Source of the DNA: a virus
Taxonomy: Duplodnaviria; Caudoviricetes
IMG/VR virus record: IMGVR_UViG_3300031942_000005
Span: 1 to 57,643 of that record
Length of the DNA stretch: 57,643 nt
Direction: 5' to 3' (one strand)
Positions 1 through 57,643 of the stretch are shown here, piece by piece (positions within the stretch are counted from its first letter, which is position 1; the number at the start of each line of letters is the position of its first letter). The notes beneath the pieces are model-generated. The model searched no databases, was not told the origin of the DNA, and saw nothing but the letters and a program-made list of their open reading frames with translations. Position numbers and translations under genes: made by a program.

Positions 1-55
1 TGGCGGGCGGCTGGGTGATCCACTACTGGAGCGCGCGGAAGGGACCATTGGAGCC

Positions 56-940
56 TTGGGATTGAAGCGCGACCCCGATAGGATTCGGGCCTGGCAGAGG
101 CGCTCGCAAGAGACCGCACGCCAACGCCAGCGAGAGCGGGGGAACGGCTCACGAGATTCCCCCTCTCCCCCACCGGTCCCCCGCTCCCGCCCCAAGCCGT
201 CCGCCGCTAAGGCGGCGCGGCTGTGTGGCATCGAAGGTTGCCAGCGCGCCCACTTCGCCAAGGGCCTGTGCAACACGCACTACTACCGTCTGAGGCGCAC
301 AGGCACCACGGACCTCATACCCCCAAGGGCACGTACCCGGCGCCCGGTTGAGTACCGCAGGCAGGGCCAGGAGCCGCCTGAGGGCAGGCCACGGCGCAGG
401 GTGGCACGCGACGGCCGGGTGCACCTCATCTGGAGCCTCAAGGACCGCACCGTGATCATGGTCGAGCGGTCGCCCACTCAGCAGGAGAGGGACGAGCGCG
501 AGGCCGAGGTCCGTCACCTCCACGGCCAGGGACTCAACCAGGGCCAGATCGGTAAGGCGATGGGCCTGCACCCGGCCACCGTCTCGCGGATCGAGGAGCG
601 CCTGGGTCTCCGCGAGTTCCGGGAGAAACCCAAGAGGCGGACCCGCGGCGACACCCGGTACGAGCGGGCGTTCAGATGGGCCTCGGTGGAGATCCACAAG
701 CGGTCGTTCCGGCGCTGCGAAGTCCGCTGCTCGCCGTGGTGCTCGGGCCAGGGTGTCCACGTCCACCACCGCAAGATGCGCTCCCAGCGGGGGGACAACG
801 AGCTGGTGAATCTCATCGACACCTGCCCCGAGTGCCATCGGTTCATCCACGCTCAGCCGAGGGTCAGTTACGCCCGCGGCTGGCTGGTCCACACCTGGCA
901 GGATCCCGCGCAAGTACCCTGGCGCGCATGGACGGTGTAG
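56..940 (+). CDS. HNH endonuclease with Zn-binding and HTH domains (start uncertain)
   Basis: CGIEGC...GLCNTHY Zn motif; HTH QGLNQGQIGKAMGLHPATVSRI; C-terminal CEVRC...HVHHRK...NELVNLIDTCPECHRFIH. Confidence 0.8.
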   Translation: MGLKRDPDRIRAWQRRSQETARQRQRERGNGSRDSPSPPPVPRSRPKPSAAKAARLCGIEGCQRAHFAKGLCNTHYYRLRRTGTTDLIPPRARTRRPVEYRRQGQEPPEGRPRRRVARDGRVHLIWSLKDRTVIMVERSPTQQERDEREAEVRHLHGQGLNQGQIGKAMGLHPATVSRIEERLGLREFREKPKRRTRGDTRYERAFRWASVEIHKRSFRRCEVRCSPWCSGQGVHVHHRKMRSQRGDNELVNLIDTCPECHRFIHAQPRVSYARGWLVHTWQDPAQVPWRAWTV

Positions 941-1254
941 GCGTGCGCTCCATCAAGCCCGACTCCGCGCTGCTCGTACAGGTCCAGGACATGCTCCTGG
1001 CCGAGTACGCCGAGCGCCACGTCCGCGCCGTCCTGGTCGAGCTCAAGCCCTCGAACTACCGCAAGCTCCTCGACGAGCTCAAGATGACCGGGCACTCGAC
1101 GGGCCGCCAGATCACGAGCCACAACCGCATGGGCTTGTACGTGGCCGATTTCGTCACGGGGCGCTACGCCCGCCTCGCGATGGACCCCTCCCTGCGACGC
1201 AACCAGGTGAGGATCCAGTGGAGAGCAGACCGCCATGACCTTGTTCGAACTTGA
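928..1254 (+). CDS. hypothetical protein
   Basis: ATG 928 overlaps the upstream stop; phage-typical codon usage. Confidence 0.6.
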   Translation: MDGVGVRSIKPDSALLVQVQDMLLAEYAERHVRAVLVELKPSNYRKLLDELKMTGHSTGRQITSHNRMGLYVADFVTGRYARLAMDPSLRRNQVRIQWRADRHDLVRT

Positions 1255-1795
1255 CCCGCCGGCCGCAGACGTGGCCGAGGAGACGGCCGAGTACAACGAC
1301 GACCCCGTGGTGCTCGAGTTCATCGGCCTGCCCCACCCCCAGGGTTCCAAGAGCGGGGTGTGGAACGAGCGGCTGGGGCGCGTGCTGGTGCTCGAAGGCA
1401 AGTCGGACCAGGGCCGCATGAAGCACGAGGCGTGGCGGGCCGCGGTCTCGGTGGGCTGTCGCCAGTGGCTCACCCGCCACCCCCGGCCCCCCTACGCCGA
1501 GCCGGTCCAGGTCGACATCGAGTTCCGCTTCCCCCTTCCGGCCTCTGGCACCCACCGCCACCGCCACACGACCAAGCCCGACCTCGACAAGCTGGTACGG
1601 GCTACCTTCGACGCCATGGTGGTGGGGGGACTGCTGGCCGACGACGCCCGGGTGTGCGGCCTGATCGCCCGCAAGCGCTACGCCCGGGGCACCGAGACTG
1701 CCGGGGCCTCGGTGACCGTGTGGCCGCTCGGGGCCGACGAGCAGCGCGACCGCGAGCGCTCCAAGGCAGCGGCAAGGGAGGCGCGTAGACGGTAA
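1235..1795 (+). CDS. rusA: RusA-family Holliday junction resolvase
   Basis: PHPQGSK and KPDLDKLVRATFDAM...DDARV catalytic Asp motifs. Confidence 0.9.
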   Translation: MTLFELDPPAADVAEETAEYNDDPVVLEFIGLPHPQGSKSGVWNERLGRVLVLEGKSDQGRMKHEAWRAAVSVGCRQWLTRHPRPPYAEPVQVDIEFRFPLPASGTHRHRHTTKPDLDKLVRATFDAMVVGGLLADDARVCGLIARKRYARGTETAGASVTVWPLGADEQRDRERSKAAAREARRR

Positions 1796-1971
1796 AGAGG
1801 GCACACGACTGCCCAGCACCCGGCACGGTGCCATGCGCACCCGGCTCCGGTCCTGACACGCCAGGGCCGGTAGACGAACCACCGGACGAATGCGACGGAG
1901 GTGGCCGCCCGCAGAAACACCCGATCAGAGAGAGCCCACTCGTGACGTGGGCCGACCGAGAGGAGGTGCTC

Positions 1972-2601
1972 ATGCGGAAACACCGCGTTGGCGCACTCGT
2001 GTTCACGGCCTTGGCTATCGAGGCCGCAATCGTCGTACCCCTAGCCCTACTCCCCGATCCAGGAGCAGCACCACAGCCCACCAAAGGGAGCCACCCATGG
2101 CATTTCCACCGAACCAGGCAAGCGAGGGACTCCTTGCGAGCATCGCGAACCACCCGGCAGGCGGGCGCACCCGCCACCACCACTACGTCTATGACGACGA
2201 CCACAGCGCCGACGTCATCGACTTCGCCGAGCCCCAGTCCGTCCCCGGCGGCGAGCCCATCCTCCGCCTCGTCTACGTCGACGGCCAGCTCTGCACCGAC
2301 GACACCGAGCACTACTACGACGAGCGCCGGCGCAGACTCGGGGGCTGACCCGGCGAGCTACGCCGAGTGGAGCCGAGTCGAGCAGTGTGAGAGCGGGGGC
2401 GTCTCTGCGGACGGGCCGACCTACTTCGGCCTGCTGGGGATCAGCGGGCAAGCGTGGGCGGCCTATAACACTTTCGGGTTCCCCGCGAGCGCCTACGACG
2501 CGACCCTGGCTCAGCAGATCGTGGTGGCCCAGGCCATAGAGGCGGCTGCGGGGATGGCTGGCTACGTGCCAGATCAAGGAGGTACCTGTAGTGCGTGGTG
2601 A
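1972..2601 (+). CDS. Secreted/membrane-anchored Rpf-like lytic transglycosylase
   Basis: AGGAGG RBS at 1961; N-terminal hydrophobic helix; Ser/Thr linker; WSRVEQCESGG...YFGLLGIS..AW...ATLAQQIVVA resembles the Rpf domain. Confidence 0.75.
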   Translation: MRKHRVGALVFTALAIEAAIVVPLALLPDPGAAPQPTKGSHPWHFHRTRQARDSLRASRTTRQAGAPATTTTSMTTTTAPTSSTSPSPSPSPAASPSSASSTSTASSAPTTPSTTTTSAGADSGADPASYAEWSRVEQCESGGVSADGPTYFGLLGISGQAWAAYNTFGFPASAYDATLAQQIVVAQAIEAAAGMAGYVPDQGGTCSAW

Positions 2602-2748
2602 CCTAGCGTTGCGCCCGTGTGGTGGCTCCGGTGGTGGAGGAGACGGCAGATCACCTGGCGCTTCACCATCGGCCCGGTCACCCTCAGAGAGGACCAGCCC
2701 GAGCCGGGCCTCCCCGGCACCCCAGCGACAGGAAGTGAGGCACTCACC

Positions 2749-3114
2749 GTGCAGCTGACCTCAGACCAGCAGACCAAGCTCAACCTCAGCGGCCAGGACT
2801 TCTACGGCAACGAGGTGGAGATCACGGGCCGCACCGTGTGGAGCAGCTCTGACCCCACCATCGTCCAGCTCGTCCAGAGCGCGGCCGACGACACCATGGT
2901 GATCGCCCAGGCGGTGGGGCCCACCGGCTCTGCCGCGGTGACCGCCACCAACGACGTCAACCACGACGGCACCGGCGACTTCATCGGCAGCATCGCCATC
3001 GACGTGGTGGCCGGGGTGATGACCGACATCGTGATCGAGGCCGAGGATGCGACCGACAAGCCGGGCGACGCCCCGGCGCCGACACCGCCCGGGCCCCCCG
3101 CCACCCCGCAGTAG
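2749..3114 (+). CDS. hypothetical Ig-like beta protein (alternative start 2617)
   Basis: TVWSSSDPTIV resembles the bacterial Ig-like (Big) motif. Confidence 0.55.
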   Translation: MQLTSDQQTKLNLSGQDFYGNEVEITGRTVWSSSDPTIVQLVQSAADDTMVIAQAVGPTGSAAVTATNDVNHDGTGDFIGSIAIDVVAGVMTDIVIEAEDATDKPGDAPAPTPPGPPATPQ

Positions 3115-3123
3115 CTAGGGGAC

Positions 3124-3151
3124 TTGACAGGGGGTGCCGCTGGGCTAGGCT
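3124..3151 (+). promoter_or_regulatory. sigma70/HrdB-type promoter
   Basis: TTGACA (3124-3129) N16 TAGGCT (3146-3151), intergenic, followed by a GGAGG RBS. Confidence 0.7.
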
Positions 3152-3177
3152 CCTTGCTCTGGAGGAAGGAGAGCAGC

Positions 3178-3576
3178 GTGGCACCAGCGGTGAGGACCCC
3201 CAGCGAGGTGGAACTACGGGCCGAGGGCATCCTCGGGCAATTCGAGGGCGACCCGGTGACCGCGGTGGGCATGAGCTTCACCAACGTGGCCGGGGCCATG
3301 AACGAGTCGCTCGAGGTCGAGCCCCACCTCATGCACAAGGGCGAGTCCTGCTTCGTGGTGCTGCGCTGCGACTGCGTGAGCGTGCAGTTCCCCAACGTCA
3401 AGGGCAACGAGGACCAGTCCCGGCGGGTCCAGGTGATGCGGGTGACCGACGCCACGGTGCTGCGCGAGGCGCCCGCCACGGTGCAGCGGGCCATAGATCG
3501 AATGCGAGCGGAGATCCAAGCGCGTCGCGACGCGGAGGACGGCCAGGGGAGGCTCATGGGGGATGAACGCCTGTGA
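3178..3576 (+). CDS. hypothetical protein
   Basis: GGAGGAAGGAG then GTG 3178. Confidence 0.7.
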   Translation: MAPAVRTPSEVELRAEGILGQFEGDPVTAVGMSFTNVAGAMNESLEVEPHLMHKGESCFVVLRCDCVSVQFPNVKGNEDQSRRVQVMRVTDATVLREAPATVQRAIDRMRAEIQARRDAEDGQGRLMGDERL

Positions 3577-3827
3577 GCATCCCGACGGGGCGGCGCCCGG
3601 GGGAGGCGCCGCCCCTGGCCGTGGACCTGCTCGCGCAGATCATCGACCTGGGCTTGGAGATCGCAGAGGTCAAGGGCCAGCTCGACGCCCTCTACGCGGC
3701 GCGCGTCGCCAAGTACGTGGACGCCCACGAGAACGGTGCCACCCTCCAAGAGATCGCCGAGGCGGCCGGCGTCACCCGCCAGGGGGTCAAGTACATCCTC
3801 GCCAAGCACAAGCGGGCCAAGAGGTGA
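3573..3827 (+). CDS. small HTH DNA-binding protein
   Basis: GATLQEIAEAAGVTRQGVKYIL HTH. Confidence 0.8.
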   Translation: MSIPTGRRPGEAPPLAVDLLAQIIDLGLEIAEVKGQLDALYAARVAKYVDAHENGATLQEIAEAAGVTRQGVKYILAKHKRAKR

Positions 3828-3833
3828 AGCACG

Positions 3834-4118
3834 ATGGATGACGCCGAACTAGTCCAGGCCAAGCAGGAGCGCAACAGCGCATCTAAGCGAGCAGCCGATT
3901 GGGAAGCTGCTTGCTATCGGATCGACTCTGACAACGCCCGCCTCCGCGCCGAGCTAGAGACCGTGAGGGAGGCCGCGCGGGCGTGTGCCGATTCAGTCGT
4001 CACAACTATGGGCGTGTTCGATGACGGCGAAGAAGAAGAAATGTTGATCGTGCCGCCGAACACTTTGGAAGCACTCCGCCTCGCCCTCAGTAACGAAGGA
4101 GGGGGCGATGATGGATGA
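3834..4118 (+). CDS. cassette-array ORF 1 (coiled coil)
   Basis: Ends in repeat-encoded LSNEGGGDDG. Confidence 0.7.
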   Translation: MDDAELVQAKQERNSASKRAADWEAACYRIDSDNARLRAELETVREAARACADSVVTTMGVFDDGEEEEMLIVPPNTLEALRLALSNEGGGDDG

Positions 4119-4314
4119 GCGCCTGACGGACCTAGAACGGCAGTTTTGTGAAGTGAACGATCTGCGCGTCCAACACTTTGCCGACCTAATGAAAGCCCAA
4201 GCCGAGAACGCCCGCCTTCGCGCCCAGCTAGAGGCTGCGAGGGAAGCCGTGCAGATGGGTTCGATGTCTGTCCTTACCGCCGCCCTCAGTAACGAAGGAG
4301 GGGGCGATGGGTGA
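4108..4314 (+). CDS. cassette-array ORF 2 (coiled coil)
   Basis: Starts at repeat ATG, ends LSNEGGGDG; shares NARLRAxLExxREA with ORF 1. Confidence 0.7.
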   Translation: MMDERLTDLERQFCEVNDLRVQHFADLMKAQAENARLRAQLEAAREAVQMGSMSVLTAALSNEGGGDG

Positions 4315-4582
4315 ACCGATCATTCACCTTTGCACGGCGGCTGATGTTGGCATGGCCGAAACCTGCATGTGCTGTGGCGGCTGGGTGTACGCCGAAGGCA
4401 ACACCGTTCCGATTCCTGGCAGCAGCCCAACCCTTCAATACTGCTCTCAGGACTGCCACGACGCCTGGGAGGGTGTTCTGGCCTACGAAGCTGAACAGCG
4501 GCGCAAGCGCAAAGAGTTCGATGACTGGGAGGATGCGCTGTTCGACGCCGCCCTCAGTAACGAAGGAGGGGACGATGGTTGA
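4307..4582 (+). CDS. cassette-array ORF 3 (Cys-rich, putative Zn finger)
   Basis: CMCCG...YCSQDC; repeat at both ends. Confidence 0.7.
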   Translation: MGEPIIHLCTAADVGMAETCMCCGGWVYAEGNTVPIPGSSPTLQYCSQDCHDAWEGVLAYEAEQRRKRKEFDDWEDALFDAALSNEGGDDG

Positions 4583-4850
4583 CGCAGCCTCCTGTGACTG
4601 CGAAGCCGAAGAGACTGGAACGCATTGGAAGGGCTGCGAATACCGTCCGATGGAACTCACGAAGGGCGAGTTCGTGACGGCTTGTGAGGGTGGCGCTGCG
4701 GCGGTAATCGACACTTACCGCTGGTGCATTGAGGAAGAGGGGATGACATCCGATGCGGCGAAGGAAATAGCAGTGGAAGAGGCGAGAGAATCGGCGGCCT
4801 GTTTTGCTGGGATCGGGTCATGTTATGGCGGCGGTTGCAAGCATGGCTGA
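4575..4850 (+). CDS. cassette-array ORF 4 (Cys-rich)
   Basis: Starts at repeat ATG 4575. Confidence 0.65.
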   Translation: MVDAASCDCEAEETGTHWKGCEYRPMELTKGEFVTACEGGAAAVIDTYRWCIEEEGMTSDAAKEIAVEEARESAACFAGIGSCYGGGCKHG

Positions 4851-4877
4851 CCGGCTCAGTAACGAAGGAGGGGGCGA

Positions 4878-5042
4878 GTGAGGGTACGCATCGAATGGAA
4901 ACCGCAGGACTGTTGGATCGGCGCGTTTTGGAAGGCGGGGCACCTGTGGGTCTGCATTGTGCCAATGCTCCCGATTCACTTCTACCGGCTCAGTAACGAA
5001 GGAGGGGGCGATGGGTCACTGCGAGAAGGTGCGGGGCAATGA
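4878..5042 (+). CDS. cassette-array ORF 5 (54 aa, Trp-rich)
   Basis: GTG in repeat 4; MRVRIEWKPQDCWIGAFWK...RLSNEGGGDG...; translated by hand. Confidence 0.6.
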   Translation: MRVRIEWKPQDCWIGAFWKAGHLWVCIVPMLPIHFYRLSNEGGGDGSLREGAGQ

Positions 5043-5203
5043 CCAACATCGTCGTATCGAGGAAGGAGATGGCGGAGATTCGTGAACGAGTGCGACTCGG
5101 CCTTCCCGTTGCCGCCTTCCTGGTGGAGAAGCTGCTCCGGGTGATTGACCTCGGCCGCACCGCCGACGCCCTCAGGAACGAAGGAGGGGACGATGAAGAT
5201 TGA
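5039..5203 (+). CDS. cassette-array ORF 6 (54 aa)
   Basis: ATGA overlap with ORF 5; MTNIVVSRKEM...ALRNEGGDDED. Confidence 0.55.
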   Translation: MTNIVVSRKEMAEIRERVRLGLPVAAFLVEKLLRVIDLGRTADALRNEGGDDED

Positions 5204-5372
5204 CGAAGTACGGGCGAAGTGGGAACGGTTCAACGCCCGACTCCAAGAGGGGGACGGTGATGGCTCTCTCATGGGTGCAGCATTCATAATCGCCCGCTCG
5301 GGGGTGACAGATGTTCGTCGGCTCTGTGACGAAATCGACCGGCTCAGTAACGAAGGAGGGGACGATGGGTGA
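5193..5372 (+). CDS. cassette-array ORF 7
   Basis: Repeat ATG start; ends LSNEGGDDG. Confidence 0.65.
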   Translation: MKIDEVRAKWERFNARLQEGDGDGSLMGAAFIIARSGVTDVRRLCDEIDRLSNEGGDDG

Positions 5373-5556
5373 GGGAGAGATTCTCCGCGTGGAGCAGTCC
5401 GTACTTGAGCGAGAAACCGCCCGCCAGATGAATGTCCTGACGTGGGCGCTAAGCAAGGCGTGCGAGGATGGATGGACAGACGGCCCCGCTGCGATGCGCC
5501 ATTACCTCATGGACGCCGAAGCCGCCCTCAGTGACGAAGGAGGGGACGATGAGTGA
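5365..5556 (+). CDS. cassette-array ORF 8
   Basis: Repeat ATG start; ends LSDEGGDDE. Confidence 0.65.
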   Translation: MGEGEILRVEQSVLERETARQMNVLTWALSKACEDGWTDGPAAMRHYLMDAEAALSDEGGDDE

Positions 5557-5743
5557 GTTCCCCCAATCCGAGGAGTATCGGCCAGATGATTCCGTTGCGG
5601 GGGATTGTCTCGGCGGGTTTGTAGACGACAGCGGGGCGACTCTGGAATTGATCTGCGGTATCTGCGGATTCAGGGGAACGCCCATCGTTGCTGGCGCTCA
5701 CGATTGCGCCGCCCTCAGTGACGAAGGAGGGGACGATGGGTAA
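5549..5743 (+). CDS. cassette-array ORF 9 (CxxC...HxC)
   Basis: Repeat ATG start; ends LSDEGGDDG. Confidence 0.65.
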   Translation: MSEFPQSEEYRPDDSVAGDCLGGFVDDSGATLELICGICGFRGTPIVAGAHDCAALSDEGGDDG

Positions 5744-6125
5744 GCAGAACCTCGCGAGCTGGACGATGCCCTGGGACGAGATTGCCGAGCGAGTGGGCGC
5801 GCTGCTGCCGGGGCGCTTCAAGTGGGAGTCGTTCGGCTCCGATGGCATCGCCGGGGTCGAGCGTGCGACGACGGTCATCATCACCGTGGCCGAGCACGAC
5901 GACGGCGTCGAGTGGGTCCATGCCTCGGTCGCCAAGCCCGACCGCTTGCCGAGCTACCACGACCTGGTGGCGCTGCACAAGGCGCTGTGGCCCGATGGCT
6001 TCGCCTACCAGGTGTTCGCCTCCGAGGAGCGCCACGTCAGCATCCACAACCACGCCCTGCACCTGTGGGGTCGGCGTGACGGTGCGAACGTGCTGCCCGA
6101 CTTCGGCGCGGCCGGTTCCATATGA
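5736..6125 (+). CDS. conserved phage protein (DUF7694-like)
   Basis: WVHASV...PSYHDL..LH...HVSIHNHALHLW; starts at the last repeat. Confidence 0.7.
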   Translation: MGKQNLASWTMPWDEIAERVGALLPGRFKWESFGSDGIAGVERATTVIITVAEHDDGVEWVHASVAKPDRLPSYHDLVALHKALWPDGFAYQVFASEERHVSIHNHALHLWGRRDGANVLPDFGAAGSI

Positions 6126-6138
6126 GACGAGAGGGACG

Positions 6139-6276
6139 GTGGGTGAGCGCAGGTCATGGTGGCGCCCCTACATCACCTGGGGGCGCCGGCAGTTCCGCAT
6201 CGGCGTCTGGCGTCAACGCCGCGACCGGGTCTGTCCCGAGTACAGGTTCATCGGAGTGGAGAACCAATTGTGGTGA
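6139..6276 (+). CDS. small hypothetical protein
   Basis: GAGGG RBS then GTG; fills the gap and overlaps the next start. Confidence 0.4.
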   Translation: MGERRSWWRPYITWGRRQFRIGVWRQRRDRVCPEYRFIGVENQLW

Positions 6277-6416
6277 GCGAGGAGACCTGCCGTTCGTGCG
6301 GCGCGCCGATCACCTGGGTCAAGACGGAGTCGGGCAAGTGGATGCCGCTGGACCCTGACGGCACCTCGCACTTCGCCACCTGCCCCGACGCCGCCAAGTG
6401 GCGGAAGAAGCGCTGA
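6273..6416 (+). CDS. small Zn-finger phage protein
   Basis: CRSCGAPITW...GKWMPLD...SHFATCP. Confidence 0.75.
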   Translation: MSEETCRSCGAPITWVKTESGKWMPLDPDGTSHFATCPDAAKWRKKR

Positions 6417-9055
6417 TGGACCGCACGATCGAGTACATGCCCGTGGCCGAGCTGGTCGAGCGCTTCCACCCGGCCAACCCCAAGGACCACGACCTCGAGG
6501 AACTCAGACGTTCGATGGAGCGCTTCGGCTACACCGAGGCGGTCATGCTCGATGAGCGCACCGGGCTCATGGCGGCGGGCCACGGGCGCATCGAGATACT
6601 CGCCCACGACATGGCCGAGGGGCTGTCGCGCCCCGACGACGTGACCGTGGACGAGCGGGGGTGGCTGGCCCCGGTGCAGCGGGGCTGGCACTCCCGCAAC
6701 GACGTCGAGCTGCTGGCCTACGTGGTGGCCTCCAACCGCATCGCGGAGAAGGGCGGGTGGGTGGACGCCGGGCTGGCCGACGCCCTCCAGCTGATCGCCT
6801 CCACCTCCGAGCTGGGCCTCGAAGGCATCGGCTTCAACCTCGACGACCTGGCCGCGCTCAAGTACACCGGACCCGACGAGCCGGACCAGATCATCGCCAG
6901 CCGCAAGCTGGCCGAGCGCTTCTTGGTCCCACCCTTCTCCATCCTCGACGCCCGCCAGGGCTACTGGCAGGAGCGCAAGCGGGCCTGGATCGCACTCGGC
7001 ATCCAGAGCGAGCTGGGCCGCCCGCAGAACGCGCTGCGCCCCGAGATACCCACCGAGGGCAACGCCCGGCTGCGCAGCGGGGCCTACGGCGCCCAGGCGC
7101 ACATCGGGCCCGACGGCCGGCTGGTCTACACCCCCACGGTCGGCATCGTGTCGATCTTCGACCCCGTGCTCTGCGAGGTGGCCTACCGCTGGTGGTGTCC
7201 CTCGGGAGGCCTGGTGCTCGATCCCTTCGCCGGGGGGTCGGTCCGGGGCATCGTGGCCGGGCGCCTCGGGCTGGAGTACGTGGGCTACGACCTGCGCGAG
7301 GACCAGATCGCGGCCAACGAGGTGCAGTGGCAGGCGATCCACGGGGAGGGGACGGTGCGCTGGATCCGGGGGGACTCGCGCGCCGCCCCTCTGCCCGAGC
7401 GGGCCGACTTCGTGTTCACCTGCCACCCAGCGGGCACTCGGGTGTCAGTCGTGGGGCGGGGGCGCGTGGCGATTGAAAACGTGGAGCCGGGGGACTACGT
7501 GGTGTCACATACGGGACGCTCGCGGGAGGTGACCGAAGTGCTGGCGCGCCAGTATTCCGGCCCGCTCTATGCCATCAAACGTTCCTATAGGCAGGCCCCG
7601 CTGCATGCCACGGCTGAGCATCCTCTGCTGGTGTCACGAGGCGGCTCCACCGCTTGGCGGCGAGCGGATGAGATACGGGTGGGCGATGAGCTGGTCGAGC
7701 CTGTGCCTACCGAGCCTCCCAAGGTGTTAGACGGCGAGATTATCTGGGAACATCCACCCCAGAAGGGCCGAGGCAGACCCCCCAGGGGGAACCGTCAGGT
7801 ATATGCCACCCCCGAGGTGTGCCGACTCCTGGGGTACTACCTGGCAGAGGGATCAATCGGCGGCCACGCCGTGCAGTACGCCTTTCATGCGGACGAGGTG
7901 GAGTACCACCGCGATGTGACCGCTCTGCATGGGCACATTTTCAGCGCCGACCTGAGCGTGAGGACGCGCCTCGCTCCTGGGACGAAGCAGGCCGATGTGC
8001 ATGCCTGTGGCGCGGTGCCCGCTCGTTTCTTCGCCAATACAGGGAGGGGCGCTCACGCGAAGAAGTTCCCTGGCTGGCTCTGGGACTGTTCCGACAACTT
8101 GCTCACCGAAACCCTTGTTGGCGTATGGCGAGGCGATGGCTGGCGCTCTGGCGGTCGGCTTGGCTATGACACCGTGAGTGAGAACCTCGCTGAGGACATA
8201 CGGAGGGCGCTGCTAAGGCTTGGCGTGGTGGCGTCAGTACGGTGTCGGCACCGCGGGGCCACCAACTATGGGTCAGCTCGCCCCGTGTGGAGCCTGACGG
8301 TGAGGGGAGCGCAGGCAGAGCGCCTGGCATCCATCCTTGGCTGGGCGCTCCCCGCCCCCACAGAGAGAGTCCGAAGCCGGGGGGACGGCAAGGCGGGCCG
8401 TGCGGCATGGTTTGGTCGCCGGCCCTCACGGAGTCCATACATCCAGGCTGGATATGTCCACTACCGGGTGGAGAAAATCGACACGAAAAGTGTCAAGGCG
8501 CTGCCGGTGTTCAATTTGGAGGTGGATGCCGACCACTCATATCTTGCCGATGGAGTGGCGACTCATAATTGCCCGCCCTACTACGACCTGGAGAGGTACT
8601 CCGACGACCCCGCCGACCTGGCGAACGCGGCCACCTACGCGGAGTTCCTGGCCGACTACGCCCACATCATCGGCCGGGCCGTCGAGAGGCTCCGCGACGA
8701 CCGCTTCGCGTGCGTCGTCGTGGGGGAGGTGCGCGACGGCGAGGGGTTGTGCCGGGGCCTGGTCCCCGACACCGTTCAGGTGTTCGAGGCGGCAGGGCTG
8801 GCCCTGTACAACGAGGCCATCTTGGTCACGCCCGTAGGGTCCCTCGCCGTCCGCGCCGCCAAGATCTTCGAGGCGGCCCGCAAGACCGGCAAGGGGCATC
8901 AGAACGTGCTGGTGTTCGTCAAGGGCAACCCCGAGCTGGCGGCGGGCGCCTGTGCGCCGGTGGAGCGTCTCGACCTCACCGAGGCCGAGGCCATAGGCCA
9001 GGACCTCCCCGAGGAGGCCCCCAGACAGCCTCAGGAGGCCCGGACCCAGGCGTAG
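6416..9055 (+). CDS. ParB-like N-terminal domain plus DNA amino-methyltransferase, intein-containing
   Basis: HPANPKDH...RFGY...AGHGR ParB-like motif; LDPFAGG SAM-binding motif; FT|CPPY motif IV split by the intein. Confidence 0.88.
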   Translation: MDRTIEYMPVAELVERFHPANPKDHDLEELRRSMERFGYTEAVMLDERTGLMAAGHGRIEILAHDMAEGLSRPDDVTVDERGWLAPVQRGWHSRNDVELLAYVVASNRIAEKGGWVDAGLADALQLIASTSELGLEGIGFNLDDLAALKYTGPDEPDQIIASRKLAERFLVPPFSILDARQGYWQERKRAWIALGIQSELGRPQNALRPEIPTEGNARLRSGAYGAQAHIGPDGRLVYTPTVGIVSIFDPVLCEVAYRWWCPSGGLVLDPFAGGSVRGIVAGRLGLEYVGYDLREDQIAANEVQWQAIHGEGTVRWIRGDSRAAPLPERADFVFTCHPAGTRVSVVGRGRVAIENVEPGDYVVSHTGRSREVTEVLARQYSGPLYAIKRSYRQAPLHATAEHPLLVSRGGSTAWRRADEIRVGDELVEPVPTEPPKVLDGEIIWEHPPQKGRGRPPRGNRQVYATPEVCRLLGYYLAEGSIGGHAVQYAFHADEVEYHRDVTALHGHIFSADLSVRTRLAPGTKQADVHACGAVPARFFANTGRGAHAKKFPGWLWDCSDNLLTETLVGVWRGDGWRSGGRLGYDTVSENLAEDIRRALLRLGVVASVRCRHRGATNYGSARPVWSLTVRGAQAERLASILGWALPAPTERVRSRGDGKAGRAAWFGRRPSRSPYIQAGYVHYRVEKIDTKSVKALPVFNLEVDADHSYLADGVATHNCPPYYDLERYSDDPADLANAATYAEFLADYAHIIGRAVERLRDDRFACVVVGEVRDGEGLCRGLVPDTVQVFEAAGLALYNEAILVTPVGSLAVRAAKIFEAARKTGKGHQNVLVFVKGNPELAAGACAPVERLDLTEAEAIGQDLPEEAPRQPQEARTQA
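7421..8569 (+). mobile_element. Intein (383 aa) with LAGLIDADG homing endonuclease
   Basis: Starts CHPAGT; block B ATAEHP; LLGYYLAEG and LVGVWRGDG motifs; ends VFNLEVDADHSYLADGVATHN then Cys +1; atypical codon usage. Confidence 0.93.
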
Positions 9056-9112
9056 GGGGGAGTAGCCCAGGGGTCACCATCAGGGGCTTGTGCGGCTGCG
9101 TAGGCTGGCTGC

Positions 9113-9352
9113 GTGGAACGCGACGAGCGCGCTGAGCGTGAGGAAGTCGAGCCGACCCCCGAGCCGGAGGAGGAGCCCGTAGACCACCACCGGGGCCCGC
9201 TGGACCGGGACGAGGACGGCCGCTTCTTGGACCGCGACGACCCCCGCCGCCTGGAGGCAGAGGAGCGCCTGGGCAAACGGTTCGATCCAAGTGACGAGGG
9301 CAAATCGGACGAGGAGATCGTCGAGAGTGCCCTCCGCGAGCCCAGACGATGA
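9113..9352 (+). CDS. small acidic hypothetical protein
   Basis: Glu/Asp-rich ORF; its stop overlaps ATG 9349. Confidence 0.55.
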   Translation: MERDERAEREEVEPTPEPEEEPVDHHRGPLDRDEDGRFLDRDDPRRLEAEERLGKRFDPSDEGKSDEEIVESALREPRR

Positions 9353-9396
9353 CGCTGCGCAGAGGTTCGGGCGTGCGCCTCGTCGTGCTCCACAGG
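9349..9396 (+). pseudogene. Relic 5-prime end of the endolysin (MTLRRGSGVRLVVLH)
   Basis: Aligns with endolysin N-terminus MTLRR...GGSSVRLVCCH; similarity ends at the HNH stop codon. Confidence 0.7.
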
Positions 9397-9837
9397 TCAG
9401 CGCCGCGGGCGGTGCGCCTCTCGGACCACCATGCAGGCGCGGCACATCCGGCTGCGCGGTGCGCCCGGTGGCCGGTACGTGTTCGCCGCGTCGTAGGGGT
9501 GCCCGGCGGGGCAGTGGGTCTTACGAGCGTTCAGCGCGCTGAGGGTCTCGCCGCGCCGGTTGTTCTCGCGGTGGGTGACCAGCTCCAGGTGCGCAACGTT
9601 GACGCAGCAGCGGGTGCGGCAGAGGTGGTCCACCTCCAGGCCCGCCGGGATCGGTCCATGCGCGAGTTCCCATGCCACCCGGTGCACGTAGGTCTGACCC
9701 GCCTCGCGCCCACCCCGGCCGATGACGCCGTAGCCATTGCCGTTGTTCGCACCCAGCCACAGCCAACAGTCGTCGGGCCCACCCTTGCGGACCCTGCGCC
9801 AGAGGCGCTCAGCCAGAGGTATTGCCTTACGAGGCAT
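9397..9837 (-). CDS. Free-standing HNH homing endonuclease
   Basis: DDCWLWLGA...GYG...VHRVAWELAHGPIPAGLEVDHLCRTRCCVNVAHLELVTHREN; KTHCPAGHPY. Confidence 0.92.
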   Translation of the reverse strand: MPRKAIPLAERLWRRVRKGGPDDCWLWLGANNGNGYGVIGRGGREAGQTYVHRVAWELAHGPIPAGLEVDHLCRTRCCVNVAHLELVTHRENNRRGETLSALNARKTHCPAGHPYDAANTYRPPGAPRSRMCRACMVVREAHRPRR

Positions 9838-9853
9838 AGAGGGTCCCCCTAAG

Positions 9854-10768
9854 ATGACGTTGCGTAGAGACTGGATTGCAAGCCCAAACTATAGCTCCCG
9901 TGGTGGGAGTTCTGTAAGACTTGTATGTTGTCATACAGCTGAGGGAGCCCTCACCTACCAGTCGCTGGGCAACTACTTCGCCAGCTCGTCGTCGGGGGTC
10001 TCGAGCCATGTCGGCATCGACTCGACCCCGGGGGTGATCGGCGAGTACGTGGCGCCGGCCAACAAGGCCTGGACCCAGGGCGACGCCAACCCGTGCGCCG
10101 TGTCGGCGGAGCTCTGTGCCTTCGCGGGGTGGTCAAGCGCGGACTGGGCCGCCCACCCGGTGATCCTGGAGAACGCGGCGGCGTGGGTGCGCGAGGAGTG
10201 CGCCCGCTTCGCCATCCCCATCCGCTCGCTCTCCGCGGCCGAGGCCCAGGGTGGCGTCGCCGGGGTGTGCGACCACGTGGACCTCGGGGCGTGGGGCGGG
10301 GGGCACTGGGACTGCGGGCCGAGCTTCCCCATGGCCCAGGTGATCGCAATGGCGACAGGGGGAGCGACCTCTGCGCCACCAGCACAGAGGAGTGGTGCCA
10401 TGGACATCAAGAAGACCAGCGGGGGGTACTACATCTTCGCCTCAGACGGCGGGGTGTTCTGCTTCGGTGACGCGCAGATGTACGGCTCGATCCCGGGCCT
10501 CAAGCCGCCTGTCGTCCTCTCCTCGCCCATCGTGGGCGGGGCGGTCACGCGTTCGGAGCGCGGCTACTGGCTGGCCGGGGCCGACGGCGGGGTGTTCGCC
10601 TTCGGCGACGCGCAGTTCGACGGCTCGATGGGGGGCAAGCGGATGAACGCGCCGGTGGTGGGCATCGAGGCCGATCCCGACGGCGACGGCTACTGGCTGC
10701 TGGGCCAAGACGGCGGGGTGTTCGCCTTCGACGCGCCCTTCTACGGCTCGGCCCAGGGGCACGTCTGA
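9854..10768 (+). CDS. Endolysin: N-acetylmuramoyl-L-alanine amidase plus wall-binding repeats
   Basis: SPNYSSR...HTAEG, SSH, AWTQG, ELC, H...HWDCG amidase_2 motifs; three GY(W/Y)xxxxDGGVFxF repeats. Confidence 0.9.
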   Translation: MTLRRDWIASPNYSSRGGSSVRLVCCHTAEGALTYQSLGNYFASSSSGVSSHVGIDSTPGVIGEYVAPANKAWTQGDANPCAVSAELCAFAGWSSADWAAHPVILENAAAWVREECARFAIPIRSLSAAEAQGGVAGVCDHVDLGAWGGGHWDCGPSFPMAQVIAMATGGATSAPPAQRSGAMDIKKTSGGYYIFASDGGVFCFGDAQMYGSIPGLKPPVVLSSPIVGGAVTRSERGYWLAGADGGVFAFGDAQFDGSMGGKRMNAPVVGIEADPDGDGYWLLGQDGGVFAFDAPFYGSAQGHV

Positions 10769-10774
10769 GCGTGA

Positions 10775-11017
10775 GTGAATGCGGGCGACATCGTCGCGAT
10801 CGTCACCGGCCTCGCCGCTCTGGTTTCTGCCGTCGCCGGGGTCATGCTGGCCGTCCGTGCCGCGCGCTCGAAGGAACGGGCGGCCCATAGCGAGGAGCTG
10901 GAGTCGGTGACCACCCTGCTCGAGACCGAGCGCAAGGAGCGCATCGCCGCCGAGCTGGACCGCCATCAGCTGCGCCTGCGGCTGGCCGAGAACGGGATCG
11001 ACCCCGATGCTCTATAG
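10775..11017 (+). CDS. membrane protein, putative holin/lysis accessory
   Basis: N-terminal TM helix and coiled coil, directly after the endolysin. Confidence 0.6.
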   Translation: MNAGDIVAIVTGLAALVSAVAGVMLAVRAARSKERAAHSEELESVTTLLETERKERIAAELDRHQLRLRLAENGIDPDAL

Positions 11018-11663
11018 GTTCTTCCGCGTCATCTACCGCAATGCCTCGGCGGCCTTCATCGTGGCCTGCCTGTTCACCATCGTGGCCGTCCTCGCCCTCG
11101 CCCTCGGAGCCGAGGCGACACCCACGCCCGGGCCGACCGGACCAGCCGGCCCGCCGGGTCAGAACGGGCCAGCCGGGCCCAAGGGGGACCCCGGGGCGAC
11201 CGGACCTCAGGGCAGCACCGGCCCCACCGGCTCGGCCGGGGCCGACACCGACGCCGGGGGCTCCAGCTCAGGTGGCGGGACCGGCGCGGCCGGGAGCGGG
11301 GGGGCCACTGGCGGCGCGGGGACAGCGGGGACCACCGGCTCGGCCGGGGCGACGGGCAGCGCGGGGGCCACCGGCTCGGCCGGGGCGACGGGGTCAGCTG
11401 GCTCGACGGGCAAGACTGGGGCCACCGGGGCGACCGGGGCTATGGGCAGCGCGGGGGCCACCGGCGCCCAGGGTCCGCCCGGGCCACCCGGAGCGACCGG
11501 GGCCACAGGTGCGACCGGTGCGACGGGTGCGACGGGGGCACAGGGGGCCAAGGGCGAGACCGGACCGGCCGGGCCGCCGTGCCCGCCTGGGTTCAAGCAG
11601 AACCTCATCCAGGTGAACGGCCCGGGGGGCGGCCAGACGATCCTGGTGTGCGTCCGTGGCTAA
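11007..11663 (+). CDS. membrane-anchored collagen-like protein
   Basis: TM helix, Gly-X-Y repeats, C-terminal CPPG...VC. Confidence 0.8.
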   Translation: MLYRFFRVIYRNASAAFIVACLFTIVAVLALALGAEATPTPGPTGPAGPPGQNGPAGPKGDPGATGPQGSTGPTGSAGADTDAGGSSSGGGTGAAGSGGATGGAGTAGTTGSAGATGSAGATGSAGATGSAGSTGKTGATGATGAMGSAGATGAQGPPGPPGATGATGATGATGATGAQGAKGETGPAGPPCPPGFKQNLIQVNGPGGGQTILVCVRG

Positions 11664-12331
11664 TCGGAGCGGCGGTGGGTCCCGACGTGGAACCAGGGCG
11701 AAGCGCGGAGCAGGTGGGGGAACTCCCCCGGCGCCACCCCGCGGTTCCGGCACACCACGGGGAGGGCGAGCTGATCCTGGTAGGACCACGCCGCCACCTC
11801 GGCCCACCAATCCGAGAAAAGGGCATCAGCAGAACCGGCGTGGGATGCGATGACCCCGCACTCCCACAGACCCCAGTGCTCGGGGTGGGCGTACTCGCGG
11901 CGGTAGAACTCGACCTGCTCGTAGAGGGGCTCGGTGCCGTACTTCTCGGGCAGGTCGCGCATCGAGACCTCGGCTTCTTCGTAGATGTCGTCGCGCAGGG
12001 GGTGGCGGTGGACTCCAATGCCTGAAGCCTCGGCGTAGGCCAGCGCCCCCTCCACCGCCTCGGGTGTCCGCACCGCCACGTTGGCGTCCACCCACAGGCG
12101 CCGGCGGTAGTCGGGCACGTAGAGGTGGGGCAACAGCTTGAAGCGCTTGGCGGTGCGCCGGGGGTGTTCGAGCTCGTTGTGCTCCACCACCACCACGTCC
12201 CAGCCCGGCGTGTCGAGCCAGGGGTCGTCGGTGAAGCAGATGTGGTCGGCGCCGGGGGTCAGCGGGATCAGCGGGACGTAGTCGAAGCCCCCGTAGCAGG
12301 CTGTGTAGACGAGAGTGCGGTTACGGGACAC
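11660..12331 (-). CDS. glycosyltransferase-like protein (DUF616/MUCI70-type)
   Basis: VYTACYGGFD, ICFTDD, KLLPH, WVDAN, HPLRDDIYEEA, QDQLAL. Confidence 0.82.
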   Translation of the reverse strand: MSRNRTLVYTACYGGFDYVPLIPLTPGADHICFTDDPWLDTPGWDVVVVEHNELEHPRRTAKRFKLLPHLYVPDYRRRLWVDANVAVRTPEAVEGALAYAEASGIGVHRHPLRDDIYEEAEVSMRDLPEKYGTEPLYEQVEFYRREYAHPEHWGLWECGVIASHAGSADALFSDWWAEVAAWSYQDQLALPVVCRNRGVAPGEFPHLLRASPWFHVGTHRRSD

Positions 12332-12848
12332 GGGAGAAACACCACAGCCCGTAGGTCGGCTTGGCGAGCACGGGGTCCCACTGGACCTCGTAGGCGCGCA
12401 CGCGCCACTCGTAGAACAGCCCCTCGATCTGCTCGGGGGTGAAGTCGTGGCGGTGGTAGGGGTTGAAATGCTTGGTGGGGATGATGGGGGTGGAGAGCAC
12501 GATGTAGCGCCGGGCCATCTTGGCGGCGCGGACGTAGGCCGAGTAATCGGACAGGTGCTCGATCGTCTCGAGGCCCACGAACACATCGAAGGGGAAGCCG
12601 GGCTCCCATGTCGTCAGGTCCGCCTCGATGACCTCGGTGCCCGGGCGGTCAAGGGCGGGGTCGGTCGGCGCCACGAGGTCGACACCGACCCAGGCCGCCC
12701 CGTTGAGGAGGGCCCGCCCGTAGCCCGTCCCGCAGGCGGCGTCGAGGACCACGTCCTTGGTCGCGACCCACGACGAGGCCCAGCGGTAGCGGTAGCGGTG
12801 GAGCTCTATCTGCTCGAAGTCGTTGCAACCTGCGGGCAGGCGCTCCAC
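12321..12848 (-). CDS. class I SAM-dependent methyltransferase
   Basis: HRYRY...VLDAACGTGYG...GVD...ETIEHL...STP. Confidence 0.88.
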   Translation of the reverse strand: MERLPAGCNDFEQIELHRYRYRWASSWVATKDVVLDAACGTGYGRALLNGAAWVGVDLVAPTDPALDRPGTEVIEADLTTWEPGFPFDVFVGLETIEHLSDYSAYVRAAKMARRYIVLSTPIIPTKHFNPYHRHDFTPEQIEGLFYEWRVRAYEVQWDPVLAKPTYGLWCFSRVP

Positions 12849-12854
12849 GGGGTC

Positions 12855-13139
12855 CTACCCTGCCTCACGACACGCCGGGCAGCGTGCATAGGGACGGCGG
12901 CTGACCTTGGGCTGGTCGAACGTGGCGGCGCAGGTGGGACAGACCCGGCGCAGCCAGCCCGGCGCCACCGGCGGGGCCGGTTTGTCGGGCAGGGCGTGCG
13001 CGAGGTCGCGCGCGATGGCGCGCAGGTCCTCACAGATCTCTCCTGTCTCTCGGGCGAAGCGGGGGGCGGTGCGGCCGATGGCCTCGATCCGACTGACCAC
13101 GTGGGCCAGCCGGACCGAGGCCGGGGAGTCGGCGCTCAC
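12855..13139 (-). CDS. hypothetical protein with C-terminal Zn ribbon
   Basis: CPTC...CPAC; GTG overlaps the upstream stop. Confidence 0.6.
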   Translation of the reverse strand: MSADSPASVRLAHVVSRIEAIGRTAPRFARETGEICEDLRAIARDLAHALPDKPAPPVAPGWLRRVCPTCAATFDQPKVSRRPYARCPACREAG

Positions 13140-13363
13140 CGTTTCCCCTTGGCGTGGCTCGTGACGTGCCACAGGCCACAGTGACGGCAGCGGTAGGACG
13201 ACGCCTTGCGCGCCGCCCCGCTGCGTTTGAGGTCCGCCGCGGCTTCGGCGGCCTGGATCCCGCTGGGGTAGGCCGTCTTGCCGGTGCAGCCCTCGTGGAA
13301 CTCCTCGCCCGCCTGGGCGGCACGCGCCTGGCGGTTGAGGCTGGAGAGGTTAAGCCGCTTCAT
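13136..13363 (-). CDS. small Zn-binding phage protein
   Basis: CTGKTAY...YRCRHCGLWHVTS. Confidence 0.75.
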   Translation of the reverse strand: MKRLNLSSLNRQARAAQAGEEFHEGCTGKTAYPSGIQAAEAAADLKRSGAARKASSYRCRHCGLWHVTSHAKGKR

Positions 13364-13619
13364 CAGGCGGCCCTCCCCGGTCCCGGCGGGTCAGCCACTC
13401 GTGCAGGCCCTTGTTGAGGGCCTCCGCGGAGCCGACGATGCCCTCGGCCCGCCCTAAGACGTGACCGAGGCCATAGATCATCTCGAACGATGCCTCGAAC
13501 GCACTCACCGGCAGCCCGGTTTCCCGAGCCATGCCGCTGACCCAGATGCGCCGCACGTTGGCGACGGTGTTGTGGATCGCTTCGACGTTCGTGAGGTTCT
13601 CGTCCTCAGGTATTCCCAT
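13350..13619 (-). CDS. hypothetical protein
   Basis: Start motif ACACAGAGAGGAGCAACACCATG. Confidence 0.7.
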   Translation of the reverse strand: MGIPEDENLTNVEAIHNTVANVRRIWVSGMARETGLPVSAFEASFEMIYGLGHVLGRAEGIVGSAEALNKGLHEWLTRRDRGGPPDEAA

Positions 13620-14124
13620 GGTGTTGCTCCTCTCTGTGTATCTCCTGGTCGAAGGGGCGTTGTGTCCCTCCGATATCGCCGGCCTCCGCTATGTCGGCCT
13701 CCGCCTCCGCGATCTGCTGTGCGTTCCACCCGAAGGGCAGGATCACCCCGGGGGGGAAGACGAACAGGTGGTACTCGTTGGCGGTGTCGAGCACCCGCGA
13801 TTGCGCGGGGTACAGCTCGATGGCCTCGCACTCGGCGCCGGCGATGTCATTCTTGAGGCGCTGGGTGTCACGCCAGTCCCGCGCGGCCTTGCGGTCGCGG
13901 CGGTGGTAGCTGATGTGCCGCACGTTGCCCGCGTCGTCCCGGGTGATGAACGCCGAGTAGATGCTGTTGCCCCAGACCTCGGGCTCTTGGTACGTGTCGC
14001 CCATCTTGGCGATGAGCGCGTCGCGCCGAGCCTTCTGCTCCGGGCTGCCGGTGAAGAAGCTCACCGAGTGGCGCATCGGATCCCAGCGGCGGGGCGGAGT
14101 GGGGCCACGGCGTCGCTTAGCCAC
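13606..14124 (-). CDS. conserved phage protein (DUF7694-like)
   Basis: HISY.RRD...DWRDTQRLKNDIAG.ECEAIELYPAQSRVLDTANEYHL. Confidence 0.75.
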   Translation of the reverse strand: MAKRRRGPTPPRRWDPMRHSVSFFTGSPEQKARRDALIAKMGDTYQEPEVWGNSIYSAFITRDDAGNVRHISYHRRDRKAARDWRDTQRLKNDIAGAECEAIELYPAQSRVLDTANEYHLFVFPPGVILPFGWNAQQIAEAEADIAEAGDIGGTQRPFDQEIHREEQHHGNT

Positions 14125-14251
14125 GTCGTTGCCCCCGATCCACCTCGTCGCAGTCATCGCAGATACCCACCTGGATGCCACGAGCACTAGGCACGGGCAC
14201 GCTGACCCGCGTGAATTTGTGGCACTTCCAGCAATAGCCGAAAAGTCGCAT
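14117..14251 (-). CDS. small Zn-ribbon protein
   Basis: MRLFGYCWKC...ICDDC; coupled to neighbours. Confidence 0.55.
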   Translation of the reverse strand: MRLFGYCWKCHKFTRVSVPVPSARGIQVGICDDCDEVDRGQRRG

Positions 14252-14745
14252 CAGATGTCCTCCTCGAACGCCCACAGCGTCGTCGCCTTGGAGGGCTGGG
14301 ACGCCAGGTAGTTCCAGCAGGTGTGGTGATACAGCGTGCCGCCGGGCCAGCACGGCTCGTTGCCGAGGCTGATTCCGGCGATCACCGGCTCGTTGCACTG
14401 GGCGCAGCGGCCGAGTCCGTCGGGCGCGGGCGGCGTGTTGCGAGGCCGTCCGGGCCTGGGCTCGGGCCACTCCACCTTGTGGCCGGTCTGCTTGACCCAT
14501 ACGAAGTACTGGATCCAGTCCAGCATTTCGTCGCTGTAGTCCCCGATGTAGTCCCCCCACTCGTCCACCGCAGGCGGTGGGTGGGGGTTCCGCGGGTCGG
14601 CCATGCCCGTCTCGAGCTCGTCGGCCGGCCACGCCTCGCAGAGCAGCGGCCAGTCGACGTTCGAGTAGGGCACCGGGCGGTCCCGGGTGTAGTCCGCGGC
14701 TCCCTCTCGGAAGACGCGGTCCACCCCGTAGGACCACCGGCTCAC
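14251..14745 (-). CDS. hypothetical protein
   Basis: GTG 14745 overlaps the upstream stop; CAQC...HHTC. Confidence 0.65.
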   Translation of the reverse strand: MSRWSYGVDRVFREGAADYTRDRPVPYSNVDWPLLCEAWPADELETGMADPRNPHPPPAVDEWGDYIGDYSDEMLDWIQYFVWVKQTGHKVEWPEPRPGRPRNTPPAPDGLGRCAQCNEPVIAGISLGNEPCWPGGTLYHHTCWNYLASQPSKATTLWAFEEDI

Positions 14746-15044
14746 CTTTCCTCCTCGGGCACGTAGAGCTGGGTCAGGATCTGAAGGACCCTGGCCCGGC
14801 GCACGGTGTCGATCTGCATGAGCGCAGCGACACCGGAGCCCGGGACGTCGGGGTTGCCGGTCCACACACCCCGTGCCATGCGGACGAGGTACTGCTCGCC
14901 CCTCGACAGCAGACGGAAGGGTGCACGGTCCGAGGCCAGCTGCTCGAAAACGAGGCCGGGGTCGCCGAGCGTGAAAAGGTCGGCGGTCACCGGCGAGTCG
15001 ATCTCGCGCAGGATGGCCCAGGTTGCTTGGGTTGTTGACAGCAT
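14742..15044 (-). CDS. hypothetical protein
   Basis: Conserved start motif; MLSTTQATW. Confidence 0.75.
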   Translation of the reverse strand: MLSTTQATWAILREIDSPVTADLFTLGDPGLVFEQLASDRAPFRLLSRGEQYLVRMARGVWTGNPDVPGSGVAALMQIDTVRRARVLQILTQLYVPEEER

Positions 15045-15158
15045 GGTTGTTTCTCCTGTGTGTGGTGCGTGGGGGAACCTCCCCCGCGGGGCCACCCCCC
15101 AGAACGGGGAGTTCGGGAGTGACCCCGCGGGAGGCCGGGCCGGAGCCCGGCGTCCCAC

Positions 15159-16049
15159 CTACTGCTTGCGCTCGATGTCGAAGCGGCCGCAGCTCTCGAT
15201 GGCGACGTTGTCGTCCTTCGAGCTGATCGCCATCTGGATGGCGTCCTGCGCCTCGTCGCAGGTACGGGCGTTCTCGACCTCGACCTCGAGGACGACCGTG
15301 CCGAACCAGCTCTCGGAGTGCTCGTCCAGACCGATCCGGCCGAGCAGCTCGTTGAGCCAGCTCAGCGCCGAGTCGTGCTCCTCGTAGTCGCTGATGAGCA
15401 CGGAGCGGGCGTGGGTCTTGAACTCGCTGGAGTTGGCCTGGGTCAGCCGGAGCTGGGCCTGGGCCGCCTCCAGGTCGGCCCGGAGCCGCCTCTCGACGTA
15501 GTCCGAGTTGGTGACCTGGTTGGCCTGGTCCCAGCTGAGGCCGGCGGCGAAGGGCCCCGAGATGCGGGCGTCGCCGCGCTCACCGATGGCGGCGAGCACC
15601 CGTCCCACGTACGCGTCGGCCTCGGCCTTGCGCATCGCCTCGTCGGCCTCCTCGTAGAGGAACAGGTCGGTGATGCCGAAGCGGGTCAGCCACTCGTTGG
15701 TGCTCTCGTAGCACCACTCGTTGGCCGCCCTGGCCTCACGGACCAGACGATGCAGGTGGCCCTTGGCCTCCTCGACGGTGGCGTAGGGAGAGTCCACGGC
15801 CGGGGGCACGAGCGTCTGCCTGCGCAGCTCGCCCATCCAGCCGGCCGTGGTGTAGTCCCAGTTGCCGGTGTCGCGCTGGCCCAGGTCCTCGCGGCTGCCC
15901 AGCCCGACGTGGCGCAGGATGTCGTCGACCTGAGGCTCGGGGTCGGTCTCGGGGTCGAAGTCGGCCTCGAGGACAGCCCACCGGAGCAGGACGGCGCCGG
16001 CCTGGTCCACCGGCACGGGCGTGCCGTAGACGCTGTAGGTGTTGCTCAT
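15159..16049 (-). CDS. acidic hypothetical protein
   Basis: Conserved start motif; 296 aa. Confidence 0.8.
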   Translation of the reverse strand: MSNTYSVYGTPVPVDQAGAVLLRWAVLEADFDPETDPEPQVDDILRHVGLGSREDLGQRDTGNWDYTTAGWMGELRRQTLVPPAVDSPYATVEEAKGHLHRLVREARAANEWCYESTNEWLTRFGITDLFLYEEADEAMRKAEADAYVGRVLAAIGERGDARISGPFAAGLSWDQANQVTNSDYVERRLRADLEAAQAQLRLTQANSSEFKTHARSVLISDYEEHDSALSWLNELLGRIGLDEHSESWFGTVVLEVEVENARTCDEAQDAIQMAISSKDDNVAIESCGRFDIERKQ

Positions 16050-16133
16050 GGTTGTTTCCTCCTGTGTGAAGGTGTTGCTCCCGGGATGGTCCCGGCGCGG
16101 CCCACCCGGCGGACCGGGTGAGCCTGGTCGGGA

Positions 16134-16514
16134 TCAGCTCTGCGCTTCGAGGCGCGTCTTGCCGATGGTCCAGTAGCGGTCGTCGTAGCCGCCCAAGAGG
16201 GTGACCCTCGCCTTGAGGCCGAGGTCCTTGAGCACCACGAGGTCGCGGCCCACCAGCCTCTCGTCGCGCTCGCCGGTGTAGCGGACGATCTGGCCGAGTA
16301 CGAAGTGCTCGGGGATGTCCACGATCTCGGCGCCGCCGTTGAGCGGAGCGGTGAGCAGCAGGGAGCGGTCGGCGTTGACCGTCCGCCCGTTCTGCGCCAG
16401 CTTGACCGTCTTGGGGTTGAGCTTGACCACCTGCCAGGGCCCGGGGAACCGGATACCGCCGGTGGTCTGGGACTCGTCGAGATAGACGGTGTCGCCTACC
16501 GATGGATTCAGCAT
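16134..16514 (-). CDS. hypothetical protein (tandem SH3-like beta domains)
   Basis: VGDTVY and LGQIVRY repeats; conserved start motif. Confidence 0.75.
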   Translation of the reverse strand: MLNPSVGDTVYLDESQTTGGIRFPGPWQVVKLNPKTVKLAQNGRTVNADRSLLLTAPLNGGAEIVDIPEHFVLGQIVRYTGERDERLVGRDLVVLKDLGLKARVTLLGGYDDRYWTIGKTRLEAQS

Positions 16515-16589
16515 GGTTGTCCTCCTTGTGTGTCCGGGATGGTCCCGGCGCGGGGGCACCGCCGAGGTGGCGATGCCCCCTGGTCGGGG

Positions 16590-17048
16590 TCAGTACCCGA
16601 TGAGCGGCCGGCGGCCGGCCTTGACGTCCTCGATCTCTGTGAGGATGAGGTCGGCTGCCTGCTCGCGCTTGAGTCCGGTGCACCACTGGACGACACCCAA
16701 CTCGAAGGGGGCGTCCCGCTCGAGGTCTGCACGGGTGTGCGTGTCCTCATGGAGGCTGTCCGGCAGCCCCTCGGTGGTGTCAATGCTCGCGGCCCACTCG
16801 GCGGGAGTCATGACCACGTTGCCCTCGGCATCGATGATGCCGTGGGGGTCGTGGCGGGCGTCCCAGCGGTGGCCGAGGCGGTCGTCGTAGAAGCAGACGG
16901 CCTCCTCGATCGCGATCCACGCCATGTCGTTCGCCGTGGTGGCGTCGGACCGGGCGATCACGACGGTGGGTGTCCACCGTCGCTCATCGTGCACAGAGGT
17001 GCGCTGGTGGATCGAATGCACCGTACCGTTGTGGTTCTCGTCACTCAT
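16590..17048 (-). CDS. hypothetical protein
   Basis: Conserved start motif; MSDENHNG. Confidence 0.75.
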   Translation of the reverse strand: MSDENHNGTVHSIHQRTSVHDERRWTPTVVIARSDATTANDMAWIAIEEAVCFYDDRLGHRWDARHDPHGIIDAEGNVVMTPAEWAASIDTTEGLPDSLHEDTHTRADLERDAPFELGVVQWCTGLKREQAADLILTEIEDVKAGRRPLIGY

Positions 17049-17142
17049 GGTTTCTCCTTGTGTGATGGTGCTGGCTGCACCCTCGGACACCCACCGGGGT
17101 AGGTGGGTGCCCTGAGCTGGAGTCAGCGCCTCCTGAGCGCTT

Positions 17143-17406
17143 CTAGAGGGCTCTGGGAGGCAGTTCGTCGCCCCCCTCGCCCCCCGCCAGCGCCGCATCG
17201 GCCTCCCTGAGCAGCTCGTACTCGTTGGAGACCTGGTCGATCCCGCAGGCGATCCAGACGGCCTCGACGAGCTCGGACAGCAGCTCGTCGGGCGTCCAGT
17301 CCGGGATCGTCAGGTCCTCGACGAAATGCTCGTGCTGGGCCAGGAAGGCCCGGCGCACCTTGTCGGCGAACGCGTCGATCTCAGCGGGATTGAGATGGAT
17401 CTTCAT
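17143..17406 (-). CDS. acidic hypothetical protein
   Basis: Conserved start motif; MKIHLNPAEI. Confidence 0.75.
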   Translation of the reverse strand: MKIHLNPAEIDAFADKVRRAFLAQHEHFVEDLTIPDWTPDELLSELVEAVWIACGIDQVSNEYELLREADAALAGGEGGDELPPRAL

Positions 17407-17491
17407 GGTTCTCTCCTGTGTGTGTGTTGCGTGGAGCGATCTGCTCCGCCAGCCACCCCGACCGGGGCCGGGGGAGCTGACGCAGGTACCG

Positions 17492-18751
17492 CTACGAACG
17501 GACCAGCTGCTTGGGCCTGGCGTTGATGTCACGCCCGCGCTCCTCGGTGCCCAACTCGAGGAGCCGGTCCCGCCAGCCGCTCTCGTCCTTGACCTTGGCG
17601 AGGGGCGAGCGGAAGACGTCGGCGGCGATGCCGAGCGCCCGGCCCTTGACCCTCTCCTGGCCCAGGATGGTGCGGCCCACGTAGGACTCCTTGGAGCGGT
17701 ACCGGCGAGCGTGGTCGAGGTACTCCGTCGAGGCCGCCATGACCCCGTACATCGTGTCCTCGATCCCCTCGCAGGTGTCACTGACGGTGAGGTAGTGGTT
17801 GAAGGTCGAGCGTGCGTTGAGCACGTTCTCGTGCACCCGGTCCGTGCATTGCTCTCCCAGCTCGCGCGGGGAGGGCAGGAACTCGGTCAGGTACGCGGCC
17901 ACCTGCTTGTCAGTGACGTGGACCTGCTGCATGACCTCGCTCATGGCGATGTACTGCACGACCTCCTCGCGGAGGTCACTCACCGCCTGCTTGGCCGCCT
18001 CCAACTTCGCCTCCATGTCGCCGGAGTGCCGGAAGACGATCTGCTGACCGCTGGCGTCGCCTTGGGCGTCGGCCATCTGCCACGTGTTAGCGCAGACGAC
18101 GCGGACCTCGGTGTTGACCAGCTTGCAGGCCGCCGCGCCGGTGTGTCCGTTGAGCAGGGCGAAGTACGGGAGCGTCTGCCCGTGCGGGTCCCCCGTGATG
18201 GAGAAGGGCTCGTCGAGCATCATCACGGCCCAGACCAGCGCGCCACCCTTGGCAGCGCCAGAGGTGTCGAACTTTGCACCGGCTGGGATGAAGGCGTCGA
18301 TGATCTCCTCCATCGAGATGGATCCGCTGTGCCCCTTGCCGTGGTAGACGAGTTGGAAGCTCGCGTTCTGCCCCGTCTCCAAGAGCGCAAAGGTGTCGTT
18401 GCGCAGCACCTGGCGGTGCTCGGGGTCAGGAACGAAGACGTGCTCGCCGTCCACGCCAAGGATGGAGCCGGCAGGAACGCAGTCGAGGAGGCTCACCGTG
18501 CCGTTGCCGTCACCGATGAGGCTGCACTCCGAGGAGTGGGCCTTGTCGATACGGCGGGCGCAGTTGTTATCTCGGCACAGCTTGAACTCCTTGGCGTAGC
18601 GGGTGATGAATGAGGGCCGGGGTTCCGGCTCCCACGTCAGCCCCGCCTCTTGCCTGGCGTCGGGCCATGTCTCGGGTGCCTCATCGAGCAGACGTTCCTT
18701 GCCATGCCAACTGGCTTGGCGGACGCAGTAGCCCGAATTGAAATAATCCAT
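17492..18751 (-). CDS. DUF932 (phage/plasmid LGT-family) protein
   Basis: SWHG...AGLTWE...TSGAAKGG.LVW...NGHTG...TEVRVVCANT...RHSG. Confidence 0.85.
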   Translation of the reverse strand: MDYFNSGYCVRQASWHGKERLLDEAPETWPDARQEAGLTWEPEPRPSFITRYAKEFKLCRDNNCARRIDKAHSSECSLIGDGNGTVSLLDCVPAGSILGVDGEHVFVPDPEHRQVLRNDTFALLETGQNASFQLVYHGKGHSGSISMEEIIDAFIPAGAKFDTSGAAKGGALVWAVMMLDEPFSITGDPHGQTLPYFALLNGHTGAAACKLVNTEVRVVCANTWQMADAQGDASGQQIVFRHSGDMEAKLEAAKQAVSDLREEVVQYIAMSEVMQQVHVTDKQVAAYLTEFLPSPRELGEQCTDRVHENVLNARSTFNHYLTVSDTCEGIEDTMYGVMAASTEYLDHARRYRSKESYVGRTILGQERVKGRALGIAADVFRSPLAKVKDESGWRDRLLELGTEERGRDINARPKQLVRS

Positions 18752-18837
18752 GGTTGTCTCTCCTGTGTTGCTAGGTGTTGCTTCCGGGTGTCTCCCGGCT
18801 CGGCCCCCCACCCCGAAGGATGGGAGGCCTGGTCGGG

Positions 18838-19059
18838 CTACTCGCTCTGGATCGCCAGCCTGGCTTCGAGCCAGTCGCAGATGTCCTCTGCGACGTGGCG
18901 GTCGGCACAGGCGCACACGACCCTCGGCCAGTAGTTCTCGGTCCGCTCCTTGGCGGACTCACCGAGGTGGGGCTGGCCTCTGAATACGACCAGCCACTCG
19001 TCGCGGAAGGGGACGGCCAGGTAGGCCAGCTCGTGGAAGCTGACCGGGCCCTCAGCCAT
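18838..19059 (-). CDS. hypothetical protein
   Basis: ATG overlaps the upstream ORF end. Confidence 0.6.
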   Translation of the reverse strand: MAEGPVSFHELAYLAVPFRDEWLVVFRGQPHLGESAKERTENYWPRVVCACADRHVAEDICDWLEARLAIQSE

Positions 19060-19285
19060 AGCTGCGCCCGGTCCGGATCGCCTCGGCGCCAGCCTCGGCG
19101 TCGAGGAGGTCCAAGATGCGCTCCGCCAGCTTGCGCAGCGTCTCGACGGTCCCCTCGACCACCGCCACCGAGTCGAAGCCGATGCAGAGCGCGAGCTCGT
19201 CGTCGACCTCGCCCTCACCGATGAGGGCGCCTCGCTCCAACAGCTCGAGGTGGTCGCCCTCGACCCACTCGTAGTGGACGCTCAC
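19052..19285 (-). CDS. acidic hypothetical protein
   Basis: GTG overlaps the ssb stop. Confidence 0.6.
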   Translation of the reverse strand: MSVHYEWVEGDHLELLERGALIGEGEVDDELALCIGFDSVAVVEGTVETLRKLAERILDLLDAEAGAEAIRTGRSYG

Positions 19286-19656
19286 GACTCGGCCCCACGG
19301 GTGGAGCGGCGCTCGGTCCGCGCCACGTCGGCGGTCGCCCACTTGAGGCTGGGCCCGATGTCATCGGCGGTGAGTTCGACCTTGGAGCGGTGCTCGCCCG
19401 CCTCGGTCTCCCACGACCTCTGCTCCAGGCGGCCGGTCACGACGACGCCCATCCCCTTGGTGAGGGACAGCGCCACGTTCTCGGCCAGGTCGCGCCAGGC
19501 GATCACGTCGAAGAACGACGTGGATTCCTGCCACTCCCCGTCCTGTTGCCACCGGCGGTTGACCGCGACGCCCAACTGGCATTGGGCCTGGCCTTCCCTG
19601 GTGTAACGGATCTCGGGCTCCCTGGTGAGGTTGCCCGTGATGGTCACGGTGTTCAT
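19282..19656 (-). CDS. ssb: single-stranded DNA-binding protein (no acidic tail)
   Basis: NTVTITGNLTREPEIRY...VAVNRRW...WRDLAENV..SL.KG..VVVTGRLEQRSWE. Confidence 0.95.
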   Translation of the reverse strand: MNTVTITGNLTREPEIRYTREGQAQCQLGVAVNRRWQQDGEWQESTSFFDVIAWRDLAENVALSLTKGMGVVVTGRLEQRSWETEAGEHRSKVELTADDIGPSLKWATADVARTERRSTRGAES

Positions 19657-19729
19657 GGTTTCTCCTCCTGTTGATGATGCCGAGTGGCATCGCGGGAGGG
19701 CCGGGCGACCGGCCCTCCGACGCTGGCAC

Positions 19730-20164
19730 TCAGGCCCAGGTGGTCTGCGCGTGCAGGCGCTCGATGCGGCCTTCTCGGACCGTGTCACGCCACCGCTCGC
19801 CTTCCTCGCCCCGCCATTGGAGGTAGCTGCCCTCGGTTGCGTAGGGCGCCAGCCGCTCGATGAACAGGTCCTCTTGGCCCGTCTTGGAGTCGTAGCCGAT
19901 GATGTGGAGCCCTCCCTCGTCGCTGTCGAGGTCGAAGCCCAGCATCCTCAAGATGGCCGCGAGGTCCGCGCACACGGCCCGGTCGTCGTAGTGCTCGTCC
20001 ATCCAAGCGAACCAGGCCGCCTTTTTTCCGCCCGGCCCCCACAAGCCACCGGTCTTGTCAACCGATGGGTCGGTGTTGAGGGCGCGTAGTGCCGCGTCGG
20101 CCTGCTCCAGGTTCTTGCGAGGGACCGTGAAGTCGGCCTCCTCGATCTGGACGTAGTAGCCCAT
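19730..20164 (-). CDS. conserved hypothetical phage protein
   Basis: Conserved start motif; YDSKTGQE...LAPYATEGSYLQWRGEEG. Confidence 0.8.
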   Translation of the reverse strand: MGYYVQIEEADFTVPRKNLEQADAALRALNTDPSVDKTGGLWGPGGKKAAWFAWMDEHYDDRAVCADLAAILRMLGFDLDSDEGGLHIIGYDSKTGQEDLFIERLAPYATEGSYLQWRGEEGERWRDTVREGRIERLHAQTTWA

Positions 20165-20251
20165 GGTTTGTCTCCTCTCTGTGTGATGCCCTGTGGCATC
20201 GAGAGGGCATCCCAGGCGTACCCAGGATGCCTCCGCGTCGTCACAGATCGG

Positions 20252-20491
20252 TCACTTGTGCCCTCCTTTCTTGTCCTGCTGCTGCCAGCCGCCGATGTAG
20301 GCCACGATGAGGATGCTCGCCAAAACGGCGAACACGGTGTCCCCATTGCCCGCGTCGACGCGGTGGAGCCCGTAGGTCAGCAGGAACGCGGCGAACAGCA
20401 GGCCGAGCACGTCGAGGATCGGGTGCCGCTTGGGCGGACGCTTGCGCCACCCCACGGTGACGTTCACGTCCTTATCCGGGGGCCGACCCAC
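20252..20491 (-). CDS. small two-TM membrane protein
   Basis: Two hydrophobic helices; start uncertain (20491 or 20467). Confidence 0.6.
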   Translation of the reverse strand: MGRPPDKDVNVTVGWRKRPPKRHPILDVLGLLFAAFLLTYGLHRVDAGNGDTVFAVLASILIVAYIGGWQQQDKKGGHK

Positions 20492-20687
20492 GGAAGATCC
20501 TCTTGCAGGTGCCGCAGGACGCCATGATCCCCGAGAGGGTCTCGTCCTGGGGCACCATCGCCCGCGCCGGGCGTCCGCACAGCGTCCGCACGTCACGGGC
20601 CGCGGAGCCCGGCCACCCGACGATGTGGATCGTCTCGGGCACGGGGTCCAAGACGTACTCGCCGGGCAACTTGACCTTGAATGGCAT
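20472..20687 (-). CDS. small Zn-finger-like protein
   Basis: H...TLCG...SCGTC; conserved start motif. Confidence 0.65.
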   Translation of the reverse strand: MPFKVKLPGEYVLDPVPETIHIVGWPGSAARDVRTLCGRPARAMVPQDETLSGIMASCGTCKRIFRGSAPG

Positions 20688-20767
20688 GGTTGCTCTCCTT
20701 TGCTCGCTGGGGGCGGTCTGCCCCGGGAACCCCACCGACTCGCTCGCGTCGGTGAGGAACCCGCGGT

Positions 20768-20911
20768 CTACCGCGATCTGTGCAGATGGCCGAAGCACTG
20801 GACGATGCCGCGGACCAAATGGGCGTCATGGCCGTGGTGCAGGCACCGCGCGACGGCCCGGGCCTGCATCTCCCACAGGTGGGGATGCAGGACCCAGTGC
20901 AGCGGCGTCAC
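20768..20911 (-). CDS. small His-rich hypothetical protein
   Basis: GTGA overlap with the upstream stop. Confidence 0.4.
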   Translation of the reverse strand: MTPLHWVLHPHLWEMQARAVARCLHHGHDAHLVRGIVQCFGHLHRSR

Positions 20912-21366
20912 GAGCACCGCTCGACGGCCACGCCGAGGTCGGCCAGGACCAGGACGAGGTCCACCAGGTCGTTGCCGCCGGCGAACAGCTCGTCGCTCTG
21001 GCGCTCGTTGATGTCGAGCAGCCGCTCGGCCTCCTCGCAGATGTTGACCACGCGGCCGTCGCCCATGAGGGCGTAGTCCGCGGTGCCAGAGGTGTCCACG
21101 AGAAAGCGGGCCTTGGCGTCGTGCGCCACCAGCGTCCAGCCCGCGAAGCACATCGCGGTCTTGCAGCTGGGGGAGATCACCCGCGCTCGGGTCGGGTGGC
21201 CGTCGCAGTACCGGGTGTCGGGGAGGTCGAAGCTCTCGACCGGCTGGCCCATCAGCCACTCGGTGTCACCCACGTCGGCCCAGCGGTTCTGGTTCCAGCG
21301 TGAGTGCGGCCGCTTGGCCTCGGACCGCACGATCGAAAAGACCTCCCCGGCCAGTTCGGTATTCAT
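20908..21366 (-). CDS. hypothetical phage protein
   Basis: WNQ...CKTAMCFAGW...AERLL...LF; conserved start motif. Confidence 0.8.
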   Translation of the reverse strand: MNTELAGEVFSIVRSEAKRPHSRWNQNRWADVGDTEWLMGQPVESFDLPDTRYCDGHPTRARVISPSCKTAMCFAGWTLVAHDAKARFLVDTSGTADYALMGDGRVVNICEEAERLLDINERQSDELFAGGNDLVDLVLVLADLGVAVERCS

Positions 21367-21456
21367 GGTTTCTCTCCTGTGTTGCTCGGGTGTTGCTGTG
21401 GGGCGACTTGCCCCCGGAAGGGCACCCTCTCGGATGCCCGACCGGCGATCAGCCGC

Positions 21457-21951
21457 TCATATCTGCGTGTGGCCGCAGCTCAGCTTCAGCACCGTGTAGG
21501 GGTCGCCGTCGTAGCCGACCCGGGCGCTGGCAGCGCGGTCGAAGCCGTAGCAGACGCCCTTGTCGTCAAGGACGCCGACGAGCTTGTGGCAGCGGTGACA
21601 CTCGGTGAGCTGGACGGCGTCGCCTCGCTCGATGGCGTCGAGCTCCTCGATGAACGCCTGGTACTCGGGCGTGTCATAAGGGTCCTCGTCGGGGTAGTCG
21701 GGGTCCCAGTCGGTGTCGGCCAAGACCGCCGACCGGTGGCAGGCCCGGCAGGTGAAGATGTGCACGACGGTCGCCGTGCGCCCGTATCCCCAGCCGGTCC
21801 AGCCCACGAAGATGGCCGAGTAGGCGGGGTCGTCGACCTCGTCCATGGCGTCGGCCACCGGGCACTCCTCGTGCCAGATGGTGTCGCCAAAGATGCCGAC
21901 CGAGCGATCCTCGCCCTCGAAACCCCAGCCGAGTTCCGCAAGCATGGTCAT
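21457..21951 (-). CDS. Cys-rich acidic hypothetical protein
   Basis: Conserved start motif; CxxC pairs. Confidence 0.75.
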   Translation of the reverse strand: MTMLAELGWGFEGEDRSVGIFGDTIWHEECPVADAMDEVDDPAYSAIFVGWTGWGYGRTATVVHIFTCRACHRSAVLADTDWDPDYPDEDPYDTPEYQAFIEELDAIERGDAVQLTECHRCHKLVGVLDDKGVCYGFDRAASARVGYDGDPYTVLKLSCGHTQI

Positions 21952-22035
21952 GGTTTCTCTCCTTGTGCTTGATGGGACCGAGCGGTCCCCCCAGGCCCAC
22001 CCCCCGGAGGGGATGGGCGAGGGGCGAGTGCCCGA

Positions 22036-22932
22036 TCAGGCAGCCGCGTTGGCCTCCGAGACGCCCTCCTGGGGCCCCGACGCCTTGGCCTCGCCCTGCG
22101 GGGCGGGGTTGGGCGTTGCGGGGCTCTGAGGGGCGTCTGCGGGGCGCTCCGCCCCCTTCTTGGGGGCGCCGTTGGCCTTCGCGGTCGCCTTGGCAGGGGC
22201 CTTGGTCGCCTTGGCGCCCGTCTTGGTCGCCTTGCCCGCCTTGGCGGCGGGGGCGGACTGCGACGGGGCCTTCTTGGCGGCCGGGGTCGCCTTGGCCGGG
22301 GCCTTGGTGGTCTTGCCGTTGGCCTTGGCCGGCGTGTCGCCGTTGGCCTTGGGCGTGACCACGTAGGCCCGGCGCGGGTCGCCCTCGGGCAGCTTCGACC
22401 GCTCGTCGCGCTGGTTGCGCGCGTTGCGGCAGAGGCGGCACTCGGCGGTCCGCTTCTCGGGCGAGGTGGTCGGGAACGAGCCGATGCGGACCATGGCGGG
22501 CTTGCCCGCCTCGGCGCATCCCTCGCCCGAACCCTGGCAGCGCACCTTGCGGTCGAGGTCGTAGACCTTCTCGCCCTTGGCGAGCTCGATCACCGGGAAG
22601 GTGGCCCTGCTCGTCGTGGACTTCTTGGCCTTGGCCTCGATCGCGGCCGCGTTCTTGGGGTCCGTGCGGAACGTCTGGACGATGCCCTCGTTGAGCGCCG
22701 CTCCGCTCTTGCCCGCCCGCTTGTTGGCAGCGCGCTCGTCGGTGACGGCGTTGGACAGCTCGTCGCGTGACATGGCCTTGAGCTGGGCCAGCGTCGGCGG
22801 CTTGTAGCCGCTGTCGCTGGGGCTCGGGGCCTTGCCGGCTCCGGTGGACTTCGAACGGGCCGAACGGCGCTCCGCTGCGGCCTTCTGGGCCCCCGCGGAC
22901 TGCCCGACCTTGGTCGTGGTCCTGCTTGACAT
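22036..22932 (-). CDS. basic Zn-finger protein with histone-H1-like AKAT/PAKK tail
   Basis: CQGSGEGC...FPTT...RTAECRLCRN; Lys/Ala/Pro-rich C-terminus. Confidence 0.75.
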   Translation of the reverse strand: MSSRTTTKVGQSAGAQKAAAERRSARSKSTGAGKAPSPSDSGYKPPTLAQLKAMSRDELSNAVTDERAANKRAGKSGAALNEGIVQTFRTDPKNAAAIEAKAKKSTTSRATFPVIELAKGEKVYDLDRKVRCQGSGEGCAEAGKPAMVRIGSFPTTSPEKRTAECRLCRNARNQRDERSKLPEGDPRRAYVVTPKANGDTPAKANGKTTKAPAKATPAAKKAPSQSAPAAKAGKATKTGAKATKAPAKATAKANGAPKKGAERPADAPQSPATPNPAPQGEAKASGPQEGVSEANAAA

Positions 22933-23088
22933 GGTTTTTCTCCTGTGTGAGAACCGCCCCGAGGGGCGGGGGATGCACACTCGTACATCCCGCCAGGAGC
23001 ACCGGTTCCGTTTCCGTTTCTCCGGTGCCCGAGGCGCGATTTACCAGCTCATGGTTCTCACCTCCTGTGAACGACGTACCGGCTCCGC

Positions 23089-23295
23089 CTAGACCTTGCG
23101 GGCCTCGGTCATGCAGACCTCGTGGCTGCACGCCAGAATCCCGAAGTAGTCGTAGACACCGTGCTGGCGCTCCGTCAGCTCCAGGTACTCGCCGTACTGG
23201 CGACCCCACTCGGCCTCCAGAGACTCCAGGTCGCCGCGCTCGGCCGCCTGTTGGGCCGCCGCGATGCGCAATTGGATGACTTCGCCTGTCGTCAT
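23089..23295 (-). CDS. hypothetical protein
   Basis: Conserved start motif. Confidence 0.7.
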   Translation of the reverse strand: MTTGEVIQLRIAAAQQAAERGDLESLEAEWGRQYGEYLELTERQHGVYDYFGILACSHEVCMTEARKV

Positions 23296-23364
23296 TGCTC
23301 TCCTGTGTGTTCCGGGGTCTGCCCCCGGCTCGGGGGGTCCGTCTCCGGACCCCCCTGGTCGGGT

Positions 23365-23685
23365 TCAGCGCTGGCAGAGCGGGCAGAACCTCGCCGCGCT
23401 CTTTTTGCGGTTCTTGATCCGCCGCTCGTCGTGGCGCGTACCGGGTTCGGTGTGCACGACCACCATCTCGATGCCCGCGCGGGCAGCGGCGGCGGTGATC
23501 GCGGCACCCCGACCGGCCTGGTGCTCGGCCAGGCGTCTCTCGACGCTCACACCGTTGGTCCAGCCGATGTAGTGGCGGGCCCAACCGTGGGACTTGGCCG
23601 GGTCACCGAGGGGCTCTGAGAAATGGAGCACGTAGATGGTGCCCGGCTCGCCGGCGACGCTGTCGAGGCGGAACCGCGGCGTCAC
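23365..23685 (-). CDS. GIY-YIG nuclease
   Basis: TIYVLHF...HYIGWT...VERRLAEHQAGRGA...ERRIK. Confidence 0.82.
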   Translation of the reverse strand: MTPRFRLDSVAGEPGTIYVLHFSEPLGDPAKSHGWARHYIGWTNGVSVERRLAEHQAGRGAAITAAAARAGIEMVVVHTEPGTRHDERRIKNRKKSAARFCPLCQR

Positions 23686-23912
23686 AGCGCACCGGCGAAA
23701 CCGGCGGCGGCGATCGCCAGGGCGGCCATGAATGCGATCAGCGCCAGGGTGGCGATGATGCGGTCCACGACGAAGGCGACCCGGGGGCTGATGGCTCCCT
23801 CCTCGTCCTCGATGCCCAACTCGGTGGCGGCGTCGAACTGGGGCTCTGTGAAGTAGTCCCACAGATCGACGACCTCGGCCACGTCGGCGTCCTGGTCATA
23901 GGGCTGCTGCAT
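23682..23912 (-). CDS. small membrane protein
   Basis: Acidic N-terminus, C-terminal TM helix; start motif. Confidence 0.7.
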   Translation of the reverse strand: MQQPYDQDADVAEVVDLWDYFTEPQFDAATELGIEDEEGAISPRVAFVVDRIIATLALIAFMAALAIAAAGFAGAL

Positions 23913-23998
23913 GGTTTTCCTCCTCGGTTGTGGCGCCGGGACGCCGCTCTGATTCCCGGGGCGGGGCACCCGGCGAACCGGGTACCCCTGCTCGGGCG

Positions 23999-24244
23999 TC
24001 AGGCTGGCTGCACCTCGACACGCTCGAACGCCGCGGGGCCGGCGCATACGGTGATGCGGACCCAGTCGGCGCCCCTGCGCTCCAAGGCGTCGAAGAACCA
24101 GCTCTGTGACCCCTCGACCCGGTGCTCGGGGGTGGTGGTGACCACGACCGTGCGGGTGCGCGAGCCGAAGGCGACTCGGCTCTTGCGCTCCAGGTAGATG
24201 TAGTCACCGGGAGCGAGGGCCGATATGGGGATGCTGCTCTGCAT
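23999..24244 (-). CDS. hypothetical protein (SH3-like)
   Basis: Conserved start motif; LAPGDYI. Confidence 0.7.
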   Translation of the reverse strand: MQSSIPISALAPGDYIYLERKSRVAFGSRTRTVVVTTTPEHRVEGSQSWFFDALERRGADWVRITVCAGPAAFERVEVQPA

Positions 24245-24335
24245 GGATTTCCTCCTGTGTGTGGCGCCGGGACGCCGACTTGGTGCTGCTCCCGGGTCGG
24301 GCGCCCCAGCTCTCGCTGAGACGCCCTGCTCGGGC

Positions 24336-24692
24336 TCAGGCGACCGTGGGGACCATGCCCTTGGGCAGGACCTGGAGCCGCTGGGTGCACTCGAACTCCC
24401 AATGGGGGCCGGGCAGGGGCGCCGATACGGCCGTGGCTGGCCGATTCACCGCGTGCACCGAGACCTTGGCGCCCCGCCGAGACACACTTGCGATCTCGTA
24501 GTGGTGGCGGAGGCCCGAACCCGCTGCGAACAGCAGGTACATGCCTGGGTGCAGGTCACCCGCCCGGCACCACGAACCCGGAGCCAGCTTGCCCGTGGAG
24601 CGATTGCGAACCGCCGGTGGGGCAGGCTGCCAGCCGAGAGGGACGTGCTTGCGAACGGCCCTGGCCTGGCGTGCCATGTGGATGCGTGCCAT
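24336..24692 (-). CDS. basic hypothetical protein, first gene of the leftward block
   Basis: Conserved start motif; LHPGMYL. Confidence 0.65.
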   Translation of the reverse strand: MARIHMARQARAVRKHVPLGWQPAPPAVRNRSTGKLAPGSWCRAGDLHPGMYLLFAAGSGLRHHYEIASVSRRGAKVSVHAVNRPATAVSAPLPGPHWEFECTQRLQVLPKGMVPTVA

Positions 24693-25458
24693 GGATTTCC
24701 TCCTGTGTGTGTTTGGACCCGGGGCGGGGGCCCGACTCAAAATGCGCCCCCCCAGGGGCACAGGACCATGAACCTGTGCCCGAGAGGCGGCACACGCCGA
24801 AACGTGCTCCGCATAGGAGAACCGGAGTGCCCAACCCCGGAACTTCGTGGCTCCTCGATTCCCTCACGGACTGCGACCCGGCTCGCCACCGGGACCCGTG
24901 AGGGGCTCTACCAACCACTGGGACAGGGGGCCTCTGCACGAACCCGCACCTTGCGGGAACCCGAGCCTCTGAGCGGGGTGATTTACTCCCCGCAAACCGG
25001 CGCCTCCACTCGACGCAACCCGGCCCCTGGCAAGAACGCTGGCACTCCCTGCGATTCCGCAGCCGGGGGTGACCCCCGACGCCTCCTCCGTGGCGCCCAG
25101 CGCTGGACAGCCCTGCCGATTTCTCCCCCGGCGCCTCAGTGACGCTCGACCGGGTGGGGCGCTCAAAACCTCGGCTGGCCTCCAAATGCTCCAGCTCGCC
25201 CCAGCAGAACCTCCTGCCTCCGCCCCGCCTCAATGTGGAGGCGGGTGCCCCCCGAGAGGGGCACCCCCGAGGCTAGCCCCCTAGCCCCCCAACCGCAAGC
25301 CGCCGGGCCGAGATGGAGGGTGTTTACGGAGGGGGGCTCCGCTTATAAAACGCTGTGACCAGGGGATATGCGGAAAAGAAGTTGCACTGGGAGTGACGGC
25401 TCTGCCGACTCGGTCCGTGCACGACACCCCAGTTGTAGGGTCCGCCAGCGATGCCCAG

Positions 25459-25689
25459 CTGTGGCACAGTTGCGAAATGGAGTCGCCCACCCTGCGCATC
25501 CGGCTCGACGGCGATTTGCTGGCCTGGCTCGATGAGGAGGGGAAGAAACGGGATCTGACCAGGTCCGAGTTCGTGCGATTCGTGCTGGAACGAGCTCGAG
25601 CCGGTCAGGCCGGCCCTCAGCGACCTGTGGCACAGTCTGTGGCACAACAGCGTCCAGCTGTGGCACAGCAACCCCGACCTGTGGCACAG
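25459..25689. repeat. Five palindromic CTGTGGCACA(G/A) sites
   Basis: At 25459, 25625, 25637, 25658, 25679. Confidence 0.9.
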
Positions 25690-25806
25690 CGCCCCAAACA
25701 GCGTTCGTCGGTATACCCATTTGAACCCGCGGATTGCCCACACAAGCACGTCCGCACGGATGGAACCTGCGCCCAGTGCGGCATCCAGCGGCGCCCCGGC
25801 CGCTGA
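25477..25806 (+). CDS. ribbon-helix-helix (CopG-like) regulator with C-terminal Cys/His motif
   Basis: TLRIRLDGDLLAWLDEEGKKRDLTRSEFVR; CPH...CAQC. Confidence 0.8.
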   Translation: MESPTLRIRLDGDLLAWLDEEGKKRDLTRSEFVRFVLERARAGQAGPQRPVAQSVAQQRPAVAQQPRPVAQRPKQRSSVYPFEPADCPHKHVRTDGTCAQCGIQRRPGR

Positions 25807-26426
25807 CACCCCATCCCATGAGCCCTGCTCATGCGTGCCTAGGCTGCCAGGAGCGCCCCCCAGAGCGCCCCCAGAGCGCCCCAGTGCCCCCGCGGGTAGG
25901 TAGGGCGCCCGGCGGCCATTGCGGCCCTCACAAGGCCGTGTAGCGCCAGCGCCAGCCCGTCGGCATCGCCAGCCGCCAGCCCCCGCCAGCCCGCCGGCCA
26001 TCGCCAGCCCGTCCGCATTCGCCAGCCTGGCGGCCTGTCGGCAGAACAGCCCTGTTCAGAGAACCGCCTGTTCGCCAGATCGGCGGTTCGGCCCGGCCGC
26101 CCCCCCGGCGGCTCCGCCGGGCCGGCCAGCCCGACGGCCTGTCGGCAACGCGCCCAGGGCATAGGTGCCCAGGAGCGCCTGAGAGCGCCCCAGGGCGCCC
26201 CCCACGGGGCGCTCCCGCGCCCCCGCGCCAATTGCCCTGTACCCCCTGGCAGGGGCGCTACGGGGCGCCTAGGCGGGGCGCGCAGGAAGCCTGCGTACCC
26301 TCGCAAGAATTCACCTAATTGCCGCCCCGCTTTGCTATGCGGGGGGTAAGGGTACTAGCCTGGTGCCAGGCGCCACCAAGGGCGCCACGGAGAGCACCCC
26401 CACGGGGGGTGCTGAGGAGGTGCTCA

Positions 26427-26894
26427 GTGAGCACTAGCAAGGGCAGTAGCAAGGGCAGTAAGTGGGAGCGCACGTATAAGGGCGCACTGGGAGCGGTGCC
26501 TGCCGAGCGGGCCTACTGGGTGTGCACTGGCACCCCCGCCCCGGAGGGCTACCCCGGAGCGCACGCACCAGGGGCGCGCCTGCCACGCACCAAATTCCCC
26601 ACTACGGGGCGCAAGGGGGAGCAGGCCGCGGCCGCGCGGCGCACGGGTGAGTGCCGGAGTTGCCGTAATTACCGGCTAGGGCGTAGTGCTACAGGCGCCA
26701 CGCAGGCCGAGCAGGCGCGGCGCCTGGCGCGTGAGGTGCGGGCCGAGCGCATGGCCGAGGGCGCACGCAAGGCGGCCGCCACCCGCGCCGTACGCAAGGC
26801 GCAGCGGGAGCAGGAGCAGGCGGCGGCTGCGCTCCTGGCACCCCCCGCTCCCGCGGCCGAGGGGGGCGCCCCGGCCGAGCAGGAGAGCGCCTAG
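26427..26894 (+). CDS. basic Zn-finger protein without Asp or Ile; candidate first-expressed gene
   Basis: GAGGAGG RBS; C..G...FPTT...RTGECRSCRN motif shared with 22036..22932. Confidence 0.7.
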   Translation: MSTSKGSSKGSKWERTYKGALGAVPAERAYWVCTGTPAPEGYPGAHAPGARLPRTKFPTTGRKGEQAAAARRTGECRSCRNYRLGRSATGATQAEQARRLAREVRAERMAEGARKAAATRAVRKAQREQEQAAAALLAPPAPAAEGGAPAEQESA

Positions 26895-26944
26895 GCGCCA
26901 CGGGGAGCACGGGGGGCGCGCCAGCATGGGCGCCCCCCAGCCCC

Positions 26945-27000
26945 AGCCCTGGCAGCCCCGGCTCATTCTGGGGCTCCCATTTTCTTTTTTTTCCAGGGCT
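26945..27000 (+). terminator. putative intrinsic terminator / T-tract hairpin
   Basis: AGCCCCGG-loop-CTGGGGCT stem followed by TTTTCTTTTTTTT. Confidence 0.55.
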
Positions 27001-27369
27001 GCGTGACAGCTGTCACCCCGCCCCGAAATTTTTCGAGAAGGCCCGCCACTGATATAGCTCGGCCGCCCGATTCTTTTTCGAGATGTGCCGCCACCTCCGC
27101 GGGCCTCCCCCCACACCCCCCTCTCTGCGACTCTCAGGAGAGCTGGGGGGCTGAGGCTCTGTGACAAGTGGGTGAGAGACTGCGGCGGCCGGCGCCTCGG
27201 TGCAGCGCTACTGACTCTCCGCCGGGGTGACCGGCTCGTAGGGCGTGGCGGAGCCGGGTGCAGAGGCCGGCTCCGACACGACGGGCTGGTGTGAGGGGGA
27301 ATTGACACCGGCCGCGCCTGGCCCCAGCGTAGGGTGGCGCGGTGCGCGGCAGCATGACTGTGACCACCG

Positions 27370-27507
27370 GTGCGGTGCTGGCTGCTGCATGACTGGGGGG
27401 CTTGGGAGACCAGGCACTGCGGGGCGCACATGGGGCGCCTGGTGGCAATTCAGGTGAGGCTCTGCGCGAGGTGCGGCAAGCTGCACACGAGGCGCAGGGA
27501 GAGGTAG
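27370..27507 (+). CDS. small Cys/His protein
   Basis: VRCWLLHDW...CARCGK; stops 2 nt before terS; translated by hand. Confidence 0.45.
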   Translation: MRCWLLHDWGAWETRHCGAHMGRLVAIQVRLCARCGKLHTRRRER

Positions 27508-27509
27508 GG

Positions 27510-28121
27510 GTGAGCGAGGGACAGCAGCAGCTCGAGGGACGGCTCGATTCGCCGCAGGGCTCGGTGGCGTGGCAGGAGGCCAACTCCGCGCTGCAAGATG
27601 AGGCGTATGAGCTGTATACCCAGGGCCTCACGGTGCGCGAGGTGGCGGATCGCCAGGGGTGCTCTGTAGAGACCGCCCATAGGCGAATTAAGTACGGCGA
27701 GCAGGCCCAGCCCCCGCAGTCTCCCGACACCCTCAAGCAGGGGCAAATTCGCTCTCTGATGCGCCAGAAGCGAATTGTGCTGGGGGTAATTGCCCACCCG
27801 GCGCACAAGGTGGACCACGGGAGGGTCGTGATGGACCCGCTCACCTCACAGCCCATGGTGGACCAGGAGATGATCCTCAAGGCCTCCGCGGAGCTGCGGA
27901 GAATTGAGGAGGCGGTGATGCGCTTGGCCGGTACGCGCGCCCCAGTCGTCCACGAGGTCCACGAGATCACCGAGGAGGCCATAGATGCCGAGTACCAGCG
28001 CCTCATCACCTCCCTCCCCCGCCTCCCCGCCCTCGCTCTCCCAAGAGGAGGTGGCGAGCCGGTGGGCGGAACTCTCCAGGGAGGAGAAGCTCGAGTACCT
28101 CCAGGCGCTCAAGCGGGCTGA
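27510..28121 (+). CDS. terS: terminase small subunit (HTH)
   Basis: GLTVREVADRQGCSVETAHRRI HTH; immediately upstream of terL. Confidence 0.75.
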   Translation: MSEGQQQLEGRLDSPQGSVAWQEANSALQDEAYELYTQGLTVREVADRQGCSVETAHRRIKYGEQAQPPQSPDTLKQGQIRSLMRQKRIVLGVIAHPAHKVDHGRVVMDPLTSQPMVDQEMILKASAELRRIEEAVMRLAGTRAPVVHEVHEITEEAIDAEYQRLITSLPRLPALALPRGGGEPVGGTLQGGEARVPPGAQAG

Positions 28122-29661
28122 GGGGGCCGAGCGCGCCCGGCGCTGGGCCACCTACGTCTCAGGGTGGTACTGCTACGAACTCACCTGTGGTGGCGAGCCG
28201 CACGAGGGCTGGCACTGGTGCGAGCACCCGCTCGATTCGCTCGATCACACCTCGGCGTGCCGCCACTGCCGCTCCGAGCAGAGGCCGCCGGAATTCGAGT
28301 GGCTGATCTGGCTCTTTCAGGCCGGGAGAGGGGCTGGCAAGACCCGCTCTTTTGCCGAGTGGATCATAGATCGCGCCCGTAAGGGCCTCGCCAAGAGAAT
28401 TGCCCTGGTAGGGAGAGTCCCGAGCGATGTCCGCGACGTCATGGTGGAGGGCGAGAGCGGCATCATGGCGTGCTCCCCCCGCGATTTCATGCCGGAGTAC
28501 AAGCCCTCTATACGGCGGCTGATATGGCCGAATGGGGCGGTGGCAATTACGTACTCCTCGGAGAACCCCTCTGAGCTGCGGGGGCCGCAGCACGATACGG
28601 CGTGGTGCGATGAGCTGGCGGCGTGGCGCGATGCGCGCAAGGGGGACGTAATTGATACGACCTGGAACAACCTCATGCTGGGGCTACGGCTTGGGAGCGA
28701 TCCCAAATGTGGTGTTTCCACCACCCCCAAGCCCGTCAAGCTCATAAAGCAGCTCGTGGAGGCACCCGGCACCGCCGTCACGGGGGCCACCACCTACGAC
28801 AACGTGAAGAATCTCGCACCGCCCTTCGCCGCCCAAATTCTCAAAACGTACGAGGGCACAAGAATCGGCCGCCAAGAGGTAATGGGCGAGCTCCTCACTG
28901 ATGTGGAGGGTGCGCTGGTTCATATTTCCATGATCGACGACACCAGGGCCTCCCGGCCCCCCGAGGGAGGCTTCAAGCGCGTAGCGATCGGCGTCGATCC
29001 AGCCACTACCTCCGGTGAGCAGAGCGATGAGACGGGGATCGTGGCCGTGGGGGCGGGCTATGACGAGCAGGGGTATGTGCTGGGGGACTACTCGGTGAAG
29101 GCCGGGCCCAGTGCCTGGGCCAAGCAGGTAGTGAAGGCGTACCGGCTCTATGGGGCTGATGTGGTGGTGGTGGAGGGCAACCAGGGGGGGGATGCCTGGG
29201 CGCAGATAATTCACTCCATAGACCCCGCGGTACGGGTCGTCAAGGTGACGGTCCGGCACGGCAAGCGCCTACGGGCTGAGCCCGCCGCCGCGCTCTACGA
29301 GCAGGGGAGGATGCACCACATGGGCACCTTCCCCGCCCTCGAATCTGAGTGGACCGAGTGGGTGCCTGATGCTGAGGACAGCCCGGACCGTATGGATGCA
29401 CAGGTGCACGCGCTGGCCGAGCTGGGGTTGTTGCGCTTCGGCCAGGGCTACGCCTTTTCCGAGTACTGGAAGCGGGTGGGCAAGGATGCGCCGCGGCCGG
29501 TGGGGGGCGGGCCTCCTCCGCCGCTCGCCCTACCCCCCGCTGTACGCTGCGCCCCTGGTGAGTGTTTCTACGGCCCCGCGGAAATCGGCACCGGCGCCCG
29601 CCGCTGCACCCGCTGTGGGCTCCCCCCGGAGCGGGTGAGTGCCACCCAGAGCGCCTCCTAA
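27985..29661 (+). CDS. terL: terminase large subunit
   Basis: Walker A AGRGAGKT; LRGPQHDTAWCDE Walker B; IGVDPA, DETG and SPDRMDA nuclease motifs. Confidence 0.96.
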   Translation: MPSTSASSPPSPASPPSLSQEEVASRWAELSREEKLEYLQALKRAEGAERARRWATYVSGWYCYELTCGGEPHEGWHWCEHPLDSLDHTSACRHCRSEQRPPEFEWLIWLFQAGRGAGKTRSFAEWIIDRARKGLAKRIALVGRVPSDVRDVMVEGESGIMACSPRDFMPEYKPSIRRLIWPNGAVAITYSSENPSELRGPQHDTAWCDELAAWRDARKGDVIDTTWNNLMLGLRLGSDPKCGVSTTPKPVKLIKQLVEAPGTAVTGATTYDNVKNLAPPFAAQILKTYEGTRIGRQEVMGELLTDVEGALVHISMIDDTRASRPPEGGFKRVAIGVDPATTSGEQSDETGIVAVGAGYDEQGYVLGDYSVKAGPSAWAKQVVKAYRLYGADVVVVEGNQGGDAWAQIIHSIDPAVRVVKVTVRHGKRLRAEPAAALYEQGRMHHMGTFPALESEWTEWVPDAEDSPDRMDAQVHALAELGLLRFGQGYAFSEYWKRVGKDAPRPVGGGPPPPLALPPAVRCAPGECFYGPAEIGTGARRCTRCGLPPERVSATQSAS

Positions 29662-31807
29662 GGGCCAGACGGCCAAGGAGCGGCGGGTAGCCGCCACCAA
29701 GGCGTCCTATGCCCGCCTGAGCGGCCCCCGCCTCGCCAGGCTGGCGGAGGATACGCCGAGCGGGGATGCCGGGGCGCTCGTGGCCGTGCTGACCAAAGCG
29801 GTAAACGGAACGGTGCCTCCGGGTGCCGGTGGGGGCTCCGCAGGCGCAATAGACGTTGCAAGCGTGGTGCGCAATGCCAGCGTGGCGATTGCCCCCAGCC
29901 TGGGGATAACTCCCGAGAACATCCGCGACGCCATGCTCGAACAGGGCATGGACTACACCGAGCCCTTCGCCCCGGGTAGGCCCCTGAACCCGTACTTCGG
30001 GTACAACCGCCCGCCGCGGGCGTGGAACTACCAGGTGGGGCGGAACATCTCGACCCGCCCGCGCCAGTACCGGGTGCCCTTTGACACCCTCACCAACCTG
30101 ATCCAGAGCTATGACGTGGCCCAGGTGTGCATCCGCCACGTCATCGACGACCTGCGCTCCATGCCCCTGCTGTTCAGCGCCCAGGAGGGCGTGGACGACG
30201 ACGTGACCGCCGATATCGACACCGCCCGCAAATTCTGGCGGCGCCCCGATGGCGAGCAGAGCTGGCACGAGTGGTTCGGGAGCTGGGCCCAGGACATTTT
30301 CCGCTACGACGGCGGGTGCCTCTACAAGCGGCGCGACCTCACCAACAAGGTGATCGGGCTCGACATCGTCGACACCCGCACCATCTCCCCGCTCATCGAC
30401 TACATGGGGCGGCGCCCCGATCCCCCCGCCCCGGCCTTCTTGCAATTCGTCCAGGGGCTGCCCTGGGACTGGATCGAGCGCGAGGACTTTATCTACACCC
30501 GTATGAACCCGCTCCCCGAGGACGTCTACGGGCTGGCCCCCATAGAGGCGGTGCTGCTGACGGCCAACAACGACCTGCGCTACCAGTGGTACTGGCTCCA
30601 GTACTTCACCGACGGCACGGTGCCCGAGGGCTTTATGCAGGCGCCCCCCGAGGAGTCCAACCCCGACGACCTCGCCAAGTGGCAGGAGACGTGGGAGAAC
30701 TTCCTCTTGGGCGACCAGGCCCAGAAGGTCAAGCTCCGCTGGGTCCCCGCCGGCTCCAAGTACGAGGCCGCCAAGTCCCCGGCCTTCGACCGCAACTTCC
30801 CGATCTGGCTCATGCGCCACACCGTGGCCGCCTTCGGGCTCACCCCCCAGGACATGGGCTGGACCGACGATGTGAACCGCTCGACGGGCGAGACGCAGAT
30901 GGACGTGCAGTTCCGCATCGGGTCGATGCCCAAGACCATCGGGATCGAAGCCGTGCTCAACGCGGTGACCCAGGAGGACCTCGGGCTGCGCGTGAAGGTC
31001 AAATTCGACACCGGGCGCGAGAAGCAGGACCGGCTCGAAGAAGCCAATGCCATGCGGGTGTACATCGAGAGCGGCGTGGTGAGCCCCGACGAGGTGCGCC
31101 AGGCCGTCTTCGGCCACAAGATCGAGGCCGATTCCCCGATCCCGCGCTTCGTCATGAGCCAGCGCCTCGGCCCGATCCCGCTCTCCTACGTGCTGAGCGT
31201 GGGGGGCGAGGTGGACGACCAGACCTACGCGCCCGAGCCCGGCACCATCGTCCCCAGCCAATTCGTCCTGCCGGGCAACCAGGCGCCCGACCCCATGGCG
31301 ACCGACGAGGAGCAGCGGCTCCAGGCCATAGCCCAGCACTCCGCGCAGTTCCCCTCCGAGGCCCTGGCGCTCCCGCCCGAACTGAAAACCACCACCTTCG
31401 AGCGCGAGATGGCCCAGATCACGGCCGAGGCCGGGAAGAACCCCGAGCTCGAGACCGAGATGGAAGAATCGCTCCCGGTCGGAGAGGGTGGTGGGCCGAC
31501 ACCGCCGCCCTCTACGGCCCCACCCGGTGCCCCGCCCAAGAAGCCCCCGCCCGCTCAGGCCGTGGGCCAGGGAGCGGCCTCGCCGGTCCGCCCGGCCGTC
31601 GCCAAGGAGGCCTACGACTTCGACGCCATAGGCAACGCGGTGCGCCAGTGGCGCCGCGCCGCGCGCGACCAGGTGCGGCGGGGGCGCAAGCCCCGGCTGT
31701 TCGTGCACGACGACATACCGGGCGAGGTGAGCGACCTCATATGGGGGCGCCTGGAGGGGGCCGTGACCAAGGACCAGGTGGATGCCGCCTTCCCAGGCCG
31801 CCCATGA
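29639..31807 (+). CDS. portal protein
   Basis: YGLAPIE...YFTDGTVPEG...AAFGLTP; follows terL. Confidence 0.9.
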   Translation: MPPRAPPKGQTAKERRVAATKASYARLSGPRLARLAEDTPSGDAGALVAVLTKAVNGTVPPGAGGGSAGAIDVASVVRNASVAIAPSLGITPENIRDAMLEQGMDYTEPFAPGRPLNPYFGYNRPPRAWNYQVGRNISTRPRQYRVPFDTLTNLIQSYDVAQVCIRHVIDDLRSMPLLFSAQEGVDDDVTADIDTARKFWRRPDGEQSWHEWFGSWAQDIFRYDGGCLYKRRDLTNKVIGLDIVDTRTISPLIDYMGRRPDPPAPAFLQFVQGLPWDWIEREDFIYTRMNPLPEDVYGLAPIEAVLLTANNDLRYQWYWLQYFTDGTVPEGFMQAPPEESNPDDLAKWQETWENFLLGDQAQKVKLRWVPAGSKYEAAKSPAFDRNFPIWLMRHTVAAFGLTPQDMGWTDDVNRSTGETQMDVQFRIGSMPKTIGIEAVLNAVTQEDLGLRVKVKFDTGREKQDRLEEANAMRVYIESGVVSPDEVRQAVFGHKIEADSPIPRFVMSQRLGPIPLSYVLSVGGEVDDQTYAPEPGTIVPSQFVLPGNQAPDPMATDEEQRLQAIAQHSAQFPSEALALPPELKTTTFEREMAQITAEAGKNPELETEMEESLPVGEGGGPTPPPSTAPPGAPPKKPPPAQAVGQGAASPVRPAVAKEAYDFDAIGNAVRQWRRAARDQVRRGRKPRLFVHDDIPGEVSDLIWGRLEGAVTKDQVDAAFPGRP

Positions 31808-32531
31808 GCGCCAGAACATCGCCATAGCCGCCTTCTACGCCCCCAAGATCCACCGCGCCCTGCGCCGCCTCTACTCGCGCTCGGCCTACCTGACCGACCT
31901 CATCGCGCGCCAGGAGGATGACCCCGAGGTGGCCGAGGCGCGCATGAGGGGGCTGCTGACCCCCGACCCCGCCGCGCTGGCGAAGCTCACGCTGACCTTG
32001 CAGGAGCTCTACGTGGACGCCTATGCCGGGGGGCTCACCCACCAGGCGCGCCACGAGGGGTTCACGATCGCCGACGCGCTGTTGGGTACCGTGAAAACGT
32101 GGGACCCCTGGCGCCCATTGGACCCGAGCGACGCCCGCGTGATGGGGGGAGCCTCCCTGGACTCCCTCCTTCTTTCAGCCGCCGGCCTCGCCCGTGACCT
32201 CGCGCAGACGCTCGCTACACGGATCGCCGAGTCCGTGGCCCGGGCGGTGCGCGACCGCCCGGCGTACGCGGTGGGGGCGCGGGTTCGACAGCTCCTCTCC
32301 TCCGCCGCCCAAGCCGAGCTGGTGGCGACGACCGAGGCCGCACGGGCTCAGTCAGCCGCCGCCGCCGACGCCCTTGGTATGTCGGGGGTCCCATTCTTCG
32401 ACTGGCTCACCGATGCCGACCCGTGCGCGGCCTGCGCCGAGCAGGCCGACGCCAATCCGCACCTGCGTGGCGCCCTCGTTCCACCCCTGCACCCCAACTG
32501 CCGCTGTAGCATCCGCCCAACTGCACTGTGA
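31782..32531 (+). CDS. MuF-like minor head protein
   Basis: TTEAARA...WLTDADPCAAC...PPLHPNCRC. Confidence 0.85.
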   Translation: MPPSQAAHERQNIAIAAFYAPKIHRALRRLYSRSAYLTDLIARQEDDPEVAEARMRGLLTPDPAALAKLTLTLQELYVDAYAGGLTHQARHEGFTIADALLGTVKTWDPWRPLDPSDARVMGGASLDSLLLSAAGLARDLAQTLATRIAESVARAVRDRPAYAVGARVRQLLSSAAQAELVATTEAARAQSAAAADALGMSGVPFFDWLTDADPCAACAEQADANPHLRGALVPPLHPNCRCSIRPTAL

Positions 32532-32541
32532 GGAGCGTGCC

Positions 32542-32847
32542 ATGAGCACCGCTGCCATCCCCGCCGCTCAAGGCCCCATCACCTCCCTGGTCGGCCGCAG
32601 CGGCTTCTACCGCGGTTACGCCGCCTACGCCGCCGGGGCCGGTGTGGTCCGCCTGTGGTCGGGCCCCTCGGCCGGGGTGGGGACCATGCTCGACGCCCTG
32701 AGCTTCACCGCCGCGGGCACCGCCGAGTCGACTCTGGGCGGCGGCCAGCCCTGCCGCGGGCGCCAGTACCAGAACGGCATCTTCGTCGAGCTCGTCTCGG
32801 GCACCATGCCGACGGGGGCCATCGACTTCGACGGGCCCCACTCGTGA
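32542..32847 (+). CDS. hypothetical virion protein
   Basis: GAGGAG RBS; beta-rich. Confidence 0.65.
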   Translation: MSTAAIPAAQGPITSLVGRSGFYRGYAAYAAGAGVVRLWSGPSAGVGTMLDALSFTAAGTAESTLGGGQPCRGRQYQNGIFVELVSGTMPTGAIDFDGPHS

Positions 32848-33113
32848 ACCGCACCCAGCGGCGCCAACTCGAGCGCTCTGTGGGGCACCGGGGCTCCAAG
32901 GCCAAGCGCAGGGGACGCCCCCGGCCCGAGCGCGCGCCGGAGGGCCTCCCGCCCATCTTGGCCCCCGAGCTGCCCCCCGCTGTACAGGACCACATGGCGC
33001 GCCACGCCGCGCGCACCGCGGGCCTGCTCGTCCCTCCCTCCCCCCAAGAGCGCGAGGCGCTCGTCCGAAAGGGCCACACCGTGCCGAGTGAGTCAGGCCT
33101 GATCCTGCCGTGA
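32844..33113 (+). CDS. basic hypothetical protein
   Basis: NRTQRR start; coupled on both sides. Confidence 0.55.
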
Positions 33114-35230
33114 GGATCATCGACAGCCCCACCGAGGGCAATCTTTTCGTCAATCCCAACGAGACGGCGGAGTGGGACATCACCGTGCACGGCAATGTGT
33201 CGGTGGCGATCCAGCCCGAGCCCGACTACGGCGTCGTCACCCACCTGTTCCTCATCCTGCGTGACGACGGGAACAACAACGAGCTGACCTTCGCCGACAC
33301 GGTGCACCTCAACCGCCCGCTGGGGCCGCTCACCGTGGACGCCATGTACCTGCACCTGGCCTCCCTCGACGGCACGCACTGGTACCAGGACGCCCAGGTG
33401 GACACCGGGGGCTCCGCGGCCGTACCACCGGGCGGTGGGGGAGGAACCCAGGGGCCACCGGGACCTCCGGGCCCCCAGGGCATCCAAGGTGACCCCGGAC
33501 CTCCCGGGCCACAGGGCGATGCTGGCCCCGAAGGCCCCGAGGGCGCCACCGGGGCAGATGGAGCGCCGGGACCCCCAGGGCTGGACTCCACTGTGCCCGG
33601 GCCTGTGGGCCCACAGGGGGAGACCGGACCGCCCGGCGCCGATGGCGTGCCGGGCCCTGCGGGAGCGGACTCGACCGTGCCGGGCCCCGAGGGCCCCCCT
33701 GGGCCTGCGGGGGTGGACGGCGCGGTGGGACCCGAGGGCCCCGCCGGCGCCGACAGCACGGTCCCGGGCCCGGTTGGTCCCCAGGGCCCCCAGGGCCCCC
33801 AGGGAGACACCGGCTCACCGGGCGCAGATTCGACCGTGGCCGGTCCACAAGGCGACCCCGGCCCCGCTGGCGACACCGGCCCGGCCGGGCCCCCGGGCCA
33901 GGACTCGGTGGTGCCGGGGCCTGCTGGACCCGCTGGCCCTCTGGGACCACAAGGTGATCCCGGTCCGGAGGGACCAACGGGAGAAATGGGCATCCAAGGC
34001 GATCCCGGCCCAGCTGGCCCGGCCGGGGCAGACTCCACCGTGCCCGGACCTGCGGGCGCTGACGGCCCACCGGGACCCCAGGGCGAGCCCGGCCCCGCGG
34101 GTCCGGCCGGTGCCGACTCGACGGTGCCGGGGCCTGCCGGACCACAAGGTGACCCCGGGCCGCCGGGCGCGGACAGCACCGTGGCCGGTCCCATGGGGCC
34201 ACAGGGTGACGTGGGGCCTACGGGCGCAACCGGACCTCCGGGCGCGGACTCAACCGTCGCAGGCCCTCCTGGCGCCGACGGGCCACCCGGCCCCGCGGGC
34301 CCTCCCGGCCCTGAGGGACCGACCGGTGCAGACTCCACCGTGCCTGGCCCCGCAGGGCCGCAGGGTGTGGCCGGACCGGCTGGCGCGGACTCCACGGTGC
34401 CCGGCCCTGCCGGACCGCAGGGCCTCCAAGGCGATCCCGGGCCTGCCGGGCCGCAGGGACCGCCCGGGCCGGGCTACCAGGCCAACGTCGACGTGCAGGC
34501 GTACACCACGCCGGGCAGTTTCACCTGGACCAAGCCCGCCAACATCACCATCGTCCACCTGATGTGCCAGGGGGCCGGTGGCGGCGGCGAGAGCGGGCAG
34601 TCCTCACCGGCCAACACCGTGGCGAACGGCGGGGGCGCGGGTTCGGCCGGTGGCTATACCGAGGCGCCGTACCTCTCGGCCGACATGTTCCCGGCCACCC
34701 TGACCATCGCGGTCCCGGCCGGTGCGCCCGGCGGGGCCTCGCCCGCGACCGGCCAGAACCCCGGGCAGACCACCCCGGGCGGGGCCTCGGCCACCGACGG
34801 CACCGGCAAGGTCTACTGCTTCGCCGGAAACGGTGGGGGTGGTAGCGGCGGCCAGCCCGGTGCCGCGGCCACCGACGCGGCCTTCGTCGGTGGCGTGGGC
34901 GGTCCGGGCGGTCAGAGCGGCGAGCTGGGCGGCAGCCCTCCCGAGACGACTGGCACCTACTCGGGCGGGGGCGGAGGCGGCGCGGCCGTCGACGACCTCG
35001 GTGACACCGACATAGGCGGCGCCGGTGGCGTTCCGGTCGTGTGGGGCTGGGAGCAGGGCCTCGGGGGCGAGGGCGGAGCCTCCAACGCCAACGGGACGGG
35101 CGACGACGGGGCGGACGGCACGGCAGGCGGAGGCGGAGGAGGGGGCGGGGGCAACAATGGCCGACCCTCGTTCCAGGCCGGGGCGGGCGGCAAGGGCGGA
35201 GACGGCTACGTCGTGGTGATCTCCTGGTGA
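33110..35230 (+). CDS. collagen-like fibre protein with glycine-rich C-terminal domain
   Basis: Long Gly-X-Y run interrupted by DSTV; [10 protein letters not shown]...GAGGGG...[11 protein letters not shown]. Confidence 0.85.
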
Positions 35231-35766
35231 TCCGGCGCTGGTACGAGAACGGCCTGCTGATCCGCGAAGAGCGGGGCGAGGAGCTGGAGCTGCCGACCAG
35301 CGAGATCGCGGAGCCCTTGGCCGACACCGCCGCCCTTGGCCTGGTGAAATCGATGGAAGAGCACCGGGTGACGATCGGGGTGGCCTACCCCGCCAACCTG
35401 GCGGACGCCAAGATGGCGAAGGACGGGCACATCGACTTCGCCTCCAAGGATGTCGTCGAGCAGATCGCCTGGCGCTGGATGAAGGAGCGACAGCAGGTGG
35501 GGCTGCTCCACGAGAGCGGCACCGAGGGCCACGGCCTCGTCGTCGAATCAGGGATACACCGGGGGCCCGACTGGATCGTGAAGAATGCGGACGATAGCGA
35601 GACAGTGGTGAGCGATGGTGACTGGCTCTTGGGTGTCGAGTGGGACGAGCCCACCTGGCGCTGGATCAAGGCCAATCCCAGTGCGGGGTACTCACCTCAA
35701 GGTCGCGCCGGGCGCCGCGAACCGAGCGCCGAGGCGCTGGCCGCACTGAGGAGTCGCGATGGCTGA
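35227..35766 (+). CDS. XkdF-like putative prohead serine protease
   Basis: GVAYPA...DGHIDF...GLLH...VVES...GDWLLGV...GYSPQG. Confidence 0.75.
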
Positions 35767-37654
35767 CACCATGATCGAGGAGCTGACGGAGGAGACCGAG
35801 GCCGAGCGGGTGGACGCCGTGGCCGGGCCCGCCACCGGCATCCAGTTCCTCCTCCTCAAGGCAGAGTCGCCCGAGGGTGTGACAGAGCTCGAGGCGGCGC
35901 AGATCGCGGCGCACAGGGCTGGCGAAAAGATGTTCAAGCAGCAGCGCCACAACCCCTCCGGGCAATTCAGCGGCGAGACCGAGGGCGAGCGGCTGATCTC
36001 ACGTGACGTGACGGCACGCACCACGGCAAAGCCCAGCGGCCACCTCGTCGGTCAGGTCCACACCGCGGCGGGGGGCGCCACCCACGCCGAGTCTGCACGG
36101 CGCTCCACCTCGTCGGGGCGGGTGGACACCGACCCCGAGCACGACCGCATCATGGAGGCGGGCGCCGGGCTCGAAGCCCCCGAAGAAGCCGGGGCGGCGG
36201 GGCGCGAGGCGAGCGAACTCCAAGGGGTGGTGACCAAGGCGGCCCACGAGCTCATCGGTCAGGCCTCCACCTTCGAGGAGCTGGCCCAGGCCTGGGTCGA
36301 GTTCCAGTACGCGACGTGGGAGAAGGCCAAGTACAGCGCCGAGGACAAGCGCAAGCTGATGAGCCAGGGCAAGGCCATCGCCAACGAGAGCGGCGACCCC
36401 TCCTACCCCATTGCCGACGAGGAGGACCTGCACAAGGCGATCAAGGCGGTGGGCCGTGGAGGCGGTTCCCACGACCGCATCCGCCGTTACATCATCCGCC
36501 GGGCCAAGGCCATGGGCAAGTCCGACGCCATCCCTGAGAACTGGACCTCGGGGGGGACCAAGGGCAAGGTCTCCAAGGCCATGGGCGACGTGTACCTCGC
36601 CATGGACCCCGAGAACTACCTCGACGACGTGGCCCAGGCCCAGGGCACCGCCGAGCCGACCGCAGCGACCCCCCATGCGCCCGCCGCCCCCGCGCCCGCA
36701 GTGGGCGGACCGCCCGGGAGCCCCGAGTGGGAGGGCGCCGACGCCGGGCTGCTCACCATCGCGGCCGAGAAGCTCGCCATCGTCTGCAACCTGCTCTGCG
36801 AGGCCAAGCAGCGCGAGTACAACGAGGTGATGGTCGGGCTCAGTGCCGACCAGGCCGATGTGGATGCCCTGTGCGAGGCCAAGTGCGCGGTGGACTGCGC
36901 CCTGGGCATCGTGGCCTCCCTCGCCTTCAAGGAGGGGGCGGAGGGCTACCAGCTGACCAAGGATTCACTGACCGAAACCGACGTGGAAGTCTTGCGGCGA
37001 GCCCTCTCGTTGCTCGAAAGTGGAGAGCTGACCGATACGTACCGCCAACCTGAGGAGGTGTGGGACTTGGGTACCCTCACGAAAGAAGACCTCGCCGACG
37101 TCGTTGGCGGGGCGGTCAAAGAAGGCATCAGCCAAGGGCTGAGCGCGGCCTTCGCCAAGATGAGCGAGACCGAGGCGCAGCCCGAGGAGGAGGCGCCGCC
37201 CAACCCACCGGGCTCCGCGCCACCTGAGCAGCCGCCGGTCGTGCCCTCGCCCCCGGCCCAGCCACCCGCCGAGGAACCGGCCACCGAGGAGGCCAAGAGC
37301 GAGTTCGCCATGCTCAAGGAGAGCCTCGACGGCTACTTCTCGGGCATCGACGAGCGCCTGGCCGCCATCGAGGGCCAGCCCCAGGCCGGTGGCCCCATGG
37401 TCGGCCCCCGCGGTGCGGGCTTCCGGCCGGGCCAGCCACCCCGCGGCACCCCCGACACCGGCGTGCCGCGCGAAATATCAGATCTCCGGAGCCAGATCCA
37501 AAAGGCGGAGGCGGACGGGAACACGATTCTCGAGACGCGCCTCCGCGAGGAGCTGGGACGAGAAGTGCTCTCCCGCGCATGGGCGGGTCAGGGGTATCCC
37601 GCGACCCAGAGCCGTGTCCGGGCGATGCAGTTCACCGAGAACGCCGCTCGCTAG
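35759..37654 (+). CDS. head maturation/scaffold protein
   Basis: Between protease and capsid; SYPIADEEDL..AI.AVGR...IIRRAK..G...IPENW domain; acidic Pro-rich C-terminus. Confidence 0.7.
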   Translation: MADTMIEELTEETEAERVDAVAGPATGIQFLLLKAESPEGVTELEAAQIAAHRAGEKMFKQQRHNPSGQFSGETEGERLISRDVTARTTAKPSGHLVGQVHTAAGGATHAESARRSTSSGRVDTDPEHDRIMEAGAGLEAPEEAGAAGREASELQGVVTKAAHELIGQASTFEELAQAWVEFQYATWEKAKYSAEDKRKLMSQGKAIANESGDPSYPIADEEDLHKAIKAVGRGGGSHDRIRRYIIRRAKAMGKSDAIPENWTSGGTKGKVSKAMGDVYLAMDPENYLDDVAQAQGTAEPTAATPHAPAAPAPAVGGPPGSPEWEGADAGLLTIAAEKLAIVCNLLCEAKQREYNEVMVGLSADQADVDALCEAKCAVDCALGIVASLAFKEGAEGYQLTKDSLTETDVEVLRRALSLLESGELTDTYRQPEEVWDLGTLTKEDLADVVGGAVKEGISQGLSAAFAKMSETEAQPEEEAPPNPPGSAPPEQPPVVPSPPAQPPAEEPATEEAKSEFAMLKESLDGYFSGIDERLAAIEGQPQAGGPMVGPRGAGFRPGQPPRGTPDTGVPREISDLRSQIQKAEADGNTILETRLREELGREVLSRAWAGQGYPATQSRVRAMQFTENAAR

Positions 37655-37694
37655 GGCGGCATGACCGCCCGAGAGGGCGGAAAGGACACCAGCG

Positions 37695-39194
37695 ATGGAC
37701 GCAGCTCCGCTGTTCGACCTCGCTGCGGTAACAGACGAGACGCTGGGCGAATGGATGAAGGCCCAGACGGCCGGCATCTTCACGTCCACTGGCATCGTCG
37801 GGATCGACCTCACCGGGCTGATCTCGCTCGTGCCCGTCGTCACGCCGCTGCGAGATTCCCTCCCCCGCGTCACCCCGCCCACGGGCGCCAAGACGACGCA
37901 GTGGCGCGCCTTGCTCAACGTGAACGCCTCCCAGCCCAACGCCGCGGTGGCGCTGGACTACGCGGGCGCCCGCGTGCAGTTCTCAGAGCAGGACGTGTCG
38001 ACCGCGTACACGGCGCTCGAACTGGTGACCACGATCACCCGAGACTCGGTGCAGGAGGCCCGCAGCTATGCGGACGCCCTGGCCATCGGCACGATGCAGA
38101 ACCTCAACCAGGTGCTCATCTCCGAGGACATCAACCTGTTCTCGGGCCAGGCCTTCCCCCTGCCGACCATCGGGACCGTGACCCTCACCACGGCGAGCAC
38201 CGGCGGCACGATCGCCAACTCCACGGCGATCCACGTCGGGGCGGCCGCGCGCTCCTCGGAGAATTACTTCTACGGGGGCTCCGGCGTGCAGTCCGCCGAC
38301 GCCACGATCACCACGGGCACCTCGGGCTCGGGCACCAACACCGTCACGGCCTTCGTGCCCGCGGTCAAGGGTGCCGCCGCCTACGACTGGTTCGTGGGCC
38401 CCACCTCGGGTGGCCGCTTCTACTACACGACCACCACCACCAACACGGTGACGATCACGTTCCTGCCGACCTCCAACCAGCCGGTGCCCACCACCTTGGC
38501 CTTCTTGAGCACCACCGCTCCGGTGGGGCCCGGGCCTACGGCTGACACCAGCTACAACGCGATCTGGATGAACGGCATCTACGCACAGATCGTGGGGGAC
38601 TACGGCGCCAACGCCATCGTGACGCCGGGCACCGGGACCAACTCGGGGGCGTACTTCAAGTCCAACGACGGCGCCGCCTTCACGGTGGTCTCCGCCGGCA
38701 TCCAGCAGCTCGACGACCTCAACCTGGCGCTGTGGAACAACGCGCTCTTGAGCCCGACGCGCTACCTGATGGCGGCGCAGCAGGCCGCGGACATCACCAC
38801 GATCCTCACGGCCTCGGGCCTGGCCTACACGGTGCTGCCCCCGACCGATGGGCAGGCTCGTGCCAACTTGGCGGCGGGCCAGTACGTGAAGTGGTACCTC
38901 AACAAGGCCGTGGGCGGCTCGCCCATCGCCATCGAGGTGCTGCCCCACATGCCCCCGGGGATGATCGTGGCGATCTCCGACACGATCCCGTACCCCGGCG
39001 CCAACATCGACCACCCCTTCAGCGTCAGGACTTTGGACGATTACTACGCTTTTGAATATGCCCCTAACTACGCACCAGGCGTACAGGGTGGCGGTCCTCG
39101 CAACGACGTAGCCGTCCGCTGTTTGGAGACGGCGGTCGTCCGGGCGCCTGTGACCTGCGGCGTGGTCTGCAACATCGCCCCGACCGAGCTGTAG
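37695..39194 (+). CDS. major capsid protein
   Basis: Position after the scaffold; 499 aa; PVVTPLRDSLPRV; highly biased codon usage. Confidence 0.8.
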   Translation: MDAAPLFDLAAVTDETLGEWMKAQTAGIFTSTGIVGIDLTGLISLVPVVTPLRDSLPRVTPPTGAKTTQWRALLNVNASQPNAAVALDYAGARVQFSEQDVSTAYTALELVTTITRDSVQEARSYADALAIGTMQNLNQVLISEDINLFSGQAFPLPTIGTVTLTTASTGGTIANSTAIHVGAAARSSENYFYGGSGVQSADATITTGTSGSGTNTVTAFVPAVKGAAAYDWFVGPTSGGRFYYTTTTTNTVTITFLPTSNQPVPTTLAFLSTTAPVGPGPTADTSYNAIWMNGIYAQIVGDYGANAIVTPGTGTNSGAYFKSNDGAAFTVVSAGIQQLDDLNLALWNNALLSPTRYLMAAQQAADITTILTASGLAYTVLPPTDGQARANLAAGQYVKWYLNKAVGGSPIAIEVLPHMPPGMIVAISDTIPYPGANIDHPFSVRTLDDYYAFEYAPNYAPGVQGGGPRNDVAVRCLETAVVRAPVTCGVVCNIAPTEL

Positions 39195-39310
39195 TCGGGC
39201 ACCCTCCTCGCCCATAGGAGCGAGGTCACTGGCCTGCCGGGCGGGGTCGGGGAGAGGCTGCTCTCCTGCCCCGGCCCCGCCTCGCGGGTGCCAAGATCGA
39301 GAGGAGAGCA

Positions 39311-39760
39311 ATGTTCATCCAACAGATGCACCGGGAGCAGAAGGTGGTGACCGCACCCGACGGCCGGGCGCTCTACACCAACGTGGTGGTGCCCACCACC
39401 GACAACGAGCTGCTGGCCCACGACGACCGCGAGTACAAGACGGTGGGCAACGGGGTGTTCGAGGTGCCCGACGACCTGGGCGCCGAGCTGGTGGGCGGCC
39501 TGTTCCGAGAGGTGGGCGGGGCCGACTCGGCCGAGCACGTCCGCGCCCGGGTGGAGCTGGCGAACGCGGCCACGGTGCCGCCCAGTGCCTCCGCACCCGC
39601 CGCTGAGGCCGAGACGGCCGAGGGTGAGGGGGAGGAGCCCACCGAGGCGTCCGAGGAGCCTGAGGAGCCCACCGAGCCCCACGAGGCCAAGAAGGCGACG
39701 GCCACCAAGAAGGCGGCGAAGAAGGCCCCCGCCACCAAGAAGGCCCCGCCGCGGGCGTGA
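39311..39760 (+). CDS. hypothetical head-associated protein with Lys/Ala tail
   Basis: GAGGAG RBS. Confidence 0.75.
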   Translation: MFIQQMHREQKVVTAPDGRALYTNVVVPTTDNELLAHDDREYKTVGNGVFEVPDDLGAELVGGLFREVGGADSAEHVRARVELANAATVPPSASAPAAEAETAEGEGEEPTEASEEPEEPTEPHEAKKATATKKAAKKAPATKKAPPRA

Positions 39761-39761
39761 C

Positions 39762-40373
39762 GTGCAGGTCATCTGCCCCTACGAGCCCGAGCCGCACTGG
39801 AAGACCGCGACCAGCCTGACCGAGCACATGCCCGTGGAGGTCAAGTTCATCGAACTGGGCCCCGACCCCCAGGCCTACTGGCGCCTCCTCTCGCGCATGT
39901 TCTACGCCGAGGTGGCCTTCATCAACGTCGAGCACGACATCGAGGTCCACGAGGGCGTGTACCCGGCCTTCAACTACTGCCCCGAGCCCTGGTGCACCTT
40001 CGCCTACCCCTGCTCGCGCGTGACCCCCGAGCTGCTAATGGCACCGGGCCGCGGCCTGCCGCCCCAATTCGCCCTGAAGATGAACCCCGGCCTCGACCAC
40101 TACGTCTACACGGCCCTGGGGTGCTGTCGCTTCCGCGAGCCGCTGCTGCGCGACTGCCGCGAGCTGGTGGTGCGCCTGGGCGAGCGCACCGATGGCGCGC
40201 ACGTCCCCGAGCACATGGTGGACCAGGCGCGGCACTGGAAGGGCCTCGACGCCCATATGTCGAGCGCCCTGCGCCAGCGCGGCTACGAGCCCCACGTCCA
40301 CGGCACCGTCCTGCACCACCACGACTACCCCGCCGGGTGCGCCTGCGGGGACGACGCCTGCGTGGCGGTCTAG
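39762..40373 (+). CDS. putative glycosyltransferase (GT-A-like)
   Basis: FINVEHDI (DxD-like), LGCCRF, W.GLD, C-terminal His cluster. Confidence 0.5.
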   Translation: MQVICPYEPEPHWKTATSLTEHMPVEVKFIELGPDPQAYWRLLSRMFYAEVAFINVEHDIEVHEGVYPAFNYCPEPWCTFAYPCSRVTPELLMAPGRGLPPQFALKMNPGLDHYVYTALGCCRFREPLLRDCRELVVRLGERTDGAHVPEHMVDQARHWKGLDAHMSSALRQRGYEPHVHGTVLHHHDYPAGCACGDDACVAV

Positions 40374-41377
40374 TGGTCGCCCCCTACACCCCGCCGCTGC
40401 TCGCCAACCCCGTCGTCAACCCGCGCGTCGGCGGCTTCGTCCGGGCTCAGCCCTACATCTCGATCAGCCAGTACCGCTACGCGCCCACGGCCATGGACAC
40501 CGACTCGCTGATGACCGAGGGCAGCCCCACCCAGGCCGACCAGGACCAGAGCCTTGCCAACGTGGTGAACCGGGTGACCAGCTGGATGAACGGCAAGGTG
40601 TTCGGCTCCTCCCCCAGCGCCAAGGGGGCCTCGCTCTGCTGCTCTCAGACCACCGAGGACCTCTGGGTCTTCGAGCTCAAGGGCCAGTACAACCTGGAGT
40701 GCTCCTACACCCCGATCCTCCAGCTCGACGCGATCGCCATCGGCTCTGACCCCTCCAACGTGGTGGCGCTCGACCAGGTGAGCGCCTCCATGGCGCGCTT
40801 CGGGCACCGCACCATCTACGTGCCGGCGGTCTCCCAGGGCTTCTTGGGGGCCGGGCCTCAGCCCGCCCTGACCTTCAACCGGGTGGGGCCCGACGGCAAG
40901 ACGTACTGCGTGTGGACGTACACCAACGGCTACCCGCACCTGGCCCTCCAGACCTCGGCCATGGCGGGGGCCGTGACGCTCACGGTGGTGCCCAATGGGC
41001 CGGGGACGAGCCTGCTGGGCGTCTACCCCTACACCACCTTCGTGATCGAGGACGGTGTGGACACCGAGAACGTCTCGGTGGTCGGGGTGACCAACAACGT
41101 CTTGCAGCTCGGCGCGCCGCTCAACTACGCCCATACCGTGCCGGCCCCGCCCGACTTCATCCCGGTCACCGCGCTGCCCGCCGACCTCCAGCAGGCGGCG
41201 ATCTTCCTCACCACGGCCTTAATCAAGACCCGGGGCGACGCCTCTTTCACTCTTGACGGCGCGCTGGAGCCCAGGGGCATGGCGGTGCAGCGGAGCGCCT
41301 ACGACGTCTCCTACGACATCCACAAGGCCTGCGAGCTCCTCGACAAGTACCGCATCCCCTCCAAATTCCGCTCGTGA
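40373..41377 (+). CDS. head-tail adaptor
   Basis: PYIS..QY N-terminus; YTNGY; LPADLQQAAI...ELLDKYR C-terminus. Confidence 0.7.
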   Translation: MVAPYTPPLLANPVVNPRVGGFVRAQPYISISQYRYAPTAMDTDSLMTEGSPTQADQDQSLANVVNRVTSWMNGKVFGSSPSAKGASLCCSQTTEDLWVFELKGQYNLECSYTPILQLDAIAIGSDPSNVVALDQVSASMARFGHRTIYVPAVSQGFLGAGPQPALTFNRVGPDGKTYCVWTYTNGYPHLALQTSAMAGAVTLTVVPNGPGTSLLGVYPYTTFVIEDGVDTENVSVVGVTNNVLQLGAPLNYAHTVPAPPDFIPVTALPADLQQAAIFLTTALIKTRGDASFTLDGALEPRGMAVQRSAYDVSYDIHKACELLDKYRIPSKFRS

Positions 41378-41985
41378 CCCTCATAGACCCGCTCACCGAG
41401 CTGACCTCCAACCGCTCGCTCGTGCGCCAGAAGATCGCGGCCTATCTCGAGCGCGGCCTGGCCGAGGGCGGGATCCTGTCGGCGGGCCGGGTCTTCGCCC
41501 ACCCGCCCAAGCTGACCAAGCAGAGCGACCTCTACGACCTCGCCCTGCCGGGCCAGCCCGATGGCGCCGCCATCTTCTTGTACCTCACCGGCCAGGACGA
41601 GTACCGCATCGCGCTGGGCGGCGTGCCCAGTCGCACCGTCCCGGGCTCAGGCGGGCGCAAGGGCCGGGTCTACGCGCTGTCCCTGCTCTGCTACCTGTTC
41701 TGGAAGGGCCCCGAGGCCGAGGGGGCCGACGAAGCCAACGACGCCTTCATCGACTCGCTCACCAACTGGATCCAGGCCGACCGCAACGCGGGGACCCAGG
41801 CCACCACGCTCGGGGGCGACGGCTCGGGGGTCATCTTCTGCTGGGGGGAGGGGCCCAACCCCGGCTCCATCCCCGGCGGCAAGGATGTGACCGTGCATAC
41901 TGCGTTCCCGAAGCACATTCGAGGCGAGGGAGTGATGGTCTTCAACATCGTCGACGTGAGCGTCATCGCGATCCTCCAGACCTGA
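41374..41985 (+). CDS. tail completion/terminator-like protein
   Basis: Position in the neck region. Confidence 0.55.
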   Translation: MTLIDPLTELTSNRSLVRQKIAAYLERGLAEGGILSAGRVFAHPPKLTKQSDLYDLALPGQPDGAAIFLYLTGQDEYRIALGGVPSRTVPGSGGRKGRVYALSLLCYLFWKGPEAEGADEANDAFIDSLTNWIQADRNAGTQATTLGGDGSGVIFCWGEGPNPGSIPGGKDVTVHTAFPKHIRGEGVMVFNIVDVSVIAILQT

Positions 41986-42293
41986 TGCCGTACCGCAAGC
42001 AGCCCGCGGTCTACACCTACCGCTGGGCCGGTGACTACACGGTGGGCCTCGGCCACCCCTATACGACGCCCGAGGGCCACGCCGCCCTGCTGGTGCCGGG
42101 CGAGGAGTTCACCCTCACCGAACCGTTCGACCACGAATTCGCCCTCCCCCGTGACCCAGAGCACGCCCCGCCCAAGGGATCAGCCCACGCGAGGCGGCGA
42201 GCGGGCAAGAATGAGCCACAGAGCCAGGAGAGCGAGCCAGAACCAGAGGCTTCCGAAGCTGAGGAGTCCGAGACAGAGGAGAGGCCCTCGTAA
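41985..42293 (+). CDS. hypothetical protein
   Basis: TGATG coupling; its 3-prime end carries the RBS for the tail tube gene. Confidence 0.6.
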   Translation: MPYRKQPAVYTYRWAGDYTVGLGHPYTTPEGHAALLVPGEEFTLTEPFDHEFALPRDPEHAPPKGSAHARRRAGKNEPQSQESEPEPEASEAEESETEERPS

Positions 42294-43264
42294 TGGCCGT
42301 TGTTGATTACCTCACACAGCAATCGTGGTTCGGCGTCGCCAAGGAGACCACTCCGGGCACCCCGGTCACCACGCCGCAGTTCTTCGTGCCGATGCGGTCG
42401 CCCAAGCTCGCCCCCAAGCTCAAGTGGCTGCCCGACAACTCCATGCTGGGCAGCCCCTCGTTCACCAACGACCTGGTGCCGGGCAAGCGCTACGACGACT
42501 TCTCGATGAAGCACGGGCTCTATATGGATTCCATCGGCCACGAGCTCATGGCGATCCTGGGCGTGGACAACGTGACGGGGACGGGGCCCTACCACCACAA
42601 ATTCCAGCTGTACAACAACCCGGTGGCCGGTGGGCAGCCCCCCAGCTACACGCTCGACTTCTTCGACGGCTACCAGATGCGCCAGCTGGCCGGCTCCAAG
42701 CTGAACACCCTGGAGCTGAACTGGAGCGCCGACGGCGAGGTGGAGGTCACCCCCAGCTGGATCTGCCAGCCCGAAGTCGACGTGGTGACGCCCGTCAACA
42801 CCCCCTCGACCGCCCACTTCGTGCCCGGCTGGGACCTGGGGGTGACGATCAACTCGGTGGCCTCGGGGATCATGGTGAGCGGCTCGCTGACGATCAGCCG
42901 CAACGCTGAGCCGATCTTCGTCTCCGACGCCACCCAGGGCGCCCACCAGCTGTTCAGCGGTTACATCACCGTCAAGGGCAAGGCGAAGTTCCTCCTCGAA
43001 TCGGGCACCATCAACTTCTTCGGCGCCACCGGCATGGCGCGGAGCCAGATGCCGGTGGTCTTCAACTTCACCGAGCCGGTGAGCGGCTCCACCCTCACCT
43101 TCACCATGAGCGCCTGCCAGTTCATGAATCCGACCAACGACCCGGGCCAGAAGTACGTGCAGGTGGACACCGAATTCGAGGGGGTGGGCAACACCACCGA
43201 CGCCGTGTCGAGCTTCTCGCCCATCCAGGCCACTCTCACCATCCCCCAATCCACACCGTTCTAG
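42293..43264 (+). CDS. major tail (tube) protein
   Basis: FGVAKETTPGT...PYHHKF...PPSYTL; precedes chaperone and tape measure. Confidence 0.88.
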   Translation: MAVVDYLTQQSWFGVAKETTPGTPVTTPQFFVPMRSPKLAPKLKWLPDNSMLGSPSFTNDLVPGKRYDDFSMKHGLYMDSIGHELMAILGVDNVTGTGPYHHKFQLYNNPVAGGQPPSYTLDFFDGYQMRQLAGSKLNTLELNWSADGEVEVTPSWICQPEVDVVTPVNTPSTAHFVPGWDLGVTINSVASGIMVSGSLTISRNAEPIFVSDATQGAHQLFSGYITVKGKAKFLLESGTINFFGATGMARSQMPVVFNFTEPVSGSTLTFTMSACQFMNPTNDPGQKYVQVDTEFEGVGNTTDAVSSFSPIQATLTIPQSTPF

Positions 43265-43288
43265 GCCCTGCGGGGCGAAGGAGAGCAG

Positions 43289-43891
43289 ATGCAGACGAGA
43301 GTGAACTTCCCCGACGGGACCTATGCGATCCTGCGCGAGAAGGTCAACGTGCGGGGCCGCAAGATCATGGAGCGCACCTCGATCCCCGCGCTCAAGGCCC
43401 TGCGGCGCATCCGGGCCGCCCGCAAGGCCGCCGAGGTCCAAGACGGCGACCTCACCTCCGAGCAGGAGATGATCAGCTACTCCGAGGCCGAGATCGAGGC
43501 CATGCAACGCTTCGAGATGGCCGGGGTGATCGCCATGCTGGCGCACTGGACGCGCGAGGACCCCCTGCCGCGGACCATCGACGAGCTGGAGGAGCTCGAC
43601 CCCGACGTGTACGAGACCATCGCCACGGCGGTACGGCCCGAGCTGTGGAGCCTCATGGGTCGCCCGGCCGTGACGCCCGACGATGCGCTCGACGAGCAGG
43701 GCAGGCGTCTCGTGGATTCCCCTACTGGGCCCTCGAACGGCTCCGCCAACGGAAGCTCGCCGAGGGTAAGCCCGCTCGAGATCGTCCCAGTCTCCCCCCA
43801 CCCCGAGACATCGACCGAGTCCTCCTCGACTGGTACCGAGAATTCCAGTTCCGAGGAGTCCACACCGGCCTCACCCACGAGCAGTACCTAG
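43289..43891 (+). CDS. tail assembly chaperone (G)
   Basis: After the tail tube; WT.E.PLP.T...LEELD; Ser/Thr-rich tail. Confidence 0.75.
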   Translation: MQTRVNFPDGTYAILREKVNVRGRKIMERTSIPALKALRRIRAARKAAEVQDGDLTSEQEMISYSEAEIEAMQRFEMAGVIAMLAHWTREDPLPRTIDELEELDPDVYETIATAVRPELWSLMGRPAVTPDDALDEQGRRLVDSPTGPSNGSANGSSPRVSPLEIVPVSPHPETSTESSSTGTENSSSEESTPASPTSST

Positions 43892-44061
43892 ACGAGCCGG
43901 AGGAGTACGTCGACTGGTGCATCATTTTCTCCCGCCTGGACCAAGAGGTCGCCCTCGAGATGGCGAAGCGGCCCACCGAGGCCGAGGAGACCCCCATGTC
44001 CGATGAGGAGCGGATGCGCTACGAGGCAGGCCAGCGTGCCCGGGAGCCCAGGGGTCCGTGA
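43717..44061 (+). CDS. tail assembly chaperone T domain (probable -1 frameshift extension)
   Basis: Overlapping -1 frame ORF (GLTHEQYLDEP...W) with no clear RBS. Confidence 0.6.
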   Translation, partial: FPYWALERLRQRKLAEGKPARDRPSLPPPRDIDRVLLDWYREFQFRGVHTGLTHEQYLDEPEEYVDWCIIFSRLDQEVALEMAKRPTEAEETPMSDEERMRYEAGQRAREPRGP

Positions 44062-44559
44062 GTGGGCACCTACTGGAAGGGCATCAGTGAGGACATAGAG
44101 ACCCTCGGGCGCTCCAAGGTGCGCGTGCGCGCCGCGACCGAGGAGGCGGCGGTGGCCGGGGCCGCCATCGTGCGCGACGCCGCCAAGGTGAACATCCTCA
44201 CGCGTTTCATGCAGCACACCGGCGACCTGGAGCGCTCGATGTACTCGGACCCCGTGGCGACGCCACTGGGGCCCAACGACTTCACCGCCCGGGCCTTCCC
44301 GCGCGGCTCGCGCACCTATGACACCAACGCCACGCCCTACGCGCGCATCCAGGAGCTGGGCGGCATCATCCACGCCCACAACAAGACCGGCCTGCTCTGG
44401 ATCCAGGGCCCGCGCCCCGACGGCACCTGGGGTGTGTCGGCCGCGGTGCCCGAGGTCGAGCTGGAGGGCCGCTGGTACCTGCGCGACGCGGTGATCGAGT
44501 CGATCCCGGCCCTGCGTGAGCTGGCCGTGAGCTACTGGGCCGATGGGGTGGCCGGCTGA
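44062..44559 (+). CDS. HK97 gp10-like neck/tail protein
   Basis: TGDLERS...PYARIQELGG...YLRDA. Confidence 0.75.
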   Translation: MGTYWKGISEDIETLGRSKVRVRAATEEAAVAGAAIVRDAAKVNILTRFMQHTGDLERSMYSDPVATPLGPNDFTARAFPRGSRTYDTNATPYARIQELGGIIHAHNKTGLLWIQGPRPDGTWGVSAAVPEVELEGRWYLRDAVIESIPALRELAVSYWADGVAG

Positions 44560-47500
44560 TGGCCGACGAGCTCCCCCCCGTAGTCGCCCACTTCGAGGCG
44601 GAGTCCGAGGGCTACGACGAGACCGTCGACCACATCATCGAGCGCCTCGTCGAGCTGTCGGGCATGGAGGCCACGCCCACCGCCGAGCTGGAGGCGCCCG
44701 ACTTCGACGAGGAGGTGGACCACCTGGCCGACCAGGTGGCCTACATCGACGGCCTGGTGGGCATCGCCCACGCCTACCTCGATGCCCCCGAGGTCGAGGC
44801 GCAGGTCGCCGCCATCAACGCGGGCCTCGACAACCTCTACGACCAGCTCTCCAAGTGGCCCGACATGGACGTCACCGTCGAGGAGCTCCAGCACCTGTTC
44901 GACCTCGTGCAGGGCCAGCTCGCGCTGTTCGAGAAGGGCTACAACCTCGCCGTCGGCATGACCGACGAGGAGGCGCAGGACAAGGCGGGCCTGCTGCTCG
45001 CCACCTTGGAGAAGCTCCAGCGCGACTGGGTCGTCACCGTCACCGTGATCGACAACCTGGCCGGGCTGCGCGACGCCGAGAGCCAGCTCAACACGTGGAT
45101 CGCCAATACCCAGCGCGTGCTGGACATCCGTGGGCAGGCCACCACGGGGGGCCCGGGCGGCGGCGGGCTGTTCAGCCTCCCCGCGCTGCCTCCTGACCTC
45201 GCCGCGCTGACGGGCCCGGGCGCGAAGCCCGAGTACCCGAGTGGTGCCAACTGGGCGGCGCTGGCCGGCTTCGGCGCGGCGGGCCACCGCCTCGGCATCC
45301 CCTTCACCGGCGTGGGCCTCCCCGTGGCTGGCTTCGGCACCCTGGGCGGCCTGGCGGGCTTCGGGGCCGAGTCCATGCTCACCACCGCCGCGGGCCTGGG
45401 CGGCACGCTGCTCGGCGCGGGCATCGGCGCAGGCGCGCTCGCCTACGGGGCGGCGGGGACCGCGGCGGTGGGGATGGGCACCGACCTGGCGGGGATCGGC
45501 CAGGCGGCGGGCGACACCCGCAAGTACAACCAGGCGCTCAACAGCCTCAACCAGGCCATCGCGGTCTACGGCGCGGGCAGCACGGAGGCGGCGCACGCGC
45601 AGAACCAGCTCAACTACACGGTCAGCCAGTTCCCCGCCGCCGCTCAGGGCTCCATCGTGGCGCTGGGCCAAACCACCCAGCAGTTCCACACCATGTTCAA
45701 CGCCGCGACCGGCGAGGCCGAGGCCAAGGGGGCCCAGATCCTCCAGGGCATCGTCACCATGGCCGAGAGCTTCCTGCCCACCATCGGCCATTTCGCCTCG
45801 CAGAACATGACGATCATCCAGGGCGCCCTCGGGCCGCTCGAGATGTGGATGAAGGGCCCTGGCCTCACGATCTTCACCCAGCTCGAAGCGCAATTCCAGG
45901 CGCACCTGCCCGCGGCCATGACCGTCTTCACCCAGGGCCTCGAGCTGATGATCCGCCTGCTGGGCTTCCTCTCGCCCCTGACCGGCCACATCATCGACGA
46001 CCTCGCCAAGTGGGCGACGGAGCTGAACAACCAGGACTACTCCAAGCTCACCGGCGGCATCAGCACCGCCATCGGGGCCTTCCAGTCCCTGTGGGGCCTC
46101 ATCAAGGCGGTGGGCACGGCCATCTACGAGCTGTTCACCCACGACGCCGGTACCGGCAAGTCCGTCATCGACAGCATCACCGGCATGGTCAACCAGTTCA
46201 ACAACTGGGCCAAGACGGTGGCCGGCGGGGACCAGCTGCACAACCTGCTCGAGGCCCACAAGAACGAGCTGCTGGCGATCATCGGCATCATCCCCCACCT
46301 CGTCGCCGCCTTCGGCCAGTTCCACATCCTCGCCGCCCCGCCGGTGATGGAGATGGTGGGGCTGCTGGCGAAATTCGTGGACCTGATCCTCAGTACCCCG
46401 GTGATCGGCCAGATCCTCGCCATGGGCCTGGCGCTGGGGGTCATGGGCTCGAAGATCCCCTTTGTCGACATGTCGAAGTTCGGCAACCTCATCAAGGACG
46501 TGGTGGTCAGCGGGCTCAACGCCCTGGGCGGCGTCCTCTCGGGCCTGGGCGGGCCGCTGGGCAAGCTGGGGCAGTGGCTCTCGGGGATCGGGCAGACCGG
46601 CCCCACCATGGAGGAGTCGGCCTCGGTCATGAGCGGGGCGGCGGACTCCATGAGCGCCTCGGCCGACCGCATCGCGGCCGCCTTCGAGTCCGTCCAGGCC
46701 GCCATCGTCGATGCCACCACCGTCGTCGACGCCGAGGCGGCGAACATGACCGAGGCCCTCGCCGTGCTGGCGGAGGGGGCCGACACCACGGCGGCCAGCG
46801 TGGACACCGACCTGGCCTCGATCCCCACCACCATGACCGCCACCACGGCGACGGTGACCGGGGAGAGCGCCACCATGGGGGCCGACCTGGAGGGGATCGG
46901 TGGCGCCGCCTCGGTCATGGCCGGGGAGTTCTCCACCGCCACCGCGGCCACCGAGGGCGACCTTGCCACGCTCTCGGGCGCGGTGGGGACGACGGCGGGC
47001 GCGGTGGGTGCGGAGACCGCCACCATCGAGGCCGACGTGGGGGGCATCGCCACCACCACCGGCGCCACCGCCGCTGCGGTGACCGGCGAGGCCGCCACCA
47101 TCGACACCGACCTCAGCGGCATCGGTGCCGCCGCGAGCGTCATGGCCGGGGGCGTCACCGCCAGCACCTCCACGGCCGAGGGCGATCTCGGTGGACTGGC
47201 TGCCGCCGCCTCGACCACCACGGCCGCGGTGGACGCCGACCTGGGGGATATGGGTGCCGCCACCCTGGCGATGTCGGGGGCGTTCACGCGCAACGTGGGC
47301 ACGGCCGAGACCGAGATGGAGGGCATGGCGGGCACCGCCGCCACGACCTCGGCGGAGGTGGATGCCGCGCTGGCGACCGAGGGCAAGATCCCCCCCGTCG
47401 TCGGCCCCACCGTCGTGCCGGGGGCGGCACCCTCGACGGCGGCCACCACGGCGGAGACGGCGGCCAAGGGCGGGGGCCTCATCGGCTTCGTCGGGGGCCT

Positions 47501-49052
47501 GGTCCCGGGTATCTCCATCGCCGCCCTGGCCGTGGCCGCCACCACCATCGTTCACGAGATCCTGGGCGAGCGGAAGACGCCGCTCGGCCAGCCCGTGCCC
47601 GGCACCCCGGCCCAGCAGTTCCAGCAGACCACGGCGGCGGCGCCCGCCATCGCGGCCGGCGTGTCCACGGGCCCGGTCTCGGAGTCCTGGCTCAAGATGA
47701 TGGCCGACCCCAAGACCTGGGGGATGTTCAACCAGGGCCTCACCCTGGCCCAGGAGGGCTCGATCCGGCTCTCGGGCAACCTCTCGAGCCTCGAAGCGGC
47801 CACCGGGCTCTCCCAGACGGGCGTGCAGGGCCTCGCCAAGGTGCTGGGGGTGAACCTCAACTCCGCGCTCTCCCCCGGCCAGATCGTCCAGTTCATCCAC
47901 TACGTCCAGCAGAACGGCGGGGCGGCGGCGGTCACCGGCCAGCTCTGGACCACCAGCGGCCAGCAGATACAGGCGGCGCTCACCGCCATGTCCACCAAGG
48001 CCGAGACGGCCATGCCGAACATCTCCTCCGCCGCGCGCAACATGGTGACGAGCACCCAGCCCCAGCTGGTCAACCTCGTGAGCAACCTCCAGAACACCGG
48101 GGACCGCTCGGGCGCCTCGTTCATCAGCGCCTTCCTGGCCCACCTCGGCCCGGCCCAGCTCGCCTCCAAGCAGATGCACGACGGGATCAACAGCCCCCTC
48201 GAACCGCTCGTGAGCGAACTCAACCAACTGGGGGACCACGCCGCGGCCCAGATGGTCCAGAGCTTCATCAACCACAAGCCCGCCGCCCAGCAGGGGGCCC
48301 AGGACACCCACGACGCGATGAAGAACCCCCTCTACACCCTCCAGACCGAGCTGGCCTCGGTCGGTGATGTCTCGGGCGCCCAGCTGGTCGCCATGTTCTT
48401 GAAGCACAACGCCGACGCCAACACCGTGGCCGGGGTGGTGCACGACTCGATCAACGGCAAGCTGGCCGGGCTGGAGCAGAGCCTCGGGAGCATCGGCGAC
48501 ACCGCGGCGGCCAACCTCGTCGCAGGCATCGGCACGGCGGCGACGAGCGGGAACTGGAGCTTTATCGGCCAGGTCATCGACCAGGGCATGGCCGGGGGCA
48601 TCCAGGCCAACGGCGGGCTGGTGACCGGCGCGGCGGCCTCGGTGGCCGCCAACGCGATCGCCACCACCGCCTTCCACACCCTCGGCGCCCACTCGCCCAG
48701 CCGGGTCACCGCCGAGCTGTTGGGCAAGCCCTTCGTCCAGGGCATGGCCCTGGGCATCTTGGAGAACGGCCATCTGGTCCACGCGGCCACCGCCTCGGTG
48801 ATGGGAGGAGTGACCAGCGGCACGCTCGCCACGAGCCGGGCGGCGGCGATCTTCGCCAATGCGGCGAGCGGCGGGGGGGCCTCGGTGACGATCAACATGC
48901 CGATCAACGCGGGCGGCGGGGGCCTCGACTCGATCAACCCCAACGCCGTGGCCCAGGACGTGGCCGCGCAGATACGCCAGGTGCAGCTGCGTAACGCCCG
49001 CATGTACGGACAGCGCGCAGGGGTCCTCGGCTCCTACGCCGGTAGCCGCTAG
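44559..49052 (+). CDS. tape measure protein
   Basis: 1497 aa helical Ala/Gly-rich ORF; C-terminal LGAHSPSRV. Confidence 0.9.
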   Translation: MADELPPVVAHFEAESEGYDETVDHIIERLVELSGMEATPTAELEAPDFDEEVDHLADQVAYIDGLVGIAHAYLDAPEVEAQVAAINAGLDNLYDQLSKWPDMDVTVEELQHLFDLVQGQLALFEKGYNLAVGMTDEEAQDKAGLLLATLEKLQRDWVVTVTVIDNLAGLRDAESQLNTWIANTQRVLDIRGQATTGGPGGGGLFSLPALPPDLAALTGPGAKPEYPSGANWAALAGFGAAGHRLGIPFTGVGLPVAGFGTLGGLAGFGAESMLTTAAGLGGTLLGAGIGAGALAYGAAGTAAVGMGTDLAGIGQAAGDTRKYNQALNSLNQAIAVYGAGSTEAAHAQNQLNYTVSQFPAAAQGSIVALGQTTQQFHTMFNAATGEAEAKGAQILQGIVTMAESFLPTIGHFASQNMTIIQGALGPLEMWMKGPGLTIFTQLEAQFQAHLPAAMTVFTQGLELMIRLLGFLSPLTGHIIDDLAKWATELNNQDYSKLTGGISTAIGAFQSLWGLIKAVGTAIYELFTHDAGTGKSVIDSITGMVNQFNNWAKTVAGGDQLHNLLEAHKNELLAIIGIIPHLVAAFGQFHILAAPPVMEMVGLLAKFVDLILSTPVIGQILAMGLALGVMGSKIPFVDMSKFGNLIKDVVVSGLNALGGVLSGLGGPLGKLGQWLSGIGQTGPTMEESASVMSGAADSMSASADRIAAAFESVQAAIVDATTVVDAEAANMTEALAVLAEGADTTAASVDTDLASIPTTMTATTATVTGESATMGADLEGIGGAASVMAGEFSTATAATEGDLATLSGAVGTTAGAVGAETATIEADVGGIATTTGATAAAVTGEAATIDTDLSGIGAAASVMAGGVTASTSTAEGDLGGLAAAASTTTAAVDADLGDMGAATLAMSGAFTRNVGTAETEMEGMAGTAATTSAEVDAALATEGKIPPVVGPTVVPGAAPSTAATTAETAAKGGGLIGFVGGLVPGISIAALAVAATTIVHEILGERKTPLGQPVPGTPAQQFQQTTAAAPAIAAGVSTGPVSESWLKMMADPKTWGMFNQGLTLAQEGSIRLSGNLSSLEAATGLSQTGVQGLAKVLGVNLNSALSPGQIVQFIHYVQQNGGAAAVTGQLWTTSGQQIQAALTAMSTKAETAMPNISSAARNMVTSTQPQLVNLVSNLQNTGDRSGASFISAFLAHLGPAQLASKQMHDGINSPLEPLVSELNQLGDHAAAQMVQSFINHKPAAQQGAQDTHDAMKNPLYTLQTELASVGDVSGAQLVAMFLKHNADANTVAGVVHDSINGKLAGLEQSLGSIGDTAAANLVAGIGTAATSGNWSFIGQVIDQGMAGGIQANGGLVTGAAASVAANAIATTAFHTLGAHSPSRVTAELLGKPFVQGMALGILENGHLVHAATASVMGGVTSGTLATSRAAAIFANAASGGGASVTINMPINAGGGGLDSINPNAVAQDVAAQIRQVQLRNARMYGQRAGVLGSYAGSR

Positions 49053-49064
49053 GAAAGGAACGCC

Positions 49065-50654
49065 ATGCCCTCTCTGCCTACCCCCGGTGGTGACGCCAAC
49101 GTATGGGGGACCGAGCTCAACACCTGGCTGCTGGTCGCACACAATCCCGACGGCACCGGCATAGGCGGCGGAGGCGGCGTCTCGTCGGTCAACACGCGTA
49201 CCGGGGCGGTGACGCTCACCGCGGCCGACGTGGCCGGCGGGGCGTCCGGCACCTCGGGCCAGCTCCTCCAGACCAACGGCTCGGGGGTGGGCAGCTGGGT
49301 GAACGCCCCGCAGTACCCCAACCCCCACGCGTACTTCCTCACCCCCCTGGGAAGCGGGGCCGATGACACCCCCCAGATCAAGACGACGATCAACAACGCG
49401 GTGTCCGCGGCGATCTCGCGGGGGGACAACTACGCCGAAATCTGGCTCGCCCCGGGCGTCTACCAGATCAAGGGCGCCCTGGTGCAGGGCGGCACCACCC
49501 ATGGCAACAGCCAGATCCCCCTGCCGATCGTGGCGATGACCTCCCAGCAAAAGGTCGTCCTCTCCATCCGCTCCTACACCGACGGCACCTCGCTACCGAT
49601 CTGGAACCAGACCGTGGCCCAGCAGAGCGGGGCCTGCCTCTACTCCAGCGGCATCACCGGCTCGTACAGCTCCGCCTACGGGATGCCCTCGATCCTCGGT
49701 GGCCCCACCCCCGAGGGGGGCTACGGCAACGAGAGCTCGGGGAACCTGTGGGACAACATGAACCTGATCCTCGACGGCATCTCGGTGTCCCAGGCCCTCA
49801 ACCCCACCCTGGTGGGCTTCGACCTGCGCGGGGTGGCCCAGTGCCGCATCGGCACCCTCGGCGCCTTCGTCAACGCGCCGACCGCCACGGTGGCCTCCAC
49901 CTACCCCTCCAACACCTCGGGCTGGGGCCTCGCCCTGCCCAAGCAGGGCAACAACGACTATTGCCTCATCGACAGCTACGCCTGCGAGGGCTACAACATC
50001 GGCCTCCTGTTCGAGGAGCACCTCGCCATGACGCGCTGCGCCATCGTGAGCTGCGGCAGCGGTCTCGTCGCCTACACCTCGGTCGGCGGGGGCGGCCACT
50101 TCAACTGGATCGGCTACGCCAGCGTGGAGAACTGCGGCTACAACCTCGACTGCCAGGCCAGCGGCGGCAACGTCGGCATCGTTATCGACTGCCTCGACAT
50201 CGAGAACCCCACCGCGGGCAGCGTCTTCTTGGGCGGCTACCACATCAAGGACCCCCTCGGCTACCTCTACGGGACCATCGGCATCGCGGGCTCGGGCCCG
50301 GGCCTGAGCGCCCCCATCACCGCCCTGGGCACCTTCCCCGTCGTCCAGTCCTCGGGCACGAACGTTCCCCTCAACTGCCGGGTCATCAACCTGAGCCGCA
50401 ACCAGGGGATCTACGACACCAGCGACGGCATGACCGTGCCGGCCTCGGGCACCCCTTATGTCAACCCCTTCTACCGCGATGCCATGGTGTACGTGCACGG
50501 CGGCACCGTGACCGCCATCGGCATCAACGGGGCGAACGGCTCCAGCCACACCATCCCGAGCACCACCAGCGGCCCCATATGGGTGCCCGCCTGCACCGCC
50601 ATCGTGCTGACCTACTCCGTCGCCCCCACCGGGTGGACGTGGCAGGTCACCTGA
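49065..50654 (+). CDS. tail spike/fibre, beta-helix depolymerase-like
   Basis: WGTELN, VSSVNTRTGAVTL, ADDTPQI...LAPGVY. Confidence 0.7.
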   Translation: MPSLPTPGGDANVWGTELNTWLLVAHNPDGTGIGGGGGVSSVNTRTGAVTLTAADVAGGASGTSGQLLQTNGSGVGSWVNAPQYPNPHAYFLTPLGSGADDTPQIKTTINNAVSAAISRGDNYAEIWLAPGVYQIKGALVQGGTTHGNSQIPLPIVAMTSQQKVVLSIRSYTDGTSLPIWNQTVAQQSGACLYSSGITGSYSSAYGMPSILGGPTPEGGYGNESSGNLWDNMNLILDGISVSQALNPTLVGFDLRGVAQCRIGTLGAFVNAPTATVASTYPSNTSGWGLALPKQGNNDYCLIDSYACEGYNIGLLFEEHLAMTRCAIVSCGSGLVAYTSVGGGGHFNWIGYASVENCGYNLDCQASGGNVGIVIDCLDIENPTAGSVFLGGYHIKDPLGYLYGTIGIAGSGPGLSAPITALGTFPVVQSSGTNVPLNCRVINLSRNQGIYDTSDGMTVPASGTPYVNPFYRDAMVYVHGGTVTAIGINGANGSSHTIPSTTSGPIWVPACTAIVLTYSVAPTGWTWQVT

Positions 50655-50658
50655 GGGT

Positions 50659-53600
50659 GTGAGTGGGACCTACGGCGGCGGCGCCTATGGCTCGGGTGGA
50701 TACGGCTCGGGCGGTGGGACCGGCGGAGGAGGCTCCAGCGGCCTCTACGGCGCGGGTGGCTACGGGACCGGCTACTACGGCATCGGTGCGGGCTCAGGCC
50801 CCATCGGCTACCCCCCGCTCCAGGTGCCCACCTGGACCATCCAGATCGCCTTCGGCTTCGGGCCCTCCGACGTGGACCCGCTGTGGACCGACGTCACCGA
50901 TTTCTGCCGCCAGTTCTCCACCACCGGGGGGCGACAGCACGAGCTTGACCGCATCGAGGCCACCAAGCTCCAGATGGTGCTCGACGACCGCACCGGCATC
51001 TTCACGCCGGCCAACACGCTCTCGCCGCTCTACAACCAGCTCAGCGTCGGTGACTCCATAGGCCTCCCCGCCTCGGCGGGCAGCGGGACCGGGACGTGGC
51101 ACGCCACCTCGGGCAGCTACGCCCTGGTGACCGGGGGGCGGCTCACCTCGGGTGCGCCCACCCTCTATGGGACCCAAGGCGGCTCGTTCACCTCCACCAC
51201 CACCAACATCGCGGTGGTCTCGACCGCTCCGGGGACGAGCGCCTACCCGGTCGTGCCCGGGAGCGTGTACTACGCCTCGGCCTTCTTCCGCGCCGCGGGC
51301 GTGAGCGAGCCGGTGACCCTCGGCCTCCAGTTCTACGACTCCGCCGGCGCCTCGCTCGGTGCCCCCGCCACCGTGACGGTCACTTCGAGCAGTGCCATCG
51401 CGCTCGGGAGGACCGGGGACTGGGTATGGGCCCACTTCTTGGCCCCGGCGCCCACCGGCGCCGCCACCGCCTCGCTCTACGTCGCCTCCACCCTGTCGTC
51501 GGGGGCCAAGCACTACTTCAGCTGCGCCATGCTCTCCAACAACCCCAACGGGGTGCAGGTGAGCTGGAACCTCGGCCAGCTCGGCCCGCTCGTGCCCTGC
51601 ACCCCCATCCTCATCGAGGGGACCTGGGCGGGCAGCGGCACCCAAGACGTGGCCTACTGCTACGCGGACACCTGGGACCCTCAGGTCAAGGACGCCCTCA
51701 ACCAGGACACCATGGTGAGCGGCTACGACATCCTGGGCCTGCTCGGCCAGACGCCCTTGTCGAATTCCCTGCTCTACCCCAACGCCGTGATGGCACTCCA
51801 GCCGCTCGACTACTGGCGCCTGGGCGACCCGCCGCGCTCGACGGTCGTCGCCCCGTACTTCGCCGGTCAGCCCCTCGTGGGCACCACCCGGGCCGGGATG
51901 CCCAACTTCGGGGGCTCCGACGTGGTGGGGGCGGGCCTCTCCCAGCTGTTCACCTCCTCGTCGACGGGCTCGGGCTCGGGGGCGATCATCTACGACCCCG
52001 CCTACGCCACGAACATGAACAACGACGTGGAGGGGCTCATCGCCAAGACCCCCCTGTTCAGCGGCCCCCACGACTGGTCGCTGGTCTGCCTGGTCCACTT
52101 CGGGAGCCAGGGCGGGGCCAACCTCTTTTCGACCTACTCGGCGGCGGGGGCGTGGCAATTCAGCCTGGGCGTCAACGACGGGACCTACGGGGGCCACCCC
52201 AACGGCACGCTGATGGCGACGGGGGGGAGCGTGACGGCGACGACGGGCGGGGCGAACTTCTTGGACGACGCCTGGCACTTCCTCGCCATCGTCGCCCCGG
52301 CCTCGGGCGGCCACCTGCTGGTCTACGTGGACACCCACCTCGTGCTCACCGTGCCCCAGAGCGCCTCCACGACCCCGGTGGGGACTGGCGACGCGGCCAA
52401 CGGCTCGCTGCTCCTGGGCGCGGCCGTGCTGACCTCGGGGGACCAGCCCCAGACCAACTACCAGGACCTCGCCATCTACAACTTCCAGCTCAGCGGGGCG
52501 GTGGGCGGGGACATGTACAACCTCTACGAGACTTACCACCTGCTCCAGGGGCTCGAGCTGAGCGGTCAGCGCCTCGCCCACGTCATGGTGATCGCGGGCT
52601 TCGCCTCCTACCCCACGATCTTCGACGTGGGCACGGTCACGGTGGCCCCCGAGACGGCCTCGCAGACCTCCAACGCGGCGCTCGACTACATGCAGACGGT
52701 GGCCGACACCGAGCTGGGCTACCTGTTCCAGACCCCCGACGGCATCCTGCACTTCCACGACATGCGCTACCCGGCGATCAACCCCACCTCCAATTCGCCC
52801 CAGGCCACCCTCGGTGACAACCCCTCGGCCCAGATGCGCTACGTGGCGCAGAACCTCAAGACGCCCCAGGACTCCTTGGACCTGTGGACCGACGTGCAGG
52901 TGCAGGCCAACCAATCCAACACCGGGGCCGGCACCATGCAGGAGGTCACCATCTCCAACCGGATCGGGCCCCCCGGAGGCTTCGGGCGCCGCTCCCTCCA
53001 GCGCACCGGCCTGCTGTTCGCCTATGACTCCGACGCCCTCAGCCAGGCGACCACCCTGGCGATGCGCTACTCGAGCACCCAGCGCCGGGTGGACTCGGTG
53101 GAGATCCACGGCGAGTCCTTCCAGGGCAACAACATCCCCTACATGCTCGGCCTCTACCTGTGGGACTCGGTGCAATTCCAGCGCCAGGGCTACGGGGAGA
53201 GCCCGTGGGTGGCCGACATGCTGATCGAGCACATCGAGCACAAGTGGGAGGCGGATCCCGGCCAGTTCACGACCACATGGGTACTCTCGCCCTATGAGGT
53301 ACTGGCCTTGAGTGACGTACCCATCGGCGGCATCATCATCATGCCCGGAGCGGCGTGGCCGGCGAACTTCGCCTTGTGCAACGGCGCCCCGGTGAGCCGC
53401 AGCACCTACAGCGCGCTGTTCGCCAACATCGGGATCGCCTATGGGGCGGGTGACGGCTCGACGACCTTCAACCTGCCCAACTTCGTGGGGCCCCCCTACC
53501 CCGGGCCCACCGTGCCGAGCTTCCCCATGGGGGCCTCCACGGCGCACCCGCTGGGGACCTACGGGGGCTCCCAGACGATCACCGTGGCCCAGACGCCCAA

Positions 53601-53928
53601 CCACGGCCACAGCCCGACCGGCACGGGCTCGACCACGGTGAGCGTCAGTGACCCCGGCCACGTCCACCTGCTCTACGTGGACCCCGCCGTCGGCGGTGGC
53701 TCGACCAGCTACCAGCTCATGTACACCACGCCCGGCCCAGGCCCCAACCCGGTCGGCGGCGGCTCGGTCAACTGGACCTCCAACGCCGCGGCAGGCATCA
53801 AGTCGGCCGCCACCAGCGTCACTGCCACCGCCTCCACCACGGTGTCCGTCAGCGACACCTCGATAGGCGGCGGGAACCCCTACCTCCAGCCCTACGTCGC
53901 CATGAACTTCATCATCCGGCTCATCTAG
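50659..53928 (+). CDS. multidomain minor tail protein (tail tip, CBM, LamG-like, tail-collar)
   Basis: YWRLGD; WHFLAI; FALCNG..VSRSTYSALF..IG..YGAGDGSTTFNLP collar; LQPYVAMNFII. Confidence 0.8.
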   Translation: MSGTYGGGAYGSGGYGSGGGTGGGGSSGLYGAGGYGTGYYGIGAGSGPIGYPPLQVPTWTIQIAFGFGPSDVDPLWTDVTDFCRQFSTTGGRQHELDRIEATKLQMVLDDRTGIFTPANTLSPLYNQLSVGDSIGLPASAGSGTGTWHATSGSYALVTGGRLTSGAPTLYGTQGGSFTSTTTNIAVVSTAPGTSAYPVVPGSVYYASAFFRAAGVSEPVTLGLQFYDSAGASLGAPATVTVTSSSAIALGRTGDWVWAHFLAPAPTGAATASLYVASTLSSGAKHYFSCAMLSNNPNGVQVSWNLGQLGPLVPCTPILIEGTWAGSGTQDVAYCYADTWDPQVKDALNQDTMVSGYDILGLLGQTPLSNSLLYPNAVMALQPLDYWRLGDPPRSTVVAPYFAGQPLVGTTRAGMPNFGGSDVVGAGLSQLFTSSSTGSGSGAIIYDPAYATNMNNDVEGLIAKTPLFSGPHDWSLVCLVHFGSQGGANLFSTYSAAGAWQFSLGVNDGTYGGHPNGTLMATGGSVTATTGGANFLDDAWHFLAIVAPASGGHLLVYVDTHLVLTVPQSASTTPVGTGDAANGSLLLGAAVLTSGDQPQTNYQDLAIYNFQLSGAVGGDMYNLYETYHLLQGLELSGQRLAHVMVIAGFASYPTIFDVGTVTVAPETASQTSNAALDYMQTVADTELGYLFQTPDGILHFHDMRYPAINPTSNSPQATLGDNPSAQMRYVAQNLKTPQDSLDLWTDVQVQANQSNTGAGTMQEVTISNRIGPPGGFGRRSLQRTGLLFAYDSDALSQATTLAMRYSSTQRRVDSVEIHGESFQGNNIPYMLGLYLWDSVQFQRQGYGESPWVADMLIEHIEHKWEADPGQFTTTWVLSPYEVLALSDVPIGGIIIMPGAAWPANFALCNGAPVSRSTYSALFANIGIAYGAGDGSTTFNLPNFVGPPYPGPTVPSFPMGASTAHPLGTYGGSQTITVAQTPNHGHSPTGTGSTTVSVSDPGHVHLLYVDPAVGGGSTSYQLMYTTPGPGPNPVGGGSVNWTSNAAAGIKSAATSVTATASTTVSVSDTSIGGGNPYLQPYVAMNFIIRLI

Positions 53929-53936
53929 GAGGCCCT

Positions 53937-54332
53937 ATGGCACGAGCAAGCGCCAACGCAGAGGACAACGCCCTGGTCGGCATGATCTCGGGGGCGGGCG
54001 GGACCTATACCGGCTCGGCCGCGTACTTCAGCCTGCACAGCACCGACCCCGGGACCACCGGCGCGGCGGAGATCAGCGGCGGCGCCCCCGCCTACGCCCG
54101 GGTGTCGATCACCTGGGGCACACCCGCCGCGGGGTCGGTGGCGAACACCAACACGCTCACCCTCAACGTGGCGGCCTCGACCACGGTGGCGTACTTCGGC
54201 ACCTACGGCGCGGCCTCGGGCACGGGGACGGGCGGCTACCAGATCGGCGGCGCCCTCAACGCCTCGGTCACCTTCCCCTCCCAGGGCACCCTCACGGTCG
54301 CCTCGGGGGGGCTGACAGTGACGGCGTCGTGA
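53937..54332 (+). CDS. minor tail/fibre-associated protein
   Basis: SLHSTDPGTTGAAEISGG..YARVSITW. Confidence 0.75.
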   Translation: MARASANAEDNALVGMISGAGGTYTGSAAYFSLHSTDPGTTGAAEISGGAPAYARVSITWGTPAAGSVANTNTLTLNVAASTTVAYFGTYGAASGTGTGGYQIGGALNASVTFPSQGTLTVASGGLTVTAS

Positions 54333-54390
54333 TGCGCTGTTTCGACTGCGGCTCGGCCAACGTGGCAACCGAGAGACTCTAGGAGGCACC

Positions 54391-54684
54391 ATGGCAACCG
54401 TCACCGTCCCGCTCGACGACGGGGGGAACCCCCGCCGGCACCCCCAGACCGGGCGCATCTGGCCGCACCTCGAACTCGACGAGGGGGAGTCGGCCATCCA
54501 GACCGACCCCACCATCAACGACACGATCACGCTGCCCAACGGCCACGTCTACGACCTGCGGGGCCTCATCGAGAACATCGTGATCGTGAGCCAAGAGGAC
54601 CACGACGAGCTCCTCGCCGCCCACGAACGCCTCTACGCGGCGCTGCACCCCGACGCTGAGGAGGCACCCGCCGCCGAGGAGTAG
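54391..54684 (+). CDS. acidic hypothetical protein
   Basis: AGGAGG RBS. Confidence 0.7.
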   Translation: MATVTVPLDDGGNPRRHPQTGRIWPHLELDEGESAIQTDPTINDTITLPNGHVYDLRGLIENIVIVSQEDHDELLAAHERLYAALHPDAEEAPAAEE

Positions 54685-54687
54685 CCC

Positions 54688-56454
54688 GTGGCCTGGTCCA
54701 TCGCCCAGCGCCTCACCGTCACCCCGACGACCAACACCGGGACCTCGATCACCCTGGCCCACGCGCTCGGCTCGGCGGTGTCCACGACGAACCGCATCTT
54801 GCTGTTCATCGGGGTGAGCCACACCGCGGGCTTCATGCCTACCTTCGCCATCAGCGACAGCCTCGGGAGCACCTGGACCCAGCTGCTCATCAACCACGTC
54901 TACACCGCCAGCGGCGGCACCACCTCGCCCGAGATCTGCGTCGTCTACACCTGCGTCCCGGCGTCGGCGGGCACCATGACCATCACCGTCAAGTCCACCC
55001 CCACCGCGAGCAGCACCAACGAGATCGGCTGGACCGCCGCGGAGGTCTCGGGCCTGGACATGTCGGCGGGGAGCGGCTGCCTGCGGACCAGCGGCATCGG
55101 CACGGGCAACCAGGGGGGCAGCGCGTCCACCTCGGTGCCCTGTGGCACCACCGCCGCGGCCGATACCAGCGGCGACCTCGCGCTGGCGTTCGGGACGGAC
55201 TGGGGGGACACCCTCACGTGGTCGGTGAGCGGCACCGGGTTCAGCATCGACACCGGCCTGTCGATCAACGCCAACGCCACCCAGAACGTGGTGGTGGCGA
55301 CCAAGACCGGCACGGGCACCACCGACACCGCGAGCTTCACCTACACCTCGACGGCCACCGCCAACGTGGCGGAGGTCCTCGCCATCAAGATGGTGAGCGC
55401 CCCGCCTACCGGGACCGCTGCCATCGCCCTGGCCGGCACGGCGAGCATCGGGCCGGTCACCGGGCCCGCCGCCCTGGCGCTCATCGCCGCGGGCACCGTG
55501 GGGCCGGTCAGTGGCGGCGCCCTCCTCTCCCTCAGTGCCGCCGCAGCCAGCGCACAGGCCGCGAACGCCACGTTGAGCCTCGGAGCCGCGGCCTCCAGCA
55601 TCGAGGGCGCAGGAGCGAGTCTGAGCCTCTCTGCGGCCCAAGGAGGGGCCGTCGCGGTGAGCGCGGGGGCCACGCTCGACCTCGAAGCCACCGGGGCGAC
55701 ACTCTCGGTGGGGGCGGGCTCGCTCAGCCTGACCGCGGCCGGCGCCATCGTGGCGGGGGCACCCGCGGTCCTGGCGCTGTCCGCCTCGGCCAGCGTCGGG
55801 GCGGTGGCGCAGAGCGCCACGGCGGCCGCCACGGTCGATCTCGAAGCGACGTGCACCGCCACGGGTGGGCAGACCAACCCCACCGCCACCGCGGCGATCG
55901 CCCTGGTGGCCCCGGGCACCCCCACCCAGAGCTTCGCCGCCGGGTCGCTGGCGCTCGCGGCGACGGGGGCGGGGCTGCTGAGCGCGGTGACGGGCACCGT
56001 GGACCTGGAGGCCGCGGTGGGCGCGCCCGTGGCGGTCAGGGGAGGGGCCGCGCTCACCCTCGCGGCGGCGGCGAACGCCGGGGGGACCACCGTGGCGACG
56101 GCCGGCGCGGCGGTGACGCTCCTCGCCACCTCGGCCACGGTGGCGGCGGCGGGAGCGGTGGTCACCCTGGCGGCGCACGGACCGATGCCCAGCGCGGCGG
56201 CGGCGGCGCACGTCACCCTCGGCGCCTCGGCCCTCGCCCAGCCACCCCCGGCGACCGCGGCGGCGGTGGTCGTGCTGCGCGCGCAGATGAGCGCGTGGGT
56301 GGTGCCGATCTTCTACTTCCTCTCGGCGGCCCGCCTCCCCGACTTCGTCGGCGCCACCCGCGACCCCAGCTTCGAGGGCGCCGAGCGCGACCTGGCCCTG
56401 GAGGCGACCGAGCGCGAGCTCGTCGCCGAGGCCGGAGGGACCTGGCGGTCGTGA
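54688..56454 (+). CDS. Ala/Thr-rich fibre protein
   Basis: N-terminal beta domain followed by Ala-rich repeats. Confidence 0.7.
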   Translation: MAWSIAQRLTVTPTTNTGTSITLAHALGSAVSTTNRILLFIGVSHTAGFMPTFAISDSLGSTWTQLLINHVYTASGGTTSPEICVVYTCVPASAGTMTITVKSTPTASSTNEIGWTAAEVSGLDMSAGSGCLRTSGIGTGNQGGSASTSVPCGTTAAADTSGDLALAFGTDWGDTLTWSVSGTGFSIDTGLSINANATQNVVVATKTGTGTTDTASFTYTSTATANVAEVLAIKMVSAPPTGTAAIALAGTASIGPVTGPAALALIAAGTVGPVSGGALLSLSAAAASAQAANATLSLGAAASSIEGAGASLSLSAAQGGAVAVSAGATLDLEATGATLSVGAGSLSLTAAGAIVAGAPAVLALSASASVGAVAQSATAAATVDLEATCTATGGQTNPTATAAIALVAPGTPTQSFAAGSLALAATGAGLLSAVTGTVDLEAAVGAPVAVRGGAALTLAAAANAGGTTVATAGAAVTLLATSATVAAAGAVVTLAAHGPMPSAAAAAHVTLGASALAQPPPATAAAVVVLRAQMSAWVVPIFYFLSAARLPDFVGATRDPSFEGAERDLALEATERELVAEAGGTWRS

Positions 56455-56645
56455 GCGGCGAGTACGGGGCCGGGGACTACGGGGCGGGGCCCTACGGAAC
56501 CGGTGGGGGGACCGCCGGGAGCGGGACGTACGGGAGCGGGCCCTATGGGGCCGGGCTCTACGGCCAGGGTCAGGGCCTGGTGCTCCCGGCTCATCCCATC
56601 GGAGCGTCGCCGCGCCCCACTACGGTCGTGGCGAAGACGCCATGA
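56451..56645 (+). CDS. small YG-repeat protein
   Basis: YGAGDYGAGPYG..YGSGPYGAGLYG; coupled on both sides. Confidence 0.6.
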   Translation: MSGEYGAGDYGAGPYGTGGGTAGSGTYGSGPYGAGLYGQGQGLVLPAHPIGASPRPTTVVAKTP

Positions 56646-56986
56646 CGATGACCTCGATCGCGGCCACCCCGCTCGCCCCCACGCCCAGCCGCTGGGTCAT
56701 GGCGACCACCGAGCAGCTCAACCTGACGCTCAACTGCACGCCGCTGCTCAACGCCGCCGCCAACGAGACGATCCAGAGCGCGACGACCACTCTCACCAAC
56801 GTGTCGGTGGGGCGGGGGACGCCGGTGAGCGGCCTGGCCGCCCCCCAGGTGTCGAACCCCTACATCGGCCAGTTCGTCGTGGGCACCCTGCTGGTGGCCG
56901 GCGACCTGTTCGAGCTCGAGTTCGACTTCCTCACCACGCAGGGCAACCGCTGGACCCAGATCCTGACCATTGCGGTGCCCCGCTGA
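56642..56986 (+). CDS. putative fibre-tail adaptor protein
   Basis: Ig-like beta protein ending TTQGNRWTQILTI; last gene of the fibre cluster. Confidence 0.55.
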   Translation: MTMTSIAATPLAPTPSRWVMATTEQLNLTLNCTPLLNAAANETIQSATTTLTNVSVGRGTPVSGLAAPQVSNPYIGQFVVGTLLVAGDLFELEFDFLTTQGNRWTQILTIAVPR

Positions 56987-57039
56987 TCCGTTAGGGTGTC
57001 AGCGGAGCGATCACTTGGGTGTGGTTTCTCCTCCTGTGT

Positions 57040-57081
57040 GGCAGAGGCCCCTGGTTCTCCCGCCGAACCGGGGGCCTCTGC
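57040..57081. terminator. long GC-rich hairpin at the end of the late operon
   Basis: GCAGAGGCCCCTGGTT...AACCGGGGGCCTCTGC. Confidence 0.6.
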
Positions 57082-57159
57082 GCGTCTAAGTCCCTGCTCA
57101 GCCGCCCTGTGAGCACCCCCCTGGTAGGGTAGGGCCCTTGCCTACACAGGAGGAGACCC

Positions 57160-57643
57160 ATGGCAACGAAACCCAAGGCCTCGGACCGCCAGTACGCGGA
57201 ATCGAGGCACCGCTACACAGATCCCCGGACCGGGGAGCGCCTGGTGAGCGTCACGTCCATCGTCGGGAGCTTCGACCCGGGCGACAAGCTCGGGGCCGGG
57301 GCGGCCGCCGCGGTGAAGCTGACCAAAGAGGGCCAGAACTACCGCAGCGTGTGGGACGCCAAGCGCGACCTGGGCTCGGCGGTGCACGACCTCGCCGCCC
57401 TGTGGGCGCAGGGCAAGGCGGCCGACGTGCCTGAGGAGCTGGCCCCCTACATGGACGGCTTCGAGAAATTCTGCTCGGACTGCTCGCCCACCTTCATCGA
57501 GCAGGAGCGCGCCGTCGTCCACTCGGCGGGCTACGGCGGGCGCTTCGACCTGGTGGCCGAGATGAGCGCCTTCGCCCACGCCGACGAATTCACGCTGCTC
57601 GACCTCAAGACGGGCAAGCCGTACAAGGCGGAGCTGACGCTCC
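57160..57643 (+). CDS. PD-(D/E)XK (RecB/Cas4-like) exonuclease, truncated by the window end
   Basis: ACACAGGAGG start motif; SVTSI, G.AVH, E...YGGRFD...LLDLKTG; translated by hand. Confidence 0.85.
   Translation, partial: MATKPKASDRQYAESRHRYTDPRTGERLVSVTSIVGSFDPGDKLGAGAAAAVKLTKEGQNYRSVWDAKRDLGSAVHDLAALWAQGKAADVPEELAPYMDGFEKFCSDCSPTFIEQERAVVHSAGYGGRFDLVAEMSAFAHADEFTLLDLKTGKPYKAELTL

Follow-up and report, generated by a model that had tools for sequence, protein, structure and literature searches.

The stretch of DNA analysed here (the window, 57,643 nt) carries a nine-copy array of small, lower-G+C genes joined by one repeated linker, and this array is confirmed as real and far above chance. 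The linker is probably a standardised translational junction that also serves as portable homology for PeSL-like shuffling, and the LS(N/D)EGG peptide encoded by it is a by-product of in-frame reading of the ribosome-binding site. Judging from the sequence, the setting appears to be a variable non-structural region of an uncultured high-G+C soil phage resembling actinobacteriophages.

A search of the whole window detected nine plus-strand copies of CTCAGTRACGAAGGAGGGGRCGATG within 4086-5738, each with 0-2 mismatches (starts at 4086, 4285, 4553, 4855, 4989, 5171, 5343, 5527 and 5714; spacings of 199, 268, 302, 134, 182, 172, 184 and 187 nt), compared with 0 copies in 100 shuffles of the window; the nine near-identical copies, 134-302 bp apart, that an earlier note had described from the letters alone were thus recovered. 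In a position-weight scan, the nine linkers scored 40.8-61.7 bits, whereas the next window site scored -6.6 and the best of 5 shuffles -4.0, a gap wide enough that exactly nine copies and no degenerate relics can be counted. The conserved stretch is wider than the 25-mer, reaching approximately 37 nt once the left-hand (C)GCCGCC and the right-hand ATGGGTGA are included. All nine linkers lie inside 1.65 kb, and 8 of the 9 overlap the upstream coding frame. The parts of the array and its borders are as follows.

3124-3151, plus strand: promoter-like TTGACA-N16-TAGGCT, upstream of the gene run holding the array (sequence match only)
3178-3576, plus strand: first ORF after the promoter-like site, 132 aa, matching no known family
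3573-3827, plus strand: small helix-turn-helix DNA-binding protein, 84 aa (phrog_686, E = 2e-5; phrog_7061, E = 5e-5), directly upstream of the array
3834-4118, plus strand: cassette 0, 94-aa coiled-coil-like ORF without a preceding linker; reads linker 1 and ends LSNEGGGDDG
4086-4110, plus strand: linker copy 1 (0 mismatches, 52.0 bits)
4108-4314, plus strand: cassette 1, 68-aa coiled-coil-like ORF, paralogue of cassette 0
4285-4309, plus strand: linker copy 2, from motif search and position-weight scan
4307-4582, plus strand: cassette 2 (B), 91-aa Cys-rich small protein recurring in many arrays with differing neighbourhoods
4553-4577, plus strand: linker copy 3, from motif search and position-weight scan
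4575-4850, plus strand: cassette 3 (C), 91-aa Cys-rich ORF with its stop 4 nt before linker 4
4855-4879, plus strand: linker copy 4, GTG start at +23 (2 mismatches, 40.8 bits)
4878-5042, plus strand: cassette 4, 54-aa ORF, what remains of the 5' part of a 623-nt cassette found whole in relatives
4989-5013, plus strand: linker copy 5; its own ATG at 5011 opens only 24 codons
5039-5203, plus strand: cassette 5, 54-aa ORF ending LRNEGGDDED
5171-5195, plus strand: linker copy 6, AGG for AGT (1 mismatch)
5193-5372, plus strand: cassette 6, 59-aa ORF matching no known family
5343-5367, plus strand: linker copy 7, right-hand partner in both deletion variants (L030, L034)
5365-5556, plus strand: cassette 7, 63-aa ORF matching no known family
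5527-5551, plus strand: linker copy 8, from motif search
5549-5743, plus strand: cassette 8, 64-aa ORF matching no known family
5714-5738, plus strand: linker copy 9, ribosome-binding site and start for a backbone gene
5736-6125, plus strand: DUF7694 gene, 129 aa (PF24746, E = 1.3e-16), right border of the array

Two statements of the earlier note on how the copies are read had to be narrowed. The reading of every copy as LS(N/D)EGG by an upstream ORF holds for 8 of 9 (copy 6 giving LRNEGG) and fails for copy 4, which is outside any real upstream frame because ORF 4575-4850 stops 4 nt before 4855, the same stop that leaves cassette C without a tail. The provision of AAGGAGG plus a start codon likewise takes an unusual form at copy 4 (GTG at +23) and leads only to the 24-codon frame at copy 5; copy 6 is read by a 54-aa ORF that has an ATG of its own at 5039 and does not use the copy 5 ATG.

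The remark that array codons are richer in A/T than those of the flanking genes was borne out. G+C is 0.59-0.63 in the segments covering 3751-5850 versus 0.67-0.72 on both sides, and GC3 is 0.65-0.73 for three called array ORFs versus 0.80-0.98 for most other calls (0.74-0.77 for a few), a comparison that used a crude ORF caller and three ORFs picked within the array. The DUF7694 gene is backbone-like in this respect (GC3 0.90). The lower array G+C (0.59-0.63 versus 0.65-0.71 for the rest) was seen in 14 of the 14 contigs with a measurable array. The TTGACA-N16-TAGGCT at 3124 was found where it had been placed and is the sole TTGACA-N16-18-TANNNT match in the window, with 0.01 expected; a generic sigma-70 scan did not pick it up and returned no promoter-like site in window positions 1-12500. 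Neither a -35/-10 pair in the linker sequence nor a terminator-like site at any of the nine linkers was detected, and 3000-6600 gave no Rfam match at E up to 1.

When the repeat was searched against phage and metagenome contigs, approximately 90 further copies of the same linker were found, spread over 30 contigs (uncultured soil viral or metagenome) with varying cassette content; across the window and these 30 contigs, 100 copies lie on one strand and 1 on the other. Among cultured phages only chance 18-25-mer matches were returned, and 0 prokaryote genome contigs carried the linker. Megablast gave no match to cultured relatives of the window, and distant blastn against cultured phages matched only the DUF7694 gene (69-75% nucleotide identity to Arthrobacter, Microbacterium and Gordonia phage genes) and the 5' end of the ParB-methyltransferase gene that follows it. 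No comparable repeat is present near DUF7694 of Arthrobacter phage Pureglobe5 or Microbacterium phage Terij, and a repeated junction encoding a C-terminal tail, a Shine-Dalgarno (SD) sequence and a start codon was not found described in the literature, supplements aside. The comparative contigs are short-read soil metagenome assemblies, maybe from one campaign, and 6 of 8 viral contigs (window included) end within approximately 300 nt of a linker; assemblers therefore struggle there, and some contigs could consequently be chimeric.

Gene order among the relatives is far from fixed, with cassettes missing, present, reordered or replaced at linkers. Contig L030 consists of window 3176-4884 (99.7%) joined to 5337-5487 by a hybrid of linkers 4 and 7, and L034 consists of window 3938-5016 (100%) joined to 5335-5485 by a hybrid of linkers 5 and 7; relative to the window, both read as clean linker-to-linker deletions, and L035, from the sample series of L030, retains the full cassette order. 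Contigs L037 and L042 are 94.7% identical over 7.9 kb and differ by cassette B between two linkers. Contigs G001, L012 and L018 have 71-88% nucleotide identity in the downstream backbone, yet their arrays share almost nothing, so that indels and replacements bounded by linkers are seen in each of these comparisons. Cassette B precedes C in the window and follows it in L010, L023, L028 and L041, where the order K5-C-B recurs in separate assemblies, as does the order K8-K3-K4-K7-B in L020, L027 and L032.

Cassettes also match across unlike backbones, at 84-100% nucleotide identity to the window compared with at most 71% for backbone matches; at the protein level, backbone matches were limited to the endolysin (47-66% aa), a small ORF before it (52-59%) and one HNH gene (40%). 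Contigs L010 and L032 have no common backbone and carry a near-identical B cassette and following stretch (99.6%, 276 nt). The 623-nt cassette of L020, L027, L032 and L034 begins with a stretch that matches window 4855-4981 at 96.9%, and L024 ceases to match the window at 4981, 8 nt short of linker 5. In L034, another cassette has a 3' end with 100% identity to the 3' half of cassette 0, and L015 contains a stretch with 94% identity to the 3' end of cassette 8 plus its linker. Combined, these comparisons uphold the turnover at linkers contained in the earlier description of a recombination-driven capture and shuffling platform; the dedicated capture platform in that description appears less likely than a conserved initiation junction with short-homology recombination.

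In the mechanism proposed for this junction, the array genes would probably share a single transcript, which the promoter-like site at 3124 may drive, and would be translated as a coupled chain from identical optimised initiation regions, similar to the start-associated sequences (SAS) discussed below, while conserved bases outside the SD core may bind a further factor. The 25-nt invariant core (approximately 37 nt with flanks) would provide portable homology between linkers, allowing recombination within one genome and between co-infecting phages, likely through annealing-type homologous recombination, single-strand annealing or template switching. Whole cassettes would be deleted, reordered or exchanged with the expression signals kept working in every product, and junction selection together with repeated recombination could hold the linker identical while the cargo diverges. 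The linker is as long as the minimum that phage annealing recombinases require, which suggests this second role; PMC3945230 puts the shortest segment that pairs efficiently at 23-27 bp (Red-beta) and 31-34 bp (RecA). An ERF-family annealing protein (PF04404) was detected in G001 and G003 (2 of 5 records), and PF03837, PF13479 and PF09588 were absent from all 5 incomplete records. The window, in a record that is 62% complete, had no match to RecT, ERF, AAA_24 or YqaJ, and it encodes SSB and a RusA-like resolvase.

A farther-reaching version, which we consider unlikely, would make the linker a universal plug in an integrase-free exchange network. Unrelated soil phages would share a pool of promoterless microgenes (methyltransferase, HNH nuclease, HIT hydrolase, Zn-binding and coiled-coil microproteins), each with ready translation signals; exchange would run in one direction, with priming at the start-codon end of the linker by template switching or nuclease-break repair, and the acidic tail would possibly act as a common signal for timed degradation or virion packaging.

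It is decidedly improbable that a dedicated mobility system, in which an unrecognised site-specific recombinase or nuclease (e.g., a homing HNH) would act on the linker as on attC, moves the cassettes. Such a system would suit the integron-like variation in array content, the invariant bases outside the SD core that have no known reason, and the 84-aa HNH endonuclease that forms a cassette of its own immediately behind a linker in L011, L014, L037 and L042, although this cassette is not in the window array. It would also suit the three most recent-looking events, in which every informative linker marker derives from the left partner and the exchange falls 3' of position 19, near the start codon; left-partner markers (n = 3) are not predicted by uniform homologous crossing-over, and heteroduplex repair could explain them. 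However, Phage_integrase and Resolvase domains (tyrosine and serine recombinases, PF00589 and PF00239) were absent from 5 of 5 records, which are fragmentary (16-75% complete), with positive controls in the PF00589 search, and the linker has no conserved inverted repeat (fold z of the nine window linkers versus shuffles, -1.19 to +1.26), in agreement with the earlier observation of no integrase and no attC palindromes. Breakpoints also occur within paralogous cargo, the 114-aa ORF of G001 being the 5' part of window cassette 1 followed by the 3' part of cassette 0. Identical linker alleles were present in 4 of 9 pairs with the same upstream flank (5 pairs differing) and in 7 of 21 pairs with the same downstream flank (Fisher p = 0.69); an allele can thus accompany the cassette on either side of it, which argues against one fixed crossover point. 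An attC-like ownership of the linker by the upstream cassette, taken from a by-eye table, was rejected on this systematic count.

The translational-junction reading rests largely on the anatomy of the linker, which was compiled from 97 copies with full flanks, reduced to 54 unique junctions. Each runs from the (AA)LS(N/D)EGG codons of the upstream gene through the strong SD core AAGGAGG and a 5-nt spacer to the next ATG, which lies at +22 in 45 of the 54. Of the upstream frames, the tail frame is the longest in 43 of 54, one closed by an internal TAA in 7 and one running into the next gene in 4; the tail frame usually stops 2-9 nt past the ATG, typically in ATGGGTGA (at +27 in 25 of the 43 tail-frame junctions), while the other frame stops at the TAA within the repeat. 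Positions 0-21 are nearly invariant, with CTCAGTRAC, which lies outside the SD core, and GRCG both invariant and with only two common polymorphisms, at position 6 (A/G) and position 19 (G/A), both of which alter the encoded tail (N/D and G/D). At each of its seven third-codon positions the tail has the same base in 52-54 of 54 junctions, whereas the cargo beside these conserved linkers differs at synonymous sites by 0.13-0.47 among non-identical variant pairs. By these comparisons, the linker is conserved as nucleotides and not as peptide.

Selection on the C-terminal peptide (AA)LS(N/D)EGG(G/D)D itself, e.g., as a sorting, packaging or degradation tag with the DNA repeat as a consequence, is accordingly very improbable: the absence of synonymous variation and the two peptide-altering changes speak against it, the codons are set by the SD core, and 11 of 54 junctions lie outside the tail frame. 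The prevalence of the tail frame, the approximately 80% conservation of the upstream Ala-Ala codons and the attachment of the tail to unrelated proteins, including a 279-aa C-5 DNA methyltransferase, count in its favour; the tail-less cassette C, the residues after EGG, which vary in length and sequence (GDG, DDG, DDE, GE, DAAPV), and the distant B homologues that work without a tail count against it. A hairpin hiding the SD sequence (GCCCUC...GAGGGGGC) was considered separately and rejected, as it is predicted in some copies only and folds no better than shuffles; 3 of 9 window linkers lack its left arm, and in approximately 18% of unique junctions this arm has GG for CC without a compensating change.

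The cargo genes appear to be real, with pN/pS of approximately 0.08-0.22 for cassette B and 0.15 for cassette C, and the tail to have been added to them. The homologues of B without the tail that such addition would predict were found: 8 of the 8 distant homologues fetched and the closer P0006 have none, and in P0006, P0007 and P0012 the protein stops at the point where the array copy goes on into its tail. Against Pfam and PHROGs, the window's ten array ORFs matched only DUF7694 and weak coiled-coil families; the Atlas gave no usable match for cassette C and unnamed clusters for cassette 0, and the AlphaFold model of cassette B had a mean pLDDT of 61.7. In the relatives, 38 of 56 unique cargo or leader proteins were scanned against Pfam, and most matched nothing; single members matched DUF7694, HNH (two models), HIT (and two related families), HTH_17 and a weak coiled-coil family. 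Paralogues of the coiled-coil type are found in the window (cassettes 0 and 1) and, as several cassettes each time, in G001 and L012. The anti-defence role proposed earlier for the cargo has one hint only, the tailed C-5 DNA methyltransferase (PF00145, E = 3e-36) in one relative's array; a C-5 methylase fragment is present in L039.

Least probable is a passive leftover of tandem duplication, with linkers as the slowest-evolving remnant, or mis-assembly at a short repeat: some cassettes are paralogous and contigs often break at arrays, but most cargo is unrelated (Zn-ribbon-like protein, HNH, HIT, C-5 methylase, DUF7694), the linker is unchanged beside cargo whose synonymous sites differ by 13-47%, separate assemblies repeat identical cassette orders, the hybrid linkers are cleanly formed, and the repeat is shorter than longer common assembly k-mers, which counts against mis-assembly.

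To our knowledge, conserved gene-boundary linkers guiding module exchange are an old idea with few clear examples, of which the PeSLs of T4-type phages are the best documented. As described in PMC2839356 and PMC4122927, PeSLs are intergenic, consist of a sigma-70-like promoter and a terminator stem-loop, and have yielded physically demonstrated mini-circles. Both systems place short conserved expression signals between small, mostly ORFan genes in a plastic region, with insertions, deletions and replacements bounded by repeats and driven by homology without an integrase. The distinction from PeSLs drawn in the earlier note stands, since the linker repeat has neither promoter nor terminator; it is instead a translational junction and coding sequence of the upstream gene, and its phage hosts are probably high-G+C Gram-positives, whereas those of the PeSL phages are Gram-negatives.

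The closest positional analogue, which the earlier note did not mention, is found in Cluster K mycobacteriophages, with their start-associated sequences (SAS and ESAS), and in Microbacterium Cluster EF phages, with an SAS-like motif (PMC3203893, PMC7302621). Like the linker, these motifs are asymmetric, occur in one orientation at the ribosome-binding position a few bases before the ATG, are conserved beyond the needs of rRNA pairing (probably so for the linker) and precede non-structural genes of unrelated families, and an upstream stop may fall within the motif. They differ in being 13 bp long, of other consensus (Cluster K, Cluster EF) and scattered over half a genome, compared with the 25-37 nt of the linker, its one packed array, its usually translated tail and its occurrence in unlike backbones. 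The SAS passages describe no cassette-exchange role, with figures that are partly supplementary and may show more overlap with upstream genes. The mosaic joints at short identity in Rad52-like relaxed recombination are a further likeness (23-27 bp versus the 25-nt core; PMC3945230), although there the homologies are chance ones of diverged genes, whereas the linker offers a repeated, constrained homology at every boundary.

Integron arrays carry attC imperfect inverted repeats, without translation signals, at cassette 3' ends and are served by an IntI tyrosine recombinase and a Pc promoter. The linker array resembles them in its apparently promoterless cassettes in one orientation, its varying content and a possible common promoter, with one promoter-like site (3124) upstream and none detected inside the array. 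It differs in that an integrase was not found in the five incomplete records, an attC-like palindrome is absent, the crossover is not fixed and the translation signals lie in the repeat.

The linker array would be a second, independent linker design, in actinobacteriophage-like phages. The shared element is the translational junction itself, so any recombinant would stay expressed and most cargo gains the same tail. The array may help to explain why actinobacteriophages have their puzzling start-associated motifs, and polycistronic constructs for high-G+C hosts could draw on the linker as a natural standard part. The small, fast-moving array genes are candidates for host-takeover or anti-restriction functions.

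Logan contigs from 4 soil runs, one of them without cover over 4972-5439, contained three weak joints only (sides of 20-29 nt) and neither the L030 nor the L034 deletion; none of the joints was back-joining (circle-like), contigs and not raw reads having been used. Loose ends at linkers in these contigs lead into other cassettes, with other phages as a possible source. Additionally, each of the 4 runs contains two alleles of cassette B together, at 6 to 9 positions per run.

The pattern CTCAGTAACGAAGGAGGGGRCGATG was found nine times in the window, always on the + strand and with 0-2 mismatches per copy, at spacings of 134-302 nt between successive copies. No copies were expected by chance (100 shuffles), which bears out the nine near-identical linkers described in the earlier note. 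The linker copies and the genes around them are located as follows.

Features of the array and its surroundings (window positions)
56-940: HNH endonuclease gene, upstream of the array
1235-1795: RusA-like resolvase gene, upstream of the array
3178-3576: ORF with family unassigned, upstream of the array
3573-3827: gene for a small HTH protein, upstream of the array
4086, 4285, 4553, 4855, 4989, 5171, 5343, 5527 and 5714, + strand: linker copies 1-9, found with the pattern CTCAGTAACGAAGGAGGGGRCGATG
5736-6125: DUF7694 gene at the end of the array, backbone-like in composition, with linker copy 9 as its start region
6398-9055, + strand: ParB-DNA methyltransferase gene, after the DUF7694 gene and followed by the endolysin gene

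When a weight matrix built from all related linker copies was scanned over the window, the nine copies scored 40.8-61.7 bits and the next best site -6.6 bits; the linker family is therefore sharply bounded, and decayed members are absent from the window. The conserved stretch extends to approximately 37 nt, left-hand CGCCGCC being shared by about 80% of unique copies and right-hand ATGGGTGA by 60-89%. The claim that every copy is read by the upstream ORF as a C-terminal LS(N/D)EGG tail held for eight of the nine, the exception being copy 4, where the ORF at 4575-4850 stops 4 nt before the linker. The related claim that each copy provides the next start codon requires amendment at two junctions: the start codon at copy 4 is GTG, and the ATG in copy 5 leads into a frame of just 24 codons, with 5039 as the start of the ORF reading copy 6.

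The array is also more A/T-rich than its flanks, as previously observed, with a G+C content of 0.59-0.63 vs. 0.67-0.72 in the surroundings and a GC3 of 0.65-0.73 in its ORFs vs. 0.80-0.98 in most other ORFs from a crude caller. A promoter-like TTGACA-N16-TAGGCT at 3124-3151 is the sole match of its kind in the window. The window itself is from an uncultured virus; the contig is 57,643 bases long, is classed as linear and is an estimated 62% complete. Beyond the array, a minus-strand gene block that includes SSB occupies 12-25 kb, and the large + strand genes from 28 kb on have, by size, a structural look. Within 3100-6600, nucleotide similarity to cultured phages was limited to the DUF7694 gene and the very start of the ParB-methyltransferase gene (69-76% identity to Arthrobacter, Microbacterium and Gordonia phages), and the virus is therefore called actinophage-like. 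The linker was not found in prokaryotes, represented by one genome for each of 185,579 species, and this search gives no host.

Several other features of the window were noted. Methyltransferase profiles match two or three separate stretches of the ParB-DNA methyltransferase ORF (6398-9055, 885 aa), and its unmatched middle of about 350 aa looks like a candidate intein-type insertion. Long, very G+C-rich repeat runs encoding Gly-X-Y-like (collagen-like) sequence lie at 11172-11581 and 33448-34458, probably within tail or fibre genes. A second start-region motif, unlike the linker and combining CACA with a purine-rich SD and an A-rich spacer that ends in CC, directly precedes the ATG of at least seven minus-strand genes between 13617 and 24711 (also at 15038, 19650 and 21945); it sits in short gaps and is not read by the upstream genes, and the phage may thus use two standardised initiation regions for two gene sets. 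ARAGORN called a 92-nt tRNA-Gly (anticodon acc) at 56054-56145 on the minus strand, opposite a large + strand ORF (54688-56454), so the tRNA call may be false.

An exact-pattern scan of IMG/VR contigs, metagenome stretches and cultured-phage records located the linker at 8 loci on 7 further IMG/VR contigs and in 23 metagenome stretches, and in none of 50,697 cultured-phage records. Across the window and these 30 relatives, 100 copies with at most 4 mismatches lie on one strand and 1 on the other, and the 97 copies with full flanks reduce to 54 unique junctions. These are not 54 independent lineages, because many contigs overlap and derive from the same few phage populations, and the source soil samples may be one campaign. 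In one group of soil contigs (G001, identical to L017, with L012 and L018), the array immediately precedes a 130-aa gene and a 533-aa ORF (L017 3195-5210; L018 560-949), the latter taken from its sequence, without a Pfam match, as a putative large terminase subunit. The window array lies between the HTH and DUF7694 genes, so arrays occupy different genome positions.

Comparison of the relatives revealed that cassettes come and go at linkers. Contigs L030 and L034 represent deletion variants of the window's own phage. L030 follows window 3176-4884 (99.7% identity) and resumes at 5337-5487, and L034 follows 3938-5016 (100%) and resumes at 5335-5485; each junction is a clean hybrid in which a single linker stands between the left flank of linker 4 (L030) or 5 (L034) and the right flank of linker 7. 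The window order is kept in L031 and in L035, the latter belonging to the sample series that also gave L030. Cassette B (4307-4582) precedes cassette C (4575-4850) in the window and follows it in L010, L023, L028 and L041. In L042, B is flanked by two linkers; L037, with 94.7% identity to L042 over 7.9 kb, lacks B at that place and has it 1.4 kb upstream. The backbones of G001, L012 and L018 downstream of the array share 71-88% nucleotide identity, and their arrays (10, 8 and at least 3 linkers) have one B fragment as their only common part. Relative to the window, cassettes are 84-100% identical at the nucleotide level and backbone matches do not exceed 71%; outside the cargo, window proteins with a counterpart in relatives are limited to the endolysin (47-66% aa), the small ORF preceding it (52-59%) and a single HNH gene (40%). 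Similarly, L010 and L032 have dissimilar backbones, yet carry a near-identical B cassette and following stretch (99.6% over 276 nt). Array G+C was below that of the rest of the contig in all 14 contigs with a measurable array.

Cassettes are also remodelled internally. Window cassette 4 consists of approximately the first 105 nt of a 623-nt cassette present in full in L020, L024, L027, L032 and L034, a 114-aa ORF in G001 is a fusion of window cassette 1 (5' part) with cassette 0 (3' part), and the tail is joined at different points among B variants. Since the relatives display deletions, reordering and turnover at linkers rather than a fixed order, the shuffling proposed in the earlier note is favoured. 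Logan contigs contributed weak joints only. In runs X1, X2, X3 and X9, Logan contigs are more numerous over cassette B (4270-4620) than over the backbone, and each of the four runs has alternative letters at 6 to 9 positions of B (9 in all), corresponding to two B alleles. The pattern is consistent with several co-occurring phages that carry B, contig depth being no measure of copy number.

Direct comparison thus established an identical junction at every gene boundary, nucleotide-level conservation, overlapping stop and start codons, cassette differences that begin and end in the linker, and cassettes common to unlike backbones. The linker likely combines two roles, a standardised translational junction and portable homology for shuffling by general short-homology routes. 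The array would be transcribed as one unit, from the 3124 site or elsewhere, successive genes would be translated in a coupled manner, and cassettes would recombine through short homology. Direct repeats 134-302 nt apart are classic substrates of replication slippage. Recombination over short homology is plausible on length alone, because the invariant core of the linker is 25 nt (30-37 nt with flanks) and PMC3945230 quotes minimal efficient pairing segments of 23-27 bp (Red-beta) and 31-34 bp (RecA). That source also shows an Erf protein to be as active as Red-beta (PMC3945230). ERF-family genes are encoded in G001 and in a further related record, G003; the window, itself incomplete, yielded no recognisable one.

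The rival reading, in which the linker is the target of a dedicated enzyme, is considered unlikely. As the earlier note had indicated for the window, neither an integrase nor attC palindromes could be identified: tyrosine and serine recombinases were absent from the window and four related records, all five of them fragments, and the linker contains no conserved hairpin. It likewise contains no sigma-70-like promoter or terminator and matches no Rfam family. By eye, the linker had appeared tied to its upstream cassette in an attC-like manner, and a systematic count lent this impression no support, with identical linkers in 4 of 9 pairs sharing the upstream flank vs. 7 of 21 sharing the downstream flank (p = 0.69). 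Linker markers therefore seem to travel with either neighbour, as expected of crossovers anywhere in the linker; however, the left partner's markers were kept in all three of the freshest events, which runs counter to that reading.

The shuffling-junction reading is further informed by what is conserved. Positions 0-21 of the linker are almost invariant across the 54 unique junctions, and the two common polymorphisms (position 6, A/G; position 19, G/A) fall on first and second codon positions of the tail frame and thereby alter the peptide (N/D and G/D). All seven third-codon positions of the tail are fixed in 52-54 of the 54 junctions, whereas 13-47% of synonymous sites differ in adjoining homologous cargo (non-identical variant pairs), with pN/pS values of about 0.08-0.22 (cassette B) and 0.15 (cassette C). 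The linker is therefore kept constant as nucleic acid rather than as peptide, and the cargo comprises real genes under purifying selection. An ATG stands at +22, 5 nt past AAGGAGG, in 45 of 54 junctions, and the tail is the in-frame reading of this ribosome-binding region. The longest upstream frame is the tail frame at 43 junctions, the frame of a linker-internal TAA at 7, and a frame running into the next gene at 4; the tail-frame stop most often falls at +27, inside ATGGGTGA (25 cases). Two of the three frames therefore end a few bases from the next start, the usual layout of termination-reinitiation coupling.

A functional peptide tag as the selected feature would agree with the prevalence of the tail frame, but is quite improbable beside the fixed third positions and the peptide-changing polymorphisms. 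A HMMER search with B returned 11 relatives at E up to 0.001, and all 8 examined are small, Cys-rich and tail-less; P0006, from a word-based search, is a ninth homologue lacking the tail, so that tail-less cargo homologues, as envisaged previously, exist for B. Three of these nine (P0006, P0007 and P0012) end in EDALYA or EDGLYA, the motif directly before the tail in the array copy, suggesting that the tail is added when a gene sits in the array. Another homologue of window 4307-4582, P0002, has two tails in a row, a decayed AALNDDG and a good AALSDEGG, which looks like a relic of a lost cassette with two linkers fused into one ORF. Lastly, passive duplication or an assembly artefact is considered very improbable. 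The comparative material consists throughout of short-read assemblies from similar soils, and 6 of 8 viral contigs break within approximately 300 nt of a linker.

Among known systems, the array appears closest in behaviour to the PeSLs of T4-type phages, in which, according to the published descriptions consulted, repeats with expression signals mediate modular shuffling. The linker lacks both defining PeSL features, the promoter and the terminator stem-loop, in agreement with the earlier view of an analogous but distinct system. The likeness to integrons, also proposed there, extends to logic only. In position and form, the nearest counterparts of the linker, as far as the consulted descriptions go, are the start-associated sequences (Cluster K mycobacteriophages) and a motif like them in Microbacterium Cluster EF phages; compared with these, the linker differs in sequence, length and clustering, is translated, and marks exchange points. 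No published description of such a junction was found in the literature searched, which excluded supplements, and the linker array is rated as known kinds of element in a new form.

The ten ORFs of the window array matched no family except DUF7694. Across all contigs, 38 of 56 unique cargo or leader proteins were scanned, giving one match each to HNH, HIT, HTH_17 and DUF7694. The G001 array contains a complete 279-aa C-5 cytosine DNA methyltransferase (L017 505-1344; PF00145, E = 3e-36) that begins with a GTG 4 nt after the linker ATG and ends in the LSNEGG tail, and L039 contains a fragment of a C-5 DNA methyltransferase; because of these, an anti-restriction or takeover role of the cargo is a reasonable guess, nothing more. 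An 84-aa HNH endonuclease forms the cassette directly after a linker in L011 (390-641) and L037 (8319-8570), as well as in L042 and L014, with two different upstream neighbours, and could be a free-standing homing-type nuclease using the array.

Follow-up and report, generated by a model that had tools for sequence, protein, structure and literature searches.

A probable free-standing HNH cassette in the start of a phage endolysin gene

The usual view is that free-standing homing endonucleases, such as SegF, SegG, and MobE, persist by inserting themselves between genes. To our knowledge, how such elements can reside harmlessly inside a tightly coupled, essential operon is poorly understood. 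The ribonucleotide reductase of Aeromonas phage Aeh1 is reportedly encoded by "genes in pieces," split by a free-standing endonuclease gene, and fractured genes with split inteins are said to be another case of such insertion. The free-standing homing endonucleases of phages have been reviewed (PMC2988022), and the ShiLan domain has been described as a "hidden" out-of-frame HNH endonuclease in a mycobacteriophage DNA methylase gene (PMC11855218).

We analyzed a stretch of viral DNA of 57,643 bases (the window). Sequence comparison makes it likely that positions 9394 to 9946 are a free-standing HNH cassette that entered the old start of an endolysin gene, supplied a re-spelled replacement for that start, and kept a bridging frame open across itself.

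Layout of the endolysin locus

The locus has the following features.
9113 to 9352, plus strand: upstream small acidic ORF of 79 amino acids (aa), whose stop codon TGA and the ATG of the old endolysin start share two bases in ATGA
9349 to 9393, plus strand: probable remnant (stump) of the endolysin start as it was before the invasion, codons 1 to 5 plus about 17 to 27
9349 to 9852, plus strand: bridging ORF of 167 codons, the old start in frame with the codon-register antisense frame of the HNH gene
9397 to 9837, minus strand: HNH_3 endonuclease gene, 146 aa, matching PF13392
9838 to 9853, between strands: divergent spacer of 16 nt separating the HNH and endolysin starts
9854 to 9946, plus strand: codons 1 to 31 of the endolysin, a probable A/T-rich, recoded substitute for the old 5' end
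9888 to 9893, minus strand: TATAGT, a -10-like hexamer on the HNH strand, 51 to 56 nt upstream of the HNH ATG
9854 to 10768, plus strand: endolysin, N-terminal Amidase_2 and C-terminal repeats (GGVFxFGDAQ...)

The coordinates, frames, ATGA overlap, and hexamer given in the initial annotation all held when we re-read the window. The endolysin begins MTLRRDWIASPNYSSRGGSSVRLVCCH, and its residues 20 to 141 match PF01510 (Amidase_2; 36.4 bits against a cutoff of 26). The HNH protein matches PF13392 (HNH_3) with an E value of 1.9e-19 (69.4 bits; cutoff, 24.8), residues 50 to 94 covering positions 2 to 46 of the 46 in the profile. A Pfam search of this protein returned no domain besides HNH_3, and a sequence search of solved structures found nothing significant (one match, E = 0.9). 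The spacer contains AGAGGG, the complement of AGGGGGA, and the TAA of the bridging ORF. AGAGGG is likely the ribosome-binding site of the endolysin, and AGGGGGA is likely that of the HNH gene.

The ATG at 9349 reads MTLRRGSGVRLVVLH. The stump consists of MTLRR followed by GSGVRLVVLH, with a GC3 of 0.87, and the stop codon of the HNH gene lies 3 nt past its His codon. By analogy with T7 lysozyme, this His (in ...LH-T-A-E-G) may be a zinc ligand. Relative to its counterparts in other phages, the stump is incomplete: the 11 codons for DWIxSPNYSSR (codons 6 to 16) are absent between its two blocks, an in-frame gap of 33 nt. Its position is exactly that at which the endolysin begins in HNH-free L003 and L005, and 14 of its 15 residues are identical to the corresponding codons of these relatives. 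Therefore, the match is beyond chance. At the nucleotide level, the stump is identical to L005 at 34 of 45 positions and to L003 at 32, versus 24 of 45 for the new copy in the window itself; its second block shares 11 of 30 nt with that new copy.

Two further sequencing runs, which possibly share the source of the window, each contained one contig across 9000 to 10500 with 0 differences. Because of these matching contigs, the arrangement is not an assembly artifact of one data set. The stretch was present in 22 soil sequencing runs, and no RNA run was listed among the holders. One run labeled metatranscriptomic covered 9128 to 9338 only and is uninformative on expression. In the contigs of four runs, we found no joint removing the HNH gene and saw no HNH-free variant of the same phage. 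Two joints were listed (9558 to 10251 and 10021 to 10295); they have 24-nt sides with 85% likeness and by appearance come from other organisms.

The re-spelled 5' segment among relatives

The five closest HNH relatives (L016 to L020, 71 to 77% identity), together with L021 and L022 (53%), carry the gene antisense and directly upstream of an endolysin homologue. These seven were the endolysin-linked loci among 80 HNH loci fetched, giving eight with the window. We refer to the window and L016 to L020 as the six close HNH loci. The HNH core (DHLC...N...H(R/Q)EN) can be aligned with that of the seven relatives and is intact, as is the C-terminal CxxGH...CxxC finger of the window protein. The window HNH lacks an N-terminal finger of about 40 aa that is found in its five closest relatives, and with this finger gone it may be decaying. 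A motif scan of viral contigs for further members returned only the contigs of L016 to L018. The 401 genomes in the class of the L131 metagenome-assembled genome (MAG) gave one distant HNH match at an E value of 1e-20 or better, and metagenome and genome scans with the endolysin added HNH-free loci only. Among cultured-phage relatives, tblastn of the HNH returned 984 records, none above 80% identity (41 to 52% among the rows listed), and blastn of 9000 to 10800 returned 239 records, with a query coverage of at most 14%.

In all 18 distinct HNH-free loci with an intact start, there is a single endolysin start of normal GC that abuts the upstream gene. In HNH-free L131, that position is held by a homologue of the upstream acidic ORF (59% over 37 aa), directly upstream of the endolysin start and overlapping it. 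The initial annotation had proposed that an HNH element invaded the endolysin start and supplied a recoded replacement, a reading that HNH-free relatives with both segments would contradict. Both segments were carried by 0 of the 18 loci, and the proposal stands because each of these relatives has one start. It is further supported by the close HNH loci, all six of which have the same layout and A/T-rich first codons (about 30), versus 0 of 18 HNH-free loci.

Positions 9854 to 9943 have a GC content of 0.48, versus 0.72 for the next 300 nt, and are the lowest-GC 90-nt stretch of the whole window (percentile, 0.016%). GC3 falls to 0.10 at codons 21 to 30. In all six close loci, the first 90 nt have a GC of 0.48 to 0.53 versus 0.67 to 0.72 for the next 300 nt; the drop at the endolysin 5' end is at most 0.11 in 13 of 13 HNH-free viral loci. 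Over codons 11 to 30, GC3 is 0.25 to 0.55 in the HNH-containing loci versus 0.45 to 1.0 in the HNH-free ones (Mann-Whitney p = 9e-4). The DWIxSPNYSSR stretch is the most consistently re-spelled part of the cassette copy, with heavy recoding of codons 11 to 26, and two adjacent Ser codons there change codon family (TCG AGC to AGT TCT). We considered a low-GC donor as the source of the segment and rejected it, given that its neighbor in the cassette, the HNH gene, is itself GC-rich.

A serious though rather doubtful alternative is that the A/T-rich segment is unrelated to nuclease immunity and instead serves as a promoter or leader for the HNH gene or eases initiation of an endolysin that is no longer coupled. 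The hexamer speaks for a promoter. The plus strand reads ACTATA at 9888 to 9893, giving TATAGT on the minus strand, which is the core of a conserved CTATAG palindrome built from Tyr TAT and Ser AGY codons. The Tyr codon is TAT in 6 of 6 close HNH loci and TAC in 11 of 13 HNH-free loci, and TATAGT is kept on the HNH strand in all six through TAT plus AGY or AAT. The rare Arg codon AGA, present in five of the six, yields a TCTT(A/G)(C/T)A motif 18 to 19 nt upstream. The spacer is 16 to 19 nt long in all six, and its HNH strand carries a conserved CTTAGGGG motif. L021 has a spacer of 67 nt with a TAAAAT-like A/T-rich stretch of its own, and its endolysin codons are not A/T-rich. The GC richness of the neighboring HNH gene also means that low GC is no mark of foreign origin. 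However, a scan of 9000 to 10900 for consensus sigma-70 promoters called 0 sites, TATAGT included, and the -35-like hexamers are weak. The Ser codon-family swaps change more bases than a -10 box needs. GC3 is lowest at codons 11 to 30, whereas initiation effects act at codons 1 to 10. The stump, moreover, lost exactly the most-recoded stretch, which fits removal of a cut site. Against our own preferred reading, L021 and L022 have the HNH gene at the same site with an endolysin 5' segment that is not A/T-rich (GC3 of 0.65 and 0.85, respectively). Therefore, A/T-rich recoding is not required beside such an HNH gene. A terminator-like minus-strand hairpin was called at 9909 to 9895; by eye, it is not conserved in the relatives.

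The frame across the HNH gene

The frame from 9349 had been described as open across the antisense HNH gene and as ending just before the new ATG, and we confirmed this. It runs for 167 codons to a TAA at 9850 to 9852, one base before the ATG at 9854. For the further idea that this read-through ORF preserves coupling, the outcome was mixed: the openness of the frame in the window alone is unremarkable, and what stood is that the antisense frame is stop-free beyond expectation across the family, with ends of the coupling type in 8 of 8 loci.

We found no TTA, CTA, or TCA in the 1447 codons of the eight linked HNH genes, versus 10.9 expected from genes of the same loci. None of their 125 Leu and Ser codons reads as an antisense stop, versus 35 of 385 in 30 HNH_3 homologues elsewhere (Fisher p = 5.4e-5), and all eight genes are without antisense stops, versus 10 of the 30 (p = 9e-4). 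The linked genes are GC-rich (GC3, 0.69 to 0.85), but only 2 of 17 control genes with a GC3 of at least 0.69 lack antisense stops. Third positions are saturated among the eight genes (identity, 0.22 to 0.51), and conserved Leu columns use two to four different codons and never CTA or TTA. At every one of the eight loci, a start codon lies within -8 to +2 of the upstream stop (null, 0.24 per locus) and the stop of the bridging ORF lies within -6 to +8 of the endolysin ATG (null, 0.26). The eight loci, the only members found, are homologous and therefore not fully independent. On sequence grounds, the bridging ORF is more than chance in the endolysin-linked HNH family.

It would follow from a simpler account that the plus-strand frame is the usual "shadow" ORF of a GC-rich gene, that the stump is neutral debris, and that the endolysin initiates independently, with no translation across the HNH gene. 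Nine of the 24 other window genes of 114 to 250 codons also lack TTA, CTA, and TCA (background frequency, 0.0047), and the in-frame fusion in the window has a prior of 1 in 3. Starts near the upstream stop are partly forced, as remnants of an ancestral overlapping start. The Shine-Dalgarno-like AGAGGG ahead of the new ATG is likely to serve the endolysin as a ribosome-binding site, which leaves no obvious need for coupling. Against this account stand the codon counts in the linked genes and their GC-matched controls, the avoidance of CTA and TTA at saturated synonymous sites, and the coupling positions of both ends in all eight loci. We therefore consider it unlikely.

Origin of the cassette and comparison with described systems

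Shorter stumps are present in four relatives: MALKRV in L022, 3 codons in L020 and L021, and 11 nt in L017 that align to the start of L003. These remnants of a GC-normal start imply that a complete older start existed before the cassette. Grouping of the 5' segment follows HNH status (0 of 2000 label shuffles reached the observed grouping), whereas that of the endolysin body does not (275 of 2000). Compared with its HNH-free near-relative L003, L017 has an identity of 0.60 over nt 31 to 90 and 0.97 over nt 91 to 120, which places a boundary at about nt 90. In the tree of endolysin bodies, a single clade of the six close HNH rows was rejected (lnL difference, 103; p-AU = 2.4e-12), and HNH presence is scattered, with 6 changes on 20 rows. 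The locus thus combines several features of free-standing homing: no intron or intein, sporadic presence at a conserved site, and a co-travelling flank. The heavy recoding of codons 11 to 26 and the deletion of codons 6 to 16 from the stump hint indirectly that the nuclease may cut HNH-free alleles and spare the resident one.

These data bear on whether the cassette is instead ancestral and vertically inherited, with the HNH-free phages having lost it by deletion and no homing or invasion having occurred. The HNH lineage is indeed old, with saturated synonymous sites and proteins 53 to 77% identical, and we saw no near-identical cassettes in different backgrounds that would indicate recent transfer. 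But GC-normal stumps lie upstream of the cassette in the window, L022, L020, L021, and L017, the 5' ends of the HNH-free alleles are GC-normal and contiguous with the upstream gene, and the body tree, with its 6 changes on 20 rows, rejects one clade. Purely vertical descent is therefore very improbable.

The initial annotation had called the homing intron-less, which agrees with the antisense orientation of the HNH gene relative to the flanking genes and with an Rfam scan of 8900 to 10400 at E values up to 10, in which there was no intron family and five weak, unrelated matches fell far below gathering scores. A self-splicing intron or other spliced or bypassed insert housing the HNH gene, with the stump as exon 1 joined after the His codon, would suit an insert within a coding region and a stump that ends at the same His codon where both copies become collinear, but it can hardly be right. 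No group I or group II intron matched, and the HNH gene runs antisense. Joining would yield a protein devoid of SPNYSSR (present in 21 of 21 aligned endolysin homologues, with single substitutions in five). The insert also brings an entire start in frame, with a likely ribosome-binding site ahead of it, and the exon-1-like pieces of the five closest relatives are at most 11 nt.

We suggest the following history for the invading HNH cassette. It would consist of the minus-strand HNH gene, the 16-nt divergent spacer, and the re-spelled, A/T-rich first codons of the endolysin (about 31). In the ancestral phage that received it, the endolysin gene would have begun within the stop codon of the acidic ORF ahead of it. 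The left junction would have lain within the old gene, immediately past the His codon, leaving part of the former start behind as a stump. The stump would later have shed the 33 nt encoding DWIxSPNYSSR, the best candidate for the sequence recognized by the nuclease. Selection on the DNA sequence probably keeps the re-spelled segment A/T-rich; the likeliest reasons, which are compatible, would be a promoter for the backwards HNH gene, a difference from the cut sequence of the nuclease, or both. On the plus strand, the old start codon is fused in frame to the HNH antisense frame, which the family keeps free of stops, so that ribosomes from the upstream gene could cross the insert and terminate beside the new endolysin ATG. 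Translational continuity of the lysis operon may be preserved in this way, either as coupling or by shielding about 500 nt of mRNA from polarity (Rho).

A stronger version is possible, and we put it forward tentatively. The cassette lineage may be "translationally transparent": codon constrained, with the old start feeding ribosomes to the supplied one, and with a segment that is at once N terminus, promoter, and cleavage-immune allele. If so, a selfish element would impose a dual-strand coding constraint on itself to stay harmless to its host. The window and its seven relatives probably combine three devices, namely, a re-spelled replacement start, a divergent control spacer of 16 to 19 nt, and an antisense frame held open by selection, with the stumps as a fossil record of invasion. 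The locus gives a directly testable model of host-neutral insertion, and the ancestral and recoded sequences are a natural pair of cut-site candidates for the specificity of an uncharacterized HNH_3 enzyme. For annotation, it offers an explanation for the "hypothetical" ORF of 160 to 230 aa antisense to the HNH gene in such phages.

Among the described systems, the Aeh1 and fractured-gene cases resemble this locus in having a free-standing endonuclease gene inside a conserved coding region, with gene function rescued. There, both pieces are said to contribute, their products assembling as subunits or being trans-spliced, whereas at this locus the upstream piece appears to be a nonfunctional stump of 15 codons, and the whole protein would be made from the replacement start.

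Like the reviewed free-standing endonucleases of the SegF, SegG, and MobE type (PMC2988022), the window HNH gene is not part of an intron or intein, sits next to or between conserved genes, is sporadic among related phages, and is co-inherited with flanking sequence (co-conversion). MobE-type enzymes are HNH nucleases fused to DNA-binding modules, a further likeness. The window HNH gene differs from that type in being antisense to its own operon and in abutting the start of its target gene, with a spacer of 16 to 19 nt. Its flank is a strongly re-spelled set of about 30 first codons rather than a handful of natural polymorphisms. Part of the displaced start persists as a stump, and a host-strand frame is kept free of stops throughout the nuclease gene.

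ShiLan is likewise an HNH homing-type gene without intron or intein, in actinobacteriophages, and leaves the host reading frame stop-free across the insert so that it can be translated through (PMC11855218). At about 195 aa, its nuclease carries zinc fingers on both sides of a central HNH domain (PMC11855218), and L016 to L020 share this architecture at 184 to 217 aa. However, the ShiLan HNH lies on the same strand in the third frame, its insert being read within the host protein (PMC11855218), whereas the window HNH lies on the opposite strand, so this locus has no same-strand HNH inside a read-through host ORF. Unlike ShiLan, the open frame of the locus is a separate ORF that ends in TAA before the new ATG, unfused to the endolysin, and the element supplies a replacement N-terminal coding segment. 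After the recent description of such elements in actinobacteriophage methylases (PMC11855218), this locus would be a second, mechanistically different example of overlapping-frame HNH elements.

The endolysin start in the window

The IMG/VR virus record has 57,643 bases, a CheckV completeness of 62, and a GC content of 0.69. Its endolysin start is laid out as follows.

Features at the endolysin start of the window
9113-9352 (+): acidic ORF of 79 aa, whose TGA overlaps the ATG at 9349 as ATGA
9349-9393 (+): stump of an older endolysin start, opening at ATG 9349 with the peptide MTLRRGSGVRLVVLH
9397-9837 (-): HNH gene of 146 aa, whose stop lies 3 bases past the stump His codon
9349 to TAA 9850-9852 (+): read-through (bridging) frame of 167 aa
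ATG 9854 (+): endolysin of 304 aa, which begins MTLRRDWIASPNYSSRGGSSVRLVCCH, 16 bases beyond the HNH start codon

The Pfam matches are to HNH_3 for the minus-strand protein (E = 1.9e-19) and to Amidase_2 for the 304-aa one; the 79-aa ORF and the 167-aa frame have no match. The GC content is 0.47 to 0.53 across 9840-9960 versus 0.70 to 0.80 on either flank, and no other 90-nt stretch in the window is as low in GC as 9854-9943. The ORF map, Pfam matches, and GC profile bear out the two endolysin starts with an HNH gene between them that the initial annotation had described. Its proposal of an intron-less insertion agrees with the lack of any Rfam intron family match in 8900-10400 at E values up to 10. 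One contig in each of two other soil runs, possibly of the same source as the window, spans 9000-10500 without difference.

An inverted repeat with perfect 5-bp arms, CTCCC-(5 nt)-GGGAG, lies at 9895-9909 inside the recoded segment (S-R-G-G-S codons) and adjoins a TATAGT motif; it is also found in the relative L017 and is not clearly present in the others. Upstream, an 885-aa gene (6398-9055, +) is ParB-like at its N terminus, has split motifs of a DNA methylase (N6_N4_Mtase, 26.3 bits, slightly below the cutoff), and is interrupted by an intein. This intein (Hint_2 and Intein_splicing matches; LAGLIDADG_3 domain, 34.6 bits versus a cutoff of 22.5) is a second selfish element, less than 1 kb from the HNH cassette. 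Downstream of the lysis genes, a 218-aa ORF (11007-11663, +) has long Gly-X-Y (collagen-like) repeats and a hydrophobic N terminus. The C-terminal three-fold repeat of the endolysin, GGVFxFGDAQ... (10390-10768, +), has many homologues in MAG contigs (L132-L161), whose labels suggest a host of the Acidimicrobiia type; 30 of the 34 genome-contig endolysin loci are labelled Acidimicrobiales, Acidimicrobiia, Actinomycetota, or Actinomycetes.

The ancestral start and its remnants

The endolysin search yielded 14 viral-contig, 35 metagenome-contig, and 34 genome-contig loci. We counted the nonduplicate loci with a 5' end, namely, 13 viral loci (L002-L013 and L015) plus L097, L098, L099, L107, and L131, or 18 in all. 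L014 has no 5' end and L163 an apparent frameshift, and both were left out, as were duplicates of L015 (L101, L108), L002 (L103), L013 (L105, L106), and L107 (L119). None of the 18 has an HNH homologue adjoining the endolysin, and there were no HNH matches in L096-L164. L003 and L006 have HNH_3 homologues on the contig (40 to 47% identical; L003 ~8114-8530, -; L006 1267-1668, +, and 6199-6567, -), but these lie 2 to 4 kb from the endolysin, which indicates that such phages host several of these genes. A single endolysin start, abutting or overlapping the upstream gene end, is present in all 18 loci. Their first 90 nt are of ordinary composition (GC 0.58 to 0.71 in the viral loci, where the biggest drop relative to the next 300 nt is 0.11). 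HNH-free relatives carrying both start segments, which the initial annotation had named as the finding that would speak against it, were looked for and found at 0 of the 18 loci.

The start peptides of L003 (...RGSGVRLVVLH) and L005 (MTLRRDWIPSPNHSSRGSGVRLLVLH) identify the window peptide at 9349 as the ancestral start minus 11 codons. The stump matches L005 at 34 of 45 nt and L003 at 32 of 45. It matches the window's own working copy at only 24 of 45 nt (11 of 30 in the second block), despite 12 of 15 residues being alike. In L131, an Acidimicrobiales MAG contig, a homologue of the 79-aa ORF overlaps the endolysin start. Therefore, the stump is exactly at the expected position of the old start.

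The window has the longest stump, and four relatives have shorter ones. In L022, ATG-MALKRV lies over the upstream stop, 27 nt ahead of the HNH stop, and the working start is VALKRI. L020 retains GTG-ACA-CT and L021 ATG-CCA-CT, the third codon, CTA, being the complement of the HNH stop; the matching HNH-free starts are those of L012 (VTLTRV) and L131 (MPLNRV), respectively. In L017, the upstream gene finishes with 11 nt that align to the opening 11 nt of the L003 endolysin. In every case, then, the upstream gene ends within the old endolysin start, and the left edge of the cassette lies no earlier than that end; in the window, the edge is 27 codons into the old start.

Two further loci deserve description. 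In L163 (266-kb contig, MAG label Alphaproteobacteria), the SPNY region of the endolysin homologue (~2471-2560) contains one additional base, and the match starts only at residue 11. L096, a 1769-nt metagenome contig from another sample, has 1 mismatch to window 9944-11392 over its first 1449 nt; its sequence departs from that of the window within the collagen-like repeat gene. It starts at exactly 9944, the first codon past the A/T-rich tract, which could reflect population variation at the cassette boundary or chance.

A linked unit with a re-spelled 5' segment

An endolysin homologue is also present in 7 of 80 fetched HNH loci, and in all 7 the HNH gene is directly upstream of, and divergent from, the endolysin start. 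The HNH proteins are 71 to 77% identical to that of the window in the close relatives L016-L020 and 53% identical in the distant L021 and L022. The start-to-start spacer in L016-L020 is 17 to 19 nt, and in it the motif CTTAGGGG is conserved on the HNH strand. The HNH proteins of L016-L020 have an N-terminal CxxGH...CPxC finger of ~40 residues that is absent from the window HNH and L022, and, judged from this loss, the window HNH may be altered or decaying in activity. The same CxxGHxY...R(L/M)C(P/R)xC motif occurs at residues 1-45 and ~150-185 of the L016-L020 proteins, on either side of the HNH core, suggesting an internal duplication; the window HNH and L022 retain the C-terminal copy only.

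The first 90 nt of the L016-L020 endolysins have a GC content of 0.50 to 0.53 versus 0.67 to 0.72 in the next 300 nt. In the six close HNH-bearing loci (the window and L016-L020), GC3 is 0.57, 0.38, and 0.45 in codons 1-10, 11-20, and 21-30 and 0.83 to 0.94 beyond; in HNH-free loci it is 0.75 to 0.90 in every ten-codon block. Per locus, GC3 of codons 11-30 is 0.25 to 0.55 in the close HNH-bearing loci versus 0.45 to 1.0 in the HNH-free loci (p = 9e-4). The Tyr13 codon is TAT in 6 of 6 HNH-bearing loci and TAC in 11 of 13 HNH-free loci, two serines switch codon family (TCG/TCC AGC to AGT TCN), and Arg22 is the rare AGA in 5 of 6. L021 and L022 lack the A/T-rich signature (GC3 0.65 and 0.85).

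Relative to the endolysin body, the cassette is mobile, and its 5' segment has a history of its own. Over codons 1-31, mean nucleotide identity is higher by 0.086 within the six close HNH-bearing loci than between them and 12 HNH-free loci (a margin reached by 0 of 2000 label shuffles), whereas over codons 32-165 the excess is only 0.015, a value reached by 275 of 2000 shuffles. The nearest body relative of L017 is the HNH-free L003 (0.84); their identity is 0.73 over nt 1-30, 0.60 over both nt 31-60 and nt 61-90, and 0.97 from there on. A maximum-likelihood tree of codons 32-168 (20 rows, omitting L015, with 79 codons only, and L014, with no 5' end) requires 6 changes of HNH state. A single clade of the six close HNH-bearing rows, a grouping defined from synteny and HNH identity before the tree was built, was rejected by the AU test (lnL difference 103, p-AU 2.4e-12). 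The single GC-normal start in 18 of 18 HNH-free loci, the stumps, and the tree discordance support the core of the earlier claim that an HNH homing endonuclease invaded the endolysin start and supplied a recoded replacement. These results show that the antisense HNH_3 gene is linked as a unit with the short divergent spacer and the ~30 re-spelled codons that open the endolysin. Only some of the related phages, in a scattered pattern, have this unit at the endolysin start, and upstream of it are remnants of the older start.

The HNH gene next to the A/T-rich segment is itself GC-rich (GC3 0.69 to 0.85), which rules out a trace of a low-GC donor. Synonymous sites are saturated between cassettes, so the A/T-rich state is no recent accident either. 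We conclude from these codon patterns that it is maintained.

The antisense frame and a proposed mechanism

TTA, CTA, and TCA are the sole codons that read as stops in register on the opposite strand. Their share of codons is 0.47% in 40 window genes, and 9 of 24 other genes of 114 to 250 codons lack them, so the bridging ORF is unremarkable in the window alone. However, the eight endolysin-linked HNH genes have none in 1447 codons versus 10.9 predicted from same-locus genes (Poisson P = 1.9e-5). As a control, we used HNH_3 homologues in other genomic contexts (L023-L074 with a locus GC of at least 0.62, giving 31 loci; L075-L095 were left out). Their full ORFs have 75 such codons in 6482, with none in 4 of 31 genes; among control genes with GC3 of at least 0.69, 2 of 17 lack them. 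Over the homologous part only and with the duplicate L044 dropped (30 controls), these codons are 35 of 385 Leu and Ser codons in controls versus 0 of 125 in linked genes (Fisher p = 5.4e-5), and 10 of 30 control genes versus 8 of 8 linked genes lack them (p = 9e-4). The antisense frame behind the read-through ORF of the initial annotation is stop-free in all eight linked genes. Third-position identity among the eight linked genes is 0.22 to 0.51, and conserved Leu columns use 2 to 4 codons (CTG, CTC, CTT, TTG), never CTA or TTA. This codon usage argues that the antisense frame is kept stop-free by selection.

Start of the bridging ORF
Window: ATGA
L016, L017, L018: TAGTG
L019: ATGATTGA
L020: GTGA
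L021: ATG, 7 nt ahead of TAG
L022: TGATG

The bridging ORFs are 158 to 227 codons long. Both ends of the frame are of the coupling type in 8 of 8 linked loci. The start codon overlaps, or is at most 8 nt from, the upstream stop. The ORF stops 4 to 6 nt ahead of the endolysin ATG in six loci and 7 to 8 nt past it in L017 and L022. Under a deliberately generous null, built from two frames in each of 145 window and locus genes, the frequency per locus is 0.24 for a start so placed and 0.26 for a stop so placed. As caveats, the old overlapping start partly dictates the present starts as its remnants, and the six close loci have their spacer in common by descent.

We propose that the enzyme would recognize the conserved wild-type sequence for about SPNYSSRGG...VRL and that the re-spelled copy would escape. 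The window cassette would have entered during repair, its left junction forming illegitimately after His27, so that the stump was at first complete. The 33 nt holding the site may then have been lost to the resident enzyme or through simple decay, possibly by a microhomology deletion between the Arg codons at both edges. The TATAGT motif would drive the HNH gene. Ribosomes leaving the upstream gene would reinitiate at the old ATG, read through the insert, and stop next to the new ATG, which would keep coupling intact or protect the mRNA from Rho.

In a full-text search of open-access papers and bioRxiv, no antisense endonuclease cassette with both a recoded gene start and a bridging ORF turned up. 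The most surprising and most testable element is the antisense frame kept open by selection. Intron-less homing with flank co-conversion is established for T4 free-standing endonucleases (PMC2988022). The ShiLan domain, described in 2025, has a host frame that is stop-free across an HNH gene (PMC11855218). However, the ShiLan HNH is encoded inside a methylase on the same strand, in its third frame, and is read through as protein (PMC11855218).

Follow-up and report, generated by a model that had tools for sequence, protein, structure and literature searches.

The closest described parallels to the locus reported here are leading segments of phage genomes. In T5 and BF23, RM, CRISPR and Ssp systems restrict only when the terminal repeat that is injected first carries their sites, and it is the defence sites of the first-step-transfer (FST) segment, whose genes are early, that decide sensitivity (PMC10644984). 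Autographiviridae evade a Type I system when their leading region is devoid of its motif, and in T7-like phages the motif is lost only in the first-entering DNA around or upstream of the first gene (PMC12455610). The initial annotation of the present locus had taken such loss of targets from leader DNA as established, and for T5-like and T7-like phages both reports bear this out. The half-site of EcoKI, GTGC (PMC10644984), contains the trinucleotide TGC, and in our own control scan the first 573 nt of T7 were devoid of GCA/TGC, against 17.6 expected. This means that a leader purge can show at the trinucleotide level. In T5, whose record annotates a terminal repeat, the FST and an injection stop signal, our scan of the first 30 kb revealed no trinucleotide gap.

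We analysed a stretch of 57,643 nt, hereafter the window, from a soil phage with a siphovirus-type genome, in which tape measure and tail tube genes are present; the record is about 62% complete. Within it, an 861-nt zone was found to lack GAY (GAC and GAT) as well as its complement RTC (GTC and ATC). Like the FST of T5/BF23, the cassette occupying this zone is a discrete segment beside a long, repeat-rich non-coding region, and the terminase lineage, like that of T5/BF23, probably packages terminal repeats. The FST, however, spans 10 kb and lacks particular sites of 5 to 13 nt, whereas the zone spans 0.86 kb and lacks a degenerate 3-mer. T7 differs from the present phage, a siphovirus-type genome with a different TerL, and the purge is far stronger here than in the T7 leader (51 occurrences expected, compared to 17.6). 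The target would be of 3 nt, instead of the bipartite Type I site of the T7-like case.

The zone and its cassette

Direct counting confirmed that GAC, GTC, GAT and ATC are all absent (0 each) between 26144 and 27004, as first noticed by manual scan. None of them starts between 26142 and 27004, the flanking occurrences being at 26141 and 27005, and the resulting gap of 864 nt is followed by gaps of only 164, 151 and 146 nt among the 3443 occurrences in the window. The four words were rightly described as abundant elsewhere (59.7 per kb across the window), and they are the only 4 of the 64 trinucleotides missing from the zone. The earlier rough estimate of 40 expected occurrences was of the right order: window frequencies predict 51.3, the non-coding flanks (52 counted in 1499 nt) 30, and a first-order Markov model built on the zone 14.8, a figure that the shortage of GA and TC already lowers. 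When the two words and their complements were taken separately, log10P was about −10.8 for the GAC/GTC gap and −6.3 for the GAT/ATC gap (972 nt); these are the two most extreme among the 32 reverse-complement pairs, and they fall at the same location. GATC is found 270 times in the window, which indicates no genome-wide avoidance, and GC skew shows no clear switch at the zone.

Could such a gap arise with no selection on GAY, as a by-product of the repeat vocabulary (GCGC iterons, an Ala/Arg/Gly-rich ORF) or of context-specific mutation? The zone is of low complexity and iteron-rich, it is generally poor in the dinucleotides TC and GA, and iteron block A (Table 1), outside the zone, is GAY-free too, over 146 nt. 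Nevertheless, shuffles of dinucleotides, of codons and of words up to 10 nt all created GAY (P from <2e-4 to 0.004). Dinucleotide-preserving shuffles of the whole zone gave a mean of 14.9 and a minimum of 5, with zero in 0/5000; zero was likewise reached in 0/5000 for the ORF, and P was 0.0016 for the 283-nt non-coding 5′ part by itself and 0.17 for the 110-nt 3′ part. Shuffling of 3- to 10-nt words across the zone gave P≤0.004. Within the ORF, a codon-aware null (protein fixed, phage codon usage) yielded a mean of 9.4 and no zero in 20000 trials, and the depletion thus withstood the test that the initial annotation had set beforehand. Shuffling the order of the codons, which addresses junction effects, gave a mean of 9.1 GAY/RTC and zero in 0/20000, compared to 0 observed. 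A deamination-type mutation signature was rejected, because its expected products are not consistently enriched: GTT and AAC occur once each and ACC 12 times against 22 expected, while ATT and AAT reach 7 and 5 against about 2 expected each. Asp is moreover missing from three diverged homologues of the encoded protein (see below). A gap formed with no selection on GAY was already disfavoured on these grounds, and we regard it as scarcely credible. We therefore accept the purge as genuine, and it is a very strong one.

To judge from its sequence, the zone forms one cassette, with iteron arrays, a putative promoter, an RBS, the gene for a 155-aa protein and an intrinsic terminator (Table 1).

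Table 1. Coordinates, within the window, of the zone, the elements of the cassette and the neighbouring genes.
Feature	Position	Strand	Basis or remark
ParB-domain/DNA methyltransferase fusion (ParB-MTase) with LAGLIDADG intein	6398..9055	+	PHROG 498, ParB PHROGs
RHH-like DNA-binding gene, 109 aa, PVAQ-repeat linker, Cys/His-rich tail	25477..25806	+	
Iteron block A: AGAGCGCC three times in tandem, 11-nt period, and one GGGCGCC	25845..25910	+	
GAY/RTC-free zone	26144..27004	.	coding and non-coding DNA, both strands; counts and shuffles
Iteron block B: RRGCGCM motifs, period about 10 nt, upstream of putative promoter	26152..26290	+	
Putative promoter TTGCTA, 18 nt, TAGCCT; sole AT-richer patch	26332..26361	+	read by eye
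Further GGCGCC/GGGCGCC motifs from promoter to start codon, then RBS GAGGAGG (26414-26420)	26363..26425	+	
Gene for 155-aa protein	26427..26894	+	GTG start, RBS 6 nt upstream
Intrinsic terminator with GC-rich stem of 8 bp and loop of 6 nt, followed by TTTTCTTTTTTTT	26954..26992	+	
Perfect 14-bp palindrome GTGACAGCTGTCAC, starting at right edge of zone	27003..27016	.	candidate cleavage/operator site
Two 32-nt direct repeats (D6), 75% alike, then TGAC-rich non-coding stretch to 27400	27018..27094	+	
HTH protein in small-terminase position (TerS-like), start codon uncertain	27402..28121	+	codon-phase GC signal
Large terminase TerL, homology from about residue 95 of ORF	27985..29661	+	Pfam, PHROGs

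Blocks A and B are joined by a direct repeat (D1/D9) at a spacing of 330-333 nt. Tandem units of 11 nt (25851-25882, in block A) and 10 nt (26168-26201), that is, about one helical turn, lie near the putative promoter. In the zone, counts reached 13 for GGGGCGC/GCGCCCC (0.66 expected) and 39 for GCGCC/GGCGC (7.7 expected). Restriction-type palindromes are enriched as well (GGCGCC 9 vs 1.6 expected, RGCGCY 14 vs 3.4, GCGC 36 vs 9.9); classical avoidance of 4-6-bp palindromic restriction sites was rejected for this reason, the missing words being the GAY-containing ones only. A sigma-70 consensus scan of 23500-28500 returned 0 sites and did not call the putative promoter. Rfam returned two miRNA-model matches only, both sub-threshold, and the RNA fold was uninformative (z=−2.2).

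Ribbon-helix-helix (RHH) regulators of the CopG/Arc/omega/ParR type use tandem iteron operators or centromeres. The arrangement is similar here, with an RHH-like gene (a sub-threshold match) directly upstream of 10-11-nt iterons that flank the putative promoter. Its 109-aa product matched Pfam RHH_1 at residues 8-38 with E=0.01, below the cut-off, and NCBIfam aCcr1 with E=7e-4. AF2 predicted helices at 12-24 and 29-41 with a pLDDT of about 85, and the top Foldseek matches, NikR, YiiF, DinJ, PutA, ParD and HicB, are all RHH proteins, every one at E>0.3. This protein would be the likely reader of the iterons downstream of its gene. Operators of this kind leave the purge across a whole gene unexplained.

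The right edge of the zone lies 12 nt past the terminator, and the palindrome GTGACAGCTGTCAC that begins there carries the first GAC and the first GTC after the gap. Seven perfect palindromes of at least 14 bp, this one included, are present in the window, and for any of the 7 to start no more than 5 nt from an edge of the zone has a chance of about 0.003 (post hoc). On the left, the first outside site belongs to CCTGTCGGC at 26137-26145, of which a second copy is found at 26033-26041, and which shares CTGTC with GTGACAGCTGTCAC. The purge is strand-symmetric, independent of coding, and has sharp edges at the terminator and at the palindrome.

An end so close beyond the terminator would fit an RNase-proof transcript: the cassette mRNA, and its antisense, would lack the triplet of an endoribonuclease (a MazF-type toxin or a phage host-shutoff RNase) and would alone remain translatable. 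Three-base specificities are known among mRNA interferases, and so are naturally motif-free mRNAs. However, the loss of GAY together with its complement would require either a second specificity or antisense transcription throughout, the terminator is one-directional, and the purge already starts some 220 nt before the one promoter that seems plausible, in DNA presumably untranscribed. We give this possibility very little credit. The joint absence of GAY and RTC, and the purging of DNA upstream of the putative promoter, favour a reader of double-stranded DNA over a constraint on RNA or protein. We conclude that selection at the DNA level against GAY, in a functional cassette, most likely accounts for the zone, with a probability of roughly 0.8. 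A CRISPR PAM, a DnaA box, a −35 element and DNA bendability were also considered and rejected, as none of them requires the loss of all four trinucleotides; the PAM reading was dropped also because a local loss of PAMs leaves the genome unprotected.

Packaging genes and genome ends

The zone does lie beside packaging genes, as annotated, with the TerS-like gene starting at 27402, about 400 nt away, and TerL at 27985. To one side of the cassette is the early arm, which runs leftward, and to the other the arm with terS, terL and the structural genes, which runs rightward. The TerS-like protein has weak HTH_23 / Sigma70_r4_2 matches at residues 62-98, and its gene directly precedes TerL. The initial annotation had reasoned from the cos ends of phages such as lambda, a premise that was not supported. 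TerL matched Pfam Terminase_6N (4e-20) and Terminase_6C (6e-14), which are T4-type, and no lambda GpA or HK97-type family in Pfam. It is related to the TerL of Tank-like Arthrobacter phages (about 40% identity over 81% of the query), and 3/3 records of these phages show exact direct terminal repeats, of 589 bp in Tank, 953 bp in BruhMoment and 587 bp in MellowYellow; a repeat of 589 bp is also given for Tank/Wilde (PMC5513430, Table 1). Both observations speak against a lambda-type cos end. This relatedness indicates that direct terminal repeats, rather than cos ends, are probably what the TerL lineage packages, and the repeats of the three relatives make fixed ends plausible. In the literature, no packaging mode was found for the Brevundimonas phages, the nearest by TerL.

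The Tank-like phages share with this genome a related TerL, a leftward right arm, and a neighbourhood of ParB-like, HTH/TerS, RHH and TerL genes, the RHH gene adjoining TerL in BruhMoment and MellowYellow and ParB-like genes adjoining TerS/TerL. They differ in that the gene overlapped by their repeats is the first leftward one, with no rightward cassette involved, and in that no trinucleotide pair is missing from any of the 4 terminal repeats scanned (Tank, BruhMoment, MellowYellow, Amigo). By synteny with these relatives, the genome ends should fall within 24.7-27.4 kb, which need not mean the zone itself, and a terminal repeat over the first leftward gene would here be placed at about 24-25 kb, to the left of the zone by 1-2 kb. 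With rightward packaging from 24-25 kb, the zone could even enter last. Metagenome contigs span the zone and both its edges. Contig depth, available as one figure per contig, was 11.6 for 25218-27219 and 8.7-9.1 beside it in one data set (X1), which is contradicted by a second (X2), where it was 21.5 left of 25395 and 18.8 across the zone. We attributed a joint 23498>29406, as well as loose ends at 27202 and other positions, to variants or to other organisms.

The length of the zone, 861 nt, falls within the 587-953 bp range of the exact repeats in relatives. It might thus be a direct terminal repeat, or the DNA between terminase nicking sites, kept free of a GAC/GTC-containing cut motif. This would fit with the two sharp edges, CCTGTCGGC on the left and GTGACAGCTGTCAC on the right, each with CTGTC, with a strand symmetry that agrees with nicks on both strands, and with the proximity of terS (400 nt). 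But a trinucleotide purge is found in 0/4 known terminal repeats, the repeat of relatives overlaps the first leftward gene and not a rightward cassette, and GAT/ATC are purged too, which a GWC-type site does not require. We know of no terminase nuclease with a 3-nt specificity, and consider this origin of the zone improbable.

Primases are the classic trinucleotide readers, and the T7 enzyme, gp4, starts at GTC, its site being 5′-(G/T)2GTC-3′ (PMC12839067). A replicative primase of phage or host that starts at 5′-RTC-3′ would find no start site on either strand of the zone, and the unprimed end might then stay single-stranded and anneal into concatemers, or be left unprimed for some other reason. 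Strand symmetry and indifference to coding are both predicted by such a scheme, and a stretch of 1553 nt (25676-27229) contains no GGTC/GACC, the core of the sites preferred in T7. Yet the 160-nt terminal repeat of T7 itself holds 7 GTC/GAC, 0/4 actinophage terminal repeats are purged, and no primase domain was detected by Pfam in 62 ORFs scanned from the window, the record being about 62% complete. We find a segment free of primase sites very improbable.

The 155-aa protein and its homologues

The 155-aa protein indeed has no Asp and no Ile, as noted at the outset (P=1.3e-7 at phage amino-acid frequencies). It is basic, with 20 Arg, 8 Lys, 14 Glu and 0 Asp, and its Val residues are never encoded by GTC, a codon that represents 37% of phage Val codons (246/665). 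The presence of 14 Glu without a single Asp, the lack of GTC for Val and the clean codon junctions suggest that the protein bends to a rule set by the DNA. It has a zinc-ribbon-like core (C33, H46, C76, C79; FPTT; RTGECRSCR) followed by a basic, Ala/Arg-rich helical tail; AF2 without alignment predicted a helix at 93-137 with confidence, and the remainder with low confidence. No match was found in Pfam, PHROG, NCBIfam or PDB, nor in the ESM Atlas at 0.9 or above. Anti-restriction proteins of the Ocr/ArdA type are strongly acidic DNA mimics; assignment to such a known family was rejected, the present protein being basic and without a Pfam/PHROG match. One assembly (P0003) carries a 307-nt deletion inside the gene, which may therefore be dispensable.

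Six homologues were recovered (P0004-P0009). The initial annotation had proposed to ask whether they also avoid Asp, and at the protein level this proved true of one half: three are Asp-free (P0004, P0005, P0007), while the other three carry 1-9 Asp. Over the 7 family members, the numbers of Asp per length are 0/155, 0/144, 0/166, 0/153, 3/96, 1/106 and 9/278, and the occurrence of three Asp-free homologues has P=3e-6 at the family's own Asp rate. The three are 39-48% identical to one another, and the columns that hold Asp in other homologues are filled in Asp-free members by Glu, Asn, Pro, Ala, Lys and Arg. Because three diverged homologues also lack Asp, the constraint looks old. We infer that selection acts on the DNA of the homologues as well; their missing Asp might otherwise be a protein-level trait. 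The family was not found in scans of IMG/VR, in 5 genomes, in 401 genomes sampled from one class, or, by tblastn, in the loci compared here.

Candidate readers of GAY and occurrence of the island

Within DNA-level selection against GAY, the reading that we prefer, though at clearly less than even odds, is that the zone is a leader or terminal segment evading defence before the genome is protected. A reader of the 3-nt word GAY on either strand would act on double-stranded DNA, and selection would keep the zone free of its target. The DNA of the zone would be exposed in the cell ahead of protection of the remaining genome, as a leading or terminal segment akin to the first-step-transfer repeat of T5/BF23 or to the T7-like leading region; such a segment would enter first or be terminal. 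The 155-aa gene would be expressed first, and until then the zone would be invisible to a nuclease that cuts frequently or depends on frequently modified sites. The reader would presumably be a defence nuclease, and the 155-aa protein would counteract it. To our knowledge, no defence system has a bare 3-nt GAY target. As 0/4 repeats are purged and the first 30 kb of T5 are gapless, a trinucleotide purge is not general to such ends. The initial interpretation of first-injected, target-free DNA with an anti-defence gene is, as a whole, partly supported. A bolder version, which we hold to be rather less likely than not, is that a soil-phage clade keeps a small early cassette GAY/RTC-free against an undescribed DNA-acting reader, with the protein serving as a counter-measure or an end-handling factor. 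The 3-nt reader could be a host nuclease, a modification-dependent system aimed at ParB-MTase marks, or a phage primase or terminase.

T2/T4 Dam methylates non-canonical GAY sites, and a literature search on GAY-specific phage MTases and on this activity of T4 Dam gave nothing usable. An unlikely alternative to evasion by a leader is that the phage's own ParB-MTase, or another modifier, marks GAY or RTC genome-wide, and that the cassette and its iterons must stay unmarked, be it for binding by the RHH, TerS or ParB-domain proteins or as a regulation or packaging signal. The window does encode a ParB-MTase fusion, with Pfam matches to N6_N4_Mtase, Intein_splicing and LAGLIDADG_3; ParB-like genes stand beside TerS/TerL in relatives, and the zone is full of candidate protein-binding iterons. 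Phage modifiers whose motifs consist of two fixed bases and a pyrimidine, or are shorter still, are documented, namely C5-MTases specific for GpC[C/T] (PMC8256090) and DpdA with its strict GA motif (PMC10484667). Both act on very short motifs genome-wide, and the extracts cited describe no modification-free island for either. Soil actinobacteria have modification-dependent restriction, the specificity of Mrr being ambiguous (PMC3874153). A leader without marks would be invisible to modification-dependent (Type IV) nucleases, and own methylation can in this way be combined with evasion by a leader. Three points speak against own methylation, however. The MTase gene is 18 kb from the zone; binding sites need local protection only, not a 468-nt ORF and a terminator; and the PDB matches of the MTase are weak (E about 4e-4), with a catalytic motif that reads CPPY after splicing, the intein interrupting the xPPY motif between ...FVFT and CPPYY....

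Local motif purges are footprints of enzymes acting on phage DNA at a given time and place, and a complete, strand-symmetric 3-mer purge over a cassette goes far beyond the site avoidance described for T5/T7 leaders. If it is defence-related, it would point to a system of soil bacteria that cuts or marks DNA at very many places, with a new small zinc-ribbon protein as antagonist; if related to replication or packaging, it would show how a primase or a terminase is kept off terminal segments. On the bolder version given above, the cassette would amount to a natural footprint disclosing the specificity of an unknown enzyme. Trinucleotide-free islands beside terminase genes, together with small Asp-free proteins, could serve as a search key for metagenomes.

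Such islands appear to be rare. No comparable gap, for any of the 32 trinucleotide pairs, was present in 79 TerL-related loci (26 from IMG/VR and 53 genome loci; 1.23 Mb), the best reaching a log10P of −7.1, of compositional origin, and the largest GAY/RTC gap among the 26 IMG/VR loci measuring 177 nt; at 40-56% TerL identity, these loci are too distant to inform on the cassette. An iteron-pattern scan of IMG/VR gave 50 GC-rich chance matches. Among these 50 motif-matched viral loci (0.44 Mb) there was no comparable gap either; the only long gaps, in locus L097, were set aside as a compositional island devoid of many AT-rich words. Thus about 1.7 Mb of related or motif-matched DNA held no comparable island, and a limited literature search returned no paper describing a trinucleotide-free island in a phage. 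By blastn, cultured phages contain no close DNA relative of 25000-28500. The TerS-like protein has no relatives in IMG/VR, and in JGI metagenomes it was found in 4 contigs only, all of the same phage. The stretch was present in 23 soil DNA runs, with no RNA run listed; one small run labelled metatranscriptomic, probably DNA, covers 27503-27744 only. The zone was kept in 4/4 near-identical metagenome contigs (863-865 nt), and none of the 5 variants found inside it creates a GAY.

Absence of four trinucleotides from one segment

The record of this phage is linear, about 62% complete (CheckV) and has a G+C content of 69%. GAC, GTC, GAT and ATC occur 3443 times in the window, or 59.7 per kb. None of them starts between 26142 and 27004, a gap of 864 nt by the window count, and the next longest gaps are of 164, 151 and 146 nt. 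The initial annotation had reported the segment 26144-27004 (the zone, 861 nt) as void of these words, hereafter GAY/RTC, and this was confirmed, with 0 found against 51 expected from window frequencies. They are the sole absentees there among the 64 trinucleotides: the base after GA is always G (27) or A (2), and the base before TC always C (7) or T (5). When all 32 reverse-complement pairs were scanned, the strongest outliers in the window were the gaps of GAC/GTC (log10P about -10.8) and GAT/ATC (-6.3), and these were co-located. AAC/GTT (1+1) and GAA/TTC (2+5) are slightly low in the zone, and TA-containing words are raised.

Depletion of GAY/RTC under further null models
Null model	Expected	Outcome
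Adjoining non-coding DNA (52 in 1499 nt)	30	
Dinucleotide-preserving shuffles, whole zone	14.9	zero reached in 0/5000
ORF, protein fixed, codons by this phage's usage	9.4	zero reached in 0/20000
ORF, codon order shuffled (junction effects only)	9.1	zero reached in 0/20000
Word order shuffled (3-10-nt words)	4.8-16.9	P<=0.004

The depletion, for which a codon-aware null had been called decisive, holds in the ORF under that null, and the 283 nt of non-coding DNA at the 5′ side of the zone reach significance by themselves (P=0.0016, dinucleotide-preserving shuffles). Composition, codon usage and repeat vocabulary do not account for the purge. Since stretches free of GGTC/GACC (1553 nt, 25676-27229), GGAC/GTCC (1508 nt, 26011-27519), GATC (1570 nt, 26078-27648) and GAAC/GTTC (1983 nt, 26086-28069) are all longer than the zone, some GAY-containing 4-mers are depleted past its strict limits.

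In 79 loci with a related large terminase (TerL; viral contigs and prophages totalling 1.23 Mb), none of the trinucleotide pairs had a gap comparable to this; the best one (log10P -7.1) was a compositional AAA/TTT effect. Neither 50 motif-matched viral loci (0.44 Mb) nor the first 30 kb of T5 contained one. Nucleotides 1-573 of T7 (NC_001604.1) hold zero GCA/TGC, against 17.6 expected at the rate of its first 12 kb; this is the same type of effect, weaker, in a genuine leading region, and may stem from Type I half-sites (for EcoKI, GTGC) or from left-end repeat structure. GAA/TTC is absent from T7 91-515.

The cassette and its protein

The zone is a single cassette. Its left edge comes after a 23-nt repeat, here in its second copy, that ends in CCTGTCGGCA. 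A consensus scan called no promoter in the zone. GGCGCC motifs lie 3′ of the AT-richer patch, followed by the RBS GAGGAGG, 6 nt upstream of the start codon. GCGC is found 36 times (9.9 expected), mostly as RRGCGCM, and GGGGCGC/GCGCCCC 13 times (0.66 expected). The right edge falls 12 nt past the terminator T-run, where GTGACAGCTGTCAC, one of just seven perfect palindromes of at least 14 bp in the window, begins; beyond it, a pair of 32-nt direct repeats and some TGAC-rich sequence precede a gene resembling that of the small terminase (TerS). The edges carry CTGTC and the palindrome, which would suit a terminal repeat kept without the nicking motif of the packaging nuclease, an explanation that we consider quite improbable.

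Features in and around the zone
Feature	Coordinates	Remarks
SSB gene	19282-19788	in leftward block
DUF932 gene		in leftward block
RHH-like (ribbon-helix-helix) gene	25477-25806	sub-threshold but concordant support
Second iteron array	26152-26290	related to first array at 330-nt spacing
AT-richer patch with possible promoter		within zone, 3′ of iterons; read by eye
Zone ORF	26427-26894 (+)	155 codons, GTG start
Intrinsic terminator	26954-26992	good

Between 25800 and 27050, Pu-GCGC occurs 27 times on the + strand and 21 times on the - strand, with about 6 expected on each. It matches the form of the T5 single-strand nick consensus 5′-NPu pGCGCN-3′; T5 has one major nick within the injection-stop region that borders its first-step-transfer DNA (both from the T5 record annotation). 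The likeness would be a resemblance of form only, nicks in the present phage being hypothetical.

The gene for the 155-aa protein is real. A word-indexed search retrieved only a deletion variant (P0003); an exhaustive phmmer search (1.84 billion representatives) gave two homologues and a profile search four more, encoded on contigs of 531-3683 nt. The core conserved in the alignment (C33, G35, a second Cys or H46, FPTT, RT-x-ECR-x-CR) looks like a zinc ribbon, and is followed by a basic Ala/Lys/Arg tail, a long helix in the AF2 model. The protein has no family match in Pfam, PHROG, NCBIfam or PDB.

Avoidance of Asp by homologues, a check proposed at the outset, was seen at the protein level in three of the six. 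Like the window protein (0/155), P0004 (0/144), P0005 (0/166) and P0007 (0/153) have no Asp, while P0006 has 3/96, P0008 1/106 and P0009 9/278. Given how often Asp occurs in the Asp-containing members, zero over the 463 residues of the three has P=3e-6. Columns with Asp elsewhere hold Glu, Asn, Pro, Ala, Lys or Arg in the Asp-free members. Because the latter share just 39-48% identity, and two are nearer to Asp-containing members (61%), Asp loss, as read from the proteins, appears to be old or repeatedly selected. A by-product without selection is very unlikely, given these three diverged homologues and the codon-aware, dinucleotide-preserving and word shuffles, which rarely or never reach zero GAY.

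Four contigs from metagenomes, which belong to the same phage at 99.7-99.9% identity, keep the zone, and none of the five variants within it creates GAY, a number too small to weigh. P0003, from an 891-nt assembly of other origin, is identical to residues 1-37 of the 155-aa protein and continues in another frame from about 26848. This agrees with the loss of 307 nt between direct repeats, GGCACCCCCGC at 26531 and GGCACCCCCCGC at 26837; the variant would be without the zinc-ribbon core.

Genome ends and surrounding genes

As judged by codon-phase G+C, the leftward gene block is bounded by the start codon at 24692, and a mostly non-coding control region follows it. The rightward block, from 27402, encodes an HTH protein (TerS position), TerL, portal, protease, tube, tape measure and tail proteins. 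Three 11-nt AGAGCGCC iterons are arrayed downstream of the RHH-like gene, within which CTGTGGCACAG occurs four times (25455-25689), coding a repeated PVAQ linker. A perfect 22-nt repeat, CATGGATTTCCTCCTGTGTGTG (24242-24263 and 24690-24711), spans the start codon and RBS of the consecutive leftward genes 23999-24244 and 24336-24692, which thus have identical translation-initiation regions; just upstream of the first leftward gene carrying it, the minus strand has a terminator-like hairpin (24762-24743). Collagen-like Gly-X-Y repeats are present in ORFs 11007-11663 (+) and 33110-35230 (+), the latter with a glycine-rich domain as well and placed between the portal/MuF-like gene and the protease. 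ARAGORN called a 92-nt tRNA-Gly with anticodon ACC at 56054-56145 (-); as both length and anticodon are unusual for bacteria, this may be a false call or carry an insertion.

The initial annotation had taken the zone for the first-injected end of a cos-type phage, purged of defence targets. This reading is supported in part: the purge stands, also under the codon-aware null, but the cos premise is unsupported, because TerL is of the T4-type family and related phages have direct terminal repeats. The best-covering cultured TerL matches are Tank-type Arthrobacter phages (identity about 40%, query coverage 81%). Repeats of 589 bp are reported for Tank and Wilde (PMC5513430, Table 1), and exact repeats were verified in the records of Tank (589 bp), BruhMoment (953 bp) and MellowYellow (587 bp). 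The window shares with Tank-type genomes a leftward-transcribed right arm up to the end and the left-end layout, which in the latter consists of ParB-like, HTH/TerS, RHH and TerL genes. With such relatives and this common layout, fixed ends somewhere within 24.7-27.4 kb would be plausible.

The zone has the size of the relatives' terminal repeats. What counts against its being one is that their repeats overlap the first leftward gene; moreover, none of four (those of Tank, BruhMoment and MellowYellow, and 1584 bp in Amigo) shows a trinucleotide absence. Public-run contigs of this phage bridge the zone. In Tank, BruhMoment and MellowYellow, the last leftward gene lies with its 5′ part, or almost entirely, within the right-hand repeat copy (BruhMoment gene 114 is at 66271-67137, the repeat starting at 66366), so that this gene is partly duplicated at the left end.

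Candidate explanations of the purge

Any explanation must account for a purge that is symmetric between the strands, extends to untranscribed DNA and takes no notice of the reading frame, and for a protein giving up Asp, GTC-Val and ATC-Ile. Together these point to a reader of double-stranded DNA (or of both single strands) with a target as short as GAY. We put at about 0.8 the probability of selection against a GAY-type target in a functional cassette. Protection of a transcript from an RNase is very unlikely, as strand symmetry counts against it and upstream DNA is purged too. A segment free of primase starts is very improbable: T7-type primases read GTC (PMC12839067), but T7 keeps 7 GTC/GAC sites in its own terminal repeat.

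The nearest known kind is first-entering DNA that has locally lost its defence targets, as in T5 and T7. Defence-target sites in the first-step-transfer DNA of T5 decide sensitivity (PMC10644984), and defence motif loss is described for the leading region of T7-like phages (PMC12455610). By analogy, the zone may be a leader or terminal segment that would have to escape a nuclease's notice for as long as its gene has yet to act, a proposal that ranks first but that we hold tentatively, below even odds. Compared with such leaders, the zone has lost a degenerate 3-mer completely on both strands, the purge is confined to one 0.86-kb cassette, and diverged homologues carry a protein-level footprint. 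We know of no defence system cognate to a GAY target, and a test for classical palindrome avoidance in the zone was negative. A limited literature search, supplements being outside its scope, found no description of a trinucleotide-free phage island; that the zone marks an undescribed 3-nt-specific activity is a serious possibility, though less likely than not. Some explanation outside those considered here is improbable.

An island free of the phage's own modification is unlikely, though several points favour it: the window encodes a fusion of a ParB domain and a DNA methyltransferase, phage C5-methyltransferases with a GpC[C/T] motif and a phage DpdA with a GA motif are documented (PMC8256090 and PMC10484667, respectively), and a role of ParB in directing modification during packaging has been proposed. 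It could be merged with the leader proposal if the attacker were modification-dependent. The fusion gene (6398-9055, +) is interrupted precisely at its catalytic xPPY motif (…FVFT / intein / CPPYY…) by an intein of about 383 aa that includes a LAGLIDADG homing-endonuclease domain. The spliced motif would be CPPY, which we take to be nearer to SPPY of N4-cytosine enzymes than to DPPY/NPPY of N6-adenine enzymes.
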